Source: an uncultured Bacteroidota bacterium (GTDB taxonomy: Bacteria > Bacteroidota > Bacteroidia > Bacteroidales > GCA-2748055). Taken from it: DNA of 64,000 nt. Numbering within the stretch: the first letter of the stretch is position 1; each line of letters starts with the position of its first letter. The stretch covers positions 5,360 through 69,359 of the forward strand of contig CAKZNC010000113.1 of the NCBI GenBank assembly GCA_937129385.1, given 5' to 3'. Made by a program: the position numbers and the translations under genes. Below are positions 1-64,000 of the stretch, piece by piece. The notes beneath the pieces are model-generated. The model saw only the letters and a program-made list of their open reading frames with translations, had not been told where the DNA came from and did no database searches.

Positions 1-54
1 AGTCATTTCACAATAACCTCTCTTTTTTCTACATTTACCTCAAATTGATGATCA

Positions 55-483
55 GTGGGTGCAAAGAAGCATAAACTTTCTGTATCAATGGAGGAGGATT
101 ACTGCCTCCTGGGGATCGTATCGGATGAGCCGGACTATAAATTGTGCTGGTTGCTGAACCAGGCGCTGCATACCGATTTTACCAGGGAGGAAGACCTTGT
201 CCTGTTCAGTAAAAAACTTGGCGAGGACCAGGAGATCAGTCTGTTTACACACGAGGATGAGCAGCGAATGACCACCTACCGGGTCATCGTAAACAGGGCA
301 AATACCGGACATTACCTGTCGGAACTGAAGCAGATCGACTTCTTCCTGCACATACAGGGAGAGATCGATACGGAGCACATCGGGCAACTGATCAGCACGA
401 TTGGCCGGATCTCACCGGTGAGAATGTGCGTCCCCGTTAACCTGTCACTGATCAAAGACCGCCAGCGACTTCAGCTCTGGTAA
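55..483 (+). CDS. IPExxxVDY-family small conserved protein (Bacteroidota-specific)
   Basis: 142-aa ORF with a GTG start. The N-terminal KKHKL...DYCLLGIVSDEPDYKLCWLLN resembles the signature region of the IPExxxVDY family as I recall it. Confidence 0.5.
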   Translation: MGAKKHKLSVSMEEDYCLLGIVSDEPDYKLCWLLNQALHTDFTREEDLVLFSKKLGEDQEISLFTHEDEQRMTTYRVIVNRANTGHYLSELKQIDFFLHIQGEIDTEHIGQLISTIGRISPVRMCVPVNLSLIKDRQRLQLW

Positions 484-486
484 TTT

Positions 487-1716
487 TTAGCTGATCCAGG
501 CATAGAAGGGCTGGAGCACCGAATAAAACGGGAATTCAATGTAATTCTGGTAGCCCTCACTGTAGAGGCTGTTCATGGTTTTTCCCTGTGGAATCACCGG
601 GACAAACAATCTCCGGTAAAAAGGAAACAATCCGAATACCAGGTCAAAAACCATGTCAAGCAGGAAAAGCAATCCCGCAATCGCAATGTAACTGTATTCC
701 CCAAGCGATATGTCAAATCCTGGTCCTCTCTGACTTATGCTGAACAGGACGGCGATCCATACAGTGAGCTTAATGATCAGTGCCGGGGTCACCAGGTAAG
801 AGGTTTTTGAGTGGACACGCGTTATCTTCAGTATAAAAAAACTGGCAATTGACGCGGCCGCGATCCCAAATACCAGCCGCCACAACCAGCCCGTCAGCGG
901 AAAGAAAACCAGGAAAGAGAGGATGACAGCCACCTTTACCATGGAGCAGATCCTGTGTACAAATTCAGCCCTGGCGCTCCTGGGGATCACTACTTCTGAA
1001 GTTTTGTTGGTATACCGGGCACTGTGGTTCATCGCACCGTAGGAGATGGTTTTTATGTTCATGACCCGGACCATCCGTATCCTGAAGGATTTGCCGTCGG
1101 CTTTCCGGCCTTTTACATAACAGCAGTAATCTTTCGTTGGGTGGACAGGTGGTTTGCGAATGAAATTAAGAAGATCACTTCGGGTGGTATTGAAACTTCC
1201 AAGCGCGAACCAGGTTTTTCTTCCTTTGTAGATGTGCCAGGCCCCGAAAATACCCATGATGGAGAGAAAGATTGTGGCAAGGAACACGACAGGTTCCACC
1301 AGGATTCCCAGTATCACAGGAAGGATGGTGGCAACGATTGCAAGGAGGGGCAAAATGGCATGCAACAGGTACCTGCCCAGGAGCACAAGATCGTACCAGC
1401 CGCTTTTCCTGTAACGCTCCCGGGCCTCTTGCTCCTTGCGGATCCGGGCTCTTTCCCTGGATTTTACCTTTTCCCGGTCTTTCCTCAGGATATCCTTTGC
1501 GCGTTCATAATCACTGTCACGCTTGTACACCTTTGGTTCCGGTTCCAGCAAAGTGTTGTATGCCTGCGTGATCTCTATGAATTTTTCAGCAGCTCCGGGT
1601 GACTGGTTTACATCGGGATGATATTTTTTTACCAGTTTCCGGTAGGCATTCCTGACGTCGCGCCTTGATGCTCCAGGTTTGAGCCCGAGAATGGTATATG
1701 GAGATGCGGTACCCAT
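487..1716 (-). CDS. J-domain (DnaJ-like) polytopic membrane protein
   Basis: 409 aa with an ATG start. N-terminal J domain (YTILGLKPGASRRDVRNAYRKLVKKYHPDVN), then a basic/acidic linker and several hydrophobic segments. Confidence 0.8.
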   Translation of the reverse strand: MGTASPYTILGLKPGASRRDVRNAYRKLVKKYHPDVNQSPGAAEKFIEITQAYNTLLEPEPKVYKRDSDYERAKDILRKDREKVKSRERARIRKEQEARERYRKSGWYDLVLLGRYLLHAILPLLAIVATILPVILGILVEPVVFLATIFLSIMGIFGAWHIYKGRKTWFALGSFNTTRSDLLNFIRKPPVHPTKDYCCYVKGRKADGKSFRIRMVRVMNIKTISYGAMNHSARYTNKTSEVVIPRSARAEFVHRICSMVKVAVILSFLVFFPLTGWLWRLVFGIAAASIASFFILKITRVHSKTSYLVTPALIIKLTVWIAVLFSISQRGPGFDISLGEYSYIAIAGLLFLLDMVFDLVFGLFPFYRRLFVPVIPQGKTMNSLYSEGYQNYIEFPFYSVLQPFYAWIS

Positions 1717-1810
1717 CGGTTCACCGATTGATGATCAATATACGAATGTAATGTTTTCATCCCGAATCTGAAAGGCGGCATATTCCATCACCCCTGCAAA
1801 GCAATACAGG

Positions 1811-1848
1811 TAAAATAAAAAAGGCTGCCTGCGTGTAAGCAGACAACC
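1811..1848 (-). terminator. Rho-independent terminator, stronger on the minus strand
   Basis: Arms GGCTGCCTGC (1823-1832) and GCAGACAACC (1839-1848) with a 6-nt loop. On the minus strand the 10-bp stem is perfect, with two G-U pairs, and is followed by UUUUUUAUUUUA. On the plus strand the stem has two C-A mismatches. Confidence 0.55.
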
Positions 1849-1862
1849 TTTTTAAAACGCAC

Positions 1863-1882
1863 CCTAAACCTAAACCTAAACC
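1863..1882. repeat. (CCTAAA)x3.3 hexanucleotide tandem repeat
   Basis: Read directly: cctaaa cctaaa cctaaa cc. It sits immediately next to the terminator hairpin. Confidence 0.9.
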
Positions 1883-2019
1883 TTATTATTTATCTGATTT
1901 GTTTTATCAATTGCTCCGTGTTGCAATTGTTGATACAAATCTACATCAGAAAAGCGTTAGCAAGCCTTAACAGATGTTAAAGATTGTTAAGCCGGTGAAT
2001 CACATGGAAAAAACAGCGC

Positions 2020-2027
2020 TATCTTTG
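2020..2027 (+). promoter_or_regulatory. Candidate Bacteroidota -7 promoter box (TATCTTTG)
   Basis: Matches the TAnnTTTG consensus of Bacteroides primary-sigma promoters. It ends 5 nt before the kinase ATG at 2033, implying a leaderless or very short-leader mRNA. Confidence 0.3.
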
Positions 2028-2032
2028 TTCAT

Positions 2033-3604
2033 ATGAGCAAGCGGGTTTTGTGGATACTTACCATCGCTCTCAGTGTGACACTGGTGGGCCTGAGCTATAT
2101 TCAGATCAGCTGGATACGCAACGCCATTGATCTGAAGGACAAACAGTTCCAGCAGCTGGTAAACAATACGCTTTCAGATGTTTCCCGACAGCTGGAGCAC
2201 TATTATACTGCCCGCAGGATGAATGCGATCATACGGGAGCAGTTGTCGGATGAGTCGGAAATCGAGTGGAAGATCGAGGTTGATCCGGAAGATCCGGACA
2301 TGATCCTGGACAGTTTGCAGGGCATGGAGTTGGAATTGCAAGGCCTCTCCGGGGCGCAATATGAAGAGATGGTTGAAATTGTCGGGGATTCTGTCATTGT
2401 CATCAACCATTCCGGGGGCAAACGTATTGATACGATTAATCTTTCCCGCTATCACGACCTGGTCAGCAGGGAACAGCTGGAGGCGTCCCTCCAGAAACAA
2501 CAGGTGCTTGTTACCACGATCATGCGGAGGATGTTGCTTGAAGATGTCGCCTTTGAGAAGCGGGTGGACAAAAAGCAGCTGGAGAAGATCCTTTCAAAGA
2601 ACCTGTTGGACAAGGGCATCGGACTGGATTACGAGTACGCGGTGATACAGGATGACCAGGACAAGTTGTATATGTCCGACAATTTCAGACAGTTTGCCGA
2701 TTTCTACTATTACCGTACCAGTCTGCTCAACGCTGAGATCCTGAAGGACAACACCTATCTCTACCTCTATTTCCCGGAGCAGCAATCGCTGGTCAGGGGA
2801 TCACTCGGATTCCTGGCTACCTCTACGTTGGTGCTGACCGTGCTGATGATCCTGCTTTTTACGCTGGCCCTGTTTGTGATCTTCAGGCAGAAGCGGTTGT
2901 CGGACATCAAGAATGATTTCGTTAACAACATGACCCATGAGCTGAAGACGCCGATCTCCACGATCAGCCTGGCCTCGCAGATGCTTAATGACAACTCGAT
3001 ACCGGTTGAAAAGAAAAACCTGGGGCATATTTCAAGGATCATCCAGACAGAAAGCAAGCGGCTGGGCTACCAGGTAGAGCGCGTCTTGCAGATGGCAGTC
3101 CTTGACCAGGGACACCTTGTCCTGAAGAAAACACCGGTTGAGATACGTGAGATCCTCTCTGCAGTCATACACAATTTTAAACTGCAGGTGGAGAATCAGC
3201 AGGGGATCCTTGTTTTTGAGGATACAGAAGAAGATGTCATGGTAGAGGGAGACCGGGTACACCTGATGAATGTCATGACCAACCTGGTAGACAATGCCAT
3301 CAAGTACAGCAAGGAAAAGCCTGAAGTAAGCGTATCAATGAAGACGGTGGGTGATCAACTATTGATCGGCGTAAAAGATAACGGAATCGGGATCAGCAAG
3401 GAGAATCAGAAAAAGATATTTGACCGGTTCTACCGCGTCTCCACAGGCAATGTGCATGATGTCAAGGGATTCGGCCTGGGACTAAGCTATGTAAAACTGA
3501 TCGTCGAGCAACATGGCGGATCCATTGGTGTGAAAAGTGAATTGAATAAAGGAACAGAATTTGATGTGTTTCTCCCGTTATATAATGAAAATCCTGAATC
3601 ATGA
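2033..3604 (+). CDS. Two-component sensor histidine kinase (RprX-like)
   Basis: 523 aa. N-terminal TM segment, extracytoplasmic region of about 230 aa, second TM segment, H-box FVNNMTHELKTPIS, and HATPase motifs (VDNAIKYS, DNGIGI, GFGLGLSYV). Overlaps the downstream regulator by 4 nt (ATGA). Confidence 0.92.
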   Translation: MSKRVLWILTIALSVTLVGLSYIQISWIRNAIDLKDKQFQQLVNNTLSDVSRQLEHYYTARRMNAIIREQLSDESEIEWKIEVDPEDPDMILDSLQGMELELQGLSGAQYEEMVEIVGDSVIVINHSGGKRIDTINLSRYHDLVSREQLEASLQKQQVLVTTIMRRMLLEDVAFEKRVDKKQLEKILSKNLLDKGIGLDYEYAVIQDDQDKLYMSDNFRQFADFYYYRTSLLNAEILKDNTYLYLYFPEQQSLVRGSLGFLATSTLVLTVLMILLFTLALFVIFRQKRLSDIKNDFVNNMTHELKTPISTISLASQMLNDNSIPVEKKNLGHISRIIQTESKRLGYQVERVLQMAVLDQGHLVLKKTPVEIREILSAVIHNFKLQVENQQGILVFEDTEEDVMVEGDRVHLMNVMTNLVDNAIKYSKEKPEVSVSMKTVGDQLLIGVKDNGIGISKENQKKIFDRFYRVSTGNVHDVKGFGLGLSYVKLIVEQHGGSIGVKSELNKGTEFDVFLPLYNENPES

Positions 3605-4302
3605 AAGAGATAAAAACACGCGTCCTGCTTGCCGAGGATGATGAGAACCTGGGTTCGCTCTTGCAGGAGTACCTGCAGGCAAAAGATTTTGAAACTGATT
3701 GGGTGGTCAATGGAGACAAGGCCTTCAGGTATTTCGAACAGTACCATTATGACCTCTGTATCTTTGATGTGATGATGCCCGTGAAAGACGGATTTTCACT
3801 GGCTTCGGATATCCGGGTGCTGAACAGTAAGATCCCGATCATTTTCCTTACAGCAAAGTCGATGAAAGATGACGTGCTGGAAGGGTTCAGCAGGGGTGCG
3901 GACGATTATATTACCAAGCCGTTCAGCATGGAAGAGCTGCTTTTCAGGATCGAAGCGATCCTTAGGCGGACAAAAGGGAAGAAGGGAGAGGAGAAGCAGG
4001 TATGGAATATTGGCAAGTTCAGTTTCGACGTGAAGAAGCAAGAGTTACGCCTGGGTGAGAAGCGGCAGAAGCTTACTACAAAGGAGTCAGATCTGCTGAA
4101 GCTGCTCAGCAATAACATGAACGAGGTCCTCGAGCGTAATTTTGCCCTTAAGGCGATATGGATAGATGACAATTACTTCAATGCCAGGAGCATGGATGTG
4201 TACATTACGAAGCTCAGGAAATACCTGAAGGAAGATCCGCAGGTTCAGATCATCAATGTGCATGGCAAGGGGTACAAACTGGTTGTTGATGATGAGAAAT
4301 AA
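3601..4302 (+). CDS. OmpR/PhoB-family response regulator (RprY-like)
   Basis: 233 aa. Receiver domain (VLLAEDDENL, FDVMMPVKDG, LTAKS) plus a winged-helix C-terminus (VYITKLRKYL...HGKGYKL). Confidence 0.93.
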   Translation: MKEIKTRVLLAEDDENLGSLLQEYLQAKDFETDWVVNGDKAFRYFEQYHYDLCIFDVMMPVKDGFSLASDIRVLNSKIPIIFLTAKSMKDDVLEGFSRGADDYITKPFSMEELLFRIEAILRRTKGKKGEEKQVWNIGKFSFDVKKQELRLGEKRQKLTTKESDLLKLLSNNMNEVLERNFALKAIWIDDNYFNARSMDVYITKLRKYLKEDPQVQIINVHGKGYKLVVDDEK

Positions 4303-4303
4303 G

Positions 4304-4534
4304 ATGAACAAAAACCTGGGGGGAGACCGCACCGACCGGATCTTCAGGAACAGCATGCTGGCGACGGGGATCCTGACCGCGCTCCTGTTCCTGGGTTCCC
4401 TGGTTGCCCTGGCAGAGTTCCCCGGGGCATTTTCCTGGCTCGCAATAGGAATGATCGGAGTTGCACTCGTTTTCCTGGTATTGCGGACCATTTACAGGTA
4501 CAGGAGCACCTTCAGGGTGAAAGAGAAAAAATAA
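4304..4534 (+). CDS. Small hypothetical two-TM membrane protein
   Basis: The ORF track gives 4256..4534, overlapping the regulator. The internal ATG at 4304 (MNKNLGGDR...) starts right after the regulator stop. Two hydrophobic segments; followed by a strong terminator. Confidence 0.4.
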   Translation: MNKNLGGDRTDRIFRNSMLATGILTALLFLGSLVALAEFPGAFSWLAIGMIGVALVFLVLRTIYRYRSTFRVKEKK

Positions 4535-4538
4535 AAAA

Positions 4539-4567
4539 AGCCACCCGGTTCCAGGTGGCTTTTCTTT
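4539..4567. terminator. Bidirectional intrinsic terminator between convergent genes
   Basis: AGCCACCCGG tt CCAGGTGGCT hairpin with one mismatch, flanked by an A-run upstream and TTTCTTT downstream. It lies between the + operon end (4534) and the minus exbD end (4586). Confidence 0.8.
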
Positions 4568-4585
4568 GCATGAAATAAATACTGT

Positions 4586-5089
4586 TTAGAAGGATCCGCG
4601 TCCCTGCTCTTCGTAATCCTTGCGGGCCGAATAATTGATGATCAGTGCTTTTGCTCTTCGCAGTGCCTGTTTGACATCATCAACCTTGCCCATGGGGATG
4701 TCCTGGTCGATCCGCAATGACATTACCATCTTGTTCTTTTCGTTCTCGGGTAATTTCTCACGTTCGCTCAGCACAAAGTCCTGCACAGATTCTGTAGGTA
4801 TTCCCTCCTCATTAACGAGCTTGTCATTCATCTGTATCATTGGTTCCGATCCGTACAGCCCCTGCAGGTGTTTTGCCGGGCGGCCGATATAGATGTAGCT
4901 CACCAGTGATTTCTGTTCAAGTTTTTTCACTTCCGACACTTCTGTGGGAGTGATCTGTACCTGTACCTCTGTCTCTCTCATGGTTGTTGATACCATGAAG
5001 AAGAAGAGCAGCATGAATATGATATCAGGAAGGGAAGATGTATTGATCTTCTGTGCACCCTGTCCTTTTTTCCTTATAAATTTAGCCAT
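4586..5089 (-). CDS. exbD: ExbD/TolR-family biopolymer transport protein
   Basis: 167 aa. N-terminal motif INTSSLPDIIFMLLFFFMV is typical of ExbD/TolR. Its ATG overlaps the upstream stop codon by 1 nt. Confidence 0.88.
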   Translation of the reverse strand: MAKFIRKKGQGAQKINTSSLPDIIFMLLFFFMVSTTMRETEVQVQITPTEVSEVKKLEQKSLVSYIYIGRPAKHLQGLYGSEPMIQMNDKLVNEEGIPTESVQDFVLSEREKLPENEKNKMVMSLRIDQDIPMGKVDDVKQALRRAKALIINYSARKDYEEQGRGSF

Positions 5090-5724
5090 TAGTTCAGCCC
5101 TTTAATGTTTTTAGGTGTTGCTTCAGAGATGTTCATTTTGTATACGTCCCTGATTGCTTCTGCGATCTCCTTATCCCTTGGGTTGTTCATATTGAGATCA
5201 TCGTAATCTTTATCGAAATAAAGCTTACAGAAATTTTGTCTCAACTGGTTAACAGCCGCAACAAGTTCATTCTGCACCAGCAGGTATTTCTGGTAGGTGG
5301 TTGACCTGTCGTTTTGCAGGGAGATCACGCCTTTTGAGACATCACCTCTCCATACACCGTCGGGAGGAAGCAATGGAGATGATCCCCGTGGAAACTCGAC
5401 CTCTTTTGGTTCCATTTCAGGAAGATTTTGATCGTCGGCCGGGTTGGTGAAGAACTCCATGGTAATGTCTTTCAACTGGTCCAGCCGCGTTCCGAATTCC
5501 CCGTCGACCATCAACTGGTCGTTCCTGTTGATCAAGACCACGAGGACGTTCCGTTCCTTTACTTTCACCTCCTGTTTCTCTTCCTCTTCCGGTATGGGAG
5601 GAAGCAGTCGGGTCAGCCCGGTATCGACATCCATCGTAGTGGCAACCAGGAAGAAGATCAGCAACAGGAAGGCAATGTCGGCCATTGATCCTGCATTAAT
5701 CTCTTGTAATTCTCTCTTTGCCAT
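5089..5724 (-). CDS. exbD: ExbD/TolR-family biopolymer transport protein (long form)
   Basis: INAGSMADIAFLLLIFFLV motif. The track start at 5733 is TTG; I use the ATG at 5724 (MAKRELQEIN). Confidence 0.85.
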   Translation of the reverse strand: MAKRELQEINAGSMADIAFLLLIFFLVATTMDVDTGLTRLLPPIPEEEEKQEVKVKERNVLVVLINRNDQLMVDGEFGTRLDQLKDITMEFFTNPADDQNLPEMEPKEVEFPRGSSPLLPPDGVWRGDVSKGVISLQNDRSTTYQKYLLVQNELVAAVNQLRQNFCKLYFDKDYDDLNMNNPRDKEIAEAIRDVYKMNISEATPKNIKGLN

Positions 5725-5778
5725 TGGTTTCAATTTAAAGGGTCCCCGTTTATATATATAACGGGGATCCCTGGAATA

Positions 5779-6453
5779 TTATTTGAATAAGTTAGCAACT
5801 TCGGAATAGAGTATCGATAACAATGCAAGTCCGAAAATGATGTAGGTTGAGAACAACCCTGTTCCGATCCATTTCAGCGTTGTCGGGTCACTGTTGTCAG
5901 TGCCGGTATAACCGAGAATGTCGATGGTAGCGTCGGAAGCAAACACAAAATAGGAGACCAGCAGGAGCACTGCGGCACCGGCCAGGAGGGCCAGGAGTCT
6001 CAGGATTGCTTTCAGATCCGTGACAATTGTTATCAGGGGGAACAATAATGCAGCGATGGCAGCGATTGCCAGGAGTATATAAGCCCATTTGAGCGCGTAA
6101 TCCGTACGCTTGTACACCATAAGTTCCCAAGTACCCAGGTATTCACTGAGGTCTACTTCCTCGAGTGATACATCTTCAACAGCAGCAGCCAGTACCACTG
6201 TGTCTGCATCGCTATCCATTGCAGCGGAATCTGCCATCGCCATACCGGCGCTGTCCGATGCCGTGGTGTCTGCAGCTGCGGTTTCAGCAGGAGCCGAAAC
6301 CATCTCCTCGCCTGTAGTCGTCAGTTTATCCACCTGGGCTTCGATCGCGTCGATATCGACGGTCCGCGGACCAATGTAGAAGAACAGGATGACTATCAGC
6401 GATATCGCTGCAACCACATATAGTGCGATTGATGATATTTTAGAATTAGACAT
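5779..6453 (-). CDS. Hypothetical membrane protein with an Ala/Asp/Thr-rich low-complexity linker
   Basis: 224 aa. N-terminal TM segment, acidic low-complexity stretch (ETAAADTTASDSAGMAMADSAAMDSDAD), and three C-terminal TM segments. Embedded in the exbB-exbD operon. Confidence 0.6.
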   Translation of the reverse strand: MSNSKISSIALYVVAAISLIVILFFYIGPRTVDIDAIEAQVDKLTTTGEEMVSAPAETAAADTTASDSAGMAMADSAAMDSDADTVVLAAAVEDVSLEEVDLSEYLGTWELMVYKRTDYALKWAYILLAIAAIAALLFPLITIVTDLKAILRLLALLAGAAVLLLVSYFVFASDATIDILGYTGTDNSDPTTLKWIGTGLFSTYIIFGLALLSILYSEVANLFK

Positions 6454-6464
6454 AGTCTGTAATT

Positions 6465-7286
6465 TTATTTTTTAAGATTGTGCTTTACCAACATGTCAAC
6501 AAGTGAAATGGAAGCATCTTCCATACGGTTCACGATTGAATCCACCTTGGAGATCAGGTAGTTGTAGAAGAACTGCAGGATGATCGCAACGATCAGACCA
6601 GTTACCGTGGTAATCAGGGCAATCTTGATACCACCGGCCACAACTGTCGGAGAAACGTCTCCCTGTTCCTGGATCTTGTCAAATGCCTTGATCATACCGA
6701 TTACAGTACCCATGAAACCAAGCATCGGTGCAACTGCAATAAACAGTGAGATCCATGACAGGTTCTTCTCCAGAAGTCCCATTTGCACACTTCCGTATGA
6801 TACGACGGATTTTTCAACTACGTCAATTCCCTGGTCGGCCCGGTCGAGTCCCTGGTAGAAGATACTCGCAACAGGTCCGCGTGCGTTACGGCAAACCTCC
6901 TTGGCTGCTTCAACACCACCCTCTTCGAGAGCTTCTTCAACTGCAAGAAGCAGTTTTTCAGTGTTTGTTGAGGCAAGACTCAGGTAGATCACCCGCTCAA
7001 ATGCAAGGGCAAGACCAAAAATAAGGGTCATCAGTACAGCACCCATAAAACCGGCACCACCCTCAATAAATTTCGTTTTCAGATTTGTGTGTAATACGCT
7101 CAGCCCACCTTTTTCTTCCTCCTCAACAACAGGAGTTTCTTCCTGAGTGGTCATTGACTGATCCTCCTGTGCTGACATTGTTGTATCGTCAGCAACGGAA
7201 TCTGTCGCCGGATCATCCTGAGCAAATGCAGATGCTCCCATCATAAGCATCCCGAAAACTGCTATTAATGCAAATAGTTTTTTCAT
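6465..7286 (-). CDS. exbB: MotA/TolQ/ExbB proton-channel family protein
   Basis: 273 aa. Signal peptide, acidic N-terminal extension, then the ExbB core (FIAVAPMLGFMGTVIGMIKAF). Confidence 0.9.
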   Translation of the reverse strand: MKKLFALIAVFGMLMMGASAFAQDDPATDSVADDTTMSAQEDQSMTTQEETPVVEEEEKGGLSVLHTNLKTKFIEGGAGFMGAVLMTLIFGLALAFERVIYLSLASTNTEKLLLAVEEALEEGGVEAAKEVCRNARGPVASIFYQGLDRADQGIDVVEKSVVSYGSVQMGLLEKNLSWISLFIAVAPMLGFMGTVIGMIKAFDKIQEQGDVSPTVVAGGIKIALITTVTGLIVAIILQFFYNYLISKVDSIVNRMEDASISLVDMLVKHNLKK

Positions 7287-7367
7287 TGTTGTTAATGTTT
7301 GTTATACTTAATTATTAAACGTTTTATTTGACCTGTTATTTTGTTGGTGTTGTTGGTGTTATTTATG

Positions 7368-7455
7368 CGGAGAGGGAGGGATTCGAACCCTCGGTACCCT
7401 TTAGAGGTACACACGCTTTCCAGGCGTGCCAGTTAAGCCACTCCTGCACCTCTCC
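7368..7455 (-). tRNA. tRNA-Ser (anticodon GGA)
   Basis: The reverse complement reads GGAGAGG-TG-...CACGC CTGGAAA GCGTG...long variable arm...GAGGG TTCGAAT CCCTC-CCTCTCC-G. Full cloverleaf with a class II variable arm. CCA is not encoded. Confidence 0.95.
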
Positions 7456-7670
7456 AATTCCAGGGTTCGCACCCTTTGTGTTATTCCATCCTGTTTAAGA
7501 ACGTTGATTCATGACAATTCGCAGCTGCATTATCTTCATTTGCAATCCTGCATGCTGCAGTCCGTCTTCTGATAAGATGCACATACTTAGTCATGAACGC
7601 CCGATTCGCTAAATTACTGAATTGTAAAGAGAATCGCGGCGCAAAATACAAAAAAAAAATAAAAATTCAG

Positions 7671-8705
7671 TTAGTGCGGTGTTATTTCTCCCTTGAGCGA
7701 TTTATTTAAAAGCATTTTAATCTCATCACTCGAAAGGCTTTGTGCAAGGAGGATCATTAATTTGGTGGTAGCAGCCTCAGTAGTAAGGTCATAGCCACTG
7801 ATCACCCCCGCCTCCAGCAGTGTCCTGCTTGTATGGTAGCGTCCCAGTTCAACGCTGCCGCGGCTGCATTGTGTGACATCCAGGAGGATGATCCCCTTCT
7901 CCACGGCCTTCCGGATCCGCCTGATGAACCACTCCTCCGATGGTGCATTCCCCGATCCGTAAGTCTCGAGGATCACAGCCCTGAGGTTCTCGATCCCGAG
8001 GATACTGTCCATGTATTTCCGGTTGATTCCCGGGAACAACTTGATAATGGTGAGCTGGTCGGAAAAGTCACGGTGAACCACCAGGGGCTCTACCTTCTCC
8101 GGGGATCGGATGAACTCGCGGTTGAACACCAGGTTGACCCCCGCCTTGGCGAGGTAGGGGTAGTTGGCCGACTGGAACGCATTGAAGTGTTCAGCATTTA
8201 CTTTGGTGGTGCGGTTGCCGCGATATAATTTGCTTTCAAAATAGATGCATACCTCGGGGACAACCGGCTTTCCTTCTTCCAACGAAGCAGCGATCTCTAC
8301 CGCGGTGAGCAGGTTCTCCTTTCCGTCGGTCCGCAAGGTCCCGATCGGTAACTGCGCACCTGTAAAAATCACGGGCTTGGAGAGATTCTCAAGCATGAAG
8401 CTGAGGGCTGAGGCCGAATAGGCCATCGTATCGGTCCCGTGGAGGATAACAAACCCGAGGTATTTATCGTAGTTCTTCTCAATGATATCAGCGATCTCAA
8501 TCCAGAAACCGGGATGGATGTCGGACGAATCCACGGGCGACTTGAACTGGATCGTGTCGATGCCGAAATCAAATCGCTGCAGCTCCGGGATCTTCTCCGT
8601 GACATTCGAAAAATCAAAAGGTCTGAGCGACCCGTTCGCCGGATCTTTCTCCATCCCAATGGTTCCGCCTGTATGGATCAGCAGTATTTTTGTCTCCTTT
8701 TCCAT
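7671..8705 (-). CDS. ansA: Type I (cytoplasmic) L-asparaginase
   Basis: 344 aa with LLIHTGGTIGM and ILHGTDTMAYSASALSF active-site motifs. Confidence 0.9.
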   Translation of the reverse strand: MEKETKILLIHTGGTIGMEKDPANGSLRPFDFSNVTEKIPELQRFDFGIDTIQFKSPVDSSDIHPGFWIEIADIIEKNYDKYLGFVILHGTDTMAYSASALSFMLENLSKPVIFTGAQLPIGTLRTDGKENLLTAVEIAASLEEGKPVVPEVCIYFESKLYRGNRTTKVNAEHFNAFQSANYPYLAKAGVNLVFNREFIRSPEKVEPLVVHRDFSDQLTIIKLFPGINRKYMDSILGIENLRAVILETYGSGNAPSEEWFIRRIRKAVEKGIILLDVTQCSRGSVELGRYHTSRTLLEAGVISGYDLTTEAATTKLMILLAQSLSSDEIKMLLNKSLKGEITPH

Positions 8706-8707
8706 TA

Positions 8708-9490
8708 TTAAAATGCCTTCTTAAACAGATTCTTCGCATTGACAGTGGTCAGCTCCGCCACCTCCCCGGTCGTCATCCCGTACACCTCCGCAACCTTCTC
8801 CGCCACATTCCTTACATATGCACTTTCGTTGCGCTTCCCACGATAAGGCACAGGAGCCAGGAACGGGGCGTCAGTTTCAAGGAGCAATTTTTCCGGTGGA
8901 ATGAATTCCGCCACAATACGGTCAAGTCCGCTGTTCTTAAAAGTGACGATCCCGTTGATCCCCACGTAAAAACCGTAAGACAAAACCTTTTCCAGCTCCT
9001 TTGCACCGCCCGTAAAACTATGAAACACCCCGGTCAGCCCATCGTCTGCCTCCTTATCCATGATCGCAAAGATCTCCTCAAAGGATTCCCTGGCATGGAT
9101 CACGATGGGAAGACCATGTGCCCTTGCCAGTTTTATTTGTATGCTGAATGCTTCCTGCTGCTGTTGCAGAAAGGTTTTGTCCCAGTAGAGATCTATCCCG
9201 ATCTCCCCGACTGCTATATATATCTCCTGCTGAAGCTGTGCCTCCATAAACTCCAGCTCTTCACGAAACTGTTCGCCGACCGATGTAGGGTGCAGACCGA
9301 TCATCGGGAAACAGGTCCCCCTGTGCCTTTTGCACAGTTCCAACATTCCGCCGACAGAGCTGCTGTCGAGGTTGGGCAGGAACATACGCTCTACACCGGC
9401 CTCCTTTGCCCGGCTGATCACCTCGTCGATGTCCTTGTCAAAGGGGTCCAGGTACAAATGTGTATGCGTGTCTGTAAGATTGATTTTCAT
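8708..9490 (-). CDS. TatD-family metal-dependent hydrolase/DNase
   Basis: DTHTHLYLD N-terminal motif and HARES... motif. The track start at 9511 is TTG; the ATG at 9490 (MKINLTDTHTHL) fits the family N-terminus. Confidence 0.85.
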   Translation of the reverse strand: MKINLTDTHTHLYLDPFDKDIDEVISRAKEAGVERMFLPNLDSSSVGGMLELCKRHRGTCFPMIGLHPTSVGEQFREELEFMEAQLQQEIYIAVGEIGIDLYWDKTFLQQQQEAFSIQIKLARAHGLPIVIHARESFEEIFAIMDKEADDGLTGVFHSFTGGAKELEKVLSYGFYVGINGIVTFKNSGLDRIVAEFIPPEKLLLETDAPFLAPVPYRGKRNESAYVRNVAEKVAEVYGMTTGEVAELTTVNAKNLFKKAF

Positions 9491-9553
9491 TTGCAGGGCA
9501 AACTTACTCAATCTTCAGAGGCTAAAAAAGAGGCTGTATAACAGGGGGAATTG

Positions 9554-10933
<1,380 letters not shown>

Positions 10934-10985
10934 CTACATCTTTTGATATGTCAAATATCATGTTTTGATTATGTCATTGAACATA

Positions 10986-11027
10986 GAGTTAAGAGTTAAG
11001 AGTTAAGAGTTAAGAGTGGAGAGCCGA
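10986..11027. repeat. Heptanucleotide tandem array (GAGTTAA)x4 plus 2 degenerate units
   Basis: Read directly: gagttaa x4, then gagtgga and gagccga. Further degenerate copies (ttaagagttgg, gagccgg) extend to about 11070. Confidence 0.95.
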
Positions 11028-11313
11028 CGAGAGGAGGCGTATCGGGATTAAGAGTTGGTTGGGAGCCGGGAGATGGGCAGCAGCAATTTGAAGCGGAAAG
11101 CTTGCGATAGCTGCGGAATTCATTCGGCAGACAGTAAAATAATTCAAATAGTAACAGTATACATGGCAAAATATGATGGTTCTGCCTTCGCTGAATCTAC
11201 ATCTGAAAAAGCTATGGGTTGTACGAAATGCATTGTGCGTGGGGCTTCAAAAATGCTGTATCCCCATCGAAATAGTCTGCGTTCCCAGCGGTTCACCGGC
11301 ATTGTGCAATGAT

Positions 11314-12435
11314 TTACCCCCGAGGTTTCACCGCTGCGGTATACAAATTGCCTGGCATCACCCTCACCCAGTCTTTCAATTCCATCTGAAGCAGGATTCC
11401 TGAAAGCTGCGGTACAGGGATGCCGGTACGGACCCCCAGGATCTCCTTTCCAAGCCCCGGCGCTTTCTCAAGTTCGTCAAGGATAGCTGTCTCCTGGACA
11501 GTCAGTGGGGCCGTGAGGACCTGCACCGTCTCCCGGCCATCTCCTTCAGCCTCCCACCTAAGCATCTTTTCAATATCCGTGGCGCAGGTGACCAGTGCGG
11601 CGATGTTGTCACGAACCAACGCATTGCATCCGGCCGACCATTGATCGGTGGTTCTCCCGGGAATGGCAAATACATCCCGGTGATAGGACGAAGCGAGTTC
11701 CGCGGTGATCAATGCGCCTCCCTTGTGGGCCGACTCCACCACCAGGGTGGCATCCGCGAGTCCGGCAATGATCCTGTTCCTTCGGAGAAAATTATTCCTC
11801 TCCGGCTTCACCGCGCTGTGAAAATCAGTAAGCAAGGCCCCCTGTCGCATGATACGCGATGCCGCCTCGGCGTGTGCTGCGGGGTAAATGGTGCGCAATC
11901 CGTGCGCCAGGACGGAAAAGGTCTGTAGTCCGGCCTCCAGCGCCGACCTGTGGGCCGTGATGTCAATCCCGTATGCCAGTCCGCTGATCACCACCAGCCC
12001 GGGATGATTCCGGGCCAGCTCCTGCACGATCTGTGCTGTGGTCTCCCTTCCATACCTCGTGGCATTGCGCGTTCCGACGATGCTCAGGTATTTTGACCGG
12101 TTGAAATCCGGACTCCCCCGGTAGAACAGCAGCAGCGGTCCGTCGTCACAGTCCCTCAGCCGCTGCGGATAGGATTTGTCCATATACCAGGCAGCAGAGA
12201 TCCGGCTCTTCTCCATCGCCTCCACCTCCCTGGAAGCCTCGCTGATAAAATCTTTGGATCTCACCTGTCCCGACAGGAATTCCCCGACACCCGGGATGTT
12301 GCGCAGATGCGCCGGTTTCTCCCTGAACACCTCTTCCGGGGACCCGAGGTATTCGATCAGTCTCTTAGCCGTGATCGCCCCGATCCTCGGGATCATGGTC
12401 AGGGCAACCTGGTAAACGCGCGATTCTGAATTCAT
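11314..12435 (-). CDS. dprA: DNA-processing protein DprA (Smf)
   Basis: 373 aa with a Rossmann-like DprA core (VISGLAYGIDITAHRSAL...GGALITAELA). Confidence 0.9.
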   Translation of the reverse strand: MNSESRVYQVALTMIPRIGAITAKRLIEYLGSPEEVFREKPAHLRNIPGVGEFLSGQVRSKDFISEASREVEAMEKSRISAAWYMDKSYPQRLRDCDDGPLLLFYRGSPDFNRSKYLSIVGTRNATRYGRETTAQIVQELARNHPGLVVISGLAYGIDITAHRSALEAGLQTFSVLAHGLRTIYPAAHAEAASRIMRQGALLTDFHSAVKPERNNFLRRNRIIAGLADATLVVESAHKGGALITAELASSYHRDVFAIPGRTTDQWSAGCNALVRDNIAALVTCATDIEKMLRWEAEGDGRETVQVLTAPLTVQETAILDELEKAPGLGKEILGVRTGIPVPQLSGILLQMELKDWVRVMPGNLYTAAVKPRG

Positions 12436-12496
12436 TTAATTGGCATGACAATTTTCTGAACTGAAAACCGGATGCCGGGCTGGATCAATGGTACGG

Positions 12497-12551
12497 AACA
12501 TTCCGGGCACAGCCCTGGATCACTGACACGTAACACTCCGGGCACAGCCCT
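12497..12551. repeat. Imperfect 20-nt direct repeat (AACAYTCCGGGCACAGCCCT x2)
   Basis: Copies at 12497-12516 and 12532-12551 are 19/20 identical and 35 nt apart start to start. They lie in the intergenic gap upstream of dprA. Confidence 0.85.
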
Positions 12552-12627
12552 TTACCGGTCTACATGTTAATGTGCCGAATGTTGAAAATATCGGTGAAGA
12601 AAGCTGAAAATCGCTCGAATTGTATAC

Positions 12628-13110
12628 CTATTTTTCCCTGCTGTACCTGGTCAATGCAGCCTTGAGCTTCTTCCTGTCGGCCGGGTCTACGGCAGACAGA
12701 TTAATAGGTTTGTAGCGGGCCACCTTCTTGCGGTAGTTCTGGAAGAGCACCAGTCGCTCCTCGCGACCCAGGAAGTATTTTTCAATCTCAAATCTGACGA
12801 ACTGCTGCTTCGGGATCTGTACCGAACTCTTGCTGCTGTTGAACAAACCCACCGGGTAATAGCGGAACACCAGCACCTCGTTGACATCGTCGAAGTAGAA
12901 ATAATAGGGATTGCGGAACATGCCGATCAGGCTGATGACAATGAAGACCACGGCGATGGCGATGATGACATGGTATTTGCTGATGGGTGACTCCGGGCTG
13001 TCAAATACGTTGAGGAACATCACAGCCACGATGGAGGCGGTGAAAATGATGGTAAATACCATCTTCCGGAGCCAGATCCGGTAAATATTTCTCTTGTTGT
13101 CGATGATCAT
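12628..13110 (-). CDS. Hypothetical membrane protein
   Basis: 160 aa. Two N-terminal TM segments and a soluble C-terminal half. No motif recognised. Confidence 0.55.
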   Translation of the reverse strand: MIIDNKRNIYRIWLRKMVFTIIFTASIVAVMFLNVFDSPESPISKYHVIIAIAVVFIVISLIGMFRNPYYFYFDDVNEVLVFRYYPVGLFNSSKSSVQIPKQQFVRFEIEKYFLGREERLVLFQNYRKKVARYKPINLSAVDPADRKKLKAALTRYSREK

Positions 13111-13146
13111 AGACGGGAATTTTCTCCCGTCAAAGGTACGAAATTC

Positions 13147-14310
13147 CTAGTTCCTGCGACGATTCCGTTCTTTTTTCAGCAACATCAGCTCCCTGCTGGT
13201 CTGACCCTTGACAGAGGTGTTCTCTTCGGCCCGCCGCATGAGGTAGGGAAGGACGAATTTAACCGGACCGTAGGGGACGTACTTGGCGACGTTGAAACCC
13301 GCTTTGGCCAGGTTGAAACTGATGTGGTCACTCATCCCATAAAGCTGTGAGAACCAACAACGGTTGTCATCCCTTGCGATCTTCAGCTCATCCATCAGTT
13401 CGGCCATATAGCGGCTGCTCTCTTCGTTATGTGTGCCGTTGAATACCGCGAAATCCCCGATGTTCTCCAGGGTGTATTTCAGTGCCAGGTCGTAGTCGCG
13501 GTCGGTGGCCGCCTTGTCGGGCTGAATGGGATCCTCGTACCCCATCTCTTCAGCGCGCTCACGCTCCTTCTCCATGTATGCCCCGCGCACAAATTTTGCG
13601 CCCATGAAGAAGTGATTTTTCTTTGCAGTGGCATGGTCTTTTTTCAGCCTTTCCAGCCGGTCGTGCCGGTACATCTGGTAGGTATTGAAGACGATCGGCT
13701 TCTCCTTGTTGTACAGTGCCATCATCTCCATCACTACGGTATCGATGATCTCCTGGTACCACGAATCCTCAGCATCGATCATGATCGGGATCCCGTAACC
13801 ATGGGCCCGCTCACACAGACGGTTCACCCGCTCCCTGAATTTGTCACCCTCACGCAGACTCTCCTCGTCGGGTGTTTCAGAAGTACTGAGTACTTCAAGG
13901 GCCTTGCTCTTTGCAAAGGCTGTGGGCTTGAAGACGGTAAACGGAATATGGTCGTTCCCGGCTGCATAATCAATCACCCTCAGGGTCTCCTCCAGTGCCT
14001 GCTCGATCACCTTTTCCTCTTCGGATCCCTCCACCGAATAGTCCAGGATTGAATAAACATCACCCTCTTTCAGCTTGTCGATGACGGGTGCACACTCTTC
14101 AATGGTCTCCCCTCCGCAGAATTGTGCGTAGACGGTTGGTTTTACGATCCAGTTGATGGGGAACCTGATCGCCGATGCGAACCTGATCATCGGGTTGGCG
14201 ATCTTCACCAGCCAGGGATAGGAGATCATCTTATACATGAAAAAGGCCCGCCGGATGTCCCGGTCGGACTTTATGGAAAAAGCAGTCCTGGTATCTTTAA
14301 AATCTAACAT
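13147..14310 (-). CDS. Proline dehydrogenase family protein
   Basis: 387 aa, the length and composition typical of monofunctional Bacteroidota PutA-like proline dehydrogenase (IMIDAEDSWYQ, KFVRGAYMEKER). Confidence 0.8.
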   Translation of the reverse strand: MLDFKDTRTAFSIKSDRDIRRAFFMYKMISYPWLVKIANPMIRFASAIRFPINWIVKPTVYAQFCGGETIEECAPVIDKLKEGDVYSILDYSVEGSEEEKVIEQALEETLRVIDYAAGNDHIPFTVFKPTAFAKSKALEVLSTSETPDEESLREGDKFRERVNRLCERAHGYGIPIMIDAEDSWYQEIIDTVVMEMMALYNKEKPIVFNTYQMYRHDRLERLKKDHATAKKNHFFMGAKFVRGAYMEKERERAEEMGYEDPIQPDKAATDRDYDLALKYTLENIGDFAVFNGTHNEESSRYMAELMDELKIARDDNRCWFSQLYGMSDHISFNLAKAGFNVAKYVPYGPVKFVLPYLMRRAEENTSVKGQTSRELMLLKKERNRRRN

Positions 14311-14400
14311 TGCAATGGGGTTTCTTTTCGCGGATGCAATTTAATATCTTCTTGTCATACCCTAAACAGGTTTTAAAACATTTCGGGAACGGTTTTTTAC

Positions 14401-14408
14401 TATTTTTG
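14401..14408 (+). promoter_or_regulatory. Candidate -7 promoter box (TATTTTTG) for aroA
   Basis: Matches TAnnTTTG and ends 5 nt before the aroA ATG at 14413. Confidence 0.3.
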
Positions 14409-14412
14409 AAGG

Positions 14413-15648
14413 ATGATATACAAGGTGACACGACCCGGGAAGGTTTTGCATACGAATGTAAAACTGCCTGCCTCAAAAAGCATCTCAAACAGGCTTTTGA
14501 TCATCAACGCGCTGTCGGGGAACACGGAGTTGCCGGAGAATCTATCCGACAGTGACGACACGCGTGTGATGATTGAGGCACTTAACGGAACCAGGTCATT
14601 AAAGGATGTGGGACATGCCGGCACCTCCATGCGGTTCCTCACTGCCTATTTCAGTGCCAGGGCGGGATCAGTGCAGCTCACCGGCTCCGACCGTATGAAA
14701 CAGCGACCTGTCGGCCCCCTGGTTGAGGCGCTGCGTCAGTTGGGTGCAGAGATCAGGTATGGATCAAACGACGGGTATCCACCGCTGCATATAACCGGGA
14801 AGCCCCTTCCTGGTGGCGAAATCACCGTGGAATCCGGAATCAGCAGTCAGTTTATCAGCGCCCTGCTTATGATCGCCCCCACCATGAAAAAAGGACTGGT
14901 CATGCACCTCGCCGGAGAGATGGTTTCCGCTTCCTATATCAGGATGACCCTGGAGTTGATGCAGCAGTGGGGTGCAGGGACCGACTGGACAGGGAGCACC
15001 ATCACTGTTCAGCCAACCGGCTACAGCGGGGGAACGAGTGTGGTTGAATCTGACTGGAGCGGGGCCTCCTACTGGTATGCCATGACCCTGCTGCAGGACT
15101 ATGCCCGTGTCACCCTTTCCTATCTCGGGAAGGAGAGTCTGCAGGGCGACCAGGTGCTGACAGATATTTTTCATTCCCTGGGGGTGGTAAGTGAATTTGA
15201 CGATGGAAAAGTGACACTCTCCAGGCTGGCAAAGATTCACCCCGGCATGTTCAGCTTTGATTTCACCAATGCGCCGGATATCGTGCAATCAATGGCAGTT
15301 GTACTTTGTATGGCCGCCGTTCCGTTCCGGTTTACCGGTACAAGAACCCTGCGGATCAAGGAGACTGACAGGATCCATGCATTGCAGACAGAGCTGAAGA
15401 AACTTGGTTTTATCCTGGAGACCGATGATGAAGGAAGCTTTCTCGAATGGAACAAACAGCGCTGTGCCCCGGAGCCGGAACCGGTCATTGAAACCTACCA
15501 CGATCACCGGATGGCCATGGCTTTTGCCCCGACGGCGCTTGCGCTGGGAGAGATCCGGATCAAGGACCCCATGGTGGTGACCAAATCCTACCCTGGATTC
15601 TGGGAGAATCTACAAGGGGCGGGATTCAGACTGGAAAACCAGTCCTGA
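14413..15648 (+). CDS. aroA: 3-phosphoshikimate 1-carboxyvinyltransferase (EPSP synthase)
   Basis: 411 aa with LPASKSISNR, GHAGTSMRFL and DHRMAMAFA motifs. Confidence 0.93.
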   Translation: MIYKVTRPGKVLHTNVKLPASKSISNRLLIINALSGNTELPENLSDSDDTRVMIEALNGTRSLKDVGHAGTSMRFLTAYFSARAGSVQLTGSDRMKQRPVGPLVEALRQLGAEIRYGSNDGYPPLHITGKPLPGGEITVESGISSQFISALLMIAPTMKKGLVMHLAGEMVSASYIRMTLELMQQWGAGTDWTGSTITVQPTGYSGGTSVVESDWSGASYWYAMTLLQDYARVTLSYLGKESLQGDQVLTDIFHSLGVVSEFDDGKVTLSRLAKIHPGMFSFDFTNAPDIVQSMAVVLCMAAVPFRFTGTRTLRIKETDRIHALQTELKKLGFILETDDEGSFLEWNKQRCAPEPEPVIETYHDHRMAMAFAPTALALGEIRIKDPMVVTKSYPGFWENLQGAGFRLENQS

Positions 15649-15767
15649 GCAGAGTGAGGAACATTGCAGGCAGGATCTTTGGTGTCTTCAAACGCAACAA
15701 GGGACCTTGCCGGTGAATCGGCATTTAGCATTCATTTCAGAATAAGCGGGATTCAGACAATAAAGTG

Positions 15768-15819
15768 TTGATTTTATCAAAACAATCAGAACTTACAGCA
15801 ACTTTTTTGTTAAAATCAA
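15768..15819. promoter_or_regulatory. 15-bp AT-rich inverted repeat upstream of the LVIVD/DUF4114 gene
   Basis: TTGATTTTATCAAAA (15768-15782) and TTTTGTTAAAATCAA (15805-15819) are complementary with one mismatch. Located about 90-135 nt upstream of the ATG at 15905. Confidence 0.4.
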
Positions 15820-15904
15820 GTATACAGATATGGATGCCAGAGAAGAACTCAATTCAATACAATTGAGGGCAGACGATAGAAGACAAACAATTAAATGACA
15901 AGAC

Positions 15905-17791
15905 ATGAAAAATGTAGTGATCAGATTCCTTATACCGGTTATCCTGTTTTCAGTGAGCAGTTGCGAGAAAGACACCCTGCCTCCGGAACATGGCGATGAT
16001 TATATTGAAAAAGGCAATTTGCTGATCAATAACAATCCCGAACTTCTAAATGCGAGAATTACATACAGGAATGAAACTGTGCCTGTGGTGGACAGAGGAA
16101 CTTCTACGCTGCGGAAGCGTACCGCTGAGTTTCCACCGGTAGACCTGACAAAAAACTATGCGTTTAAATTGAAGGCCGAAGTTGATCCTCCTGTATATGC
16201 AGACAATACGCTTCAGGCCACGCATGTAACAATCAAAGATGATTATGCGTTTGTAACCTACAATACACGCGGACCAAAATGGCTGGGTGGTATTGAAGTT
16301 TTTGATGTTTCCGATTTGAAGAATCCGGTGATTGTATCCAGCGCCATTCTGAAAAATTCAGATGTGAGCGCTGTCGACTATGCCGATGGGAAATTATATG
16401 TGGTTGGAGCCACGGGGGACTATGTGGAAATGGGGTTTGAATCGCCGGCTTTTATGGGTGTGATATCACTGGATGGATCAATGGCATTTGACCAGGTGGA
16501 TACGATCATAGATATTTCGTCCTTTGCCGGCACCGATATAAAGATGGCTGCCGGAAAGATTTTTACAACCAGCGGTTCCGGAGGTGACCTGACGATTTTT
16601 AACTCTGCATATGCAATAACGGGGATGGAGGCGATCGCGGATGCCCGTTCAGTTGATGCCAATTCAAATCACCTGTATGTGCTACAGGGTCAGGAAGGAA
16701 GGATAAATGTGTTCGATCTGCAGGATGCAGTTTTATCTGAGTCCTATGATGTCGGGGGCGCAACCATCCCGGAATCCAAGTCTGAAATTGCTGTTTCAGA
16801 CAACTATATATTCGCGGCACTGAATGAGGGTGGGTTATCAATGCTAAATCTTGATGGGTCACTGAAACAAAGTCTGCCAAAGCCGTCCACACCTCCAGGG
16901 GCCCTGGATGAAAACCATGTGACCAACAGTGTTTCTCTGAACGGGGACCTGGTGTTGATCGGAAACGGCGAATCCGGCATCTATGTGGGCGGACTGATTG
17001 AAGAGAAGAATGACAGTTTATGGATGTTGGGTGCCATGGAGTTTGGCGAATCCCAATCAGCAAATTTCGTTGAATCCAAAGACAGCGTGCTTTTTGTGGC
17101 GACGGGTCTTGGTGGCCTGAAAATACTTGCCATAAGTATCGACGAAGGGGTGCCAGACGATGTGGAGCCTACCGAGCCCTGTGAAACATTGATGACAAAA
17201 ATTTCTGAGATGTTTCCCGAGAGTGTGGATGTGCGAGGTATTCATGATGACCTGTTCAGTGATACAGCACATCTGAATATCCTTGTTACAGAAGAAACAC
17301 CTGTGTACATTTCATTTATCGATGAAGGTGCCGGCTGGAGAAATACCTTCGGGTACTATACCTATTCTGCAGACAATCCGCCACAAAGCATCGAAGACAT
17401 TGAAAAACATATTGTTTTCCCCAACGTATCAAAGATCGGCGAAGGGGGAGGTCTTGATTTTGGTGACCGGGTACAACTGGGCGAAGGCAGCTTTCCCGCA
17501 GGAACGGTTATCGGCTTTTACCTGGTGGCGCAGGGGTGGAAAAACGGCCTCACGGTTGAGGGTGTCTATACACATTATACAGACAGGGTTTTTAACTTGG
17601 AACAGGCACAGCAATCCACACTCTTTTTAAGCAGTGATTGTGATGACATTGTACTGACCTTTGAAGACATAAAAGTGAACAGTGGTAGCTGCGATCATGA
17701 TTTTAATGATATCATTCTTACAGTCAAAGATTCCAGGGACATGGGGATGCCAAACACCAGGCTGGATATATCGGGGTTGCCCAGGAAATGA
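15905..17791 (+). CDS. Lipoprotein with LVIVD-type beta-propeller repeats and a C-terminal DUF4114 domain
   Basis: 628 aa. Lipobox (LFSVSSC), repeats such as GGIEVFDVSDLKNPVIV and KLYVVGATGD, and a C-terminal GSCDHDFNDIILTV motif characteristic of DUF4114. Confidence 0.7.
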   Translation: MKNVVIRFLIPVILFSVSSCEKDTLPPEHGDDYIEKGNLLINNNPELLNARITYRNETVPVVDRGTSTLRKRTAEFPPVDLTKNYAFKLKAEVDPPVYADNTLQATHVTIKDDYAFVTYNTRGPKWLGGIEVFDVSDLKNPVIVSSAILKNSDVSAVDYADGKLYVVGATGDYVEMGFESPAFMGVISLDGSMAFDQVDTIIDISSFAGTDIKMAAGKIFTTSGSGGDLTIFNSAYAITGMEAIADARSVDANSNHLYVLQGQEGRINVFDLQDAVLSESYDVGGATIPESKSEIAVSDNYIFAALNEGGLSMLNLDGSLKQSLPKPSTPPGALDENHVTNSVSLNGDLVLIGNGESGIYVGGLIEEKNDSLWMLGAMEFGESQSANFVESKDSVLFVATGLGGLKILAISIDEGVPDDVEPTEPCETLMTKISEMFPESVDVRGIHDDLFSDTAHLNILVTEETPVYISFIDEGAGWRNTFGYYTYSADNPPQSIEDIEKHIVFPNVSKIGEGGGLDFGDRVQLGEGSFPAGTVIGFYLVAQGWKNGLTVEGVYTHYTDRVFNLEQAQQSTLFLSSDCDDIVLTFEDIKVNSGSCDHDFNDIILTVKDSRDMGMPNTRLDISGLPRK

Positions 17792-17812
17792 TGATATGCA
17801 GTCCTGGATTGT

Positions 17813-18100
17813 TCAGAAAAGCTCATGCTGATATCCTTCCCTGCCTTCTGTTTCAAGCTTCAATAGTTTGCGCTTTGCAGCAATACCCCCGGCATACCCG
17901 GTTAGTTCACCTTTGCTTCCCACGATACGATGACAGGGGATGATGATCGAGATGGCATTGGCCCCGTTTGCGGCAGCAACTGCCCTGATTGCCATTTCAT
18001 TTCCCATTCTGCGTGACAACTCTTTGTAGCTGATGGTCTCCCCATAGGGAATCTTTTGAAGGTGCGTCCAAACCTTTTCCTGGAATTCAGATCCCACCAT
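17813..18100 (-). CDS. ogt: Methylated-DNA-protein-cysteine methyltransferase, C-terminal domain only
   Basis: 95 aa from the ATG (the track TTG is at 18103). Has SEFQEKVW, the helix-turn-helix region and an intact IIIPCHRIV active site. The N-terminal domain of canonical Ogt (about 70 aa) is absent. Confidence 0.8.
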   Translation of the reverse strand: MVGSEFQEKVWTHLQKIPYGETISYKELSRRMGNEMAIRAVAAANGANAISIIIPCHRIVGSKGELTGYAGGIAAKRKLLKLETEGREGYQHELF

Positions 18101-18203
18101 CAACAGCGGGAGGTCGAAAGTGGTAAGCTCCTGCCTGGCCCTTCAGTGCCGTTATACCGACACATTGATGGTGACATGCCTGTTCGAGGGTGGTCCGGCG
18201 GAC

Positions 18204-18653
18204 TCATACCCGCTTCATCCTGAAAAACTCCTTCAGCAGTTTCCCGCATTCCTCCTCGAGGATCCCGAAGCTGATCTTTGTCCTGGGATGCAGGACAGGC
18301 GATTCCACCAGGTGGTACCCGGCCTTCTCATCTGACGCCCCGAATGCCAGTCTGCCCAGCTGCGCCCATTTTAACGCCGAACCGCACATCAGGCAGGGTT
18401 CCAGGGTGACATAGAGGGAGCATTCATCCAGGTACTTGGATCCGAGAAAATTGGACGCACTGGTAAGGGCGATCATCTCCGCATGGGCCGTCACATCCCC
18501 GAGCTGTTCGGTCATGTTGAACCCCCGGGCAATGATCCGCTGGTTGGAGACCACGATTGCACCCACGGGGACCTCATCCTGTTCGAAGGCTTTGCGGGCC
18601 TCCTTCAAAGCCTCATTCATAAAATATTCATCAGAGAAGATGGGATATGTCAT
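18204..18653 (-). CDS. tadA: tRNA adenosine(34) deaminase
   Basis: Motifs HAEMIAL and PCLMCGSAL. The track start at 18740 would run across the aspS promoter and start. The ATG at 18653 (MTYPIFSDEYFMNEAL) gives 149 aa. Confidence 0.88.
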   Translation of the reverse strand: MTYPIFSDEYFMNEALKEARKAFEQDEVPVGAIVVSNQRIIARGFNMTEQLGDVTAHAEMIALTSASNFLGSKYLDECSLYVTLEPCLMCGSALKWAQLGRLAFGASDEKAGYHLVESPVLHPRTKISFGILEEECGKLLKEFFRMKRV

Positions 18654-18725
18654 AGTACCTCGATAATTCTTTATATTTTCGCAAAATAGTAATTTAAGTG
18701 ATTGACCGAATAAAAGATACCTGAA

Positions 18726-20483
18726 ATGTACAGAACACATACCTGCGGAGAATTGAATATCCAGAATGTTGATGAAAATGTTAAACTCAGCGGATGGGTC
18801 CAGAAATCGCGCGACCTGGGGGGGATGACCTTCATAGATCTGCGTGACCGTTACGGGCTCACCCAGCTGGTCTTCAACATGGAGAAGAACGAGGAGCTTT
18901 GCAGGGAAGCAAGGAAACTGGGACGAGAGTTCGTGATTCAGGCCGAAGGAACGGTTGCTGAGAGAAGCAATAAAAACCCCAAAATGCCCACGGGGGAGAT
19001 CGAGATCCTGGTCACTTCACTGAAAGTGCTGAACGCTTCGGAGCATCCACCTTTTACCATAGAGAAGGATACAGACGGCGGCGATGAACTCAGGATGAAA
19101 TACCGCTACCTGGACCTGCGACGGGTCGATGTGCGGAAAAACCTGGAGTTGCGGCACAGGATGTCCATCGAGATCAGGAACTACCTGAGCGATGAGAAAT
19201 TCATCGAGGTGGAAACACCGGTCCTTATCAAATCCACCCCCGAAGGGGCACGTGACTTCGTCGTACCTTCGCGCATGAATCCAGGTCAGTTTTACGCACT
19301 TCCTCAGTCGCCGCAGACATTTAAGCAGCTGCTGATGGTGGCGGGGTTCGACCGTTATTTCCAGATCGTGAAGTGCTTCAGGGACGAGGACCTGCGGGCC
19401 GACCGCCAGCCGGAGTTCACGCAGATCGATTGTGAAATGTCATTCGTGGGTCGTGACGATGTGCTCGATGCATTTGAGGGTCTGTCCAACCACCTGTTCA
19501 AAGCCATCAAGGATGTGGAGATCACGGAGAAATACCCGAAAATGCCGTACAGCGAAGCACTGGACAGGTTTGGGAATGACAAACCCGATACACGTTTCGG
19601 CATGGAGATCAACGATATCAAAGAGCTCACCGCCGGCAAGGGATTCAACGTGTTCGACAGCGCGGAATATGTACGTGGTATTTGCGTTGAAGGCTGTGCC
19701 GAATATTCGAGAAAACAGCTGGATGAGCTGACCGATTTCGTCAGGAAACCCCAGATCGGTGCAAAAGGACTCGTCTACGTAAAATACAATGAAGCGGGAT
19801 CTTTCAAGTCGTCGGTTGACAAATTCTATACTCCGGATGACCTGCAGAAGTGGGCTGATGCCATGGGAGCAAAGCCGGGTGACCTGATGCTTGTGCTCGC
19901 CGGTGAGACCGCACTTACAAGAAAAGCACTGAGCGAACTCAGGCTGGAGATGGGAAGAAGGCTGGAACTGATGGATCCCGATGTTTTCAAGCCCCTCTGG
20001 GTGGTTGATTTTCCACTCCTGGAATGGGACGAAGAGACCAGCCGTTTCCATGCCATGCACCATCCGTTCACGCGTCCCTACGAGGAGGACCTTGAACTTT
20101 TCAAGTCCGATCCGGGCAAGGTACGGGCCATGGCCTACGACCTGGTGATCAATGGTGTTGAGATCGGCGGAGGATCGATCCGGATCCATAACGAGGAGCT
20201 GCAGCAGCAAATGTTTGACAACCTCGGGTTTACACGTGAGGAGGCATCCAGGCAATTTGGATTCCTCATGGGTGCCTTCCGTTACGGTGCACCTCCCCAC
20301 GGTGGGATCGCCTTTGGCTTTGATCGCTGGGTGGCGCTGTTTGCAGGCCTTGACTCCATCAGAGATACCATAGCGTTCCCGAAGAACAACGCCGGAAGGG
20401 ATGTCATGATAGACACACCGAGTACCATCTCCGCAGAGCAACTTGAGGAGCTGTTCCTGGCTGTGAAGTCTCCCACAAAATAG
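18726..20483 (+). CDS. aspS: Aspartate--tRNA ligase
   Basis: 585 aa. Class II aaRS motifs ([35 protein letters not shown]) and an OB-fold N-terminus. Confidence 0.96.
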
Positions 20484-20588
20484 GGAATGTGTAAAACTTG
20501 CCTGGGTTGTGAATAATTTCAGCGATTCATTGCCGGTTCACGGTTCGCGAATATCTATTTTCGTACCGTACAACTTTATCATTGCCAT

Positions 20589-20939
20589 ATGTTAAAAGTA
20601 GCAAAGGAAGCCGATCATTACCTGGTCTCCCTGTTCCAGGTAAAAAAACTCAATACGCTGTTCTCAGAGCTGATCAGTCAGCAACTGGAAGACCTGGTCA
20701 GCGTAAAAGACCGCCACGTAATCTTCAACCTCGCGCATGTGAATTTCATTGATACGGCAGGGTTCTTTGCGCTGGAGCGAGCGGCCGGCATTGCGAAGGC
20801 CAATCATTGTGTTTTCCAGCTGTGCAATATCACCGACGAGGTGCAGGAACTGATCGGGCTCACCGGTCATGAAGCTACATTTGACATCATTCCCCGGCTG
20901 AATGTGAGGGAGAAGATCGTGATGGAACTTGATGAGTAA
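20589..20939 (+). CDS. STAS-domain protein (anti-sigma-factor antagonist family)
   Basis: 116 aa. Fold-typical pattern (VIFNLAHVNFIDTAGFFAL). No partner kinase or anti-sigma factor nearby. Confidence 0.7.
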   Translation: MLKVAKEADHYLVSLFQVKKLNTLFSELISQQLEDLVSVKDRHVIFNLAHVNFIDTAGFFALERAAGIAKANHCVFQLCNITDEVQELIGLTGHEATFDIIPRLNVREKIVMELDE

Positions 20940-20965
20940 GGTTAGTCGAGTATCGAGAGAGGATT

Positions 20966-21007
20966 CAGTCGGCAGCGTTCAGCCGTCAGCCGTCAACACA
21001 CAACGCA
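20966..21007. repeat. Degenerate heptanucleotide array (CAGYCGK-like, 6 units)
   Basis: cagtcgg cagcgtt cagccgt cagccgt caacaca caacgca. The unit is the reverse complement (rotated) of the GACTGCC array inside miaB. Confidence 0.8.
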
Positions 21008-21016
21008 CTACATGCA

Positions 21017-22525
21017 TCAATCTTCAGCGATATCGCCGATCAGTGTGGCCGATGTACATTTCCTGATCTTTACTTTCACATAATCACCGGCTTTACGACC
21101 TGCAGCCGGGAATACGACGACTTTATTCTGACTGGTACGTCCCACCAGTTCGCTTTCAGATTTTTTGGACGGACCTTCGGCCAGTACCTCGAAAACACCT
21201 CCCAGGTCATCCTGCTTGCTTGCCAGTGACAATTCACCTTGCAGAGCGATGATCTCATTCAGCCTTCGGGTTTTCACCTCTTCAGGAACATCATCTTTAT
21301 ATTTCTTTGCCGCGAAGGTGTCGGGCCGTTCACTGTATTTAAACATGTATGCAAAGTCAAAACCCACCCATCTCATAAGGTCCAGGGTCTCGCGGTGCTC
21401 CTCCTCGGTCTCTCCGCAGAATCCGGAGATGATATCCGTTGAGATGGTGGCTTCCGGCAGGTATTTCCTGATGGCCCGGATGCGGGACGCGTACATATCA
21501 CGGGTATAGCCGCGTTTCATTCTCCGGAGCACTTCGGTACTGCCCGACTGGACTGGCAGGTGGATACTCCTGCACAGGTTCGGGTACTTCGCCATGGTCT
21601 GCAGGAGCTGGTCCGACATGTCCTTGGGGTGCGAGGTGGCAAACCTGACCCTGAGCAGTGGTGAGATCCTGGCAATCCGTTCCAGCAGATCCTCGAACCT
21701 GATGATAGGCGACCCTTCGGCAGGCTCAGGGTCCTTCACCGAGTTTTCTTCCGGCTCTTGACTGCCGACTGCCGACTGCCGACTGCCCCCTGCCGACTGC
21801 GAACTGCCGACTGCCGACTGGTTCCTCTCTCGACTCCTGACTCCTGGCTCTTGACGATCCTCTTCGCTCTCCTCTCTCCCCTCTCCTTTCCATTCATACG
21901 AATTCACATTCTGCCCAAGCAACGTCACCTCCCGGTATCCTTTATCCAACAGCTCCCTGACCTCCTTTTCGATGGTCTCCGGGTCCCGGCTCCGTTCCCT
22001 TCCGCGGGTATAGGGCACCACGCAGTAAGCGCAGAAATTGTTACAACCCCGCATGATCGCTACAAATGAGGAAACGTGGTTCTTGTCGAGCCGGACCGGC
22101 TGTACATCTCCATAGGTCTCTTCGAGGGATAGCAGGGTGTTGATCCCTTTCTGACCGCCCTCCACTTCAGAAAGCAGGGCAGGGAGTTCCCTGTAGGCAT
22201 CCGGACCCACCACAAGGTCGACCGACCGTTCATCTTCAAGCAGCTTGTCCTTGAGTCGTTCGGCCATGCAGCCGATCACACCCACCACGAGATTTTCGTT
22301 GACCTTTTTCCGCCGACCGAATTCCGAGATCCGGTTCCGGACCTTCTGTTCGGCATTGTCCCGGATGGAACAGGTGTTCACCAGTACCAGGTCGGCCTCC
22401 TCCATATTTTCCGTAACATCATAATCCTGTTTTTGCAGGATGGCCACCACCACCTCCGAGTCCACCACGTTCATCTGGCAGCCATAGGTCTCAATATATA
22501 ACTTCTTCCTCTTCATAATCTTCAT
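21017..22525 (-). CDS. miaB: tRNA-i6A37 methylthiotransferase (radical SAM) with an in-frame repeat insertion
   Basis: Motifs YIETYGCQMN, GCNNFCAYCVVPYTRG, RFATSHPKD and a TRAM C-terminus. The track GTG start at 22600 adds a non-conserved extension; ATGs at 22525 and 22516 fit the family. Carries an extra acidic/Ser-rich loop of about 40-50 aa. Confidence 0.92.
   Translation of the reverse strand: MKIMKRKKLYIETYGCQMNVVDSEVVVAILQKQDYDVTENMEEADLVLVNTCSIRDNAEQKVRNRISEFGRRKKVNENLVVGVIGCMAERLKDKLLEDERSVDLVVGPDAYRELPALLSEVEGGQKGINTLLSLEETYGDVQPVRLDKNHVSSFVAIMRGCNNFCAYCVVPYTRGRERSRDPETIEKEVRELLDKGYREVTLLGQNVNSYEWKGEGREESEEDRQEPGVRSRERNQSAVGSSQSAGGSRQSAVGSQEPEENSVKDPEPAEGSPIIRFEDLLERIARISPLLRVRFATSHPKDMSDQLLQTMAKYPNLCRSIHLPVQSGSTEVLRRMKRGYTRDMYASRIRAIRKYLPEATISTDIISGFCGETEEEHRETLDLMRWVGFDFAYMFKYSERPDTFAAKKYKDDVPEEVKTRRLNEIIALQGELSLASKQDDLGGVFEVLAEGPSKKSESELVGRTSQNKVVVFPAAGRKAGDYVKVKIRKCTSATLIGDIAED
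21760..21822. repeat. Heptanucleotide array (GACTGCC)x9 inside the miaB coding sequence
   Basis: gactgcc x4, then ccctgcc, gactgcg, aactgcc, gactgcc, gactggt. Followed out of phase by gactcct gactcct ggctctt (21832-21852). Bounded by the 10-bp direct repeat GGCTCTTGAC (21753-21762 and 21846-21855). Confidence 0.95.
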
Positions 22526-22973
22526 CCCTTGCAGACAGGGTTGGTGTGGAGCCCGGACATAACATTCAGCAGAAAGCTTCAAGCATTGGGCAGGCGCCAC
22601 TGTTCAGCATACATCCCTGTTAGCGGACCCAAAATTAATTAAAATTGTTCCAACCCATTGATTTTAACATTGATTTATCAAGTTGAAAAATATATATATT
22701 TAAATAGTGATTAAAATATATATATTATGATTCGTATCGGTCAGGATGGCCTTTGCCATGCCCATAGGTAGATTTGAACCGGATTCATTGCTTGCCGATC
22801 GACAGTGAATTCAGAGGATTGTGGTGATTCGGGTTGAAACTGCTCACGAATCTCCAGGGACGCCCACCGATTTAATTGGTCATTTCGCCGATTTGCCCTT
22901 TCGGGGTCATGGAATGCATCGTAATATTGCAGTGTGAAACAAAAAATCCACGTATAATATTAATTAAAACAAT

Positions 22974-23507
22974 ATGAAAATGGGAGCTGGTCTTTTCTGG
23001 GGTGCAATGTTGATGGTCATCGGTATTGCGCTCATCATCAAGGTGGTTTTTAACATTGATTTCCCGATCTTCAAGGTGCTGGTCGGCGTATTCTTCATCT
23101 TCCTGGGGCTGAAGGTATTATTTGGTCGTGTCCTGATACCTGAAGGGAAGATCGGGCCTGACGAAACGATCTTCAGTGAAAGGGTGTATGAGCAGACCGA
23201 GAATGGCAAGGAGTACAATGTGATCTTCGGGAAAGGGGTGTATGATTTTACCAATGTTGACCTGAGCAAGGGTGATCATCATGTGAAGATCAACACGGTC
23301 TTCGGGGGATCAACGATCCGGATCAGCGAGGATATACCAACCCGTATCGAGGCAGATGCAGTATTTGCAGGGGCAGAATTGCCGGGTGGAAATACAGCTG
23401 TTTTCGGAACAACAAGTTATACAACAGGTAGTTACCGTTCAGACTCGGCTGCACTGTACATCAAGACCGGCGTAGTGTTTGGCGGGATCCAGGTGGTAAA
23501 CCGGTAA
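22974..23507 (+). CDS. LiaF/DUF2154-like membrane protein
   Basis: 177 aa. Two N-terminal TM segments and a beta-rich C-terminal domain (VFGGSTIRISEDIPTRIEADAVFAGAELPGG) resembling the LiaF C-terminal domain. Confidence 0.5.
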   Translation: MKMGAGLFWGAMLMVIGIALIIKVVFNIDFPIFKVLVGVFFIFLGLKVLFGRVLIPEGKIGPDETIFSERVYEQTENGKEYNVIFGKGVYDFTNVDLSKGDHHVKINTVFGGSTIRISEDIPTRIEADAVFAGAELPGGNTAVFGTTSYTTGSYRSDSAALYIKTGVVFGGIQVVNR

Positions 23508-23534
23508 GGATTTCCTAAAACCGGCCTGTTTTTC

Positions 23535-23542
23535 TATTTTTG
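23535..23542 (+). promoter_or_regulatory. Candidate -7 promoter box (TATTTTTG) for yebC
   Basis: Matches TAnnTTTG, 21 nt upstream of the ATG at 23563. Confidence 0.35.
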
Positions 23543-23562
23543 TAGAAACTAAAAACCAGGAT

Positions 23563-24306
23563 ATGTCAGGACACAGCAAATGGTCGACCATAAAAAGGAA
23601 GAAAGGTGCAATTGATGCCAAGAGAGGCAAGATCTTTACGAAGCTCATAAAAGAGATCACCATTGCGGCTGAAGAGGGAGGTAGTGATCCGGAAACGAAT
23701 CCCAGGCTGAGGACAGCTGTGCAGACCGCCAAAGGCATGAACATGCCAAAGGACAACATCCAACGGGCCATCAACAAAGCCAACAAGGATTCATCCAGCT
23801 TCCAGGAGACCACCTTCGAGGGGTACCTGCCGAATGGGATTGCTGTATTCATTGAATGTCTGACCGACAATAACAACCGCACTGTAAGTAACATCAGGTC
23901 GATTTTTACGAAGCGGGGCGGGTCACTTGGTACCAACGGGTCGCTGTCGTTTCTTTTTGACAGGAAGGGGATCATCACCGTGCCGAAAGGGGAACTGGAT
24001 CCTGAGGAGTTTGAGCTGGAGATCATTGATGCCGGGGTGGAAGAGATCGAGCTGAATGATGATACATTTATGATCACCACACCGCTGGAGGATTTTCACA
24101 ATGTGCAGAAAAAGCTGGAAGAGATGGAGCTTGAAACCGAAAGTGCAGCCCTGCAGCGAATTCCCAATGATACGAAAGAGTTGCCGGTGGAGGATGCGGT
24201 ACAGATCCTGAAAATCGTAGAGGAATTTGAAGACGATGATGATGTTCAGAATGTCTTCCATAACCTGGAAGAGACGGAAGAGGTGGCAGAGGCTATGGAT
24301 TCTTAG
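23563..24306 (+). CDS. YebC/PmpR-family DNA-binding transcriptional regulator
   Basis: 247 aa with the hallmark N-terminus MSGHSKWSTIKRKKGAIDAKRGKIFTKL. Confidence 0.95.
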   Translation: MSGHSKWSTIKRKKGAIDAKRGKIFTKLIKEITIAAEEGGSDPETNPRLRTAVQTAKGMNMPKDNIQRAINKANKDSSSFQETTFEGYLPNGIAVFIECLTDNNNRTVSNIRSIFTKRGGSLGTNGSLSFLFDRKGIITVPKGELDPEEFELEIIDAGVEEIELNDDTFMITTPLEDFHNVQKKLEEMELETESAALQRIPNDTKELPVEDAVQILKIVEEFEDDDDVQNVFHNLEETEEVAEAMDS

Positions 24307-25399
24307 GCAGATCGATCCAGAAAGTCGTTCCTTCCTCTTTGTCAGAAATAAAATCAACGGTGCCTCCCAGGTAATCTTCACCCAGTATCTTCATGCTGTA
24401 AGTGCCCAGTCCACGGCCAGTCCCCTTGGTTGAGAAAGAGCGTTCAAAAATAAGATGCTTTGTCCCTTCAGAAATGACAGTCCTGTTGTTCACCCAGAAT
24501 CGAACCCGCTTTTCATCCTGTGAGGTGCCAACAACAACTTTATCTTCCTCTTCAGAAGCCTCAAGTGCATTTTTTATCATGTTGACAAGAATTCTTTGTA
24601 GGAGTGACTGGTCGGAGACAAATATGCGCGTATCTATTTTTTTATCCAGTGTCAGTTGTCCGTTCAGATTTTCATTGTTCTTAAATGAAAGCATGGTTTC
24701 AATAAGCAGATCTTCCGGATGAATTTCATCCATATTGACTTTTAATTCACCTCTCTCCGCCATGGATAACTGTTTCTGCTCATTGATGGTATCGTAGATG
24801 GAATTGTAATTTGTTTCGAGCAGATCCAGGTATTGCTGATCCACATCGCCCTTCATCTTGATCAGATTGATAATGCTGTTCATGTTCCCGACGGTATTCA
24901 TCAGGTCATGGTAAAATATTTTCTCCAGTTCGGCTTTTCTTTTCGCAATTGAGATATCTTCCAGCGTAATCACATAGAAAAAGCCATCGCTGCATTCGAA
25001 AGGAGTTGCTGTAAATCTGAAATTAAATGGCATATTTCTTCCCTCCTTCATTCCGAGGATCCTGTAATGACTCGTGACGGTTTTGTTTTCATTTTTGCAG
25101 ATATCCATTGCTCTGAAAGCTCCACAGAATTCGCAAGCCTTTGAAGCGCCACAGCCCCCTTGCTCCTTTTTCGAATTGACACATTGAAAAATATCACCGG
25201 GTCTCAGATTCAGCAGAGAGTTTGATTCGCCATAAGCGAAGCGTCCGTTGATACTTTGATTGGCATAAACCAGCCTCCTGTCGCTATTCAGAATAAGAAC
25301 AATATTCGTAAGCGACTCGATCACCTTTATGATAAACTCCCGGGATGAGCGATCAGGCATGATCTTCTCAAGAATCTTATACTTTCCTTTTTTCTCCAT
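24293..25399 (-). CDS. Orphan PAS-domain sensor histidine kinase with a Cys-rich sensor motif
   Basis: 368 aa from the ATG (the track TTG is at 25402) with no TM segment. PAS-like N-terminus containing C73-x9-C83-x5-C89-x2-C92-x8-C101, an H-box region FYHDLMNTVGN, and HATPase motifs (NMIKNALEAS, GTGRGLGTYSMK). Confidence 0.8.
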   Translation of the reverse strand: MEKKGKYKILEKIMPDRSSREFIIKVIESLTNIVLILNSDRRLVYANQSINGRFAYGESNSLLNLRPGDIFQCVNSKKEQGGCGASKACEFCGAFRAMDICKNENKTVTSHYRILGMKEGRNMPFNFRFTATPFECSDGFFYVITLEDISIAKRKAELEKIFYHDLMNTVGNMNSIINLIKMKGDVDQQYLDLLETNYNSIYDTINEQKQLSMAERGELKVNMDEIHPEDLLIETMLSFKNNENLNGQLTLDKKIDTRIFVSDQSLLQRILVNMIKNALEASEEEDKVVVGTSQDEKRVRFWVNNRTVISEGTKHLIFERSFSTKGTGRGLGTYSMKILGEDYLGGTVDFISDKEEGTTFWIDLPKNP

Positions 25400-25452
25400 C
25401 AATCACCTGCACAAGATATTCGGGGTGAATATATATAAAAATTTTATCTATT

Positions 25453-26136
25453 CTATTTTTCAACAAGTTTCATCCCCCTGTTTACAAGTCTGGTACCAAT
25501 AATCAAAAGCCCCATCCAGGTTGCGGCAAGGGAAGATGTCATCAAAAGGTGGTCCGGACTCATCCATGTGAAGGTGATCAGCACCGGTGCAGCAAGGAAG
25601 GCGAGCATACTTCCAAAAACCGGGAATTTCACTTCGTTGAACCTGGAGATCGTGAATACGGTGGTAAAGGCGCCGAATGCTGTCAAGCCGATTTTTTGCC
25701 AGAGAAGGACGTTTCTGATGGCGATAAGGATGCCGGTTGTGGTTGCGTCGCCAATCTTCATCTTCTCATTCAGACCCTCTGTTGTTGCCCGGGCAACGTA
25801 AAATTCATTTAGGCTCATTTGAAAGAAGGCGTATGCCATCGCCAGGATGAAGAAGCTGCTCAAAATGTGCATGCCTTTCTGAAACCGGTGGAACATCAAC
25901 AGGTACAGTGGAATAAAGAATGTAGCGACTGAACCGGCTATCAGCCAGGTGATTGCACTGATGCGCTGTCGCAAAATATTATCCAGGATAAAATCGATGT
26001 CCTCCTCAAATGTGGCATTGGGAACTGAATAATCGAATTTCAGCAGATAGGCCGTCAGCATTGAAAGAACAGTCAGGATCAGAAAAAAACCCGACAGGAT
26101 CTCAATAGTCCTGATATTTCTTCGTTTTACCGGCAT
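25453..26136 (-). CDS. Hypothetical polytopic membrane protein
   Basis: The internal ATG at 26136 (MPVKRRNIRTIEIL...) gives 227 aa with about 6 TM segments. The longer track ORF to 26460 would overlap the SPOR gene and has no coding-like N-terminus. Confidence 0.55.
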   Translation of the reverse strand: MPVKRRNIRTIEILSGFFLILTVLSMLTAYLLKFDYSVPNATFEEDIDFILDNILRQRISAITWLIAGSVATFFIPLYLLMFHRFQKGMHILSSFFILAMAYAFFQMSLNEFYVARATTEGLNEKMKIGDATTTGILIAIRNVLLWQKIGLTAFGAFTTVFTISRFNEVKFPVFGSMLAFLAAPVLITFTWMSPDHLLMTSSLAATWMGLLIIGTRLVNRGMKLVEK

Positions 26137-26214
26137 GGAGCGAAAGTAATTAATATTTTCACTGGTTGTCAGATTGCAAACAATTTTAACTATTTTTGGA
26201 GCACGATTGGAACG

Positions 26215-26670
26215 ATGAGATTCATAACTTTTTGCATATTGATTTTTGCCGCAGCGACCGTGGCTACAGCGCAGTCTGGCAGTGGCTCTGTCAGGTCGAA
26301 AGACGCACTTAAAAGTCTGCAGGAAAAGGAGATGACCGGCAACGTCGTTCTGCAGCTTGATACTTTGATCTTTGAGAATTACCAGAAGCTCCTTGTTCAG
26401 AACAGTAAACTGCGCGGCGTGGATGGTTACAGGATCAGGATCTTTTCCGATAACGGACATGGCGCAAAGGAGAATCAGCGAAGGGTCAGGGCCAGGTTCC
26501 TGTCATCCCACCCCGGCATCCCAACCTACGGTCCATATGAAGGTTCCTATTACAAGATCTATGTCGGAGATTTCAGAACCAAGCGAGATGCTTTGAAATA
26601 CCTGGATGATATACAGAGGGGTTTTCCGGATGCATTTATCGTAGAAAGTAATATTGTAATTGAAGATTGA
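26215..26670 (+). CDS. SPOR-domain protein (septal peptidoglycan binding)
   Basis: 151 aa. Signal peptide and a C-terminal SPOR-like module (GYRIRIFSDNGHGAKENQRRVRARF...YYKIYVGDFRTKRDALKYL). Confidence 0.7.
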   Translation: MRFITFCILIFAAATVATAQSGSGSVRSKDALKSLQEKEMTGNVVLQLDTLIFENYQKLLVQNSKLRGVDGYRIRIFSDNGHGAKENQRRVRARFLSSHPGIPTYGPYEGSYYKIYVGDFRTKRDALKYLDDIQRGFPDAFIVESNIVIED

Positions 26671-26692
26671 ATAACTTCATTGGTGAATTTTT

Positions 26693-28594
26693 ATGAGTGA
26701 TGAAATCAGGCACAAGTGCGGGATTGCACTGATCAGGTTATTGAAGCCCCTCGAGTATTACCAGTTGAAATACGGTTCATGGAAGTATGGTCTGCAGAAG
26801 CTGTATCTGCTCATGGAGAAACAGCGCAACCGTGGGCAGGATGGTGCAGGCCTGGTAAGTGTGAAATTTGATGTGCCGCCGGGCCATAAGTATTTCAGCA
26901 GGCTCAGATCCTCGAAAAGCGATGCCATCAATGACATTTTTAAATCGGTCTACGGCAATTTCAGGAAAGCGGAACGAAAGCATCCAAAATCCATTGACGA
27001 TGCCAGCTGGGCTAAAATGAACCTTCCCTTCGTGGGTGAACTCTACCTGGGTCATCTCAGGTATGGAACATTTGGAAGTAATTCTTCAGATAACCTGCAC
27101 CCGGTCATGCGTCAGAACAACTGGAGGACCAGGAACCTGGTGATCGCGGGAAACTTTAACCTGACCAACGTGGATGAGTTGTTCAACACCCTCGTTGAAT
27201 TGGGTCAGTCACCTAAAGATTATACCGATACGGTCACGGTGCTGGAGAAGGTGGGTCATTTCCTGGACCGGGAAAACCAGGTGCTTTTCGATGATTTCAA
27301 GGAGAAAGGATATTCAAATACGGACATCAGTGACATGATCACTGAGAAGATAGATATTGGGAAGATCCTTGGAGAGTCTTCCAAAAGATGGGATGGTGGG
27401 TATGCCATCGCTGGGCTGCTCGGACACGGCGACGCCTTTGTCATGCGGGATCCCTGGGGGATCAGGCCTGCGTATTATTACCACGATGAAGAAATTGCAA
27501 TTGTTGCATCTGAGCGGCCTGTTATCCAGACGGTGATGGACCTTAAGGCCGATCAGATCCATGAATTGGATCCGGGGAAGGCCATCGTGATCAAAAAGAA
27601 CGGGACCATCCAGCAACCACAGATACGGGAGCCCTATGAAAAGCGGTCATGTTCATTTGAGAGGATCTACTTTTCCAGGGGGAGCGACAAAAGCATTTAC
27701 AGTGAAAGGAAAAAACTGGGACGACTGCTTGTGCCGCCAATACTCGAGCATGTCGACCATGATCTGCAGAATACAGTCTTTTCATTCATTCCCAACACCG
27801 CCGAGTCGGCCTTCTACGGAATGGTAGCAGGGGTGGAGGACCATATGATCAATGATAAGATACGGCTGATCAAGGAGAGCAATGGTTCCCTGGATGATGA
27901 TGAGATGGCCGAAATTATTTCAAGGCGACCACGGATCGAAAAGGTGGCCATCAAGGACATCAAGCTCAGAACTTTTATCAGTCAGGACAAAGGACGAAAA
28001 GACCTTGTAAACCATGTGTATGACATCACTTATGGTACAATTAAGCGCGGTGTGGACAACCTGGTGATCATTGACGATTCCATTGTCAGGGGGACCACCC
28101 TGCGGGAAAGTATCATTAAGATACTTGATCGTCTCGGACCGAAAAGGATCGTGGTGGTATCCTCTTCCCCCCAGATCAGGTATCCCGATTGCTATGGGAT
28201 CGATATGGCCAGGCTCGGAGATTTCATTGCTTTCCAGGCTGCCATTGCACTGCTCAGGGAAACCGGTAAGGAGCATGTAATCAACGAGGTGTACAAGAAA
28301 TCTGTTGCACAGAGACACGAACCAAAGGAGAAGATCGTGAACTATGTGAAGGATATTTACAAGCCTTTCACTGCACAACAGGTTTCAGATAAGATTGCGG
28401 AATTGCTGACCTCGCCGGAGATCAACGCAGAGGTCAGGATCGTCTACCAGACCATTGAAAATCTGCATGAAGCCATTCCCGATGATCTGGGCGACTGGTA
28501 TTTCACCGGGGATTACCCGACCCCGGGAGGGAATAAGGTGGTCAATACTGCATTTATCAATTACATCGAAGGCATCACTTCTCGTGCTTATTGA
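26693..28594 (+). CDS. purF: Amidophosphoribosyltransferase (long Bacteroidota-type class II glutamine amidotransferase)
   Basis: 633 aa. N-terminal nucleophile context KCGIALIRL, and a PRTase motif LVIIDDSIVRGTT. Confidence 0.85.
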   Translation: MSDEIRHKCGIALIRLLKPLEYYQLKYGSWKYGLQKLYLLMEKQRNRGQDGAGLVSVKFDVPPGHKYFSRLRSSKSDAINDIFKSVYGNFRKAERKHPKSIDDASWAKMNLPFVGELYLGHLRYGTFGSNSSDNLHPVMRQNNWRTRNLVIAGNFNLTNVDELFNTLVELGQSPKDYTDTVTVLEKVGHFLDRENQVLFDDFKEKGYSNTDISDMITEKIDIGKILGESSKRWDGGYAIAGLLGHGDAFVMRDPWGIRPAYYYHDEEIAIVASERPVIQTVMDLKADQIHELDPGKAIVIKKNGTIQQPQIREPYEKRSCSFERIYFSRGSDKSIYSERKKLGRLLVPPILEHVDHDLQNTVFSFIPNTAESAFYGMVAGVEDHMINDKIRLIKESNGSLDDDEMAEIISRRPRIEKVAIKDIKLRTFISQDKGRKDLVNHVYDITYGTIKRGVDNLVIIDDSIVRGTTLRESIIKILDRLGPKRIVVVSSSPQIRYPDCYGIDMARLGDFIAFQAAIALLRETGKEHVINEVYKKSVAQRHEPKEKIVNYVKDIYKPFTAQQVSDKIAELLTSPEINAEVRIVYQTIENLHEAIPDDLGDWYFTGDYPTPGGNKVVNTAFINYIEGITSRAY

Positions 28595-29597
28595 ACCGGA
28601 ACCGCTTGAACAGGTCATTCAGGTAGGTATCCCGCATGCTCATATTCTTGATCATGCGCAGGTGCTTGGGCACGTAATTGGACAGGTGTCGTTCCACCTT
28701 GCTTTTATAAAGGTCATTGACGGTGATCATGATCCCCGTCTCCTCGACCTCCCCGAAACTGTGGTTGAGTACAGTGCCGAATGATCTCATCGAAGGGGAG
28801 AGGCTCATGTATGCATTGATCAGCGGAGGGATCGATTCCCCCGTTGCCCGCACCTTCTTGGAGAGAATCTTGTAATCTTCCATGTAATCGGACCCGGTGA
28901 AGATCGCATCGAGTTTTGCCTGTTCCATCAATACGCGCAAGGGTTCCCTGGGAACAACCAGCCTGTCATTGTCGGGAAAATGCTTGTTCAGGAAAAACAG
29001 GATCATGTCGCGTGCTTCCTGGTGATAATGAAGATACATGGTCACTTTTCCGAAGAAATACTTGATCTCAGGGTGGTCCATCACCAGTGTTCCCAGGCCA
29101 TCCCATAGATTGTCAAGTGCATAGAGTCCTTTCCTTCGGAGGTTGGTCGACTGGTACATTGGCTGTACGAAAGAACGACCGAGCTCGATCATGTGCGGCA
29201 GGTAATCGTTTATAAATTCTTGAGAAAAATTGAAAAGCTTTGCTGTTGCAAGCTTTACCTCTCCATCCTTGCTGCATGAATCTGAATTACAGATCAGGAA
29301 GCGGTATCCACCCAGGATCTCCTGCTGGTCCGGGTCCCAGACGATCAATTGTCTGTAGCCGTCTTCACCAAAATCAAAATCGTCAAGATCACAATCTTTT
29401 CCCGTGCCTCCGCCGGCAGCCCTGAAGGCCACCTCCCTGAGCCTGCCGATCTCCCTGACCAGGTTCGGAGAATCATTTGCATCGACAATATAGAGCAGGT
29501 TTCCGCCCTTATTGGTTTTTCTGACAAATTTATCTTCTGTCAGTTCAGCAAGCAGGAGCTTCTTGTCCAGTGCCGGAATGATTCGTTTCATGTTCAT
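28575..29597 (-). CDS. GNAT-fold N-acyltransferase of the OlsB/GlsB (hemolysin-like) type
   Basis: 340 aa. Sits directly downstream of a lysophospholipid-acyltransferase-like gene. ILGGYRFLI and GRSFVQPMYQ segments resemble the OlsB/GlsB Acetyltransf_5 family as I recall it. Confidence 0.6.
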   Translation of the reverse strand: MNMKRIIPALDKKLLLAELTEDKFVRKTNKGGNLLYIVDANDSPNLVREIGRLREVAFRAAGGGTGKDCDLDDFDFGEDGYRQLIVWDPDQQEILGGYRFLICNSDSCSKDGEVKLATAKLFNFSQEFINDYLPHMIELGRSFVQPMYQSTNLRRKGLYALDNLWDGLGTLVMDHPEIKYFFGKVTMYLHYHQEARDMILFFLNKHFPDNDRLVVPREPLRVLMEQAKLDAIFTGSDYMEDYKILSKKVRATGESIPPLINAYMSLSPSMRSFGTVLNHSFGEVEETGIMITVNDLYKSKVERHLSNYVPKHLRMIKNMSMRDTYLNDLFKRFRFNKHEK

Positions 29598-29617
29598 GGT
29601 CTGCTCTGTTTATGTTT

Positions 29618-30481
29618 TCAGATGGCGCTAAATACAGCCGAAGGATCTTCATGAAGTTTGTAACAATGTTCCTTCACCTTCTGCGCCCATTCTGCGGGCC
29701 TGTGACGCCGGTCAAATACCTGGTGATCAATTGGCTTGCCAATGGTAATGGTATAGTGACTGTTCTTATGGCGAAATGTTTCCCGCGGCAGAAAGAACAT
29801 CTCCAGGTTGGTTTTGATCCCCAGAAACCTCCTCATATTGGCAAAGTTATAAAAGAAATTGGAACAACGGCCTGTAACATGGATCGGTACTACATCCCGA
29901 CGGTGCCTGACCGCCTTTGAGACAAAGCTTTTCTTCCACTCGGGATCCCTGATTTCTCCCTTCCTCCGACGGGATACCAGTCCGGCAGGAAAGGTCATTA
30001 CATGCTGGTCTGACCGGAAGATCTCATCAATGAGTTTTACATTTTCCGCTGCCTGTGCACCATGCTTGTTGATCGGTACAAATACACCATCCATATTGGT
30101 GGCATTCATCAAAATGTCGTTCACCAGTACCCTGTATTTCCTGTTGTACCGCTCACCGATCTCTTTCATCAGCATGACCCCGTCGAAACCACCCAGTGGG
30201 TGATTGGATACGAAGATGAACGGTCCGCCTTCCGGGAGGTTCTCCTCACCAACCAGGTCAACTTTGACGTTGAACATCTCGATGGCCGCACTGGAAAAGT
30301 CGAAGTCTCTCTTATGGCCGTGCAGGCGCAGCACTTCGTTGACCTCATCAATCGCCAGAGCTCTGTGCAGATACCGGAAGACGAACCCCGGGATCAGTCG
30401 GGCTACACGTGGGTTTTTCTTTCTGAACATCTCCCTGATGTCAAGGGGCTTGAAGTCTTTATTGATCTCCTGGTCACTCAT
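29618..30481 (-). CDS. Lysophospholipid/1-acyl-glycerol-3-phosphate-type O-acyltransferase (OlsA/GlsA-like)
   Basis: 287 aa from the ATG at 30481 (the track TTG is at 30493). PlsC-type motifs SNHPLGGFDG (HX4D) and MTFPAGLVSR. Confidence 0.7.
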   Translation of the reverse strand: MSDQEINKDFKPLDIREMFRKKNPRVARLIPGFVFRYLHRALAIDEVNEVLRLHGHKRDFDFSSAAIEMFNVKVDLVGEENLPEGGPFIFVSNHPLGGFDGVMLMKEIGERYNRKYRVLVNDILMNATNMDGVFVPINKHGAQAAENVKLIDEIFRSDQHVMTFPAGLVSRRRKGEIRDPEWKKSFVSKAVRHRRDVVPIHVTGRCSNFFYNFANMRRFLGIKTNLEMFFLPRETFRHKNSHYTITIGKPIDHQVFDRRHRPAEWAQKVKEHCYKLHEDPSAVFSAI

Positions 30482-30599
30482 TTTATAAGGCAATGGTCCG
30501 GGGATGCAAAAATACCAAAAAATCCCATACCGTGAAGACTACTTTGCAGCCCTTGCCACTGCTGCAATGCAATTTGCTATTACAAAAGTTATTAACAAA

Positions 30600-30634
30600 G
30601 TGGGAAAAAGTGGGGTAAAATGGTATGAAGTGGG
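30600..30634 (+). promoter_or_regulatory. Phased GTGGG boxes: putative MraZ operator
   Basis: GTGGG at 30600, 30610 and 30630, plus a degenerate ATGGT at 30620. Spacing is exactly 10 bp. A near-consensus -7 box TATATTTT (30643-30650) follows, with the mraZ ATG at 30674. Confidence 0.6.
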
Positions 30635-30673
30635 AAAAAATATATATTTTTACCTCTTAATGGACCTGGAGAC

Positions 30674-31138
30674 ATGACAACATTCATCGGAGATTATACC
30701 GTAAAGATCGATTCCAAGGGGAGGCTCTCATTTCCCGCGGCATTCATGCGCCAGATGAAGGAGGCTTCATCCGACGGATTCGTATTGAAGCGTGATGTCT
30801 TTGAAAAGTGCCTGATCCTTTACCCGATGGAAGAGTGGGACAGGCAGAATACCATGATCAGGGAAAAGACCAATCCTTATAACAAGGAGCATGCGAAATT
30901 CCTGCGGATGTTTTTCGCCGGCACGGCGGAGGTGACACTTGACGGGAACAACAGGATGCTGGTACCCAAACGACTGCTGGAGCATGCAGGGATAAAAAGC
31001 GAAGTTGTCCTTGCGGGACAATCGGGGAAGATTGAGATCTGGGATGCCGGCGCGTACACTGGTGTGAGTCTGGCTGATGATGATTTTGCCTCCATGGCTG
31101 AAAAAATACTGGGTGGAACATCCATAGAATCAGAATAA
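30674..31138 (+). CDS. mraZ: Division/cell-wall cluster transcriptional regulator MraZ
   Basis: 154 aa. Two SpoVT/AbrB-like repeats (DSKGRLSFPAAF and DGNNRMLVPKRL). Confidence 0.95.
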   Translation: MTTFIGDYTVKIDSKGRLSFPAAFMRQMKEASSDGFVLKRDVFEKCLILYPMEEWDRQNTMIREKTNPYNKEHAKFLRMFFAGTAEVTLDGNNRMLVPKRLLEHAGIKSEVVLAGQSGKIEIWDAGAYTGVSLADDDFASMAEKILGGTSIESE

Positions 31139-31139
31139 T

Positions 31140-32039
31140 ATGGCTTATCACAGGCCAGTCTTGCTGAATGAGAGTATTGAAGGATTGAATATAAAACCAA
31201 GAGGGACCTACGTGGATCTTACTTTTGGTGGAGGGGGACACTCCCGCCTGGTTCTTGACAAGTTGGAAAAAAAGGGAAGGTTGTTTGCATTTGACCAGGA
31301 CCCGGACGCCGTGCAGAATGCCGGCAGTGACAGGCGACTGGTTTTCATCCAGGCAAATTTCAGGTACATGCGGAATTTCCTCCGCTACCATGAAGTGTCC
31401 GGGGTCGACGGGATCCTGGCTGACCTCGGGATATCTTCTCATCAGATCGATCAGCCCGACAGGGGTTTTTCCTTTCGTTCTGAGGCAGCCCTGGACATGC
31501 GCATGGATACCTCCTCCCCTAAATCGGCCGTTCACGTTCTGAACGAATACCCTGAAAAAGAACTTGCAAGGATATTTCGTGAATACGGTGAAATTAAAAA
31601 TGCCGGAAGGGTGGCGAGGACGATCGTAGGTGGAAGATCGGAAGGCAGTATCGGCACCACGGGGGACCTGGAAGATGTGCTGGGTCATCTTATCCCGCAA
31701 CAAACAAGGTCCAAGTTCCTCGCCCGCATCTACCAGGCCATCAGGATCGAGGTCAACGAGGAGATGGATGTCCTGAAGGAGATGTTGATGCAAACAGCAG
31801 ATTGGCTGAATCCCGGGGGAAGACTGGTAGTGATCACCTACCATTCTCTTGAAGACCGTCTCGTAAAAAATTTTATGCGGTCGGGAAACACAGAGGGCAA
31901 GGTGGAGAAAGATTTTTACGGTGCGCCACAGACCGAATGGAGACAGGTAAACCGCAAAGTGATCGTTCCGGAACCAGGTGAGCTGAAGGAGAATAACAGG
32001 GCCAGGAGCGCAAAATTGAGAATAGCTGAAAAAATATAG
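31140..32039 (+). CDS. rsmH: 16S rRNA (cytosine1402-N4)-methyltransferase
   Basis: 299 aa with HRPVLLNE, DLTFGGGGHS and DLGISSHQID motifs. Confidence 0.96.
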   Translation: MAYHRPVLLNESIEGLNIKPRGTYVDLTFGGGGHSRLVLDKLEKKGRLFAFDQDPDAVQNAGSDRRLVFIQANFRYMRNFLRYHEVSGVDGILADLGISSHQIDQPDRGFSFRSEAALDMRMDTSSPKSAVHVLNEYPEKELARIFREYGEIKNAGRVARTIVGGRSEGSIGTTGDLEDVLGHLIPQQTRSKFLARIYQAIRIEVNEEMDVLKEMLMQTADWLNPGGRLVVITYHSLEDRLVKNFMRSGNTEGKVEKDFYGAPQTEWRQVNRKVIVPEPGELKENNRARSAKLRIAEKI

Positions 32040-32417
32040 ATGAGCAGGGAGCGAAAAAATATTGAATTTGAAGAGGTTAAAAAGGAGAAGGGAACACAAT
32101 TCTCCTTCAGGAGCCTGATCGATGGCAATGTACTCACCCAGCAATCGGTGATCCGGCAAGCCCCATATCTTGCATTACTGGTGATCATGGCACTCCTCAT
32201 GATCGCAAACAGGAACCACGCTGAAAAACTGGTCATCCGGTCAGATGAATTGCAGACCGAGGTGAAGGAGTTGAGATCAAGGGCGATCACCACCTCTTCC
32301 AATCTGACAATGGTGAGCCGGCAGAGCAGGGTGGAACAGATGGTACGAGAAAAGGAGCTTGGTCTGACAGAGAACAAGGAGCCACTTAAAAAATTGGTAA
32401 TGAAGGAGAAGAACTGA
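32040..32417 (+). CDS. ftsL: FtsL-like cell-division protein
   Basis: 125 aa, a single TM segment plus a coiled coil, in the canonical position between rsmH and ftsI. Confidence 0.7.
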   Translation: MSRERKNIEFEEVKKEKGTQFSFRSLIDGNVLTQQSVIRQAPYLALLVIMALLMIANRNHAEKLVIRSDELQTEVKELRSRAITTSSNLTMVSRQSRVEQMVREKELGLTENKEPLKKLVMKEKN

Positions 32418-34531
32418 TGTCGCTGAAGAAAAACATATTGATCCGGGTCAGCGTGGTTTACCTCGCCATGGTGGTCTTTGCACTTGCCATCCTGGGCAAG
32501 ATGTTCTTCCTTCAGTTGATCGAAAAAAACAAGTGGGAGGAGGCCGAGGTGAACAGTATTACCTATAAGACCATTGAGCCCAATCGAGGGAACATCTATT
32601 CCTCTGAAGAAAGACTCCTGGCCGTTGATGTACCCTACTACGAGATCAGGATGGACATGCGCAGCGAAGCTTTTACACGGGAGATATTCGACCGCCATGT
32701 CGATTCACTTGCCATCCGTTTGTCCAGGCTGTTCAATGACCGACACTGGTCGGCCTACAAGCAAAACCTCGTGAGAGCCAGGGAGGACGGCAGCCGCTAC
32801 TACCTGGTCAAACGCAATGTAAACTATTCACAACTCCAGCAGCTGAAGAGTTTCCCGATCTTCCGACTGGGCCGCTACCAGGGAGGCACCATCTTTGTCC
32901 AGCAAAATCGCAGGATCAGACCACATGGCATGCTGGCTGCGCGTACCATCGGGTATACGATGCAGGGAGACCTGGGCAGTGTGGTGGGTATTGAAGGTGC
33001 TTTCGATGAGGAGTTGTCGGGTGTCGAGGGATACCGCCTCATGCAAAAGATCCCGGGGGGTATCTGGATGCCGGTGAGCGATAAGAACGAGATCGATCCG
33101 CGCGATGGATATGATATCGTGACTACGATAGACATTGATCTGCAGGATGTGGCGGAGAATGCATTGCTGACAGAACTCCGGAAACATGATGCAGACCATG
33201 GGTCTGTGGTGGTCATGGAGGTAAAGACCGGAAAGATCAGGGCGATCGCCAACCTGGGGAAATCGGGTAGTGGAAGATATGTCGAGAATTACAACTATGC
33301 CATCGGTGAAAGTACTGAACCCGGATCTACCTTTAAACTTGCATCGGCCATCGCACTTTTGGAGGACGGACTGGTGGAGCCCGACGACAAGGTGGATGTC
33401 GGTAGCGGTGTGGCGATCTACAATGGACACAGGCTGGAAGACAGTGGTGATGAAGGATTGGGCGTGATTACATTCAGCGAAGCATTTGAATATTCCTCCA
33501 ATGTGGGGATATCCAAGCTGGTCAATGAGAACTACAAGGAGGATCCATCGGCGTTCGTTGACCGGTTATACCGACTGGGTCTCAACCAGAAGCTGGGCAT
33601 CGAGATCCGTGGTGAAGGGGTTCCCGACATCAAGTATACCGACAGTCCGCTTTGGTCGAAGATCTCCCTGCCCATGATGTCCATCGGCTACGAGGTCAGG
33701 CTGACACCCCTTCAGGTTCTTACCTTCTATAACGCAATCGCCAACGAAGGCGTGATGGTGAAGCCTCTATTTGCTGAAGAGATCAGGTATCACGGGAAGG
33801 TGGTCCATCGTTTCGAAAGGGAGATACTGAATCACAAGATCTGCTCTGAAGAGACGCTGGAGAAGATCAGGCCGATGCTCGAAGGGGTTGTGGAACACGG
33901 GACGGCAAAAAACCTGAAGAATTCATACTATCCCATTGCGGGGAAAACGGGCACATGCCAGATCGCAGATGCGAAAAATGGCTATGCCCAGGGACGCTAC
34001 CAGGCCTCATTTACAGGATATTTTCCCTCCGATCAACCAGCGTATTCCTGCATCGTGGTGATCAGCTCCCCATCAAAATCGGTCTACTACGGGAACCTGG
34101 TGGCCGGACCCATCTTCAGGGAGATCACAGACCGGATCTACATCCAGGACCTGAACATGCAACACCCGGGAGAGTCCCAGCTGGCCGCCGCCCCCGATGC
34201 ACCCTATTCAAAAAGTGGTTACAAGCGGGAGCTGGAATCGGCCCTTCAGTCGCTGAAGATCCCCTTCGAATCGGGCACGCATGAATCGGAGTGGGTCAAA
34301 ACCCGCAGTACAGGTGATGCGGTCACACTCAGGAGAAGCGATATGAGTACGCTCTATGTGCCTGATGTGAAAGACATGGGGGCCAGGGATGCGATCTACC
34401 TGCTTGAAAATATGGGGCTCCGCGTCGAGATCTCCGGTCGGGGTACGGTGCGCGGACAATCGCCTTCCCCGGGCAGCCTGTTGAAGGAGGGCGGACTGAT
34501 CAAACTTGAAATGAGTATAACGGAAGGATGA
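32417..34531 (+). CDS. ftsI: Penicillin-binding protein (FtsI/PBP3-type transpeptidase) with a C-terminal PASTA domain
   Basis: 704 aa. N-terminal TM segment, dimerisation domain, and transpeptidase motifs (STFK, SSN, KTGT). Confidence 0.92.
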   Translation: MSLKKNILIRVSVVYLAMVVFALAILGKMFFLQLIEKNKWEEAEVNSITYKTIEPNRGNIYSSEERLLAVDVPYYEIRMDMRSEAFTREIFDRHVDSLAIRLSRLFNDRHWSAYKQNLVRAREDGSRYYLVKRNVNYSQLQQLKSFPIFRLGRYQGGTIFVQQNRRIRPHGMLAARTIGYTMQGDLGSVVGIEGAFDEELSGVEGYRLMQKIPGGIWMPVSDKNEIDPRDGYDIVTTIDIDLQDVAENALLTELRKHDADHGSVVVMEVKTGKIRAIANLGKSGSGRYVENYNYAIGESTEPGSTFKLASAIALLEDGLVEPDDKVDVGSGVAIYNGHRLEDSGDEGLGVITFSEAFEYSSNVGISKLVNENYKEDPSAFVDRLYRLGLNQKLGIEIRGEGVPDIKYTDSPLWSKISLPMMSIGYEVRLTPLQVLTFYNAIANEGVMVKPLFAEEIRYHGKVVHRFEREILNHKICSEETLEKIRPMLEGVVEHGTAKNLKNSYYPIAGKTGTCQIADAKNGYAQGRYQASFTGYFPSDQPAYSCIVVISSPSKSVYYGNLVAGPIFREITDRIYIQDLNMQHPGESQLAAAPDAPYSKSGYKRELESALQSLKIPFESGTHESEWVKTRSTGDAVTLRRSDMSTLYVPDVKDMGARDAIYLLENMGLRVEISGRGTVRGQSPSPGSLLKEGGLIKLEMSITEG

Positions 34532-35976
34532 AGCTGAACAGACTCATACAGGATGTGGAGGTTTCTGAAACCCATGGGGGTTCAGAAGTTGAGATCAGTG
34601 CGGTGACCTTTGATTCACGGAAGGTGAAACCGGGTACCCTGTTCATTGCCATCACCGGAACCATCGCAGACGGTCATGCCTACATCGAAAAGGCAGTCGC
34701 AAAAGGGGCCGTTGCCATCGTCTGTGAAAAACTGCCGGAAACAATGGACCCCGGCGTAGCATTCAGCCTGACCCCCAATTCACGAAAAGCACTGGCAATT
34801 ATAGCTGCTGAATGGTACGGGCATCCCTCGCGCGAGATTAGCCTGGTGGGTATTACCGGAACCAATGGAAAAACGACCATAGCCACCTTATTATATAAGG
34901 TCAATACCGGTCTTGGTTACAAGGCCGGTATTTTAACTACCATCGAAGTGATCATCAACGGAAAGCGTCACCCTGCCACGCATACCACACCCGATCCGAT
35001 GCAGATCAACAGCTGGATCAGGAGGATGGTCGATGCAGGATGTGCTTACTGTTTCATGGAGGTATCCTCCCATGCACTGAGTCAGCACCGTGTGGACGGA
35101 CTCACCTTCAAAGGAGGAGTGTTCACCAACCTGACCCATGATCACCTTGATTATCATAAGGATTTCAATGCATACCTGAAGGCCAAAAAATCATTTTTCG
35201 ATATGCTGGAGGAGGGTGCGTTTGCCCTGACCAATGCCGATGATAAAAATGGGAAGGTGATGCTTCAGAATACCCGCGCCAGTAAGCTCAGTTACGGCTT
35301 GGGGCGTCGGGCCGATTTCAATGCGAAGATCCTGGAACCCCACTTCGGAGGGATGCGGCTGCTGGTGGATGAGAGGGAGGTATGGGTGAAGCTTACAGGA
35401 CGTTTCAATGCTTCCAATATCCTGGCGGTTTACGGGGTATGTGTACTCCTGGACCATGATAAGACGGAGATACTCGAGGCGGTCAGCAAGGCTGATGCCG
35501 CTGCCGGAAGATTCCAGGTACTGCGGGGTGCGGAAGGTACCGTTGCAGTGATCGATTATGCACATACCGATGATGCACTGAAGAATGTGCTGGAAGCCAT
35601 TCGTGAGGTGAACCTGGAGGGCAGGGAGATCATTACAGTGATCGGAGCCGGGGGAGATCGTGACAGGGCCAAGCGGCCGAAGATGGGAGCTGTGGCTGCC
35701 TCATTGAGCAACAAGGTGATTTTGACTTCCGACAACCCGAGGTCTGAAGACCCTGCCATGATCATGGAGGAGATGGAAAATGGAATCGGACAGGAGCAGA
35801 GGGGAGCCATTCTGAAGATTGCCGATCGTGAGGAGGCGATCAAAACAGCCTGCATGATCGCAGGACCGGAATCCCTGGTGCTGGTGGCAGGAAAGGGACA
35901 TGAAAAAACCCAGGAGATAAGGGGAGAAAAAAAGCATTTCGATGATGAAGAGGTGATCACAAAATATTTAAAGTAA
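34528..35976 (+). CDS. murE: UDP-N-acetylmuramoyl-L-alanyl-D-glutamate--2,6-diaminopimelate ligase
   Basis: 482 aa. Mur ligase P-loop GITGTNGKTT and a DNPR motif (SDNPRSEDP). Confidence 0.94.
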   Translation: MKLNRLIQDVEVSETHGGSEVEISAVTFDSRKVKPGTLFIAITGTIADGHAYIEKAVAKGAVAIVCEKLPETMDPGVAFSLTPNSRKALAIIAAEWYGHPSREISLVGITGTNGKTTIATLLYKVNTGLGYKAGILTTIEVIINGKRHPATHTTPDPMQINSWIRRMVDAGCAYCFMEVSSHALSQHRVDGLTFKGGVFTNLTHDHLDYHKDFNAYLKAKKSFFDMLEEGAFALTNADDKNGKVMLQNTRASKLSYGLGRRADFNAKILEPHFGGMRLLVDEREVWVKLTGRFNASNILAVYGVCVLLDHDKTEILEAVSKADAAAGRFQVLRGAEGTVAVIDYAHTDDALKNVLEAIREVNLEGREIITVIGAGGDRDRAKRPKMGAVAASLSNKVILTSDNPRSEDPAMIMEEMENGIGQEQRGAILKIADREEAIKTACMIAGPESLVLVAGKGHEKTQEIRGEKKHFDDEEVITKYLK

Positions 35977-35982
35977 ATAGCA

Positions 35983-37233
35983 ATGTTCTACGAACTATTC
36001 AAATACCTGGAAAATCTGGACCTGCCCGGCGCGGGAATGTTTGAATACATCTCGTTCAGGGCAGCTCTGACCGTGATCACTTCGCTGCTGATCTCCCTTT
36101 TTATCGGTAAAAGTATCATCAGATTCCTGCAAAAGAAACAGATCGGGGAGACCGTGAGGAACCTCGGACTGGATGGTCAGAACCAGAAACAGGGGACACC
36201 CACCATGGGCGGCATCATCATCATTGCCTCTATCGTTGTTCCCGTGTTGCTCTTCGGAAAGCTTGACAATGTCTATGTAATCCTGATGCTTATTACTACC
36301 ATCTGGCTGGGAGTGATCGGGTTCCTGGACGACTACATCAAGGTGTTCCTGAAAAACAAGGAGGGACTGCGGGGTAAATTCAAGATCATAGGTCAGGTTG
36401 GTCTTGGCCTGATCGTTGGCATTACATTCCTGCTCAGCGATGATGCGGTGATCCGTGAACGGATACCGGTCAACGAGGAGACAAAGACCGAATATATCCA
36501 TCTGCCAACTGTGACGAATGATAACGGAGAGGAGTATTTTGTTAGGGACCACAAGACACCGCTGACCACCATCCCATTTGTAAAAGACAACGAATTCAAC
36601 TATACGTGGCTGGTCTGGTTTGCCGGAAAATACAAAGACAAGCTGGTATGGCTGATCTTTGTCCTGGTGGTCATCTTCATTGTGACTGCAGTTTCAAACG
36701 GGGCAAATCTCACTGACGGACTGGACGGACTGGCCACCGGATCGGCGGCAATCATCGGCACGACCCTCGGGATACTCGCATATGTATCGGGTAACGCGAT
36801 ATTTGCCGACTACCTGAACATCATGTACATCCCCAACGCAGGTGAGCTTGTGATCTTTGCTGCTGCATTCATCGGTGCGACCATCGGTTTTCTATGGTAC
36901 AACTCCTTCCCTGCACAGATCTTCATGGGAGATACCGGGAGTCTTGCATTGGGAGGGATCATTGCCGTCTTCGCGATTGTTATCCGGAAAGAGTTGCTTA
37001 TCCCGATCCTATGTGGGATCTACCTGTTCGAAAGTCTGTCGGTCATCATGCAGGTCAGCTGGTTCAAGCATACAAAGAAAAAATTTGGAGAGGGAAGAAG
37101 GATCTTCCTGATGGCTCCGGCCCATCATCATTATCAAAAGAAAGGCTACCCGGAAGCCAAGATCGTCACCCGTTTCTGGATCATCGGTCTGCTGCTGGCA
37201 GTCATCACCATTGTAACCCTGAAAATAAGATAA
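35983..37233 (+). CDS. mraY: Phospho-N-acetylmuramoyl-pentapeptide transferase
   Basis: 416 aa polytopic protein with [20 protein letters not shown] and [12 protein letters not shown] motifs. Confidence 0.96.
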
Positions 37234-37240
37234 ACACTAT

Positions 37241-38587
37241 ATGGAGAACAGAAAAAGAACAGTAATCCTGGGAGCCGGCGAAAGCGGGACAGGTTCAGCG
37301 ATTCTTGCGAAACAACAGGATTTTGATGTATTCGTCTCTGATTCGGGCAGGATCAACCCGAAGTACAAGGAGATGCTCGATGAGCACCAGGTCCTTTATG
37401 AAGGAAATGGACATACCGAACGCATGATCCTCAATGCCGATGAGATCATCAAGAGTCCGGGGATCCCGGAAAGTGCGCCAATCATGAAGTCCATCCGGAA
37501 ACGGGGGATCCACGTGATCTCGGAGATCGAATTCGCCGGTCGGTATACCGGCGCCAAGAAGATATGCGTCACAGGGAGCAACGGGAAGACCACCACCACA
37601 TCGCTCATTCACCATATGTTACGCAAGGCGGGTCTGAACATCGGGATCGCCGGAAACGTAGGAAAAAGCTTTGCACTGCAGGTCGCACAGGATGAATACG
37701 ATTATTATGTGCTGGAACTGAGTAGTTTCCAGCTGGACGGGATGTATGATTTCAAAGCCGATATCGCCATCCTGCTGAACATTACGGCCGATCATATGGA
37801 TCGCTACGATTACAACATGCAAAACTATGTAGATTCGAAATTCAGGATCACCCAGAACCTGACAGAAGAGGATTACTTTGTATTCTGTTCCGACGATGAG
37901 ATCACGATCAAGGAGCTGGAGAAGATCGTTTCCCGCGCAGTGCAACTTCCCTATGCATATGATAAGAAGGAGGATGATGTGGCCTGGGTGGATGATGCGC
38001 AGAAGATGCATATCGAATTCGAAGATGTCGACTTTTCAATGTCGGTTCATGAGCTCGCCCTCAAAGGTCGCCACAACACTTACAACAGTATGGCTGCCGG
38101 CATCGCCGGGAATGTCCTGAAGATCAGGAATGATGTGATCAGGGAAGCACTGATGGATTTCCAGGGGATCGAACACCGCCTGGAACGTCTGAACAAGGTA
38201 CATGGCATCAATTTTATCAACGATTCCAAGGCAACCAATGTAAATTCCACCTGGTATGCGCTGGAAAGCATCAAGGGGGAGATCATCTGGATTGCAGGGG
38301 GAGTAGACAAAGGGAACAATTACAGCGAGTTGAATGAACTGGTAAATCAGAAGGTAAAGGCATTGATCTGCCTGGGCAAGGACAATGAGCGGTTGAAGGA
38401 GGCATTCTCCGACAAAGTAGAGACGATCGTGGAATCCTCGACCATGGCAGAGGCGGTGAAGTCGGCCTATTACCTGGCATCGAAGGAGGACACTGTACTG
38501 CTCTCTCCAGCCTGTGCAAGTTTCGATCTGTTTGACAGTTATGAGGACAGGGGACGGAAGTTCAAGGCTGCCGTGAGGGAATTATAA
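37241..38587 (+). CDS. murD: UDP-N-acetylmuramoylalanine--D-glutamate ligase
   Basis: 448 aa with VTGSNGKTTT; position in the dcw cluster. Confidence 0.94.
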   Translation: MENRKRTVILGAGESGTGSAILAKQQDFDVFVSDSGRINPKYKEMLDEHQVLYEGNGHTERMILNADEIIKSPGIPESAPIMKSIRKRGIHVISEIEFAGRYTGAKKICVTGSNGKTTTTSLIHHMLRKAGLNIGIAGNVGKSFALQVAQDEYDYYVLELSSFQLDGMYDFKADIAILLNITADHMDRYDYNMQNYVDSKFRITQNLTEEDYFVFCSDDEITIKELEKIVSRAVQLPYAYDKKEDDVAWVDDAQKMHIEFEDVDFSMSVHELALKGRHNTYNSMAAGIAGNVLKIRNDVIREALMDFQGIEHRLERLNKVHGINFINDSKATNVNSTWYALESIKGEIIWIAGGVDKGNNYSELNELVNQKVKALICLGKDNERLKEAFSDKVETIVESSTMAEAVKSAYYLASKEDTVLLSPACASFDLFDSYEDRGRKFKAAVREL

Positions 38588-38614
38588 TTAAAATTCAGAA
38601 GGAACAGGGAACAG

Positions 38615-39799
38615 ATGAATGTGATCAAATACATAAGGGGCGACCGGGTGATCTGGACAGTGATCATCATCCTCAGCGTGGTTTCGTTGCTGTCGGTCTA
38701 CAGCTCCACCGGATCACTCGCCTATAAGAAGGTGTCGGGCGATACCTTCTACTACCTGTTCCGGCAATTCAAGTACATCATCCTGGGACTTGGTGTGATC
38801 ATCTTTTTCCAGTTGATCCCCTACCAGGCCTTCAACAAGTTGTCGCTAGGTTTCCTGGCCGTGGCCGTTGTCCTTTTGGTGGTCACCCTCATCAAGGGGC
38901 AGGAGATCAACGATGCCAACCGCTGGCTTGCCATCCCGGGGACGAGTAATACCTTTCAGCCGTCGGAATTTGCAAAATTCGCGCTGGTGATGTACCTGGC
39001 CCGGGTCCTGGGGAACAACCAGGACAATATGGACAATTTCAAGGGGGTGTTCATGAAGCTGATCGCAGCAATATCACTGGTATGTGTATTGATCCTGCCA
39101 ACCAATCTGTCCACAGCAGCAATCATCTTCACCGTCTCATTCATTCTGCTTTTTGTCGGCCGTGTGCCGATTAAATACCTCGCATTATTTATCGGAACAG
39201 GCCTTGCCGGACTGGCACTGTTCCTGATGTTGTCATCTGCCATGAGCAGGGAGGGACGGATCACCACCTGGAAACACAGGATTGAAAGGTATGTAACAGG
39301 TGAGGGAGATAATTTCCAGGCCGACCAGGCGAAGGTGGCCATCGTCAGGGGAGGGTTACTGCCGAATGGTCCGGGTACCAGCACCCAGCGCATCCTGCTT
39401 CCACATCCCTATTCCGATTTTATATTCGCGATCATCGTGGAAGAGTATGGGTCCATTATAGGCGGACTGCTGCTTATTTTTCTCTACCTGTGGCTGTTGT
39501 TCAGGACCGGGATCATCGTCAGGAGATCCAAAAGCACTTTCGGGGCATTCCTTGCATTTGGACTTGCCCTGGGCCTGGTATTCCAGGCATTTGTAAATAT
39601 GGGGGTGGCAGTCGGACTGTTGCCCGTGACCGGGCAGACGCTCCCGCTTGTGAGTATGGGTGGATCGTCCATGTTCTTCACAAGTATGGCACTCGGTATG
39701 ATCTTGAGTGTTAGCTGGGGAGTGGCCAGGGAGCTTGAAAACGAAGAGGAGGAAGTCCTCCAGGAAGAAACTGTAAATGAAGGAAGCGAAGAAATATAG
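38615..39799 (+). CDS. ftsW: SEDS-family peptidoglycan glycosyltransferase FtsW
   Basis: 394 aa with about 10 TM segments. FQPSEFAKF and PVTGQTLPLVSMGGSS motifs. Confidence 0.92.
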   Translation: MNVIKYIRGDRVIWTVIIILSVVSLLSVYSSTGSLAYKKVSGDTFYYLFRQFKYIILGLGVIIFFQLIPYQAFNKLSLGFLAVAVVLLVVTLIKGQEINDANRWLAIPGTSNTFQPSEFAKFALVMYLARVLGNNQDNMDNFKGVFMKLIAAISLVCVLILPTNLSTAAIIFTVSFILLFVGRVPIKYLALFIGTGLAGLALFLMLSSAMSREGRITTWKHRIERYVTGEGDNFQADQAKVAIVRGGLLPNGPGTSTQRILLPHPYSDFIFAIIVEEYGSIIGGLLLIFLYLWLLFRTGIIVRRSKSTFGAFLAFGLALGLVFQAFVNMGVAVGLLPVTGQTLPLVSMGGSSMFFTSMALGMILSVSWGVARELENEEEEVLQEETVNEGSEEI

Positions 39800-40892
39800 G
39801 ATCATCATCGGAGGTGGAGGAACCGGGGGGCATATCTTCCCGGCCATTTCCATTGCGAACGCGCTCAGTGAAATGCTGAATGATGCAAGCTTCCTGTTCG
39901 TCGGAGCCAGGGGCAAGATCGAGATGGAGAAGGTTCCGGAAGCGGGCTACGAGATTTTTGGTCTGCCCATCGCCGGCTTTCAGCGGAAGATATCCATCAG
40001 GAACATCAGCTTCTTTTTCAAACTGGTCCGGAGCATGATGCTTTCAGCTAAGCTGGTTAGGAAATTCAAGCCAGACCTGGCCATAGGAGTGGGCGGGTAT
40101 GCAAGTGGTCCGATCGTCAGGGCCGCAGCACGTCGCGGTATTCCCGTGGTATTGCAGGAACAGAATTCCTATGCTGGTGTCACCAACAGGTTATTGGGCA
40201 AATCGGCCACGAAGATCTGTGTTGCCTACGAAGGAATGGAAAAATACTTTCCGCGGGATAAGATCGTACTCACGGGGAATCCTGTCCGCCAGGACCTGGT
40301 GATGCCGCCTGGCGAATTTGAAAAGAGCATGTCGCATTTCGGGCTCAACCCTGGGCAGAAGGTGATCCTGCTTATTGGCGGGAGCCTGGGTGCCAGGACA
40401 TTGAATGAGAGCATCATGGCCAATCTGGACATGATCAGGGAGTCCGGCTTCCAGTGGATCTGGCAGTGCGGGAAATATTATCATTCCGCAGCAGAGGAAT
40501 CACTGGGTAAGAGCGGAGTTACGAATATCATGTTGTTCCCTTTTATCAGGTCGATGAACCGTGCCTTCCAGGTCGCAGACGTGATCATTTCACGGGCAGG
40601 GGCAGGCACCATTTCAGAGCTCTGTATCGTCGGCAAACCGGTCATCCTGGTCCCGTCACCCAATGTGGCAGAGGATCACCAGACCAGCAATGCAAAGTCG
40701 TTGACCGACCATGGAGCAGCTGTGATGGTTGCTGACAGGGATGCTTCAAAGGAGCTAGTTCCGGCAGCAATCCGACTGGCAGGAGATGAAGAGGGGGAAG
40801 GAAAACTTTCAAAAAATATTGAGAAACTGGCCCTACCCGATGCAGCAAAAGAGATCGCCGGGGAGGTGATAAAAATACTTGACCGAAAATGA
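39777..40892 (+). CDS. murG: Undecaprenyldiphospho-muramoylpentapeptide beta-N-acetylglucosaminyltransferase
   Basis: 371 aa with GGGTGGHIFPAISIA and RAGAGTISE motifs. Confidence 0.95.
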   Translation: MKEAKKYRIIIGGGGTGGHIFPAISIANALSEMLNDASFLFVGARGKIEMEKVPEAGYEIFGLPIAGFQRKISIRNISFFFKLVRSMMLSAKLVRKFKPDLAIGVGGYASGPIVRAAARRGIPVVLQEQNSYAGVTNRLLGKSATKICVAYEGMEKYFPRDKIVLTGNPVRQDLVMPPGEFEKSMSHFGLNPGQKVILLIGGSLGARTLNESIMANLDMIRESGFQWIWQCGKYYHSAAEESLGKSGVTNIMLFPFIRSMNRAFQVADVIISRAGAGTISELCIVGKPVILVPSPNVAEDHQTSNAKSLTDHGAAVMVADRDASKELVPAAIRLAGDEEGEGKLSKNIEKLALPDAAKEIAGEVIKILDRK

Positions 40893-42259
40893 TCTGGAAA
40901 AATCTCGATAGCGTCTACTTCGTTGGTGCGGGTGGCATTGGAATGAGCGCCCTGGCCAGGTTTTTCCAAAGCCATGGAAAATACGTGGCGGGGTATGACC
41001 GCACGTCAACAAGTCTGACCGATCAGCTCGCGCGTGAACAGATCGATATCCATTTTGAGGACCGGCCGGAACTGATCCCGGAGGAGTTCAGGAATCCCGA
41101 TCGCACACTGGTGATCTACACACCTGCAGTACCTGACAATACCAGCGAGCTGGACTATTTCAGGAGGAACGGATTCAGGGTGATCAAGCGATCTGCTGCA
41201 CTGGGTGAGGTGTTCAACGCAGGGAACGGAATCGCTGTTGCCGGAACCCACGGAAAGACATCGGTGTCGACGATGCTGGCCCTGATCATGTCGGAATCAC
41301 ATGCAGGGTGCAATGCATTCCTGGGAGGGATCTCAAAGAATTTTGACAGCAACCTTGTCACCCACCCGAATTCACGGACCATTATTGCCGAAGCAGATGA
41401 GTTTGACAGGTCATTCCTGGCCCTATTCCCCCAAATGGCTGTGATTACCTCGGTTGACAACGATCATATGGATATCTACGGCAGCAGGGAAAAGCTGGTG
41501 GATGGATTTGAATCTTTTGCTGCCCAGATCAAGGATAAGGGACGGTTGATCCTCAAGGCCGGGGTGGACATACGGGTACCCGATCATATCGATGTCTTCA
41601 CCTATTCACTGGATGATCTGCGGGCCGACTATCATATCGTGAAGCGTGAATCAGTACAGGGCATCTACAGGTTTACCGTAAAAACCCCGAAGAATATTTT
41701 TGAGACCTCACTGGGAATGCCGGGTCTGCTCAACGTGGAGAATGCACTGGCTGCAATAGCTGTGGCAGACCAATCCGGAATCCCCCTGGAGCACATCGCG
41801 CTGGCACTTAAAAAATTCAAAGGAGTAAAGCGAAGGTTTGATGTGCAGGTGATGCAGGGAAACAGGGTATATATCGATGATTATGCGCACCACCCGGAGG
41901 AGTTGAAGGCCTTTATCGGATCTGTAAGAGAGATGTTCCCCTCAGGCAGACTCACAGGAATCTTTCAGCCTCACCTGTTTACACGTACACGTGACTTCGC
42001 TGTAGAATTCGGTGAGAGTCTTTCGGGTCTTGATGAACTGATCCTCCTGCCGGTTTACCCTGCGCGCGAGAAGCCTGTTCCGGGGGTGAGTTCCCAGTTG
42101 ATCTTTGACCACGTGAAACTGGATGAAAAGGTTTTGATCTCCAATGAGCAGTTGGTGCCTGTGATGCGCGAGAGGGATCCGGAGATCCTCCTCACCATGG
42201 GAGCCGGAGATATAGACAGACTTGTTGAACCGTTGAAATCCTGGATGGAGAAAAAATGA
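40889..42259 (+). CDS. murC: UDP-N-acetylmuramate--L-alanine ligase
   Basis: 456 aa with FVGAGGIGMSALA and AGTHGKTS motifs. Confidence 0.95.
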   Translation: MIWKNLDSVYFVGAGGIGMSALARFFQSHGKYVAGYDRTSTSLTDQLAREQIDIHFEDRPELIPEEFRNPDRTLVIYTPAVPDNTSELDYFRRNGFRVIKRSAALGEVFNAGNGIAVAGTHGKTSVSTMLALIMSESHAGCNAFLGGISKNFDSNLVTHPNSRTIIAEADEFDRSFLALFPQMAVITSVDNDHMDIYGSREKLVDGFESFAAQIKDKGRLILKAGVDIRVPDHIDVFTYSLDDLRADYHIVKRESVQGIYRFTVKTPKNIFETSLGMPGLLNVENALAAIAVADQSGIPLEHIALALKKFKGVKRRFDVQVMQGNRVYIDDYAHHPEELKAFIGSVREMFPSGRLTGIFQPHLFTRTRDFAVEFGESLSGLDELILLPVYPAREKPVPGVSSQLIFDHVKLDEKVLISNEQLVPVMRERDPEILLTMGAGDIDRLVEPLKSWMEKK

Positions 42260-43038
42260 TCAGAAAGATCGTACATATCGCCTTGTGGGTCCTGCTGGCA
42301 GGATGGTTCACCCTGATGATGGGTTTTGTCTCCAGGAGCAGTGCCGACATCCTGTGCGGTGAACTGTCGGTGATTATCTCCGACTCGGCAACAACAAAGT
42401 TCGTCACCGACCAGGCGATCAGGGAAATGATCAAAAATTCAGGGATGAATATCCAGGGATACCCGGTTGCAGGTATCGATACCAGGAAACTGGAAAAGAT
42501 CATTGAAGAGCAGCCCTATGTAGAAAATGCTGAGGTGTATATCGACATTGAGGGCAGGCTATTCATAGATGTGGATCAGCGCAAGCCACTGGTAAGGCTG
42601 ATGCCCGGAGGAAAACAGGGTTTTTACATAGATGCCGACGGTGTGATCCTCCCGCTTTCAAAAACATATGCGCCCATGGTGCTGCTGGTGACAGGATTTT
42701 GTGATTTTAAGATTGCAGGGGATGAACATGGAGTGAAGCATACTGATAAGGGGAGTGACCAGGAGATCGGGCAGTTGCTGGGTTTTGCTGAATATGTATC
42801 GGCCCACCCGTTCTGGAGCAACCAGGTGGTGCAGATGTACCGGAACAAAAACGGAGATTACGAACTTATTCCGAGGGTGGGAGCCCACCAGGTCATCTTC
42901 GGACCCATGGATCATTACAACGAAAAACTGCGTAACCTTTCGCTGCTGTATGACCAGGGACTGAAAAAATATGGGTGGAACAATTATGACAAGATCAATT
43001 TAAAATATTCAAACCAGATAATCTGTACAAAACGTTAA
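42256..43038 (+). CDS. ftsQ: Cell-division protein FtsQ (POTRA-containing)
   Basis: 260 aa. A single TM segment followed by a POTRA-like domain; position between murC and ftsA. Confidence 0.8.
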   Translation: MIRKIVHIALWVLLAGWFTLMMGFVSRSSADILCGELSVIISDSATTKFVTDQAIREMIKNSGMNIQGYPVAGIDTRKLEKIIEEQPYVENAEVYIDIEGRLFIDVDQRKPLVRLMPGGKQGFYIDADGVILPLSKTYAPMVLLVTGFCDFKIAGDEHGVKHTDKGSDQEIGQLLGFAEYVSAHPFWSNQVVQMYRNKNGDYELIPRVGAHQVIFGPMDHYNEKLRNLSLLYDQGLKKYGWNNYDKINLKYSNQIICTKR

Positions 43039-43042
43039 TACT

Positions 43043-44371
43043 ATGGCTCAAGAAAATCGAATTGTTGCGGCAATTGACATCGGCACAACCAAGATCGTAA
43101 GTCTGATCGGACGGTTGAACGAGCAAAACAGGCTCGAAGTACTTGGTATCAGCAGATCTGCATCCAAAGGGGTGAAGCGCGGGGTGGTACTGAACATAGA
43201 AGAGACAGTAAATGCAATTCAGAACACCATCGCCGAAGCCCAGGAGCAGTCGGGACTCACCTTCTCGGAAGTCTTCGTCGGGATCGCAGGTCAGCACATC
43301 AAATCTGTCAGGAACCGCGGTTATGTGAACCGCGATTCATATGAGGACGAGATCACGCGGGATGATCTCCAGGCACTGATCGAAGACATGTACAAAATTC
43401 CTGTGGACGTTGGGGAGGAGATCATCCACGTTCTTCCCCAGAACTACATCGTGGACAATGAAACAGGTGTGAAAAACCCTGTGGGCATGTTTGGCAAGCG
43501 GCTGGAAGCAAATTTCCATATCGTGATCGGTCAGATCTCCTCAGCGAGGAATATTGAAAAATGCATCAAGCGGGTCGGACTGGATGTGAAACAGCTGATC
43601 CTGGAACCGCTTGCCTCAAGTTCGGCGGTGCTCACCGAGGATGAGATCGAAGCTGGTGTCGCGCTGGTGGACATTGGCGGCGGGACCACCGATGTGGCTG
43701 TTTACTATGATGATGTAATCCGACACACGGCAGTGATCCCCTTCGGAGGTAACGTGGTTACAAGGGACATCAAGGAAGGATGTGCCATCCTGCAGAGACA
43801 GGCGGAATCCCTGAAGATACAGTTCGGATCTGCACTGGGCGATCTGGCAACAGATGACAAGGTGGTGACCATTCCCGGGATCTCAGGACGTGACCCGAAA
43901 GAGATCAGTTTTAAAAGCCTGGCCTATATCATTCAATCCAGGATGGAAGAGATCATCGATGCGGTGATCTACGAAATTGAGAATTCGGGCTACATGGATA
44001 AACTCAGCGCCGGTATCGTACTTACCGGAGGAGGAGCCATGCTGAAGAACCTGAACCAGCTTGTGAAGTTCAAGACCGGCATGGACGTGCGTATCGGTTA
44101 CCCGAGCGAGTGTCTTGCCGCTGATACCCCGGAAGAGATCAACCAGCCCATGTACAGCACCTCCATCGGTCTGCTGTTGAAAGGCATGGAGATCTATGAA
44201 GAGAAAAAGGAGTCGCTGAAGGTGAATAAGATCGACCAGGATGCAGTGGAACCGGAAGAGGTTGAACATCTTGGAAAGAAGAAGATGAAAGACCGCATAG
44301 GTGGCAAGCTGCTAGAAAACCTCAAAAATACCCTCAGCGATATTTTTGATGAGAGTGATGTAAAAATGTAA
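43043..44371 (+). CDS. ftsA: Cell-division protein FtsA
   Basis: 442 aa, actin-like ATPase (AIDIGTTKI, VDIGGGTTD, LTGGGAML). Confidence 0.95.
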   Translation: MAQENRIVAAIDIGTTKIVSLIGRLNEQNRLEVLGISRSASKGVKRGVVLNIEETVNAIQNTIAEAQEQSGLTFSEVFVGIAGQHIKSVRNRGYVNRDSYEDEITRDDLQALIEDMYKIPVDVGEEIIHVLPQNYIVDNETGVKNPVGMFGKRLEANFHIVIGQISSARNIEKCIKRVGLDVKQLILEPLASSSAVLTEDEIEAGVALVDIGGGTTDVAVYYDDVIRHTAVIPFGGNVVTRDIKEGCAILQRQAESLKIQFGSALGDLATDDKVVTIPGISGRDPKEISFKSLAYIIQSRMEEIIDAVIYEIENSGYMDKLSAGIVLTGGGAMLKNLNQLVKFKTGMDVRIGYPSECLAADTPEEINQPMYSTSIGLLLKGMEIYEEKKESLKVNKIDQDAVEPEEVEHLGKKKMKDRIGGKLLENLKNTLSDIFDESDVKM

Positions 44372-44408
44372 GATCACTTTTAAGAATGAACATTTAAAAT
44401 TACCAGTT

Positions 44409-45836
44409 ATGAGCGATATTTTGAATTTTGACCTGGCACCTGAAAGGTCATCGATCATTAAAGTGATCGGAGTGGGAGGAGGCGGTGGAAACGCCGTAAA
44501 TCATATGTTTCACAAGGGCATCAAGGATGTGAATTTCGTGGTGTGCAATACCGATGGCCAGGCACTGGCCAACAGTCCTGTCGCGGTGAAGCTGCAGTTG
44601 GGTGAAAACCTGACAGAAGGACGGGGTGCCGGCAGCAAGCCCGACATTGGAAGGCAGGCAGCCCTGGAGAGTCTGGATTCGATCAAGGAGGTGCTTGAGG
44701 CCAATACCAATATGGCGTTCATAACTGCCGGTATGGGAGGTGGAACAGGGACCGGTGCCGCTCCCGTGATTGCCAAGGTGGCAAAGGAGATGGGAATCCT
44801 TACCGTGGGGATTGTTACCATCCCATTCGGATTCGAAGGGCCGGAACGTATCAACCATGCCATTAAAGGGATCGGTGAACTGAAAGACCATGTCGACTCC
44901 CTGCTCGTGATCAAGAATGAAAAGTTAAGGGAGGTGTATGGTAACCTGACCCTCAGTGAGGCTTTTGCAAGGGCCGATGATGTACTTACTTCCGCTGCAA
45001 AAGGCATTGCAGAGATCATTACAGTTCCCGGGTATGTGAATGTCGATTTTGCGGATGTACAGACCGTGATGACCGACAGTGGGGGAGCGATCATGGGCTC
45101 AGCAACAGCCGAAGGTGAGAACAGGTCGATCAAAGCCATCGAAGCCGCGCTGACATCGCCATTGCTGAATAACAACGAGATTACCGGGGCACGGAGTATC
45201 CTGCTGAATATCACTTCCGGGACCAAGGAGATCACCATGGATGAGATCTCAGAGATCACCGATTATGTCATCGCCTCCTCTTCAAAGGAGACCACGCTGA
45301 TCTGGGGCATGGGTCATGATTCGAGCCTGGAAGAGAAGATTGGTGTTACAGTTATTGCCACCGGGTTCAAGATGAACAACATCCTGGATGTTTACGTGGA
45401 AAAGAAACAGCTGGATTTTGTGCCATTGCGTGATGACAAGTCCAGGGAAAACCCAGGCACTGAAAAGATAAAGCCGAAGCAGCAGCGATTCGAATTTGAT
45501 GAACCCGGACCTGAGAAGAAGTCCGAGGAATATGTACTGTTCGACCAGGCCAGGGAAGAGAAGAGGGAAGAGAAGGAGAAGAAGCTTGCCCAACGGGTAA
45601 GGGATCTGAAGGAGACCCACGAAAGATTGAAAGCCAGCGGGTATACATCGGGTTCGAAAGACAACGAGATCGAAGAGATGGAAAATGTACCTGCTTACAT
45701 CAGGAAAAAGATGAAGCTTGACCCGGGAAAGCTTTCTGAAAACGAGGAGGTGTCCCGTTACAGGCTCTCCGACGAAGAGAATGATTCACCCAAGTTGAGG
45801 CAGGACAATTCTTACCTGCACGACAATGTTGATTAA
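44409..45836 (+). CDS. ftsZ: Cell-division GTPase FtsZ
   Basis: 475 aa. GGGTGTGAAP tubulin signature, an E/K-rich linker, the C-terminal peptide VPAYIRKK, and a Bacteroidota-type tail ending SYLHDNVD. Confidence 0.97.
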   Translation: MSDILNFDLAPERSSIIKVIGVGGGGGNAVNHMFHKGIKDVNFVVCNTDGQALANSPVAVKLQLGENLTEGRGAGSKPDIGRQAALESLDSIKEVLEANTNMAFITAGMGGGTGTGAAPVIAKVAKEMGILTVGIVTIPFGFEGPERINHAIKGIGELKDHVDSLLVIKNEKLREVYGNLTLSEAFARADDVLTSAAKGIAEIITVPGYVNVDFADVQTVMTDSGGAIMGSATAEGENRSIKAIEAALTSPLLNNNEITGARSILLNITSGTKEITMDEISEITDYVIASSSKETTLIWGMGHDSSLEEKIGVTVIATGFKMNNILDVYVEKKQLDFVPLRDDKSRENPGTEKIKPKQQRFEFDEPGPEKKSEEYVLFDQAREEKREEKEKKLAQRVRDLKETHERLKASGYTSGSKDNEIEEMENVPAYIRKKMKLDPGKLSENEEVSRYRLSDEENDSPKLRQDNSYLHDNVD

Positions 45837-45847
45837 AAGCTATAACT

Positions 45848-46297
45848 ATGTCACTTTTTGAGACCATCAACGAAGAACTGAAGACAGCTATGCGCGCCAG
45901 GGAGAAGGAGCGGCTCGAAGCCCTGAGAGCGATCAAGACCGCCTTTCTCATGGCCAGGTCTGAAAAAGGCGCCTCCCATGAATTGTCTGAGCAGGATGAA
46001 CTGAAGATCCTGAAAAAGCTGGTCAAACAGCGACAAGACTCTGCGGAGATCTATCAGCAGCAGGGGAGAGAAGATCTTTATAACAAGGAGATTGCTGAAA
46101 GTAAGGTGATCGCGGAATTCCTTCCTGAACAGATGAGCGAAGCGGAGATCCGTACCTACTTACAGCAGCTGATCAGTGAGATGGGAGCCGACTCCATGCA
46201 GCAAATGGGGCCGGTCATGGGGCGGGCGACGAAAGAGCTCTCAGGCAAAGCCGATGGCAAAATGATCAGCTCGATCGTCAGGGAACTACTCTCCTGA
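45848..46297 (+). CDS. GatB/YqeY-domain protein
   Basis: 149 aa. The pattern LKTAMRAREKERLEALRAIK...AEIYQQQGREDLYNKE is typical of YqeY. Confidence 0.88.
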   Translation: MSLFETINEELKTAMRAREKERLEALRAIKTAFLMARSEKGASHELSEQDELKILKKLVKQRQDSAEIYQQQGREDLYNKEIAESKVIAEFLPEQMSEAEIRTYLQQLISEMGADSMQQMGPVMGRATKELSGKADGKMISSIVRELLS

Positions 46298-46381
46298 CCT
46301 TGCCCCTTGCCCTTTGCCCCTTGCCCATTGTCCCTTGCCCCTTGCCCATTGCCCCTTGCCCATTGCCCCTTGCCCCTTGCC
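46298..46381. repeat. Heptanucleotide tandem array (CCTTGCC)x12
   Basis: Starts on the nucleotide after the YqeY stop codon. It has 12 phased units with variants cctttgc/ccattgc/ccattgt. Confidence 0.95.
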
Positions 46382-46386
46382 CACAT

Positions 46387-46412
46387 GAAAAAGGGCGGAA
46401 TTTATTCCGCCC
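46387..46412 (-). terminator. Intrinsic terminator of the ppiD-like gene
   Basis: Perfect 8-bp stem GGGCGGAA-TTTA-TTCCGCCC (46393-46412). On the minus strand it is followed by UUUUUC. It has no U-tract on the plus strand. Confidence 0.75.
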
Positions 46413-46454
46413 CCTCTAACTCTTAACTCTTAACTCTTAACTCTTAACTCTCCT
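46413..46454. repeat. Heptanucleotide tandem array (CTCTTAA)x4 plus flanking degenerate units
   Basis: cctctaa, then ctcttaa x4, then ctctcct. This is the reverse complement (rotated) of the GAGTTAA array at 10986. It lies in the ppiD 3' UTR between the stop codon and the terminator. Confidence 0.95.
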
Positions 46455-46463
46455 CTCTCAAAT

Positions 46464-48602
46464 CTATCTCCCATAAAACACCTTTAGCCGGTTGTCTTCA
46501 ATATCGGCTTTTTCAAGCATCGCATTATACGCTTCGTAGGTTGTACGTGACCGCACACTGTTTTCCAGTCTGCTTTCAATGGGCCCCATTGAGGCAGTAG
46601 CATCACCCTCTTCCCTGTTGGTTACGGAGAGCACAAATACGCTGTTCTCACCGATATAGGGTCCGGCAAGTTTTTCGCTTGGAAGGTACATGGAGGCACC
46701 CACAATATAGGGTTCCATGCCGATGTCCTTCACAAAGGTGTTTGCAAACTGCACCTGGCTGGCGTTTGAGACCATGAGGTCCTGCTTGTTCGCCAACTCC
46801 TGGATGTCGGATGAAGCAGCGAGTTCCTCCTCCAGGGACGCAGCGATCACTTCACCTTTTTTCTGTTTTTTTACAGCCAGCTCTACCTCCATACGCACAT
46901 CCTCGAAATCTGCATAACCGTCATTATTGACTTCCGAAAGCGCGGCAACGATGTACTGGTCTTCCACTTCGAAGATCGTACTGACGTCACCCTCTTCGGC
47001 ATTGTAGGCCCATCCGATGATCTGGGCTGTGTTTCCCAGGCCGGGAATGGTACGTTGTTCTTTTGCAATATCAGGCACGATACGCGGGTCGAGCCCATAC
47101 TCTTTTGCCTGTTCCTCGAATTTGCTGTAATTGGTGGCTTTTCCCCGGAATTTGACCGCCCTGTTATAAAAGTCCTGGTCGGTCTGGTTACTGGGATAGA
47201 CACTGTGGTGAATCGTTGCGACCTGGTATTTCTGAACCGGAGGACTCTGGTTGGTGATCCTGATCAGGTGAACACCAAACCTGGTTTCTGTCTTGACGAG
47301 ATCACCTGTGTTGTTTTCAAATACAGCATTGTTGAAGGGTGTTTCCATGGTGCCTTCTGTAAACCATCCCAGGTCACCACCAATGCTCCTGTTGGACTCA
47401 TCGGCTGAAAACTCCATTGCGATGGCGGCAAAATCTCCACCATTCTCAAGTATGTTCATCAGGCTGTCTGCCACCTGTTCTGCGCGGTCGATGCTGCCAT
47501 AGATCGAATACCCGATCAGGATGTGACGGGCCCTTGCAGAATCAGGACGCAGCATCATCTCGTTGATCCTGGAGAGTTTGTATGCATTGTCTTCGAAATA
47601 GGGTCCGAACACCTCTCCCTCAGGAAGGGGAAGCAGTGAATCCTGTAATACCTCCGGCAATTCTGATTCCGTGTAATAGGTAGGGTCAAACGGCTCATCA
47701 GAAACACCATTCACATAGGAAACAACTTTGTTGTCTTCGGTCCTGGAAAACTCGTTTTTGGTTTGAACTGCCCACAACCTGGAATTCGCATCATCGGTTT
47801 CACTGGGAACCACTTCAAAAACGACATATTCAATCGTTCTTGATTCATCGGTGGCAAACTCTTCCTTGTGCTCGTTGTAATATTTTTTCAGTTCTGATTC
47901 AGAGACGGTGATCTCATCATCACTTACAGTTGCGAAATTACTGGCAACATAGTCGAAGTCGACGCGTTTGGAGGTCTCCTGGTAATAATCCTTCACATCC
48001 AGTGAGGAAGGCCTGAGACCTTTACTGATCAGTGTCAGATATTTCTGGTTCAGTCTCTCTTCAATAATCTCGTTCTCAATGAACAGCCAGCGTTCCTTCT
48101 CCTGCGCAAATTGTTCCTGTCCGAGCGAATTGAAATAATTCATCATGAGAAACCTGTTGAACTCCCCTGTCTCAGGGTTGGAGAACATCTGCCTGACGAT
48201 CGGGTGGGGCTCACTGAAGGCAGCCACTGAAGAACCACCCAGTCCGGCGCCCTGGTCACCCACAACCATGGCTTTGAGCTCATCGTTGCTGACCCTGATC
48301 CCGAGCTTGTCGTAGGATTGTCCCATAACAGATTTGCGCACCATCCTGCGCCATGTCTCATCTTCGATCTGTTGCTCCATCTGGGCATCAAGATTTTCGC
48401 CGTAATTCATCTTGTAGAAATTCAGCATGGTCTGCTGTTCAGCCCTGTAATCTTCTATCCCGTATGATTTACCATTGATCTCGGCTACCTTGTTCGTCGG
48501 TCTGATATTGAAATCTCCCAAAATGAATCCAAGCATAGCAAGGCCAATTACTATCATTACCAGTATTCCTGCCCTCTTTCTGATCGTTTCTAGCGTTGCC
48601 AT
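46464..48602 (-). CDS. PpiD/SurA-like periplasmic chaperone with a parvulin peptidyl-prolyl isomerase domain
   Basis: 712 aa. N-terminal TM anchor and a parvulin motif (ARHILIGY...GGDLGWFTEGTMETPFNNAVF). Confidence 0.85.
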   Translation of the reverse strand: MATLETIRKRAGILVMIVIGLAMLGFILGDFNIRPTNKVAEINGKSYGIEDYRAEQQTMLNFYKMNYGENLDAQMEQQIEDETWRRMVRKSVMGQSYDKLGIRVSNDELKAMVVGDQGAGLGGSSVAAFSEPHPIVRQMFSNPETGEFNRFLMMNYFNSLGQEQFAQEKERWLFIENEIIEERLNQKYLTLISKGLRPSSLDVKDYYQETSKRVDFDYVASNFATVSDDEITVSESELKKYYNEHKEEFATDESRTIEYVVFEVVPSETDDANSRLWAVQTKNEFSRTEDNKVVSYVNGVSDEPFDPTYYTESELPEVLQDSLLPLPEGEVFGPYFEDNAYKLSRINEMMLRPDSARARHILIGYSIYGSIDRAEQVADSLMNILENGGDFAAIAMEFSADESNRSIGGDLGWFTEGTMETPFNNAVFENNTGDLVKTETRFGVHLIRITNQSPPVQKYQVATIHHSVYPSNQTDQDFYNRAVKFRGKATNYSKFEEQAKEYGLDPRIVPDIAKEQRTIPGLGNTAQIIGWAYNAEEGDVSTIFEVEDQYIVAALSEVNNDGYADFEDVRMEVELAVKKQKKGEVIAASLEEELAASSDIQELANKQDLMVSNASQVQFANTFVKDIGMEPYIVGASMYLPSEKLAGPYIGENSVFVLSVTNREEGDATASMGPIESRLENSVRSRTTYEAYNAMLEKADIEDNRLKVFYGR

Positions 48603-48748
48603 TTAATATAAATTTCAGTTACAGTTTTAATCATTTTTTTTAAGCGTACGAATATAGTAATAATAGGTTGAAACAAAAAAAGAAGTTGGAGATAAAAACA
48701 CTCCCTATTTAGGTAGAAAAGAGGCAAATATGAAAAATGCAGGGAAAC

Positions 48749-50011
48749 TCACCCAACGGTCATCTCCACAAGCTCAACACGATTGGCACTCACTTTGATG
48801 ATCTTCATCTCGAACCTGTCAATTCGAATGGTCTCATTGGGGCCGGGAATATTTTTAAGGTGGTGGATGATGAAGCCCGCAAGGGTATCATATTCTTCCG
48901 ATTCAGGAATGTTCAGCTGGAAAGTTTCGTTGAGGAACTGGATCTCATGCCGACCCGACAGTCTGAATTCCGTCTCGCTGATCTGCTGACCGATCAGGTC
49001 GATGGTATCGTGCTCATCCTGGATCTCGCCGAATATTTCTTCGATCACATCTTCAGAGGTGATCAGACCAGAGGTTCCTCCGAATTCATCCAGGACCACT
49101 GCGATGCCTTTCCGGTCCTTGATGAAAGATTTCAGGATGCGGTTCACGGGGAGTGTCTCGGGCACCACCGGAAGTGTCTTCAGGTAGTTTCCGATGTGCT
49201 CTGGGTTCTGGAACATATCCTTGGAATTCACATAGCCGATCACATTGTCGATGTTCTCTCTGAAGATCAGGATCCGGCTGAGTCCGGTTTCGATAAATGT
49301 GTCAATGAGCTGCTGAATCGGACTTTCGATATCCATTGCGATGATCTCCGTTCGGGGGATCATGCAGTCACGTACTTTCAGTTCCGAGAGTTCAAGTGCA
49401 TTCTTAAATATCTTGATGTCCTGGGTCACCGATTCATCTTCTTCAGTTTCCGGGTTGCTTTCAAGGACAAGGTGGCTCAGGTCGATCTTCCCGAAAACGG
49501 TCTGTCCGGAGATCCCTTCCATTCTTACCTTCAGGATGTGACGCATTGTAAAATTGGAAATACCAATGGACAGAAGGGAGATGGGGTAGAGCAATACATA
49601 AAAGACCAGGACCGGGATGGAGAAAACCCTGAGGGCCCCGTTGGGGTTGATCCGGAACAATGCCTTCGGAAGGAATTCTGCTGTCAGCAGTATCAGGAGT
49701 GTGGATATTACAGTTTGCACAAGCAGGATCAACGGCTCGCTTTCCGTATTCAGCATAACTGCGATCGGCTCCTCAAGCATGCGTGCGAATGCGATCCCGT
49801 AGATCACAAGTGCGATGTTGTTGCCGACCAGCATCGTGGCAATGTACCTCGCCGGATCACGTGTGAACAGGGAGATGATCCTTGAAGCAAATGCCTTGTG
49901 TTTTTTATCGATCTCGATCCTCAGTTTATTGGAGGTCAGAAAGGCGATCTCCATGCCTGAGAAAAATGCTGAAAACAGTAGTGAGATCAGTATAATGAAT
50001 ACGTCGGGCAT
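48749..50011 (-). CDS. DUF21-CBS-CorC_HlyC hemolysin-family membrane protein (GldE-like)
   Basis: 420 aa. Four N-terminal TM segments, a CBS pair, and a CorC/HlyC C-terminal domain. Same architecture as GldE. Confidence 0.85.
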   Translation of the reverse strand: MPDVFIILISLLFSAFFSGMEIAFLTSNKLRIEIDKKHKAFASRIISLFTRDPARYIATMLVGNNIALVIYGIAFARMLEEPIAVMLNTESEPLILLVQTVISTLLILLTAEFLPKALFRINPNGALRVFSIPVLVFYVLLYPISLLSIGISNFTMRHILKVRMEGISGQTVFGKIDLSHLVLESNPETEEDESVTQDIKIFKNALELSELKVRDCMIPRTEIIAMDIESPIQQLIDTFIETGLSRILIFRENIDNVIGYVNSKDMFQNPEHIGNYLKTLPVVPETLPVNRILKSFIKDRKGIAVVLDEFGGTSGLITSEDVIEEIFGEIQDEHDTIDLIGQQISETEFRLSGRHEIQFLNETFQLNIPESEEYDTLAGFIIHHLKNIPGPNETIRIDRFEMKIIKVSANRVELVEMTVG

Positions 50012-50012
50012 G

Positions 50013-50195
50013 CTATTTGTTTAATATGCGGATTCGTCTTCTCCGGTAGTACATCACCAGTGCAAGCAGGGCAAATAGCAGGTAGTACCAGCTTTCAGAT
50101 ATCCCGCTGTCAATGGTCATGTCGATACCGATGAACAGGAACAGTCCGCCAATTACAAACCACAACACCTCCAAAATTGTTCCGGCTTTATTCAT
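50013..50195 (-). CDS. Small two-TM hypothetical protein
   Basis: 60 aa, tightly packed between lptC and the gldE-like gene, with two hydrophobic helices and a basic tail. Confidence 0.45.
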   Translation of the reverse strand: MNKAGTILEVLWFVIGGLFLFIGIDMTIDSGISESWYYLLFALLALVMYYRRRRIRILNK

Positions 50196-50748
50196 CTTCT
50201 TGAATATTTACTACCCCTTTTGATCCGATCAGCGTGTAATCGGTGAGTGATTGATTTGATTTAAATCCGTTCTGACCGTAAAAGGTCCCGTTCTCATTCA
50301 CGATCCGCGTGTAACTTTCAGAATAGATCTCCTCCTTCTCCTCATCCCAGAAGAGCTCCTCGGTGTCGAGCCGCTCCCCGGATTTGAAATTTTCGGCGAC
50401 CACGTTACCCTTGGCGTGCCACAATTTCTCCTCGTTATAGTAGATCGCATAGTTGGCACGGATCTCCGACTCGATCTCCATGCTGTCATCGAAAAAATGG
50501 ACCTTCATTCCTTTTGGAAATTCACTGTATGGCTTCTCAGCATTGTTGAACTGCTTGAGCTCTTCTGCATACATGTGCACCTTCACTATAGCCGAATCGC
50601 TGTAGATCACTTCGATGTCTTCCCCGATGACATCCGGGTAGTCACCCGAGGTGTTGAGCATGTTGATCTTCTCAATATCATTTTCACACCCCTGCACCAG
50701 GAGTATGAAAGTGAACACCGCAAGTGATCTGTATATCGTGTTTCTCAT
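50188..50748 (-). CDS. lptC: LPS export system protein LptC
   Basis: The ATG at 50748 (MRNTIYRSLAVFTFILLVQGC) gives 186 aa with a lipoprotein-like signal. Beta-jellyroll-like composition. The track TTG start at 50805 was rejected. Confidence 0.65.
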   Translation of the reverse strand: MRNTIYRSLAVFTFILLVQGCENDIEKINMLNTSGDYPDVIGEDIEVIYSDSAIVKVHMYAEELKQFNNAEKPYSEFPKGMKVHFFDDSMEIESEIRANYAIYYNEEKLWHAKGNVVAENFKSGERLDTEELFWDEEKEEIYSESYTRIVNENGTFYGQNGFKSNQSLTDYTLIGSKGVVNIQEDE

Positions 50749-50839
50749 TGAAAAAAAACTGCCTCCAAAGTTAATGAACCTGTTCAACAAACGAAAAGTT
50801 CTCAACCTTGCAGGCAGTCTTATTTTTAGCTGTATATGG

Positions 50840-52180
50840 TTACCTCGGTCTTACCGTGGTATATTCGTTGATGCATCCTTTCACAAGGTATGAGTCACCC
50901 TCTTTTAAAGTCCTGAAAAAGATCGTCTCTTTATCCGGATACTGCGAAACGTAGTTGCTAATCCTTGAATTGGCTTCATCAGCAACCGATCCGTCCACAT
51001 TTTTGGCCTTGATATATTTGTCTGCTGCAGCCCAGAATGCGGTTCGCTGATCAAAATCCTCACCCAGGTTGGTCCTGCTCTCAACATAAAGGTCTCCCAG
51101 TAAGATATAAGCATCGCCTAAGTTGGGATTGTTCTTCACAGCTTCCCGTGTAAATTCAATAGCTTTACAGGTATTTCCCTGTACCCTTGTCACCTGTGCA
51201 AGCTCATAGTAATAACCTGCAAGCGTTTCATTGTCCGTATCTCCCCCCACTGCTTCCAGGTAATAAGTGGAAGCCTTTTCATAGTCCTCCTTGGCCACCA
51301 GCAAACGTGCAAGTTTGTAAGCCGACTCATGAGAGGGGTTGATCTTATATAACTGCTCAGATGCCCTGACATACATATCAGACCGGTCACATGCACTGGA
51401 GTAATAAAAATCGATCATTTTATTGAGGAATTCCTCGTCATTCTTATTGGCCTCAAAGCGAGGTTCGTAATAACTGTTCAGTGAATTACAATCCAGGATG
51501 TTGGCATCCAGCATAAAATCATCCACATTCTCCTTGGCCCTCAGCCAGCGCCTGTTGCTCGAATTCTTTTCCAGGTTTGCATCGATAATCTCACTCGCCA
51601 TGAAATAATCATCAATGGCCTGGTTGGTGGTCACTACCCCTGCCTTATTGAGGGACACGCTTGAATTTATAAAAAGGATCACCACAGCATCGCGGGCTTT
51701 ATCTTGATCCAGCTCGATGCTTTTCTTCAGGTAATTGTATGCCTGCTCGATAGATTCAAGGTTGTCTTTCCTGTAACGAAGCAGGTCAATGGCCTTACGA
51801 CCCAGTACATTTGCCTCATCGTTGAAATATTCCATCCTCCGGTCGTAGATCAGCATGATCGTATCGATCAGACCTTCGGCGACATCAGGATTCTTTTCAC
51901 CTGAAACGAATTTCTTGTACATCTTCACTCCGTCGACATACATGGCTTCACTGGATGCGGGGCATTCATCGAACACCTTTCGCCATGATCCGATGGCGTC
52001 GTTGTAATTGTTGTGCTTGAAGAACTCCTTATAAAGAGAGAGATTCATCAGGCAATTGATACTGTCTTGTCCGCTTCCATACTTAGAGCCTTCATCGACA
52101 CCTTTCTGTGACATCGCCGGCGTAAGTATGAAAATTGTTAGCGCGGTGATTATCAGCGACCTAAATGTTACAGTTTTCAT
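50840..52180 (-). CDS. Tetratricopeptide-repeat protein (secreted)
   Basis: 446 aa. Signal peptide and repeated TPR-like A/Y/L helical pairs (YYELAQVTRVQGNTCKAIEFTREAVKNNPNLGDAYILLGDLY). Confidence 0.75.
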   Translation of the reverse strand: MKTVTFRSLIITALTIFILTPAMSQKGVDEGSKYGSGQDSINCLMNLSLYKEFFKHNNYNDAIGSWRKVFDECPASSEAMYVDGVKMYKKFVSGEKNPDVAEGLIDTIMLIYDRRMEYFNDEANVLGRKAIDLLRYRKDNLESIEQAYNYLKKSIELDQDKARDAVVILFINSSVSLNKAGVVTTNQAIDDYFMASEIIDANLEKNSSNRRWLRAKENVDDFMLDANILDCNSLNSYYEPRFEANKNDEEFLNKMIDFYYSSACDRSDMYVRASEQLYKINPSHESAYKLARLLVAKEDYEKASTYYLEAVGGDTDNETLAGYYYELAQVTRVQGNTCKAIEFTREAVKNNPNLGDAYILLGDLYVESRTNLGEDFDQRTAFWAAADKYIKAKNVDGSVADEANSRISNYVSQYPDKETIFFRTLKEGDSYLVKGCINEYTTVRPR

Positions 52181-52203
52181 CGTTCAAAGTTTTCCAAAAA
52201 AAG

Positions 52204-53511
52204 TTAGTCAAATTTTCTCTTGAAGAACCAGAGATCATGCAAAGTTACACTAAATGTAAGAATACCATAATTTTCCTTGATCAAATTGTTCTCCAGGGTA
52301 CCCCTCGTACCCATTGTAAATGCTACGTTCATTGATGACCTGGTTCTACCCAGTGGTAAACCTACCCCAAAAGTTATGCCATAATCTTTGAGCTGGTAAT
52401 CCCCTACCTGCACATATGCATCCTTCATGTATCCTCCGACCCTGTAGCTCATGAGGTTATGGTATCCACGAAACGCTTCGAAATCGGGGGTATATTCAAC
52501 TCCGGCATGCATCGACCTGGAAGGGGCCAGGTCAAATCCCTCGGTGTAAAGCGATGAATTATCCACCGATTGCCAGTCCTGCTGGTAATAATCGGCAGTT
52601 ACAGTAAGTTTTCCCGGTATCCCGACTGCCAGTCCGATGCCGGTCTTTGCAGGGATCACGATGTCTTGCTCCGAAACATCGCTGGTGATATCAAATATAT
52701 TCGTGATCAATGTAGAGTCGATGAAGCCACTTGATCCGACAAATTTATTTGTGATCGCATTGTTAAATGCTGAATTGAGCTTTGCTTCCATGTCGTACGT
52801 GGCTGCGAGTGTAAAGAAGAAGTTCTCACCGATGACCTCCCTGTACTGGAGGCCGAAGCCGAAATAGACATTGCTGATATTGATCTCCTCGTAGGCACGG
52901 GTTTCAGCAAATCCAGGATTCCGCGGGAAGATGAGCGCTCGCTCCCTGGAGATATCGCCCAGGAGGTAGTTCATGTTGACTCCCACAGAGACCCTTTCGA
53001 ATGCCTTTGCGGAGATCCCGGCGAAATATTTCAGTATACCCCCCTGTCCCCTGTAATAGTAATCAATGGCATCCCCGGTACCGAGGTCATCGTATTCCTG
53101 TTTAATATTATATCCCACCGAACTGTACGGTACGATACCGGTTCCCAGGGCGAAATTATTCCCTACAGGTATCGACAATGCGATATGGTGAAAATTGATG
53201 TTGTACCACCGGTTGGAAAATCGGTTGGTACGGTAGTCATTCATGTAGCCGGTCATCCCGAAGTCCAGCAGGACCGACATACTGTCCCGGGCGGCATAGG
53301 CTGCCGGGTTCATGTAATTTAGCTTGTTCGCATCGCGGATCGCGAGACCCGTTCCACCCATTGCCGCGCTCTGCCCGAATCCTCCGTGGGCCAGGTCGCC
53401 AAGTCCGAACCTTGTGTATGGGGAATAGGTGTTTACCTGTGAAATAGCCGGGGTGACAAGTATCGAGAATAGAACTGCCAGGATGCTAATTCGATTTTTC
53501 TTTCTGTGCAT
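52204..53511 (-). CDS. Outer-membrane beta-barrel protein (FadL/porin-like, function unknown)
   Basis: 435 aa. Signal peptide, alternating-hydrophobic beta-strand pattern, aromatic C-terminus (...LHDLWFFKRKFD) and an NPAAYA motif near the N-terminus. Confidence 0.6.
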   Translation of the reverse strand: MHRKKNRISILAVLFSILVTPAISQVNTYSPYTRFGLGDLAHGGFGQSAAMGGTGLAIRDANKLNYMNPAAYAARDSMSVLLDFGMTGYMNDYRTNRFSNRWYNINFHHIALSIPVGNNFALGTGIVPYSSVGYNIKQEYDDLGTGDAIDYYYRGQGGILKYFAGISAKAFERVSVGVNMNYLLGDISRERALIFPRNPGFAETRAYEEINISNVYFGFGLQYREVIGENFFFTLAATYDMEAKLNSAFNNAITNKFVGSSGFIDSTLITNIFDITSDVSEQDIVIPAKTGIGLAVGIPGKLTVTADYYQQDWQSVDNSSLYTEGFDLAPSRSMHAGVEYTPDFEAFRGYHNLMSYRVGGYMKDAYVQVGDYQLKDYGITFGVGLPLGRTRSSMNVAFTMGTRGTLENNLIKENYGILTFSVTLHDLWFFKRKFD

Positions 53512-54232
53512 TGTAGTCTAAAATTCTGTTTAATCCTATCAGGTTCAGATGCGAGACCACAAAGATGCTATTTTTTAGTCGTTTATCAAAAGAATTTGCG
53601 TCACCACCGGTCAGAACAACCTTGAGCTTCTTGTATTTTCCGGATATGTCTGATATATAGCCCTCTATCTCATGGACCAGTCCGTTTACCACGCCCGAAA
53701 TGATGGCCTCGTCGGTGGTTGTTCCGAGCATTCTTACGGCATCATCTTCAGGTAAGAGGTAGGGCAGCCTGCTGGTAAATTTATGCAGTGCCTTGAACCT
53801 CATTTGCATCCCCGGTGAAATATTTCCCCCGATGTATTCTCCCCTGTCTGTGACCACATCAAAAGTAATGGCGGTCCCCGCATCTATTACGAGAACGTTC
53901 CTTTCCGGAAAAATAGTGTGCGCCCCGGTAACAGCCGCGATCCTGTCATAACCCAGTCTGTCCGGCGTTTTGTATAGGTTCACCAGGGGCAGGGGGGTCT
54001 GACTCGTCAGCTCCAGGAAGACATCAAAGGTGGCATCCAGGTAATCGCTCAGCTCCCGGGAATGATTTACCACGCTGGAGATGATCGCCCCCTTCAACTC
54101 CTTGTAACTGGAGATAAAATAGGCGATCTCCCTGTTCGATATTTTCTCGGAGATGGCACTCTCAATGATCTCTGTCCCCTCACATACCGCAATTTTTGCG
54201 TAGCTGTTTCCAAGGTCAATTACCAGGTTCAT
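53486..54232 (-). CDS. coaX: Type III pantothenate kinase
   Basis: 248 aa with the N-terminal LVIDLGNSYAKI motif and VIDAGTAITFD. Confidence 0.9.
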   Translation of the reverse strand: MNLVIDLGNSYAKIAVCEGTEIIESAISEKISNREIAYFISSYKELKGAIISSVVNHSRELSDYLDATFDVFLELTSQTPLPLVNLYKTPDRLGYDRIAAVTGAHTIFPERNVLVIDAGTAITFDVVTDRGEYIGGNISPGMQMRFKALHKFTSRLPYLLPEDDAVRMLGTTTDEAIISGVVNGLVHEIEGYISDISGKYKKLKVVLTGGDANSFDKRLKNSIFVVSHLNLIGLNRILDYNAQKEKSN

Positions 54233-54323
54233 CTATCTCTTTTTAATGCATTCAATTTATCCACAGTCCGAAAGGTAAATCAAAAATAAGCGGCTGTATT
54301 TAAATTTTTTTAACGTTTCCGGC

Positions 54324-57300
54324 TCACCCTTCATCATTCAGCTGTTCAAGTATGCTGAATGTTTTATCGATGGTCCCGACATTGTTCACCCTGAAACTCA
54401 ATCGCTCTTTGTCCTGTCGCATCCTGAACATTTTCGGATTTCGCTGGATGTTCCCGATGATCCTGGTGAAAACATCCGACCGGTAGAACAGTGAATCAGG
54501 ATTGCTCACAAAGTACGCGATCAGCGCACTGTTTTTCAAGATAATCTTTTCAACACCGGTCCGCATGGCGAGCCATCTCAGCCGCACAACAGCAAGTAGT
54601 TCGGAGGCTTCTTCCGGCAGCGGACCGAAGCGGTCTTCCAGCATTTGCCTGAACTGCGCGAGGGAGGCCTCATCTTCAATATTGTCCAGATTGCGGTAGA
54701 GATGCATCCGTTCAGAGGTGTTGGCAATATAGGATTCAGGCAGCAATAGCTCCATGTCGGTGTCGATCTGACAATCGGGGGCAAAGGTGCGCTCTTTCCC
54801 GGTGACAGTGGTGGTTTCATGCTCAAAGAGATCGGAGAATACCCCGTCTTTCAGCTCCTGGATCGCTTCGTTGAGGATTTTGTGGTAGGTTTCAAACCCG
54901 ATATCTGCAATGAAACCGCTCTGCTCTGCACCCAGCAGGTTTCCTGCCCCCCGGATATCCAGGTCCTGCATGGCAATGCTGAACCCGCTGCCCAGACCGG
55001 AGTACTCTTCGATGGCCTTCAGCCTTCGTCTTGCCTCCTGCGTCAGCAGCGTGATGTGGGGGGCAAACAGGTAGCAGAATGCCTTCTTGTTCGACCGTCC
55101 CACGCGACCCCGGAGCTGGTGCAGGTCACTCAGTCCGAAATGGTGTGCATTGTTGATAATTATTGTATTGGTGTTGGGAATGTCGAGTCCCGATTCGATG
55201 ATCGAGGTGGCAATCAGCACATCATGCTCCCCGTTCATGAACCCCAGCATCACCTTCTCGAGTGCCTTTCCGTCCATCTGACCGTGTGCCACGACGCTCC
55301 TCACATGCGGAACCAGCTTGTCTACCATCTCCTTCACCTCCCCGATGTTCTGTACCCGGTTGTGGATGAAGAACACCTGTCCGCCACGGCTCACTTCATA
55401 TTCGATCGCCTCGCGGATGATCTCCTCGTTGAACGGGTGCAGTTCTGTGATGATGGGATGCCGGTTGGGGGGCGGCGTGTTGATGATCGACAAATCACGT
55501 GCGCCCATGAGTGAAAACTGAAGGGTACGCGGGATGGGCGTTGCCGTGAGGGTGAGGGTGTCGACGTTAAGCTTGATCTGTTTCAGCTTCTCCTTGACCG
55601 ATACCCCGAATTTCTGCTCTTCGTCGATGATCAGCAACCCCAGGTCTTTGAACTTTACTTGCTGGCCCACCAGCTTGTGGGTGCCGATGATGATGTCAAG
55701 GGATCCCTCTTTCAGTCGCTTCAGGATCTGTGTCTGCTCCCCGGCTGTTCTGAACCTGCTGATGTAATCCACCGAGCAGGGAAAATCCTTCAGCCTGTTC
55801 TTAAAGGTGTTGAAATGTTGAAATGCCAGCACCGTGGTGGGCACCAGTACAGCCACCTGCTTGCTGTCCGAAACCGCCTTGAAGGCTGCACGGATGGCCA
55901 CCTCTGTCTTCCCGAATCCCACATCCCCGCAGATCAGCCGGTCCATTGGGAATTCCGCCTCCATCCCTGTTTTGAAATCCTTCGTGGCCTTGTCCTGGTC
56001 GGGTGTGTCTTCATAGATAAAGGAGGCTTCCAGCTCTTTCTGCAGGTAGGTATCGGCTGAAAATGAAAATCCCTTCTGTTCACGCCGTTTGGCATAGAGC
56101 GAGATCAGCTCCCCGGCGATGTCCTTCACCTTACTCTTGGTCTTCTGCTTCAGCTTCTGCCACGCCCCGGTCCCCAGTTTGTATACGCGCGGCGATTGTC
56201 CCTCTTTTCCCTTGTATTTCGAGATCTTATGCAGGGAGTGGATGTTCACGAACAACACATCGTTGTCTTTGTACACCAACCGCACTGCCTCCTGCTTTTT
56301 CCCGTTCACATCGATCCGCTCCAGTCCGCCGAACTTCCCGATCCCATGATCCACATGCACCACATAGTCGCCGGGATGCAACCCGGATAGCTCCTTGACC
56401 GAGAGCGCCTCTTTTTTCGTAAACCGATCGTGAAGTTTGAACTTATGGTACCGGTCAAATATCTGGTGGTCGGTATAGATCGCCACCCCCAGGTCCTGGT
56501 CGGTAAACCCTTCATGAAGCGTTGTCACCCCCTCCTCATACTGCAGCCCGGGGTTGATCTCATCGAAGATGGCGCGGAGCCGTTCGTGTTGTCCCTTGCT
56601 TTCCGAGAGGATGAAATTCTGAATTCCATTGCCGCTGTTGTCGTTCAGCATTTTGGCCAGCAGCTCAAAATCCTTGTTGAAGGGGGGCTGTGGCTCCGTA
56701 TTGAACTGCCAGCTGTTGGCCGCTGCAGGCAGAACAGGACGTGTGAACTCCACCCGGTCGTGCTCTAGCAAATGTTTACGGAGCACCGGTTCGCGAACAA
56801 GCAGTTCGTCTTTCACGAGGGAATCATCACCTGTGTCATCGATCTCTGTCTTTTCGTACACCTCTTCGATCCGCTGCAGGATCAGCTCCAGGTCGTCCAG
56901 CCAGATGGTGGTGTTGGAAGGAATGTACTCCAGGAATGAAACCCTTTTCTCACCCAGGTCCTTTTCCCACTGGACATTGGGGATGACCGACACACGTTTG
57001 AGTTGGTCACTTGAACGTTGCGATTCCACATCGAACAACCTGATTGAATCCACCTCGTCACCGAAAAAATCGACGCGGTAGGGCTGACTCGAGGAGAAGG
57101 AGAAGATATCGGCGATCCCGCCCCGGATTGCATATTGACCCGGTTCGTAAACAAAATCAACCAGCTGGAAGTTGTAGGTTTCCAGCACCTCCTCCAGGAA
57201 CTCCATGGAGAGGTTCTCTCCAGTTTTGATCTCCAGGGTGTGACGTCCCAGCTCAGCACGGGTCAATACGCGTTCAATCATTGCCTCAGCATAGGAGATG

Positions 57301-57659
57301 ATGAAACTGGAGACCCGCTGTTCATTGAGTCGTTTCAGCGTCTGCGTCCGCGTGATGATATTCCCTTCGTCGGTCTGCTTATACTGAACCGAACGCTTGT
57401 AAGACGAAGGAAAAAAGAGGGTGCGGTCGGGCGTTCCCTCCAGGTTCACCAGGTCGGTATAGAAATAGGCAGCATCTTCCTTGTCATGGAACAGCACAAG
57501 GTGATTGCCTTTTAGCTCCGAGACCACCGACTGGAACAGCGCTGCTTTCGAGGAGCCCGTCAGTCCTTTGAGATGAAACACCCGGCTGTCCTTCTCCTTC
57601 AGGACATCAATGATCTCCCGCCGGAGGGGATGTTGTATGTAGGGATTTGTAAAACTCAT
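54324..57659 (-). CDS. mfd: Transcription-repair coupling factor
   Basis: 1111 aa. UvrB-homology N-terminus, RNAP-interaction domain, and superfamily-2 helicase motifs (GDVGFGKTEVA, DEEQKFG, TATPIPRT, QLRGRVGRS). Confidence 0.96.
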   Translation of the reverse strand: MSFTNPYIQHPLRREIIDVLKEKDSRVFHLKGLTGSSKAALFQSVVSELKGNHLVLFHDKEDAAYFYTDLVNLEGTPDRTLFFPSSYKRSVQYKQTDEGNIITRTQTLKRLNEQRVSSFIISYAEAMIERVLTRAELGRHTLEIKTGENLSMEFLEEVLETYNFQLVDFVYEPGQYAIRGGIADIFSFSSSQPYRVDFFGDEVDSIRLFDVESQRSSDQLKRVSVIPNVQWEKDLGEKRVSFLEYIPSNTTIWLDDLELILQRIEEVYEKTEIDDTGDDSLVKDELLVREPVLRKHLLEHDRVEFTRPVLPAAANSWQFNTEPQPPFNKDFELLAKMLNDNSGNGIQNFILSESKGQHERLRAIFDEINPGLQYEEGVTTLHEGFTDQDLGVAIYTDHQIFDRYHKFKLHDRFTKKEALSVKELSGLHPGDYVVHVDHGIGKFGGLERIDVNGKKQEAVRLVYKDNDVLFVNIHSLHKISKYKGKEGQSPRVYKLGTGAWQKLKQKTKSKVKDIAGELISLYAKRREQKGFSFSADTYLQKELEASFIYEDTPDQDKATKDFKTGMEAEFPMDRLICGDVGFGKTEVAIRAAFKAVSDSKQVAVLVPTTVLAFQHFNTFKNRLKDFPCSVDYISRFRTAGEQTQILKRLKEGSLDIIIGTHKLVGQQVKFKDLGLLIIDEEQKFGVSVKEKLKQIKLNVDTLTLTATPIPRTLQFSLMGARDLSIINTPPPNRHPIITELHPFNEEIIREAIEYEVSRGGQVFFIHNRVQNIGEVKEMVDKLVPHVRSVVAHGQMDGKALEKVMLGFMNGEHDVLIATSIIESGLDIPNTNTIIINNAHHFGLSDLHQLRGRVGRSNKKAFCYLFAPHITLLTQEARRRLKAIEEYSGLGSGFSIAMQDLDIRGAGNLLGAEQSGFIADIGFETYHKILNEAIQELKDGVFSDLFEHETTTVTGKERTFAPDCQIDTDMELLLPESYIANTSERMHLYRNLDNIEDEASLAQFRQMLEDRFGPLPEEASELLAVVRLRWLAMRTGVEKIILKNSALIAYFVSNPDSLFYRSDVFTRIIGNIQRNPKMFRMRQDKERLSFRVNNVGTIDKTFSILEQLNDEG

Positions 57660-57672
57660 TTTCTTGCTTGTG

Positions 57673-57680
57673 CAAATTTA
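57673..57680 (-). promoter_or_regulatory. Candidate -7 promoter box (TAAATTTG on the minus strand) for mfd
   Basis: The plus strand reads caaattta. The box is 13 nt upstream of the mfd ATG at 57659. Confidence 0.35.
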
Positions 57681-57739
57681 CTTCTTTTTTGTGGAGGATT
57701 GTTCTTTTATCAACAACAGGGAATGCACTTGAACCCGAT

Positions 57740-59488
57740 TTAAGCCGGAGGCACCAATAGCTGGAACATGTTGTTCTCCCAGGCGACCTCATAACCGTTC
57801 CGGTGCATGAAATCATTGAGTATCCTCCCGTGTTCAGGCCATTTCGAGAGATCATCCGGGTAGTCAAGATATCTATCTGCTGCAGCATCGGCAGGCCACT
57901 CCGCAAGACCTGTATTTTGCTTCTGCCTGATCACTGCAGGTAGTGAATCCCGCAGACTTTTCGCCTCAGCAAGCTTGTCACTGAATGTATCTGCATTGTA
58001 ATACAGTTTTGGCCATGAGGTGGAAATGTAGGGCGGCTTATCTGCCAGGTAATTGATCATCGGTATCTCAATGAAGCTCAGCAGATATGTTTCATCGATC
58101 ATCGGAAAAGCTTCCCTGACAAGTTCATTGATCGCTTTTGCTCTCTCCTCAGATGTATATATGCACACCAGTTTTTCATGTGCAACGGGCACGTTTTTCA
58201 ACCACCTGCTGCCTGCATCAAAATAGGTGTTTTGCCACGCATGGACCAGGGCCGTTACGATGATCATGCCCCGTAACGTTCTAAATATCATCCTTCTGTC
58301 CTGTTCTGACAGTTCAATTCTGACCGGTTTGAACAGTGTTCTGAGATCCTCCCCGGCCAGAAGCAGGGGAACCAGGATCCACATACCGAAAACCGATTTC
58401 CCCAGCCAGGAGTCGGAACCGAACGGAGTTATGAAGAACAGGATCAGCCCGGCAAATGCAAGCATCCTGAAACCTGCGGTCCTGCTGCGGTCAGTCACGT
58501 ATTGTATCCCGGATAACAGCACAAGACCGATCAACAGGTACCGGATCTTGCTCCAGAATGCGTTCCCGAATACAAGCATCAGGATAAATGCGCAAAAGGC
58601 CAGGACCAATGGAAGGACCAGTCGTACAAGGGGACGGGAATTTATGCCAGACCTGGTGGTGATTTTTCCATATATCCAGATTGCAACCAGGAAAAGCAAC
58701 AACACGATGAGGGCATTTATAAATCCTTTGACATACATGATGATCAGCGGTACTATGCCATGGGAAGCTTCATGATCCGATGCGACATTGAATATGAAGT
58801 TCAGGTTGTTAAAAAACAGATCCCGGTGTCCCAAAGCTACCATGAGCCCCAGGATCAAGGCAGTCCCGGTAATGAATCCGGACAATGCAAAAAGCGTCTG
58901 ACGGAAATTCTTTGCCATACCCGCTTTCTGGATAGAGAGGTAGCAGGGGATGACCAGTAGCAGAAACAGACCCGCAAAGTTTGTGAGCCTGAGGAACATG
59001 CTGATGCCTATAGCCATACCTCCCGCGAACAGCAGGATGCTCCGCCGTTGTGTCAGACCAAAATAGAAGGAGAGAATCACCAGGGAGTAACCAAACATGG
59101 TCAGTACATCATAATTCAGACATTCAAATCCCCCTTTAATGATAAAAACAGCAATGATAAATAGCCCCAAGACAGCTCCCCTGAAACCTGTTTCCTGCTT
59201 AATGATCCGGTGGTAGATCAGAAATGTCAGGGTGAAGAAAACCACTGTCCCGAGCCTGCACCAGAACAAGCCCCCTGCAGGAAAGATATTCATCCAGGCG
59301 GCTCCGAGAATATCAGATAACCAGAATACCATTGAGTATTGAACGGAATAGGGATCCTCCAGGATAAACCTGAAAGCGGTAAGATGAAAACCGGTATCCG
59401 CAAGGTCCAGCCCCTGAAAGGATAAGAGCAGCTGCCAGAATATTAGTATTATGGTGAATCCGTATACATAGCGTCGATCAGTTTTCAT
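57740..59488 (-). CDS. GT-C-fold polytopic membrane glycosyltransferase (ArnT/PMT/Emb-like architecture)
   Basis: 582 aa from the ATG at 59488 (the track TTG is at 59515). Roughly 10-13 hydrophobic segments, the acidic motif GLDLADTG in the first loop, and a soluble C-terminal domain of about 175 aa. Confidence 0.6.
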   Translation of the reverse strand: MKTDRRYVYGFTIILIFWQLLLSFQGLDLADTGFHLTAFRFILEDPYSVQYSMVFWLSDILGAAWMNIFPAGGLFWCRLGTVVFFTLTFLIYHRIIKQETGFRGAVLGLFIIAVFIIKGGFECLNYDVLTMFGYSLVILSFYFGLTQRRSILLFAGGMAIGISMFLRLTNFAGLFLLLVIPCYLSIQKAGMAKNFRQTLFALSGFITGTALILGLMVALGHRDLFFNNLNFIFNVASDHEASHGIVPLIIMYVKGFINALIVLLLFLVAIWIYGKITTRSGINSRPLVRLVLPLVLAFCAFILMLVFGNAFWSKIRYLLIGLVLLSGIQYVTDRSRTAGFRMLAFAGLILFFITPFGSDSWLGKSVFGMWILVPLLLAGEDLRTLFKPVRIELSEQDRRMIFRTLRGMIIVTALVHAWQNTYFDAGSRWLKNVPVAHEKLVCIYTSEERAKAINELVREAFPMIDETYLLSFIEIPMINYLADKPPYISTSWPKLYYNADTFSDKLAEAKSLRDSLPAVIRQKQNTGLAEWPADAAADRYLDYPDDLSKWPEHGRILNDFMHRNGYEVAWENNMFQLLVPPA

Positions 59489-59567
59489 TTGTGAATCGGT
59501 TCTGAGCGTTTTCAATCAGGGGAATTGTTTGCGGACAGTAGCATATGCTGTTTCTGTATTTTTAAGA

Positions 59568-60440
59568 TCAGATTACGTAAATGAATAGCAGAAAACTGAT
59601 CAACCAACCGGCAATGATGATTTTTAAAGGATGATCGGTAATCAGCAGCATCACCGGGTTCTGTGTGGATTCTGTCACAAAAATCAGTTGAAGATACCTG
59701 AGTATCCCGGCAATCACCCAGAATGAGGTGATGTAGAGATTGTCATTGTCAACCCGGCTGATCGTTACCGGGTCGAGTGTATACATGATATAGGCAACCA
59801 GCACAACAGAGGAGAGTATAATCATGCTGAAATTCAAATATTTCAGGTTATAATTCCTGGCTGAGGATCTCAGCAAGATTCCCTCCTTTTCGAGGTAGAC
59901 CACGTCGTTACGTCTTTTCCCAATGGCAATGAGCATCGACAACAGGAAGGTCATGATGATGATCCATTCGGTGAGGTAAATACCGGCTGCTTCAGACCCT
60001 GCATACAAACGCAGCACGAACCCGACAGCAATGACCATCATGTCGAAAATAGGGATGTTCTTTATACCGGTACTGTACGCTATATTCAGCAATTTATACC
60101 CCAGGATGACGTAAAACACATGTATGTTGACAAAATATGCGATGAGGAATGCGGCTGCAGTAAGGAAAATATCAATGATGTATGCGACCGGAACCCTGAT
60201 CCTGCCTGCTGCAATGGGCCTGTTTTTATTGACAGGATGATTCCGGTCATCATTTCTGTCCATGATGTCATTGAATACATAAACACTGCTTGAGATCAGG
60301 CAGAATGAGACAAATGCCAGGGCTGTTCCTGCAAGCAATGAGGTTTGATGAAATTCACCTGAGAAGAACAGGGGTAGGAAGACAAACAGGTTCTTCAGGT
60401 AATGGCGCGGCCTAAGCAGCCTGATGAGCTGATTGGTCAT
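59568..60440 (-). CDS. UbiA-superfamily polyprenyl-phosphate phosphoribosyltransferase (Rv3806c/DPPR-synthase-like)
   Basis: 290 aa with about 8 TM segments. The motif NDIMDRNDDRNHPVNKNRPIAAG (NDxxDxxxD then HPxKxxRPIAxG) matches the decaprenyl-phosphate 5-phosphoribosyltransferase subfamily as I recall it. Confidence 0.65.
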   Translation of the reverse strand: MTNQLIRLLRPRHYLKNLFVFLPLFFSGEFHQTSLLAGTALAFVSFCLISSSVYVFNDIMDRNDDRNHPVNKNRPIAAGRIRVPVAYIIDIFLTAAAFLIAYFVNIHVFYVILGYKLLNIAYSTGIKNIPIFDMMVIAVGFVLRLYAGSEAAGIYLTEWIIIMTFLLSMLIAIGKRRNDVVYLEKEGILLRSSARNYNLKYLNFSMIILSSVVLVAYIMYTLDPVTISRVDNDNLYITSFWVIAGILRYLQLIFVTESTQNPVMLLITDHPLKIIIAGWLISFLLFIYVI

Positions 60441-61048
60441 TTTTTAATCCTCCATTTATAATATTTAATGTCGGCAATTCCGAGCATCGGCAGATCACTT
60501 CTGGAATCCCCATAAGCATAGATCTTACTTGCTTTCTTCAGGTCATATTGCTCCTGTATCCTCCTGACCTTCTCTGTACCTTTGCAGTTTTTTCCCTGCA
60601 AGCTGCCTGTGACCTTACCACCCGAAACTTCGAAATCCGTGGCAATTAAATCCAGGTAGAACTCCCTGCACCAGCCTCTGCACCATGCGTGAAGTGAAGC
60701 GGTTACGACCACTATGGTTGCACCTGCTGATTGGTGTGATGCAATTTCCTTTATAGCCCGTTTACGGATCATCCCGGGAAGCACTTTTGCGGAGAATTCA
60801 TCTCCTTTTTTTTCAAAATGCTCCTTCGTGAATTCGCCGAAGAATTTTCGTAAAACGAGCTCCTTTGCTTTTGCTGAAGGGTATAAACCCACCCTGTTCA
60901 TGGCCAGGTAAGGGGCCAGCCTGGCCAGACCCGAATAATACCGTCCTGCATTGAAACAGTACCTTATAAAAGCGAACAATGTGTCTTTCCTGGTGATCGT
61001 GCCGTCCAGATCCATGAATACCAATATATCGGCGGATTTTTTTTCCAA
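60437..61048 (-). CDS. HAD-IB-family phosphatase
   Basis: 203 aa. Motif I ILVFMDLDGTIT, motif II VVVTAS, and motif IV YGDSRSDLPML. The TTG start at 61048 is needed to keep the beta-1 strand before DLDGT. Its stop overlaps the UbiA start (ATGA). Confidence 0.8.
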   Translation of the reverse strand: MEKKSADILVFMDLDGTITRKDTLFAFIRYCFNAGRYYSGLARLAPYLAMNRVGLYPSAKAKELVLRKFFGEFTKEHFEKKGDEFSAKVLPGMIRKRAIKEIASHQSAGATIVVVTASLHAWCRGWCREFYLDLIATDFEVSGGKVTGSLQGKNCKGTEKVRRIQEQYDLKKASKIYAYGDSRSDLPMLGIADIKYYKWRIKK

Positions 61049-61246
61049 GGTTAATGATCTTTTTCGGTGTCAGTATAATTTTCATCTGACCAAAATTAAT
61101 CACAAAATAGGATTGATGTTAAATGTATAAAGATATATTTTCTTGCTAAATTTCGGAAGAGAAAAGATGGTTGGATTGTTGCTGAATATTGACACAACCG
61201 GTTATACAGTGCATTCTTAAAGATATTGCCAGTCTGTGATTCTCCT

Positions 61247-61254
61247 TATCTTTG
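61247..61254 (+). promoter_or_regulatory. Candidate -7 promoter box (TATCTTTG) for pabB
   Basis: Matches TAnnTTTG, 20 nt upstream of the pabB TTG start at 61274. Confidence 0.35.
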
Positions 61255-61273
61255 ATCCCTTAAGCAGTCAGAT

Positions 61274-62290
61274 TTGGAGAAGCAAAAGTTCATAGATGAG
61301 TGCAACAGGAGGGCCGCCTCCGGCGCTCCCTTCATTTTTGTGATCGATTATGAGCTGAATAATTTTCATACATATGACATCGGGGAGGCCGCTTCGGCGG
61401 GAATTTTTTACGACATCCGGGGGGAAGGAAATGAAAGCAAGATCCCTGTCACGTCCAAAATATATTCGGCGGAAGACCAAATGAGTCCGCCTGATCCTGG
61501 TTCAGCATACACCTTTGAGATCACACCGGTGAAATATGCGCAGTACCAAAATGCATTTGACCTGGTCCGGAAAAACATCCTGCATGGAAACTCTTTCCTT
61601 CTGAACCTGACTTTCCCCACGAAGCTGGAGACGAACCTGACCCTGGAGCAGATTTTCCGGCATAGCCGGGCGCCATATAAACTGCTGTTCAAAGACCGGT
61701 TCGTGGTGTTCTCACCGGAGTCTTTCGTACGGATCTCGGATGACAGGATCTTTACCTATCCGATGAAGGGGACCATCGATGCGGCATTAGAAGATGCCGA
61801 GCGTAAGCTGATGGAGAATGAAAAGGAGCAGTGGGAACACAATACCATCGTGGACCTGCTGCGGAACGACCTGTCGATGGTGGCGAAGGATGTGGCGGTG
61901 CTGAAATACAGGTATATTGACAGGATACGGACACACAGGAAAGAGCTGTTGCAGGTGAGTTCGGAGATTGCGGGCCGACTGGAACCCGGGTGGAAAGGAC
62001 GGTTGGGGGAGATCCTGGTGACAATGCTGCCGGCCGGTTCGATCTGCGGGGCACCAAAGCCCAAGACGCTGGAGATTATTGCGCAGGCTGAAGGAGAGAA
62101 AAGAGGGTATTTTACGGGGATTTTTGGTATCTTTCAAAACGGAAGGGTCGATAGTGCCGTGATGATCAGGTACATCGAGCGGGCAGGTGAAGGACTTCGT
62201 TTCCGGAGCGGAGGAGGGATCACCTGGCACAGCGATCCGGAATCGGAATACAACGAATTGATCGATAAAGTATATGTTCCCATTGTTTGA
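61274..62290 (+). CDS. pabB: Aminodeoxychorismate synthase component I (short form)
   Basis: 338 aa with a TTG start and no in-frame ATG near it. Chorismate-binding motifs (LPAGSICGAPKPKTLEII, KRGYFTGIFG, GGGITWHSDPESEYNE). Confidence 0.85.
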   Translation: MEKQKFIDECNRRAASGAPFIFVIDYELNNFHTYDIGEAASAGIFYDIRGEGNESKIPVTSKIYSAEDQMSPPDPGSAYTFEITPVKYAQYQNAFDLVRKNILHGNSFLLNLTFPTKLETNLTLEQIFRHSRAPYKLLFKDRFVVFSPESFVRISDDRIFTYPMKGTIDAALEDAERKLMENEKEQWEHNTIVDLLRNDLSMVAKDVAVLKYRYIDRIRTHRKELLQVSSEIAGRLEPGWKGRLGEILVTMLPAGSICGAPKPKTLEIIAQAEGEKRGYFTGIFGIFQNGRVDSAVMIRYIERAGEGLRFRSGGGITWHSDPESEYNELIDKVYVPIV

Positions 62291-62870
62291 AACCATCAGG
62301 ATCGAGGAGGGGGAACCCAAACACCTCGAGTGGCACCAGGCACGTGTGGATGCCTCCTACCATCGCTATTTCAAGCGGGCTGGTGCACCACGCCTGGCAG
62401 AGGTGATCCGTGTCCCCGAAAAGGACCGCAAGGGTCGTGTCAAATGCAGGTTCCTCTATAAGCGCACAGCCTGGAGCACCGAGTTTAGTAAATATGTACC
62501 TCGTGAAGTGCGTTCGCTGAAGCTGGTGGAGGGCAACCACCTGGAATATTCCATGAAGTATACCGACCGGTTTTCGCTGGATCAGCTGTTTGAGAAGCGC
62601 GGGAAATGCGACGGTGTGCTGATCGTGAAGAATGGCCGGATCACGGATACCTCCTTTACGAATATCGTCCTTTTCAACGGCGAGAAATGGATCACACCCC
62701 TCTACCCGCTGCTCGAAGGGACCGCCCGAAACAGGCTGATCAAGGCAGGCAGGATCGTGGAGGGGGATATCAGGCTGGAGGACCTGCAGTATTACAGGTC
62801 GTTCAGACTGATCAACGCCATGCGGGAATTTGATCAGCAAGAGCTGGTGCCGGTAGAGCAGATCAGGTAG
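62274..62870 (+). CDS. pabC: Class IV aminotransferase-fold protein (aminodeoxychorismate lyase-like)
   Basis: 198 aa. Overlaps pabB by 17 nt. Family-like segments (DGVLIVKNGRITDTSFTNIV, LEGTARNRLI). Confidence 0.7.
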   Translation: MFPLFETIRIEEGEPKHLEWHQARVDASYHRYFKRAGAPRLAEVIRVPEKDRKGRVKCRFLYKRTAWSTEFSKYVPREVRSLKLVEGNHLEYSMKYTDRFSLDQLFEKRGKCDGVLIVKNGRITDTSFTNIVLFNGEKWITPLYPLLEGTARNRLIKAGRIVEGDIRLEDLQYYRSFRLINAMREFDQQELVPVEQIR

Positions 62871-63062
62871 TACTGCAACAGTCCTTTAACGTTGGAATCT
62901 CCTGCTCATGTGATGATCTGTTGCCGATAGCGGGCAGTTCCATTAAATCCTTATTTATTTTCGGTCCAATCAATTTTTTCTTTATTTTCAATCGTTGAAT
63001 CAGCATTTTAAATGGCGAAAGTTTTTTTTTCGATTTTCTAATTACTAAAACCTATCCCAACA

Positions 63063-63542
63063 ATGAAAAAGATTTTTGTAACTATTTTAATTGCATTCGT
63101 TGCATCCACATGGTTGTCCGGTCAAATCGGACCCATTGATTCTCAAAAGGTCGGAATAAGCTATAAATTTACCCACCAGGGAAATATACTTACCATGAAT
63201 GACCTGGTTAACATTCTCCGCTCCGACGCCGAGGCATACCCGGTGATTAAAAAGGCAAAGGCCAACAACACGCTCGGTTCAGTATTTGGGGGTGTGGGCG
63301 GTTTTTGTGTAGGATGGCCACTGGGAACTGCAATTGCCGGGGGAGAACCGGAGTGGGGCATGCTCGCCATAGGCGGTGTGTGCGTTGCCATTGGTATCCC
63401 GTTAAGTATCTCTGCTGGCAAAAAGGCCAACGAGGCGGTGAGTATATACAACAGTAACCTGCAGGAAAGCTACCGACCGGCACCGATAGATATAAGGTTT
63501 GGTGCGGGTGATTACGGACTTGGATTCGTTATGAAATTCTGA
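63063..63542 (+). CDS. Hypothetical secreted/membrane protein with a Gly-zipper segment
   Basis: 159 aa. Signal peptide and a Gly-rich hydrophobic region (GSVFGGVGGFCVGWPLGTAIAGG...AIGGVCVAIGIPL). Confidence 0.5.
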   Translation: MKKIFVTILIAFVASTWLSGQIGPIDSQKVGISYKFTHQGNILTMNDLVNILRSDAEAYPVIKKAKANNTLGSVFGGVGGFCVGWPLGTAIAGGEPEWGMLAIGGVCVAIGIPLSISAGKKANEAVSIYNSNLQESYRPAPIDIRFGAGDYGLGFVMKF

Positions 63543-63582
63543 CAGACAGATAATCTGCCTTGTCAGTATAAATATCAGGAAT

Positions 63583-64000
63583 ATGAAAAGCAGAAGGAAC
63601 TTCTTATTTGCCTGCCTGGTCGGGTTGGGCAGTATACTCGTTTTTTCAGGTTGTAACCGGAATGGTACCGGCCAGTCCGCCGCACCCCGAATCCCGGTGA
63701 TCCTGGATACAGATGCCAACAATGAACTGGACGACCAGCACGCCATCGCATACCTGGTGCAAAACCAGGAGGTGTTTGACATTCGTGGGATCACGGTGAA
63801 TGCGACATGGAATGGCGGACCCGCGGAGGAGCATTTCAGGGAAGCGATGCGCATCCTGACCCTGTTCAATGAGCAGGAGGCTATTGAAGTCAAAAAGGGA
63901 GCAAACGCTTCGTTCGCGGAGACCAGGGGTCAACTGGATGAACCAGGTTTTGACGGGGAGGAGGCGGTGGACTTCATCATCTCGGAAGCACGGAAATACA
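63583..64000 (+). CDS. Nucleoside hydrolase-family lipoprotein (3'-truncated by the window edge)
   Basis: Own translation from the ATG at 63583: MKSRRNFLFACLVGLGSILVFSGC...PVILDTDANNELDDQHAIAYLV. Lipobox plus the DTDxxxDD inosine-uridine nucleoside hydrolase motif. Open to the end of the window. Not in the ORF track because it has no stop codon. Confidence 0.75.
   Translation, partial: MKSRRNFLFACLVGLGSILVFSGCNRNGTGQSAAPRIPVILDTDANNELDDQHAIAYLVQNQEVFDIRGITVNATWNGGPAEEHFREAMRILTLFNEQEAIEVKKGANASFAETRGQLDEPGFDGEEAVDFIISEARKY

Follow-up and report, generated by a model that had tools for sequence, protein, structure and literature searches.

The heptanucleotide array within miaB is, with a probability that we put at about 0.75, a coding VNTR with a 7-nt unit that sits in a dispensable, disordered loop of MiaB, is reshaped by slippage and is filtered for reading frame by selection. 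The evidence comes from the window (the whole 64-kb stretch of DNA analyzed), from related loci and from homologous proteins.

The miaB gene and its extra loop

The gene that carries the array is miaB. Its product scores 470.1 bits with the TIGR01574 MiaB equivalog model (curated cut-off, 355.3 bits) and has the three-domain architecture, with the UPF0004/MTTase N-terminal (PF00919), Radical_SAM (PF04055) and TRAM (PF01938) domains all matched, together with the cluster cysteines, of which C52, C86, C161, C165 and C168 are invariant and C16 is nearly invariant in alignment A1. In the ORF list of the window, the longest open frame over miaB reaches a GTG at 22600. The gene and its loop are placed as follows.

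21017..22525, minus strand: miaB coding sequence, 502 aa, beginning MKIMKRKK, identical to database protein P0001
21707..21889, minus strand: extra loop, codons ~213-273, between the strand VTLLG/QNVNSY and the helix FEDLLERIA

As the first-pass annotation had it, the array lies inside the minus-strand gene and is read through in frame, the protein reading ...DRQEPGVRSRERNQSAVGSSQSAGGSRQSAVGSQEPEENS... at this point. The insert breaks the TIGR01574 match into two stretches. Among solved structures, the MiaB of B. uniformis is 51% identical to the window MiaB, and its entries 7mjz and 7mjx were the top structural matches of the AF2 model. The loop comprises ~60 aa in the window MiaB versus ~5 unaligned residues in the B. 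uniformis protein, the PDB alignment being interrupted at query 213/274, which corresponds to chain 223/229. AlphaFold2 modelled the insert as disordered, with pLDDT below 50 for residues 216-268 and at 26-40 across the insert itself, and in this model the insert is predicted to be peripheral to the conserved core. Within the radical-SAM domain the loop is likewise modelled as the link from a beta-strand to the helix that follows, so that it would lie on the catalytic (strand-to-helix) face of the barrel; its placement with respect to the bound tRNA is taken from the sequence alignment with 7MJV and from the secondary structure of the AF2 model.

A plus-strand open frame of 103 aa (21758-22069) was rejected as a stop-free reverse reading of the repeat, with no sign of a gene there in these analyses. 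A structured-RNA reading was also rejected: a search of 20500-23000 against Rfam gave no match with E values up to 1, and the fold of the mRNA over the repeats was unremarkable (z = -1.77).

Structure of the repeat tract

The following elements make up the tract.

21753..21762: first copy of the direct repeat GGCTCTTGAC, with an imperfect extension at 21748-21762
21760..21822, minus strand: main heptanucleotide array of nine units, GGCAGTC on the coding strand and GACTGCC on the plus strand
21760..21787, minus strand: longest perfect run, four identical units, 28 nt
21823..21831, minus strand: 9-nt bridge, TCCTCTCTC on the plus strand, leaving the two heptamer tracts with a 2-nt difference in phase
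21832..21887, minus strand: second heptamer tract, eight units in a single phase, encoding GEGREESEEDRQEPGVR
21846..21855: second copy of the direct repeat GGCTCTTGAC, 93 nt from the first, with an imperfect extension at 21841-21855

The nine phased units of the main array (GACTGCC four times, then CCCTGCC, GACTGCG, AACTGCC, GACTGCC and GACTGGT at 21760-21822) were found just as first described, and so was the mini-array GACTCCT GACTCCT GGCTCTT at 21832-21852, which is 2 nt off the phase of the main array. While every feature claimed at first pass stood, the extent did not: the repeat-derived tract is larger, spanning 21753-21887, and the mini-array is part of the second tract, which reads GACTCCT GACTCCT GGCTCTT GACGATC CTCTTCG CTCTCCT CTCTCCC CTCTCCT on the plus strand and is covered by the TRF rows 21832-21855 and 21867-21887. 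On the coding strand it consists of (GGAGAGN)4 followed by AGGAGTC-type units, and the (GGAGAGN)4 directly continues the ancestral codons for W-K-(E)-G-E.

The main array (TRF score 94; 8.7 copies, 85% matches) is a long simple sequence repeat, or VNTR, its tandem units being longer than chance expects. A search of the window for (GACTGCC)3 with at most 3 mismatches gave 6 overlapping matches, every one of them in this array, and 0 in 100 shuffles. The portion most prone to slippage is the perfect run of four units. Because three 7-nt units make 21 nt, the unit is translated in all three frames, and the array encodes a hydrophilic, low-complexity peptide with a 7-aa period, G-S-R-Q-S-A-V. The frame arithmetic of the first-pass annotation proved right in simulation: gain or loss of one or two units (7 or 14 nt) brings a stop within 15-20 codons, at aa 260-268, and a change of 21 nt (three units) in either direction stays in frame.

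The exact 10-bp direct repeat, whose copies lie 93 nt apart, also held up: GGCTCTTGAC occurs exactly twice in the window, whereas shuffled sequences gave a mean of 0.13 matches and at least two matches in 0 of 100 shuffles. A longer, imperfect duplication of 15 nt (13/15) contains the 10-mer as its exactly matching core, and a simulated deletion between the two 10-mers takes out exactly 31 aa in frame, as had been proposed. The view that the repeat bounds a cassette fared less well. On that view, a mobile element would have inserted the 93-nt block and the 10-mers would be its target-site duplication, and this would fit an exact direct repeat found on either side of the block and at no other place in the window; yet terminal inverted repeats are absent from the block ends, and neither the block nor (GACTGCC)3 has a second copy in the 64 kb. 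With neither inverted repeats nor further copies in the window, we rejected this candidate and give it next to no credence. Furthermore, the 10-mer is composed of array sequence, namely the GTC with which one unit ends and the AAGAGCC-type unit after it, and belongs to an imperfect 15-mer. In the closest relative, L001, a GGCAGTC array occupies the same place and the 10-mer is missing, and in a second assembly, L205, a longer array separates the two copies by 135 nt. For a direct repeat that consists of array units, lacks terminal inverted repeats and is absent from L001, a better reading than an insertion footprint is that it arose as a by-product when part of the array was duplicated internally.

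Variation of the loop among relatives

The comparison set comprised the 52 closest MiaB homologues, all from uncultured Bacteroidales and all full-length proteins found by a full-length query. The flanking motifs QNVNSY and FEDLL are invariant in alignment A1, and the loop between them, at 8-95 aa, is hypervariable in both length and sequence: it measures 8-12 aa in 11 of the 52 and 18-95 aa in the other 41. Members with short loops are dispersed within the long-loop clade, and close pairs may differ widely, e.g., P0018 and P0014 (98.1% identity outside the loop; loops of 12 versus 76 aa) or P0044 and P0031 (90.5%; 9 versus 87 aa). The matches listed in a metagenome scan for close relatives were MiaB proteins of 50-57% identity, too distant for allele comparison.

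At the DNA level, nine related loci carry short tandem arrays exactly at the miaB loop, with a lineage-specific unit of 7 nt in L001-L004 and L205, 8 nt in L005 and L207, 6 nt in L206, and 15 nt in L005. The GGCAGTC unit is present in the same orientation in L001 (~5 units), L002 (~14) and L003 (~15), and persists in alleles whose identity outside the loop is only 77-80%; a GGAGAGT-type unit is expanded ~25-fold in L004, and its hexamer version in L206. The sequence, length, charge and even the repeat unit of the loop show no conservation between lineages. On these alignments the loop is dispensable. Of the two options first offered, toleration of the repeat by a permissive surface loop is thus well supported, the loop being hypervariable, collapsed to basal length in close relatives of long-loop proteins and modelled as disordered, and its counterpart in solved B. 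uniformis MiaB being very short.

The nearest comparison is with L205, where 13,200 bp align to the window with 1 mismatch and a single 42-nt gap, the gap falling within the main array of miaB. The difference amounts to six units and is in frame, so that the two MiaB proteins are identical over 502/502 residues except for 14 aa inserted in L205. Judging from these two assemblies, the array thus seems to vary in length even where genomes are nearly identical. In L205 the duplicated block contains a 60-nt exact self-match, of which an assembler with k of at most 61 could drop one copy, and the 42-nt difference could therefore be an assembly collapse. It is scarcely credible, in turn, that the array as such is an artefact absent from the real genome: tandem repeats mis-assemble readily and the L205 difference may be such a case, but independent assemblies of several projects (ENA, JGI, Logan and NCBI) all carry in-frame arrays at this exact position, and a 63-nt array is shorter than a typical read.

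Short-unit arrays elsewhere

Arrays of at least five copies in the window (TRF) all have a period of 7, and three of the four are intergenic, with the units (AGAGTTA)n/(TAACTCT)n and (CCTTGCC)n; the AGAGTTA unit occurs at two loci, and GACTGCC arrays are found in miaB only. In ~157 kb from eight related loci, short-unit arrays are likewise intergenic or in the miaB loop. Across genome contigs, (GACTGCC)3 was found at more than 119 loci in many phyla and in no common context, so that the unit is not specific to this lineage. None of the matches listed was a miaB locus; a weak MiaB-family match (25% identity) was seen only at the Rhizobium locus L051, where the array lies outside the matched stretch. 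By a rough criterion, which gives too many hits where GC content is high, about one third of these loci fall in long open frames. A search with (GSRQSAV)7 returned only domain-less ORFs of 52-84 aa, evidently spurious calls over arrays, and is uninformative on long proteins.

Alternative readings of the array

The frame arithmetic naturally raises the idea of a contingency locus, in which heptamer slippage toggles miaB between an in-frame ON and a truncated OFF state. We hold this to be very improbable, and its corollary, subpopulations that lack ms2i6A37 and decode UNN codons differently, to be equally so. The idea draws on a unit that is not a multiple of 3, such that a change of one or two units leads to an early stop, and on a six-unit difference between assemblies otherwise one SNP apart in 13.2 kb, which makes the array the most mutable site in that stretch. 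Since miaB is dispensable in E. coli and Salmonella, OFF cells would also be viable. A precedent for a coding heptanucleotide switch is available in neuO, the E. coli K1 capsule O-acetyltransferase, whose coding (AAGACTC)n VNTR is described in PMC13001214. Among 64 complete genomes, however, 65.6% have neuO out of frame (PMC13001214), and no OFF allele of miaB was seen among the 10 alleles checked at the DNA level, a sample biased towards intact genes. The other alleles of the 52-protein alignment are all full-length and in frame, in a sample biased against out-of-frame alleles because a full-length query was used to find full-length proteins. An N-terminal query of 212 aa did recover many truncated MiaB fragments, but none from the close clade (at least 75% identity) ends in a frameshifted array, the fragments being cut or frameshifted outside the loop, at contig ends or by unrelated frameshifts. 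Known heptanucleotide switches also have far more units, e.g., 3-53 in neuO (PMC13001214) and 13-38 upstream of the hmw genes (PMC2651432), against a longest perfect run of four units in an array that is 85% matched. Additionally, miaB encodes a housekeeping enzyme rather than a surface or restriction-modification function and has the tract mid-gene rather than 5'-terminal, the sole length change observed is a multiple of three units, and the inserts of relatives include 6- and 15-nt units, which are incapable of frameshift; the common feature across the clade is thus loop permissiveness and not switching. With all alleles in frame, a perfect run of at most four units and a mid-gene position, the stochastic ON/OFF switch on ms2i6A suggested at first pass, and with it phase variation of the miaB array, is unsupported.

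Another thought is that the insert is a functional disordered peptide which modulates tRNA access, solubility, partner binding or turnover, so that its length tunes MiaB quantitatively, or that it is under diversifying selection. We consider this unlikely. Inserts are kept in 41/52 close homologues, the GGCAGTC unit and its orientation are maintained in alleles of only 77-80% identity outside the loop, each of the three frames yields hydrophilic residues (G, S, R, Q, A, V, E), the loop is modelled on the catalytic (strand-to-helix) side of the barrel, and the repeat number of neuO is reported to raise catalytic activity, a length dependence cited in PMC13001214. Recurrence at one site and retention of the unit at such identity could reflect benefit. 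Nevertheless, sequence, length, charge and repeat unit are not conserved between lineages; loops of basal length recur within the clade, their proteins sharing 90-98% identity with long-loop members; predicted structure is absent from the insert at pLDDT 26-40; and a hydrophilic composition is equally what passively survives in a surface loop. A low-frequency locus that combines both properties, where slippage by unit numbers that are not multiples of 3 yields MiaB-null cells and in-frame changes modulate the enzyme, is again a very long shot, although selection for evolvability would then explain the persistence of the array at one site across the Bacteroidales clade. Were it true, there would be MiaB-null cells with i6A37 replacing ms2i6A37 and with altered UNN decoding, the array would bring a tRNA anticodon-loop modification under an SSR switch for the first time, and a switch or tuner of this kind would link simple-sequence hypermutation to translational decoding. 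In the seven papers found to mention both miaB and phase variation, neither title nor abstract connects the two.

Proposed origin and significance

We thus return to the coding VNTR in a permissive loop as the favored explanation. The genomes of this uncultured Bacteroidales lineage would tend to produce 6-8-nt tandem arrays, mostly intergenic, and one such array may have been seeded, in an ancestral member of the clade, by the purine-rich codons (W-K-E-G-E) of the then short loop. Replication slippage and unequal recombination would then expand, contract, duplicate and delete units, while point mutations degrade them. Purifying selection on MiaB would eliminate net length changes that are not multiples of 3, the out-of-frame product of ~260-268 aa, devoid of half of the radical-SAM barrel and of the TRAM domain, being presumably inactive; with frame-breaking variants selected against, only in-frame lengths would persist. 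The 10-bp direct repeat would be a remnant of internal duplication of array units and could mediate a further in-frame deletion of 31 aa. The repeat-encoded peptide itself we assume to be neutral. In-frame alleles and degenerate, 85%-matched arrays are as expected for old repeats that drift under frame selection.

Should this be right, miaB provides a natural example of a repeat that is not a codon multiple inside an essential-type enzyme, where a disordered loop absorbs the repeat and the reading frame filters it. A MiaB site that tolerates 0-90 extra residues would be useful for tagging or engineering radical-SAM methylthiotransferases, and the array could serve as a strain-level length marker for these uncultured Bacteroidales. 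The insert would also explain why some of these MiaB proteins are annotated only as 'radical SAM protein'.

Comparison with known repeat systems

Like neuO, the miaB array places a 7-nt unit within an ORF and so encodes a 7-aa repeat, leaves the protein full-length only at unit numbers that keep the frame (multiples of 3), and is polymorphic in copy number. In neuO, a phage-borne gene for surface modification, the tract of 3-53 repeats is 5'-terminal and its switching is measurable in culture (PMC13001214); the miaB array, in contrast, is short (four perfect units), degenerate, mid-gene and chromosomal, belongs to a housekeeping gene and was seen in no OFF allele.

A second comparison is with families of mainly intergenic heptamers, namely the TAACTGA repeats of Beggiatoaceae, Cyanobacteria and some Bacteroidetes (PMC4679880), the cyanobacterial STRRs and the GGGNATC repeats of Xanthomonas and Nostoc (PMC4692102). 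The likeness lies in 7-nt arrays that are abundant by lineage and occasionally overlap ORFs, in those families mainly at protein termini. There, one unit is spread over many intergenic sites, often beside start or stop codons; GGCAGTC, within the window, is confined to miaB and falls in the middle of the catalytic domain.

More generally, heptanucleotides are the commonest class of long simple sequence repeats (LSSRs) in many prokaryotic genomes and are ascribed to polymerase slippage (Mrazek, Guo & Shah 2007, as summarised in PMC4679880 and PMC4692102). LSSRs have units of 5-11 nt and are mostly intergenic; coding regions are reported to contain few whose unit is not a multiple of 3. The miaB array resembles them in its head-to-tail 7-nt units beyond chance, in the occurrence of several units per genome, in a copy number that varies between relatives and in its presumed origin by polymerase slippage. 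It departs from them in being held in frame within a conserved housekeeping enzyme, with the same loop targeted clade-wide.

Insertions of low-complexity or disordered sequence generated by slippage in permissive loops occur widely and are known best from eukaryotes and Plasmodium. The MiaB insert is like them in being hypervariable, hydrophilic, disordered, set between conserved elements, and quickly gained and lost. Unlike them, it is built from a DNA unit that is not a codon multiple, and every change of its length must therefore pass the filter of the reading frame.

Results

The repeat and its gene

The gene was confirmed as a minus-strand miaB (470 bits to TIGR01574, whose cut-off is 355; UPF0004, Radical_SAM and TRAM all present), encoding the tRNA methylthiotransferase that makes ms2i6A37, and the repeat is translated within it in frame and without interruption. 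Direct reading of 21600-22000 returned the nine units that the first-pass annotation had claimed, and its mini-array and direct repeat were likewise found in place:

21017-22525, minus strand: miaB, 502 aa
21760-21822: main array, nine phased 7-nt units, GACTGCC x4, CCCTGCC, GACTGCG, AACTGCC, GACTGCC, GACTGGT
21832-21852: mini-array GACTCCT GACTCCT GGCTCTT, after a 9-nt bridge
21753 and 21846: exact copies of the 10-mer GGCTCTTGAC, 93 nt apart

The main array (TRF score 94) is 85% matched, with a longest perfect run of four units. Because 21832-21887 forms a single phased run of eight units, opening on the coding strand with (GGAGAGN)4, the heptamer-derived tract is 21753-21887 (45 codons), larger than originally described. 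Three array units, allowing at most 3 mismatches, match at the array site only, and GGCTCTTGAC has two sites only; 0 of 100 dinucleotide-preserving shuffles gave any match to the former, and 0 of 100 shuffles reached two copies of the latter.

An imperfect 15-nt duplication (13/15) has the 10-mer as its core, and from its sequence we read the pair as a by-product of internal duplication; any duplication kept in a functional gene has to be spaced by a multiple of 3, as this one is. Deletion between the copies would indeed leave a protein 31 aa shorter and in frame. A target-site duplication was rejected, given that the 10-mer is made up of array units, that no inverted repeats flank its copies, and that L001, the closest relative, lacks it despite a GGCAGTC array at the same place.

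Heptamers elsewhere in the window

Arrays with at least five copies in the window have period 7 only. Other heptamer arrays are:

10985-11023: (AGAGTTA)4.7, between dprA and the glutamate dehydrogenase gene
46298-46382: (CCTTGCC)12, between the yqeY-like and SurA-like PPIase genes
46417-46451: (TAACTCT)5, between the same two genes, just past the PPIase stop

One unit occurs in opposite orientations at two distant intergenic sites (AGAGTTA at 10985-11023, TAACTCT at 46417-46451) and resembles the TAACTGA repeats of some Bacteroidetes (PMC4679880); two related loci, L004 and L207, carry no TRF array (score at least 50) in the dprA-glutamate dehydrogenase spacer. The (CCTTGCC)12 array begins right after the TGA stop of the yqeY-like gene (46295-46297), and a terminator-like hairpin, GGGCGGAATTTATTCCGCCC (~46393-46412), lies between these convergent genes, flanked by (CCTTGCC)12 and (TAACTCT)5, two different heptamer arrays. 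A 35-nt unit (x2.1, 86% matches, TRF score 109) occupies 12480-12551, intergenic between dprA (11314-12435) and an ORF at 12628-13110. Four GTGGG-type boxes with 10-nt spacing (three GTGGG, one degenerate ATGGT; aaaGTGGGAAaaaGTGGGGTaaaATGGTATgaaGTGGGAA, 30597-30639) stand ~35 nt upstream of mraZ (30674-31138; PF02381, 85 bits), and in L005 and L207 an equivalent TTTTTCCCAC x4.3 array adjoins mraZ; we take them to be a putative direct-repeat operator bound by MraZ at the head of the dcw cluster. In ~157 kb of eight related loci, arrays with 6-8-nt units were intergenic or in the miaB loop, and nowhere else.

The loop across the clade

The closest database proteins are MiaB of uncultured Bacteroidales, 436 to 539 aa long. 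When 52 of the closest homologues were aligned, they differed in length solely in the stretch that runs from the invariant GQNVNSY motif to the equally invariant (R)FE.LL motif: 11 proteins had 8-12 aa there, and the other 41 had 18-95 aa. Periodicity is plain to see in many inserts, and the DNA of nine related loci was compared with the window.

Periodic inserts in MiaB homologues (P) and miaB-loop arrays of related loci (L)
P0027, P0028, P0002: SRQSAVG
P0003: SGEWRVE
P0025: GPGDQGTR and AAGNG
P0031: 10-aa unit
P0123: GERRKAK
L001, L002, L003, L205: 7-nt arrays, with coding-strand units of GGCAGTC type like the window's
L004: 7-nt array, ~25 GGAGAGT-type units
L005, L207: 8-nt arrays, GGGGACC(N)
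L005, besides the 8-nt array: 15-nt array
L206: 6-nt array, GGAGAG

The arrays share one position in miaB and every one is in frame; conserved gene order places LiaF-like and YebC genes to one side of miaB and STAS and AspRS genes to the other, which makes the loci orthologous.

Around this gene, a small CMD-family gene (PF02627, 101-118 aa) separates miaB from the STAS-domain gene in most relatives (L001-L005 and L207) and is absent from the window, L205 and L206. The window's miaB-STAS spacer (20940-21016) is short, with a weak (TCAGCCG)2.4 repeat at 20979-20995, and in L002 this spacer holds 7-nt arrays straight after the miaB stop codon. In NCBI MAG annotation the long-loop proteins P0004 and P0005 are named only 'radical SAM protein' and short-loop ones MiaB; presumably the insert pushes the former below the equivalog model's criteria.

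Sequence and tree make the insert dispensable. P0018 and P0014 share 98.1% identity outside loops of 12 and 76 aa, as do P0044 and P0031 90.5% outside loops of 9 and 87 aa, and a neighbour-joining tree with the loop masked gave a long-loop clade with short-loop proteins dispersed in it, the outgroup loops being 9 aa. The alignment to solved B. uniformis MiaB (7MJV and related entries) falls into two blocks, pairing query 6-213 with chain 17-223 and query 274-498 with chain 229-453, and therefore ~60 window residues stand in for about five. The insert is also disordered in an AlphaFold2 model built from the 52-sequence alignment (mean pLDDT 69.8; top structural matches MiaB entries, E ~1e-56), in which strand 199-203 precedes it, helix 277-285 follows it, and residues 216-268 have pLDDT 26-40.

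A possible recent length change

The second protein of database cluster 1, P0121 (516 aa, ENA analysis ERZ27249345), agrees with the window MiaB at each of the latter's 502 residues and adds 14 more, SSQSAGGSRQSAVG, within the array. Aligned to window 19368-32525 over 13,200 bp, its contig, L205, has a single mismatch, at 22705 upstream of miaB, and a single gap, of 42 nt (six units), inside the array; its 10-mer copies are 135 nt apart. The duplicated block of L205 is an exact self-match of 60 nt at offset 42, and therefore an assembler with k of at most 61 could have dropped one copy, so that the difference could be a collapse in the window's assembly; the array length in L205, a k141 contig, deserves more trust than that in the window. 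With this caveat of possible collapse, the near-identical contigs suggest an array dynamic on a very short time scale.

Discussion

We consider, at a probability of about 0.75, that the array is a coding VNTR: a permissive disordered loop tolerates it, slippage reshapes it and the reading frame filters it. The first-pass annotation had offered a tolerated repeat as one of two alternatives, and hypervariable loop length, near-identical short-loop proteins and low pLDDT bear it out. The basal loop is W-K-E-G-E and the window's (GGAGAGN)4 tract begins at W-K-G-E; the first array may have arisen from purine-rich ancestral loop codons, with variants of its unit (AGGAGTC and GGCAGTC among them) expanding one after another at later stages. 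That the array itself is an assembly artefact is unlikely, for independent ENA, JGI, Logan and NCBI assemblies all carry arrays at the miaB loop. A structured RNA was also rejected, as the repeat mRNA folds no better than shuffles (z = -1.77) and no Rfam family lies in 20500-23000; a translated-repeat search returned short domain-less ORFs only.

The other alternative, an ON/OFF switch of MiaB by array slippage, is possible in principle, because stop codons arise at residues 260-268 when the perfect run gains or loses one or two units, with a predicted product lacking the TRAM domain and the second half of the radical-SAM barrel (three units keep the frame). The arithmetic thus stands, but the out-of-frame alleles to be expected of a switch are missing both from the 10 alleles whose DNA was checked (one in the window, nine in related loci) and from the others, all full-length proteins. 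To offset the bias of a full-length query, we searched with the N-terminal 212 aa alone; many truncated MiaB fragments appeared, and those of the close clade (at least 75% identity) were cut or frameshifted outside the loop, none ending in a shifted array. Moreover, the array is mid-gene in a housekeeping enzyme, 85% matched and with only four perfect units, and the hexamer and 15-mer inserts of relatives are unable to frameshift, so that it is the loop's permissiveness that is clade-wide and not a switch. We therefore regard the switch as unsupported and highly improbable, and a functional or 'tuning' role of the repeat-encoded peptide as improbable.

The established heptanucleotide-in-ORF switch, neuO, the E. 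coli K1 capsule O-acetyltransferase gene, differs on each count: it carries 3-53 repeats at its 5' end, against four perfect units mid-gene in miaB; of 64 complete genomes, 65.6% have it out of frame, against 0/10 DNA-level alleles here; and a single culture showed neighbouring repeat numbers at ~7% (PMC13001214). The window's heptamer arrays fit the class of long simple sequence repeats, in which, according to the summary of Mrazek et al. 2007 in PMC4679880 (see also PMC4692102), heptanucleotides predominate, possibly from polymerase-DNA contact length, and coding regions are reported to hold few units whose length is not divisible by three. The miaB array belongs to this already known class, and is mildly notable for a non-triplet repeat maintained inside a conserved radical-SAM enzyme and for a single MiaB loop that is a repeat hotspot throughout a clade.

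Follow-up and report, generated by a model that had tools for sequence, protein, structure and literature searches.

What do three adjacent, co-directional genes on the minus strand of a marine-sediment-type Bacteroidota bacterium, coding for a HAD-IB phosphatase, a UbiA-family enzyme and a large polytopic protein, do together? They lie among housekeeping genes in a contiguous stretch of 64 kb (the window), and an initial annotation had read them as a compressed pathway of polyprenyl-phospho-pentose glycosylation, a logic now supported by UbiA profiles, gene linkage, the GT-C fold and a precedent for the HAD enzyme. On the basis of homology, fold and linkage we hypothesize, with a probability of about 0.7, that the trio forms a self-contained unit for making a lipid-linked pentofuranose donor and for using this donor on the outer side of the cytoplasmic membrane.

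The layout described in that annotation is borne out by the ORF coordinates (Table 1): the genes share one direction, the HAD stop codon overlaps the UbiA start codon in an ATGA at 60437-60440, and between the UbiA stop at 59568 and the GT-C ORF lie 52 nt if the latter begins at TTG, or 79 nt if it begins at ATG. The alternative TTG start at 59515 would give a GT-C protein of 591 aa (57740-59515); the ATG at 59488 is favoured because alignments with orthologues set in at residue 1 or 2 of the 582-aa protein.

Table 1. Genes, motifs and domains of the three-gene locus, in window coordinates.
Feature	Position	Strand	Basis
HAD-IB phosphatase, 203 aa, TTG start	60437-61048	-	ORF and profile matches
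HAD motif I DLDGT, residues 13-17, predicted nucleophile Asp13	60998-61012	-	Translation
Predicted UbiA-family polyprenyl-phosphate 5-phosphoribosyltransferase (PPPRS/DPPRS-type), 290 aa	59568-60440	-	NF008978, 8j8j, conserved residues
First Asp-rich motif of UbiA protein, NDIMDRNDD, residues 57-65	60246-60272	-	Alignment; matches Rv3806c N73, D74, D77, D81
Predicted GT-C-fold membrane glycosyltransferase, 582 aa from ATG	57740-59488	-	AlphaFold2 model and Foldseek
First external loop GLDLADTG, residues 26-33, directly after TM1	59390-59413	-	Conservation and model
WSKIRY, residues 312-317	58538-58555	-	Conserved in UbiA-linked clade
C-terminal soluble alpha/beta domain, residues 420-582	57743-58231	-	Model, conservation

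Sequence comparison strongly supports the assignment of the UbiA protein as an Rv3806c-type phosphoribosyltransferase. The protein scores 208.2 bits against the NCBIfam phosphoribosyltransferase equivalog NF008978, 1.2 bits above the cutoff of 207; the sister models NF008977 (199.8 bits) and NF008976 (145.5 bits) both fall below their own cutoffs, and models for UbiA, MenA, CyoE and ChlG give 24-50 bits, and those for other UbiA subfamilies 50 bits or less, as against 146-208 for the DPPRS models. Its closest PDB match is 8j8j, Rv3806c of Mycobacterium tuberculosis (109 bits, E 3.5e-30), whereas an archaeal UbiA scores 35 bits. The sequence NDIMDRNDDRNHPVNKNRPIAAG, cited earlier as the mark of this enzyme, is present at residues 57-79, but the NDxxDxxxD motif is common to the entire UbiA superfamily, and the assignment therefore draws on profiles and individual residues instead. 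In Rv3806c, N73, D74, D77 and D81 form the Mg2+/PRPP site, and K28 and Y70, reported not to be conserved in prenyltransferases, bind ribose 5-phosphate (PMC10994848). All six, together with R22, R90, Y138 and K143, are kept in the UbiA protein and its orthologues, with a conservative Lys at the R22 position in four of these proteins. Q135 is replaced by N and Y157 by F, and K87, a beta-phosphate ligand, by Asn in the window protein, where Lys72 is adjacent. It is highly improbable that the protein is instead an ordinary aromatic or quinone prenyltransferase and the three genes mere neighbours with no common glycosylation function: some orthologues are labelled '4-hydroxybenzoate polyprenyltransferase' by JGI, the motif is not specific and the equivalog score is marginal, but the subfamily scores, the retention of K28 and Y70 and the conserved linkage to HAD and GT-C genes all speak against it. 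The grouping with Rv3806c, and not with MenA, UbiA, CyoE or chlorophyll synthase, is one on which profile scores, the 8j8j match and the PRPP-binding residues agree.

The HAD protein matches Pfam PF12710 (HAD; E 1.6e-33) and NCBIfam TIGR01490 (HAD-IB; score 109.3, cutoff 98.3), and in translation all four HAD motifs, I (Table 1), II (VVVTAS, 113-118), III (the K in GKNCKG, 152-157) and IV (GDSRSD, 180-185) are intact. At 32-42% identity (E 1e-35 to 1e-56) it resembles stand-alone HADs encoded beside DPPRS-like genes in other lineages (Marinicella, L016 and L010), and HAD-UbiA fusions constitute the family PRK08238. The fused HAD 'PRP' domain of Citrobacter youngae ORF15 dephosphorylates lipid-linked Ribf-5-P in experiments (PMC11127046), in agreement with the earlier suggestion that a HAD enzyme takes the place of an Rv3807c-type phosphatase. 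Gene linkage and the example of ORF15 lead us to predict that the HAD-IB protein is a polyprenyl-phospho-ribose-5-phosphate phosphatase with the 'PRP' role.

The large protein has a GT-C fold according to its AlphaFold2 model (582 aa; pLDDT 90.1, pTM 0.90), and a glycosyltransferase chemistry would follow from that fold. In a Foldseek search of the PDB the top 23 matches were all GT-C enzymes (ArnT, STT3/PglB/AglB, Emb), with moderate TM-scores of 0.44-0.52, consistent with the fold first proposed. The window protein itself reached threshold with no Pfam or NCBIfam model, and no ArnT sequence was matched in the PDB even with the family profile; PMT_2 (PF13231) was weakly matched by 16 of 35 close and 17 of 43 diverse family members (the latter at 22-42% identity). 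The polytopic architecture, the GLDLADTG loop and the soluble C-terminus noted before are retained in the model, which has about 13 membrane helices, but the C-terminal domain measures 163 aa and not the estimated ~175. Across the 35 close and 43 diverse members D31 is invariant and D28 at least 90% conserved, and the two are a candidate catalytic acidic pair. The conserved polar residues all map to the predicted periplasmic side. The UbiA-linked clade has a conserved set of its own, E122, W312, K314, R316, Y317, R341 and K364, and W312, K314, R316 and Y317 are conserved only there; by analogy with R349/Y350 of the GT136 enzyme ORF12, the WSKIRY segment may contact the lipid phosphate or the donor. 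The C-terminal domain, to which no Pfam or PDB sequence matched, is highly conserved and mostly modelled at pLDDT above 84 in the full-length model, with Y422, D424, R428 and W570 at least 90% conserved throughout the broad family; it is predicted to be periplasmic and is a candidate acceptor-binding domain.

The trio is intact in all 11 evaluable loci of the window's clade and nearby relatives (the window, L001-L007, L009, L013 and L019). Co-occurrence in other genomes thus holds, once with a rearrangement: in L019 the order is GT-C, UbiA, HAD and the GT-C identity 28%. A GT2 gene lies just upstream of the trio in L019. In the reference genomes HAD, UbiA and GT-C genes lie side by side in 8/8 evaluable loci, with no other flanking gene common to all 8. 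Adjacency of UbiA and GT-C genes extends to 12 loci, with GT-C identities of 28-64%, and survives one change of gene order. A functional link among HAD, UbiA and GT-C is supported by this genomic pattern and by the ATGA overlap, through which HAD and UbiA are coupled. The window's GT-C family is large (897 clusters at E<=1e-30) and uncharacterised, and elsewhere its members pair with GT2 or aminosugar genes; those in L011, L020, L022, L023 and L024 sit in polysaccharide loci with GT2, Wzx, Wzy, Wzz and DegT genes. Such linkage of distant members to genes other than UbiA could mean that the large protein does not consume lipid-linked ribose, being either a flippase or a GT-C that draws on a different donor, such as a polyprenyl-P-hexose made by a GT2 enzyme, while the UbiA/HAD product feeds another transferase. 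The GT2 gene of L019, the UbiA genes of L016 and L014 (with or without HAD, and with no adjoining GT-C) and a translocation role suggested for the GT-C TfpW (bioRxiv 10.1101/2020.04.19.049825) point the same way. We consider this very unlikely, given the UbiA-GT-C adjacency in 12 loci despite the order change, the lack of any GT2 gene that consistently adjoins the trio within the clade of the window, and clade-specific residues that fit a specialised donor.

If the GT-C is indeed the consumer, which pentose does it receive? The earlier statement that DprE1/E2 is absent holds across the 64-kb window, which contains no other epimerase either (FAD oxidase, SDR or NAD-epimerase), and no epimerase gene occurs in any of the 11 trio loci within flanks of ~2-10 kb by locus. 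Since the trio loci have no epimerase, the GT-C most likely transfers D-ribofuranose, and polyprenyl-P-ribofuranose is the likely donor on this sequence evidence. That enzymes resembling DprE1/DprE2 or ORF13, with genes at another site in the genome, epimerise the donor to arabinofuranose or xylofuranose is rather unlikely: related systems do epimerise it, with FAD-oxidase and SDR genes in Marinicella (L015), Chondrinema (L017) and Rhizobium (L018) and an NAD-epimerase in L010, and GT136 ORF12 takes both Ribf and Xylf donors, but in 4/4 of these comparators the epimerase genes directly adjoin the UbiA gene.

For a ribofuranose donor, we propose four steps. At the cytoplasmic face the UbiA enzyme would move 5-phosphoribose from PRPP onto polyprenyl phosphate (a step for which homology gives strong support), presumably undecaprenyl-P because the organism is Gram-negative; the HAD-IB enzyme, to judge from linkage and ORF15, would then remove the 5-phosphate to yield polyprenyl-P-ribofuranose. 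Flipping to the periplasmic face, a step outside the locus evidence, may depend on a transporter whose gene lies at another locus or on a general flippase; conceivably the GT-C itself performs it. Finally, the GT-C would transfer the pentofuranose to the acceptor through D28 and D31, the conserved acidic pair of the first periplasmic loop, with the C-terminal domain probably recognising the acceptor; by analogy with inverting GT-Cs, the ribofuranose would be alpha-linked.

The logic of the pathway has been published before, in the three-component pentofuranose systems of PRP-PPPRS, transporter and GT-C described by Kelly et al. (PNAS 2024, PMC11127046), with ORF15/ORF14/ORF12 as the components in C. 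youngae O1. Both there and, by prediction, in the window a UbiA-type PPPRS acts on PRPP, a HAD phosphatase gives polyprenyl-P-Ribf, the GT-C bears an extra C-terminal periplasmic domain, and ribofuranose is the sugar where an epimerase is absent. The window's HAD is a separate gene, whereas in ORF15 it is an N-terminal domain; a separate PRP gene also occurs in the phage system BK026208.1 (SI of PMC11127046). A flippase is part of all such systems that have been characterised or proposed (PMC11127046), with transporter types that vary, and most of their GT-Cs are annotated as hypothetical (SI). By contrast, neither the 64-kb window nor the related trio loci hold a flippase gene (MATE, SMR/EamA or GtrA). 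The window's GT-C combines its ~13 TM helices with an alpha/beta domain and its family gives weak PMT_2 signal alone, whereas ORF12 has 11 TM helices, a beta-rich CBM and a reported EpsG match.

The mycobacterial decaprenyl-phospho-arabinose pathway shares the homologous first enzyme and the order of the later steps (dephosphorylation, flipping, transfer by a GT-C), but uses the PAP2-type Rv3807c, DprE1/E2 and the GtrA-like Rv3789, and its Emb/Aft enzymes are unrelated in sequence to the window's GT-C (Foldseek E ~1e-2 to EmbC). The best structural matches are ArnT 5f15 and 5ezm (target-normalised TM-score 0.51-0.52), of the ArnT/PMT_2 type (GT83/GT39 clan) with ~13 TM helices before a C-terminal periplasmic domain, and distant family members stand beside GT2, DegT and formyltransferase genes resembling ArnC, ArnB and ArnA; in ArnT systems, however, the donor comes from a nucleotide sugar through GT2 rather than from PRPP through UbiA and HAD. 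In the group IV pilin system of Pseudomonas aeruginosa, as given in PMC11127046 and the bioRxiv text, a Gram-negative Rv3806c homologue builds polyprenyl-P-pentofuranose for the GT-C-like TfpW; there the donor is epimerised to Araf by DprE1/E2 homologues, the target is pilin and the genes lie beside the pilin gene, whereas no pilin gene is found near the trio within the 64-kb window.

The housekeeping neighbours give no hint at the acceptor, unlike the O-antigen cluster that surrounds the C. youngae O1 genes. The most likely class of acceptor is a polysaccharide of the cell surface (O-chain or core of LPS, or capsule), because distant members of the GT-C family occur beside GT2 genes in Wzx/Wzy/Wzz-type loci. 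The initial annotation knew of no characterisation of this module in Bacteroidota, and PMC11127046 and its SI name no Bacteroidota example; the logic, however, had appeared in 2024 as a widespread 'three-component system'. What sets the module apart is the setting among housekeeping genes, the absence of a transporter gene, the separate HAD gene and an uncharacterised family of GT-C proteins.

The three adjacent genes for a HAD-IB phosphatase, a UbiA-family protein and a GT-C glycosyltransferase form, with a probability of about 0.7, a module for glycosylation from a polyprenyl-phosphate-linked pentofuranose. In such a module the UbiA-type enzyme would transfer phosphoribose from PRPP to polyprenyl phosphate, the HAD enzyme would remove the 5-phosphate of the lipid-linked ribose, the lipid-linked sugar would be flipped across the membrane (a step that the locus does not explain), and the GT-C protein would transfer the sugar using D28/D31. 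The initial annotation had proposed a glycosylation module of this kind, and both its observation and its interpretation are supported by the present analysis. The three co-directional minus-strand reading frames, their overlap and their gap were recovered as it had described them: the stop codon of the HAD gene and the start codon of the UbiA gene share an ATGA at 60437-60440, and 52 nt (TTG start) or 79 nt (ATG start) lie between the UbiA stop and the GT-C gene, the ATG being favoured since orthologue alignments begin at residue 1-2 of the 582-aa form. The peptide motifs it had quoted lie at residues 57-79 of the UbiA protein and 26-33 of the large protein.

Coordinates and contents of the genes and loci discussed in the text
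Feature	Sequence	Coordinates	Strand	Details
HAD-IB phosphatase gene	window	60437-61048	-	203 aa; TTG start
UbiA-family gene	window	59568-60440	-	290 aa
GT-C gene	window	57740-59515 (TTG) or from ATG at 59488	-	591 aa (TTG) or 582 aa (ATG)
Gap, GT-C stop to mfd-like gene start	window	57660-57739		80 nt
GNAT-type Acetyltransf_5 gene	window	28575-29597	-
Acyltransf_2 gene	window	29618-30493	-
MraW/RsmH methyltransferase gene	window	31140-32039	+
Ten co-directional ORFs	window	32417-45836	+
UbiA gene	L012	2726-3598
GT-C gene	L012	3565-5331
PAP2-family phosphatase gene	L012	8418-9101
L010	faecal scaffold, MT837543.1	898-5419		UbiA, HAD, SMR/EamA (118 aa), NAD-epimerase, DUF6044 (565 aa)
L015	Marinicella			UbiA, GtrA, FAD oxidase, SDR, 498-aa protein, HAD
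L016	metagenomic contig			HAD, UbiA, GtrA
L017	Chondrinema litorale (Bacteroidota) plasmid, NZ_CP111066.1	849-13931		DPPRS, FAD oxidase, SDR, acyltransferase, GT39; upstream further GT39, DUF2723
L018	Rhizobium			fused HAD-UbiA, GtrA, FAD oxidase, SDR, 518-aa protein

Scans for sigma-70 promoters and intrinsic terminators around the trio returned hits at chance level and a search for the Bacteroidota-type -33/-7 pattern found none, so the operon boundaries are drawn from spacing and conserved order only. Downstream of the GT-C gene follows a same-strand gene for a 1111-aa protein that we take, from its sequence, to be Mfd; no terminator-like site was found in the short gap between them, and read-through from the trio is possible. 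In other genomes the trio does not have mfd as a conserved neighbour. At the other end (61030-61105, minus strand), the only in-frame start 5' of motif I of the HAD gene is the TTG at 61048, directly followed by an A8 homopolymer; an ATG at 61085-61083 opens another frame (a 96-aa ORF, 60813-61103), and orthologue alignments begin at HAD residue 9, the DxD motif starting four residues further on. The 5' end may thus contain a frameshift or an error in the length of the homopolymer.

Relatives of the window GT-C are encoded at nine reference-genome loci (among them loci in Sunxiuqinia, Mangrovibacterium and Puteibacter of the Prolixibacteraceae, Marinilabiliales, in several Bacteroidales and Bacteroidota MAGs, and in one Flavobacteriaceae MAG). 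Carriers of the trio include the cultured Mangrovibacterium lignilyticum BM_7 (NZ_WKLH01000001, about 1.323-1.326 Mb) and Puteibacter caeruleilacunae JC036 (SJCO01000006), and the Prolixibacteraceae contig CAXXQR010000001. The order HAD, UbiA, GT-C holds in all eight evaluable reference-genome loci, and an all-against-all comparison of the flanking ORFs found the trio alone to be common to all loci. The conserved neighbourhood that the initial annotation had put forward as a check was found, the trio being present in 11 loci. The three genes are still together at 37% GT-C identity (L013); at 33% a locus carries the UbiA-GT-C pair without the HAD gene (L012), and at 28% the trio occurs in another order: GT-C, UbiA, HAD (L019). 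As the linkage survives this rearrangement, it argues for function rather than inherited synteny. The HAD gene is linked to a phosphoribosyltransferase (PPPRS) gene at the 11 trio loci and at three comparator loci (L010, L015 and L016), in three different orders. In L012, a PAP2-family phosphatase gene lies about 3 kb downstream of the UbiA-GT-C pair and adjoins a lipid desaturase gene. Since the mycobacterial phosphatase Rv3807c is of the PAP2 type, the product of this gene could be an alternative phosphatase; equally, the two genes could be unrelated sphingolipid genes.

The assignment of the UbiA protein to the type of Rv3806c, the decaprenyl-phosphate 5-phosphoribosyltransferase of M. tuberculosis (DPPRS or PPPRS type), is borne out by profile scores, by structure matches and by ligand residues. 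Against the three NCBIfam equivalogs for decaprenyl-phosphate phosphoribosyltransferase it scores 208.2 bits with NF008978 (marginal, 1.2 bits above the cutoff of 207), 199.8 with NF008977 (cutoff 234) and 145.5 with NF008976 (cutoff 474); the best non-DPPRS NCBIfam model reaches 49.7 bits, the models for quinone, haem, chlorophyll and archaeal-lipid prenyltransferases each stay at or below 50 bits, and Pfam gives a generic UbiA match only. The nearest solved structure is Rv3806c itself (8j8j, E 3.5e-30), followed by an archaeal UbiA homologue (E 1e-7). The motif NDxxDxxxD, which had been offered for the same assignment, does not carry it, because this motif is common to the whole UbiA superfamily.

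In Rv3806c, Mg2+ is bound by N73 and D77, ribose by N73 and Q135, the 5-phosphate by K28, Y70 and Y157, and pyrophosphate by R22, K87, R90, K143 and Y138; Phe stands in place of Y157 in some mycobacteria, and ordinary UbiA enzymes are without conserved phosphoribose sites (PMC10994848). We aligned the window UbiA with five homologues encoded at comparator loci and with eleven orthologues whose genes are linked to members of this GT-C family. Ten of the 13 Rv3806c ligand positions are identical in the window protein (R22, K28, Y70, N73, D74, D77, D81, R90, Y138 and K143), and these are kept in the orthologues, with a conservative Lys for R22 in four of them. Q135 is replaced by Asn throughout the alignment, except for a Thr in the fused Rhizobium protein; Y157 is replaced by Phe; and K87 gives way to Asn in the proteins of the window, L001 and L003, although the window protein has a Lys (Lys72) next to this position. 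These comparisons strongly support a predicted transfer of phosphoribose from PRPP to polyprenyl phosphate by the window UbiA. Several close UbiA orthologues (for example P0066, P0077, P0099 and P0111) carry the JGI name "4-hydroxybenzoate polyprenyltransferase", probably a misannotation; others are called "decaprenyl-phosphate phosphoribosyltransferase".

The window HAD protein matches Pfam PF12710 (E 1.6e-33) and the HAD-IB model TIGR01490 (109.3, cutoff 98.3), with motifs I-IV intact (DLDGT at 13-17, VVVTAS at 113-118, a Lys within 152-157, and GDSRSD at 180-185). It shares 32-42% identity (E 1e-35 to 1e-56) with the stand-alone HADs of L015 (a gammaproteobacterium), L016 and L010 (the faecal scaffold), all of which adjoin DPPRS-like genes, and is a predicted member of a subfamily dedicated to partnering PPPRS enzymes. 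The NCBIfam family PRK08238 (482 aa) has a HAD fused N-terminal to a DPPRS-like UbiA: the window UbiA aligns to its positions 193-477, and the window HAD gives a weak match to positions 66-159 (E 1.4e-5, 24 bits). No match between the window HAD and the N-domain of the Rhizobium HAD-UbiA fusion was found by BLASTP at 1e-3. Gene linkage and the precedent of a Citrobacter fusion protein (ORF15, described below) suggest that the substrate of the HAD may be lipid-linked ribose 5-phosphate.

For the large protein, no Pfam or NCBIfam model matched, and PDB sequence searches with the protein alone and with its family profile returned nothing meaningful. An alignment-based AlphaFold2 model (mean pLDDT 90.1, pTM 0.90) comprises about 13 membrane helices followed by a soluble alpha/beta domain at residues 420-582 with four long helices and four or more strands. 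The GT-C fold, for which the initial annotation had suggested structural comparison with ArnT and EmbC, is upheld by Foldseek: the top 23 PDB matches of the model are all GT-C (E 1e-5 to 1e-2), namely STT3 of OST-A/B, ArnT, AglB, PglB, DPY19, ALG9 and EmbA/B/C, with TM-scores of 0.44-0.52 for the best and ArnT first by target-normalised TM-score (0.51-0.52). Directly after TM1, where GT-C enzymes canonically carry their catalytic acid, D31 never varies and D28 is at least 90% conserved, both in a set of 35 close homologues and in one of 43 members that share 22-42% identity; on this model the two residues may effect transfer. Other conserved polar residues are E122, N125, Y126, D127, D238, H243, W312, K314, R316, Y317 and D359; with the N-terminus placed inside, as K2/R5/R6 indicate, all of the conserved polar residues would be periplasmic. 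Linkage to the PPPRS gene suggests that the donor would be polyprenyl-phosphate-linked. Profile searches gave one signal only in the family, a weak hit to PMT_2 (PF13231) that 16 of the 35 and 17 of the 43 members show. No relationship was detected with the DUF6044 protein of L010 (hhalign) or, using the family profile, with seven comparator transferases (DUF6044, GT39, DUF2723 and three hypothetical proteins; hmmsearch).

Kelly et al. 2024 (PNAS) have described systems of the same logic. The ORF15 protein of Citrobacter youngae O1, in which a HAD phosphoribose phosphatase (PRP) domain is fused to a UbiA-type PPPRS domain, turns PRPP into polyprenyl-P-Ribf, and with the substitution D18A in the HAD domain the product retains its 5-phosphate; ORF14 is proposed to act as the flippase; and ORF12 (MH325883.1), the GT-C that founded GT136, adds alpha-Ribf to the O-antigen in the periplasm and is reported to match EpsG in CDD (PMC11127046). 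Auxiliary epimerases turn the donor into Xylf or Araf, one published case has a separate PRP gene, transporters are of MATE or SMR type, and the GT-Cs are mostly labelled hypothetical (PMC11127046). The window locus encodes a PPPRS-type enzyme together with a candidate PRP and a GT-C, as do the three-component systems defined by Kelly et al. 2024, whose further component is a transporter. Unlike in ORF15, the HAD is a separate gene; unlike in the published systems, no transporter gene of MATE, SMR or GtrA type was found, either in the window or at the nine related loci, and the trio stands among housekeeping genes rather than in a glycan locus. ORF12 is described as having 11 TM helices and a beta-rich CBM, whereas the window GT-C has about 13 and an alpha/beta domain, and no EpsG match was found in the 35- and 43-member sets of its family. 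No Bacteroidota system is named in Kelly et al. 2024, we found no follow-up literature covering this phylum, and our literature search brought up neither an envelope glycan with pentofuranose nor a characterised system of the kind in Bacteroidota. The concept has been published and is not categorically new; what would be new here is a phylum in which the system is undescribed, an uncharacterised GT-C family, and the lack of a dedicated flippase gene at the locus.

When the 40 other window ORFs were surveyed with Pfam, none matched as an FAD oxidase, SDR, NAD-epimerase, MATE, SMR/EamA or GtrA protein, and neither phmmer searches with the SMR-like and epimerase proteins of L010 nor a scan of small hydrophobic ORFs, made in case a flippase or epimerase was hidden there, found any in the window or the nine related loci. 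As the initial annotation had noted for the window, the DprE1 (FAD oxidase)/DprE2 (SDR) pair is absent, and it is likewise absent from all trio loci, in contrast to the mycobacterial DPA pathway. The comparator systems (L010 and L015-L018) encode flippase- or epimerase-type genes next to UbiA, a DprE1/DprE2-type pair adjoining it in L015, L017 and L018. Since epimerases are adjacent to UbiA where they exist and absent from the trio loci, the sugar, given a pentofuranose module, is probably ribofuranose.

Two of the comparators deserve description in their own right. The compact five-gene set of L010 lies on a sequence from human faeces deposited as "UNVERIFIED Bacteriophage sp."; it suggests that the DUF6044 protein serves as membrane transferase in a further pentofuranose system, one that probably comes from gut Bacteroidales or one of their phages. 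The Chondrinema plasmid locus, in which PGAP annotates a decaprenyl-phosphate phosphoribosyltransferase, also encodes FAD oxidase and SDR proteins that resemble DprE1 and DprE2, respectively, along with two acyltransferases, two proteins of GT39 and one of DUF2723, and is an arabinan-like gene set outside Actinobacteria. That the window trio might be a phage-borne seroconversion module was considered and rejected: the sole match in the phage collection is the unverified faecal scaffold with its different transferase, and the flanks in the window are housekeeping genes.

What the Pfam survey of the window did find was housekeeping genes, among them those for MraW, LptC, a SurA-like chaperone, type III pantothenate kinase and PabB/PabC-like enzymes. 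The plus-strand genes from 31140 to 45836 probably make up a whole dcw cluster for cell division and cell wall, judging by MraW at its head. The adjoining Acetyltransf_5 and Acyltransf_2 genes are presumably an OlsB/OlsA-like pair for N-acyl amino-acid lipids (ornithine or glycine lipids).

The GT-C family extends well beyond the trio. An exhaustive profile search over 1.84 billion representatives gave 2063 matches at E<=1e-3, of which 897 also pass E<=1e-30; most are full length, with the C-terminal domain included. Another homology search with a deep alignment brought back the same clade. Five loci of distant members (24-28% identity) were sampled: L011, L020, L022, L023 and L024. They are without UbiA and HAD and belong to polysaccharide gene clusters in which a GT2 of about 310-350 aa is always close by, immediately upstream in the case of L023 and L024; among the other neighbours are genes for Wzx, Wzy and Wzz, for a DegT aminotransferase, and for a formyltransferase or acetyltransferases. 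A GT2 that makes a polyprenyl-P-sugar is the classical partner of a periplasmic GT-C. In a rough neighbour-joining tree, without support values and with few members of known context, the clade of the window GT-C is uniformly UbiA-linked, and P0177, from the reordered trio, falls among GT2-linked members; residues peculiar to the window's clade are E122, W312, K314, R316, Y317, R341 and K364. Given the limits of this tree, we suggest only tentatively that the family keeps an acceptor-side scaffold while its donor modules are exchanged, and that, of the possible acceptors, a surface polysaccharide is the likeliest.

A more ambitious combined reading seems to us, as a whole, rather doubtful. It would place the proteins in a large, as yet unclassified GT-C family, present in Bacteroidota and in other bacteria and ranking as a new CAZy family, whose C-terminal domain is a shared scaffold for acceptor recognition and whose donors, exchanged in the course of evolution, are either hexose or aminosugar lipids made by GT2 enzymes or a ribofuranose lipid made by UbiA and HAD; the Prolixibacteraceae-like trio would then ribofuranosylate an envelope glycan conserved across the lineage (LPS core, lipid A or capsule) with no dedicated flippase. 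If the trio does work without one, either a general polyprenyl-P-sugar flippase would serve it or the GT-C itself would translocate the donor, and the missing gene bears on how polyprenyl-phosphate monosaccharides cross the membrane.

If confirmed, the pentofuranose module would extend the route from PRPP to lipid-linked pentofuranose into Bacteroidota and would offer a first clue to the function of a GT-C family that counts at least 897 clusters at 50% identity, all labelled "hypothetical". One transferase scaffold with either GT2 or UbiA and HAD donor modules would be a clear case, from nature, of modules being swapped in periplasmic glycosylation, and such exchange of donor modules could serve glycoengineering.
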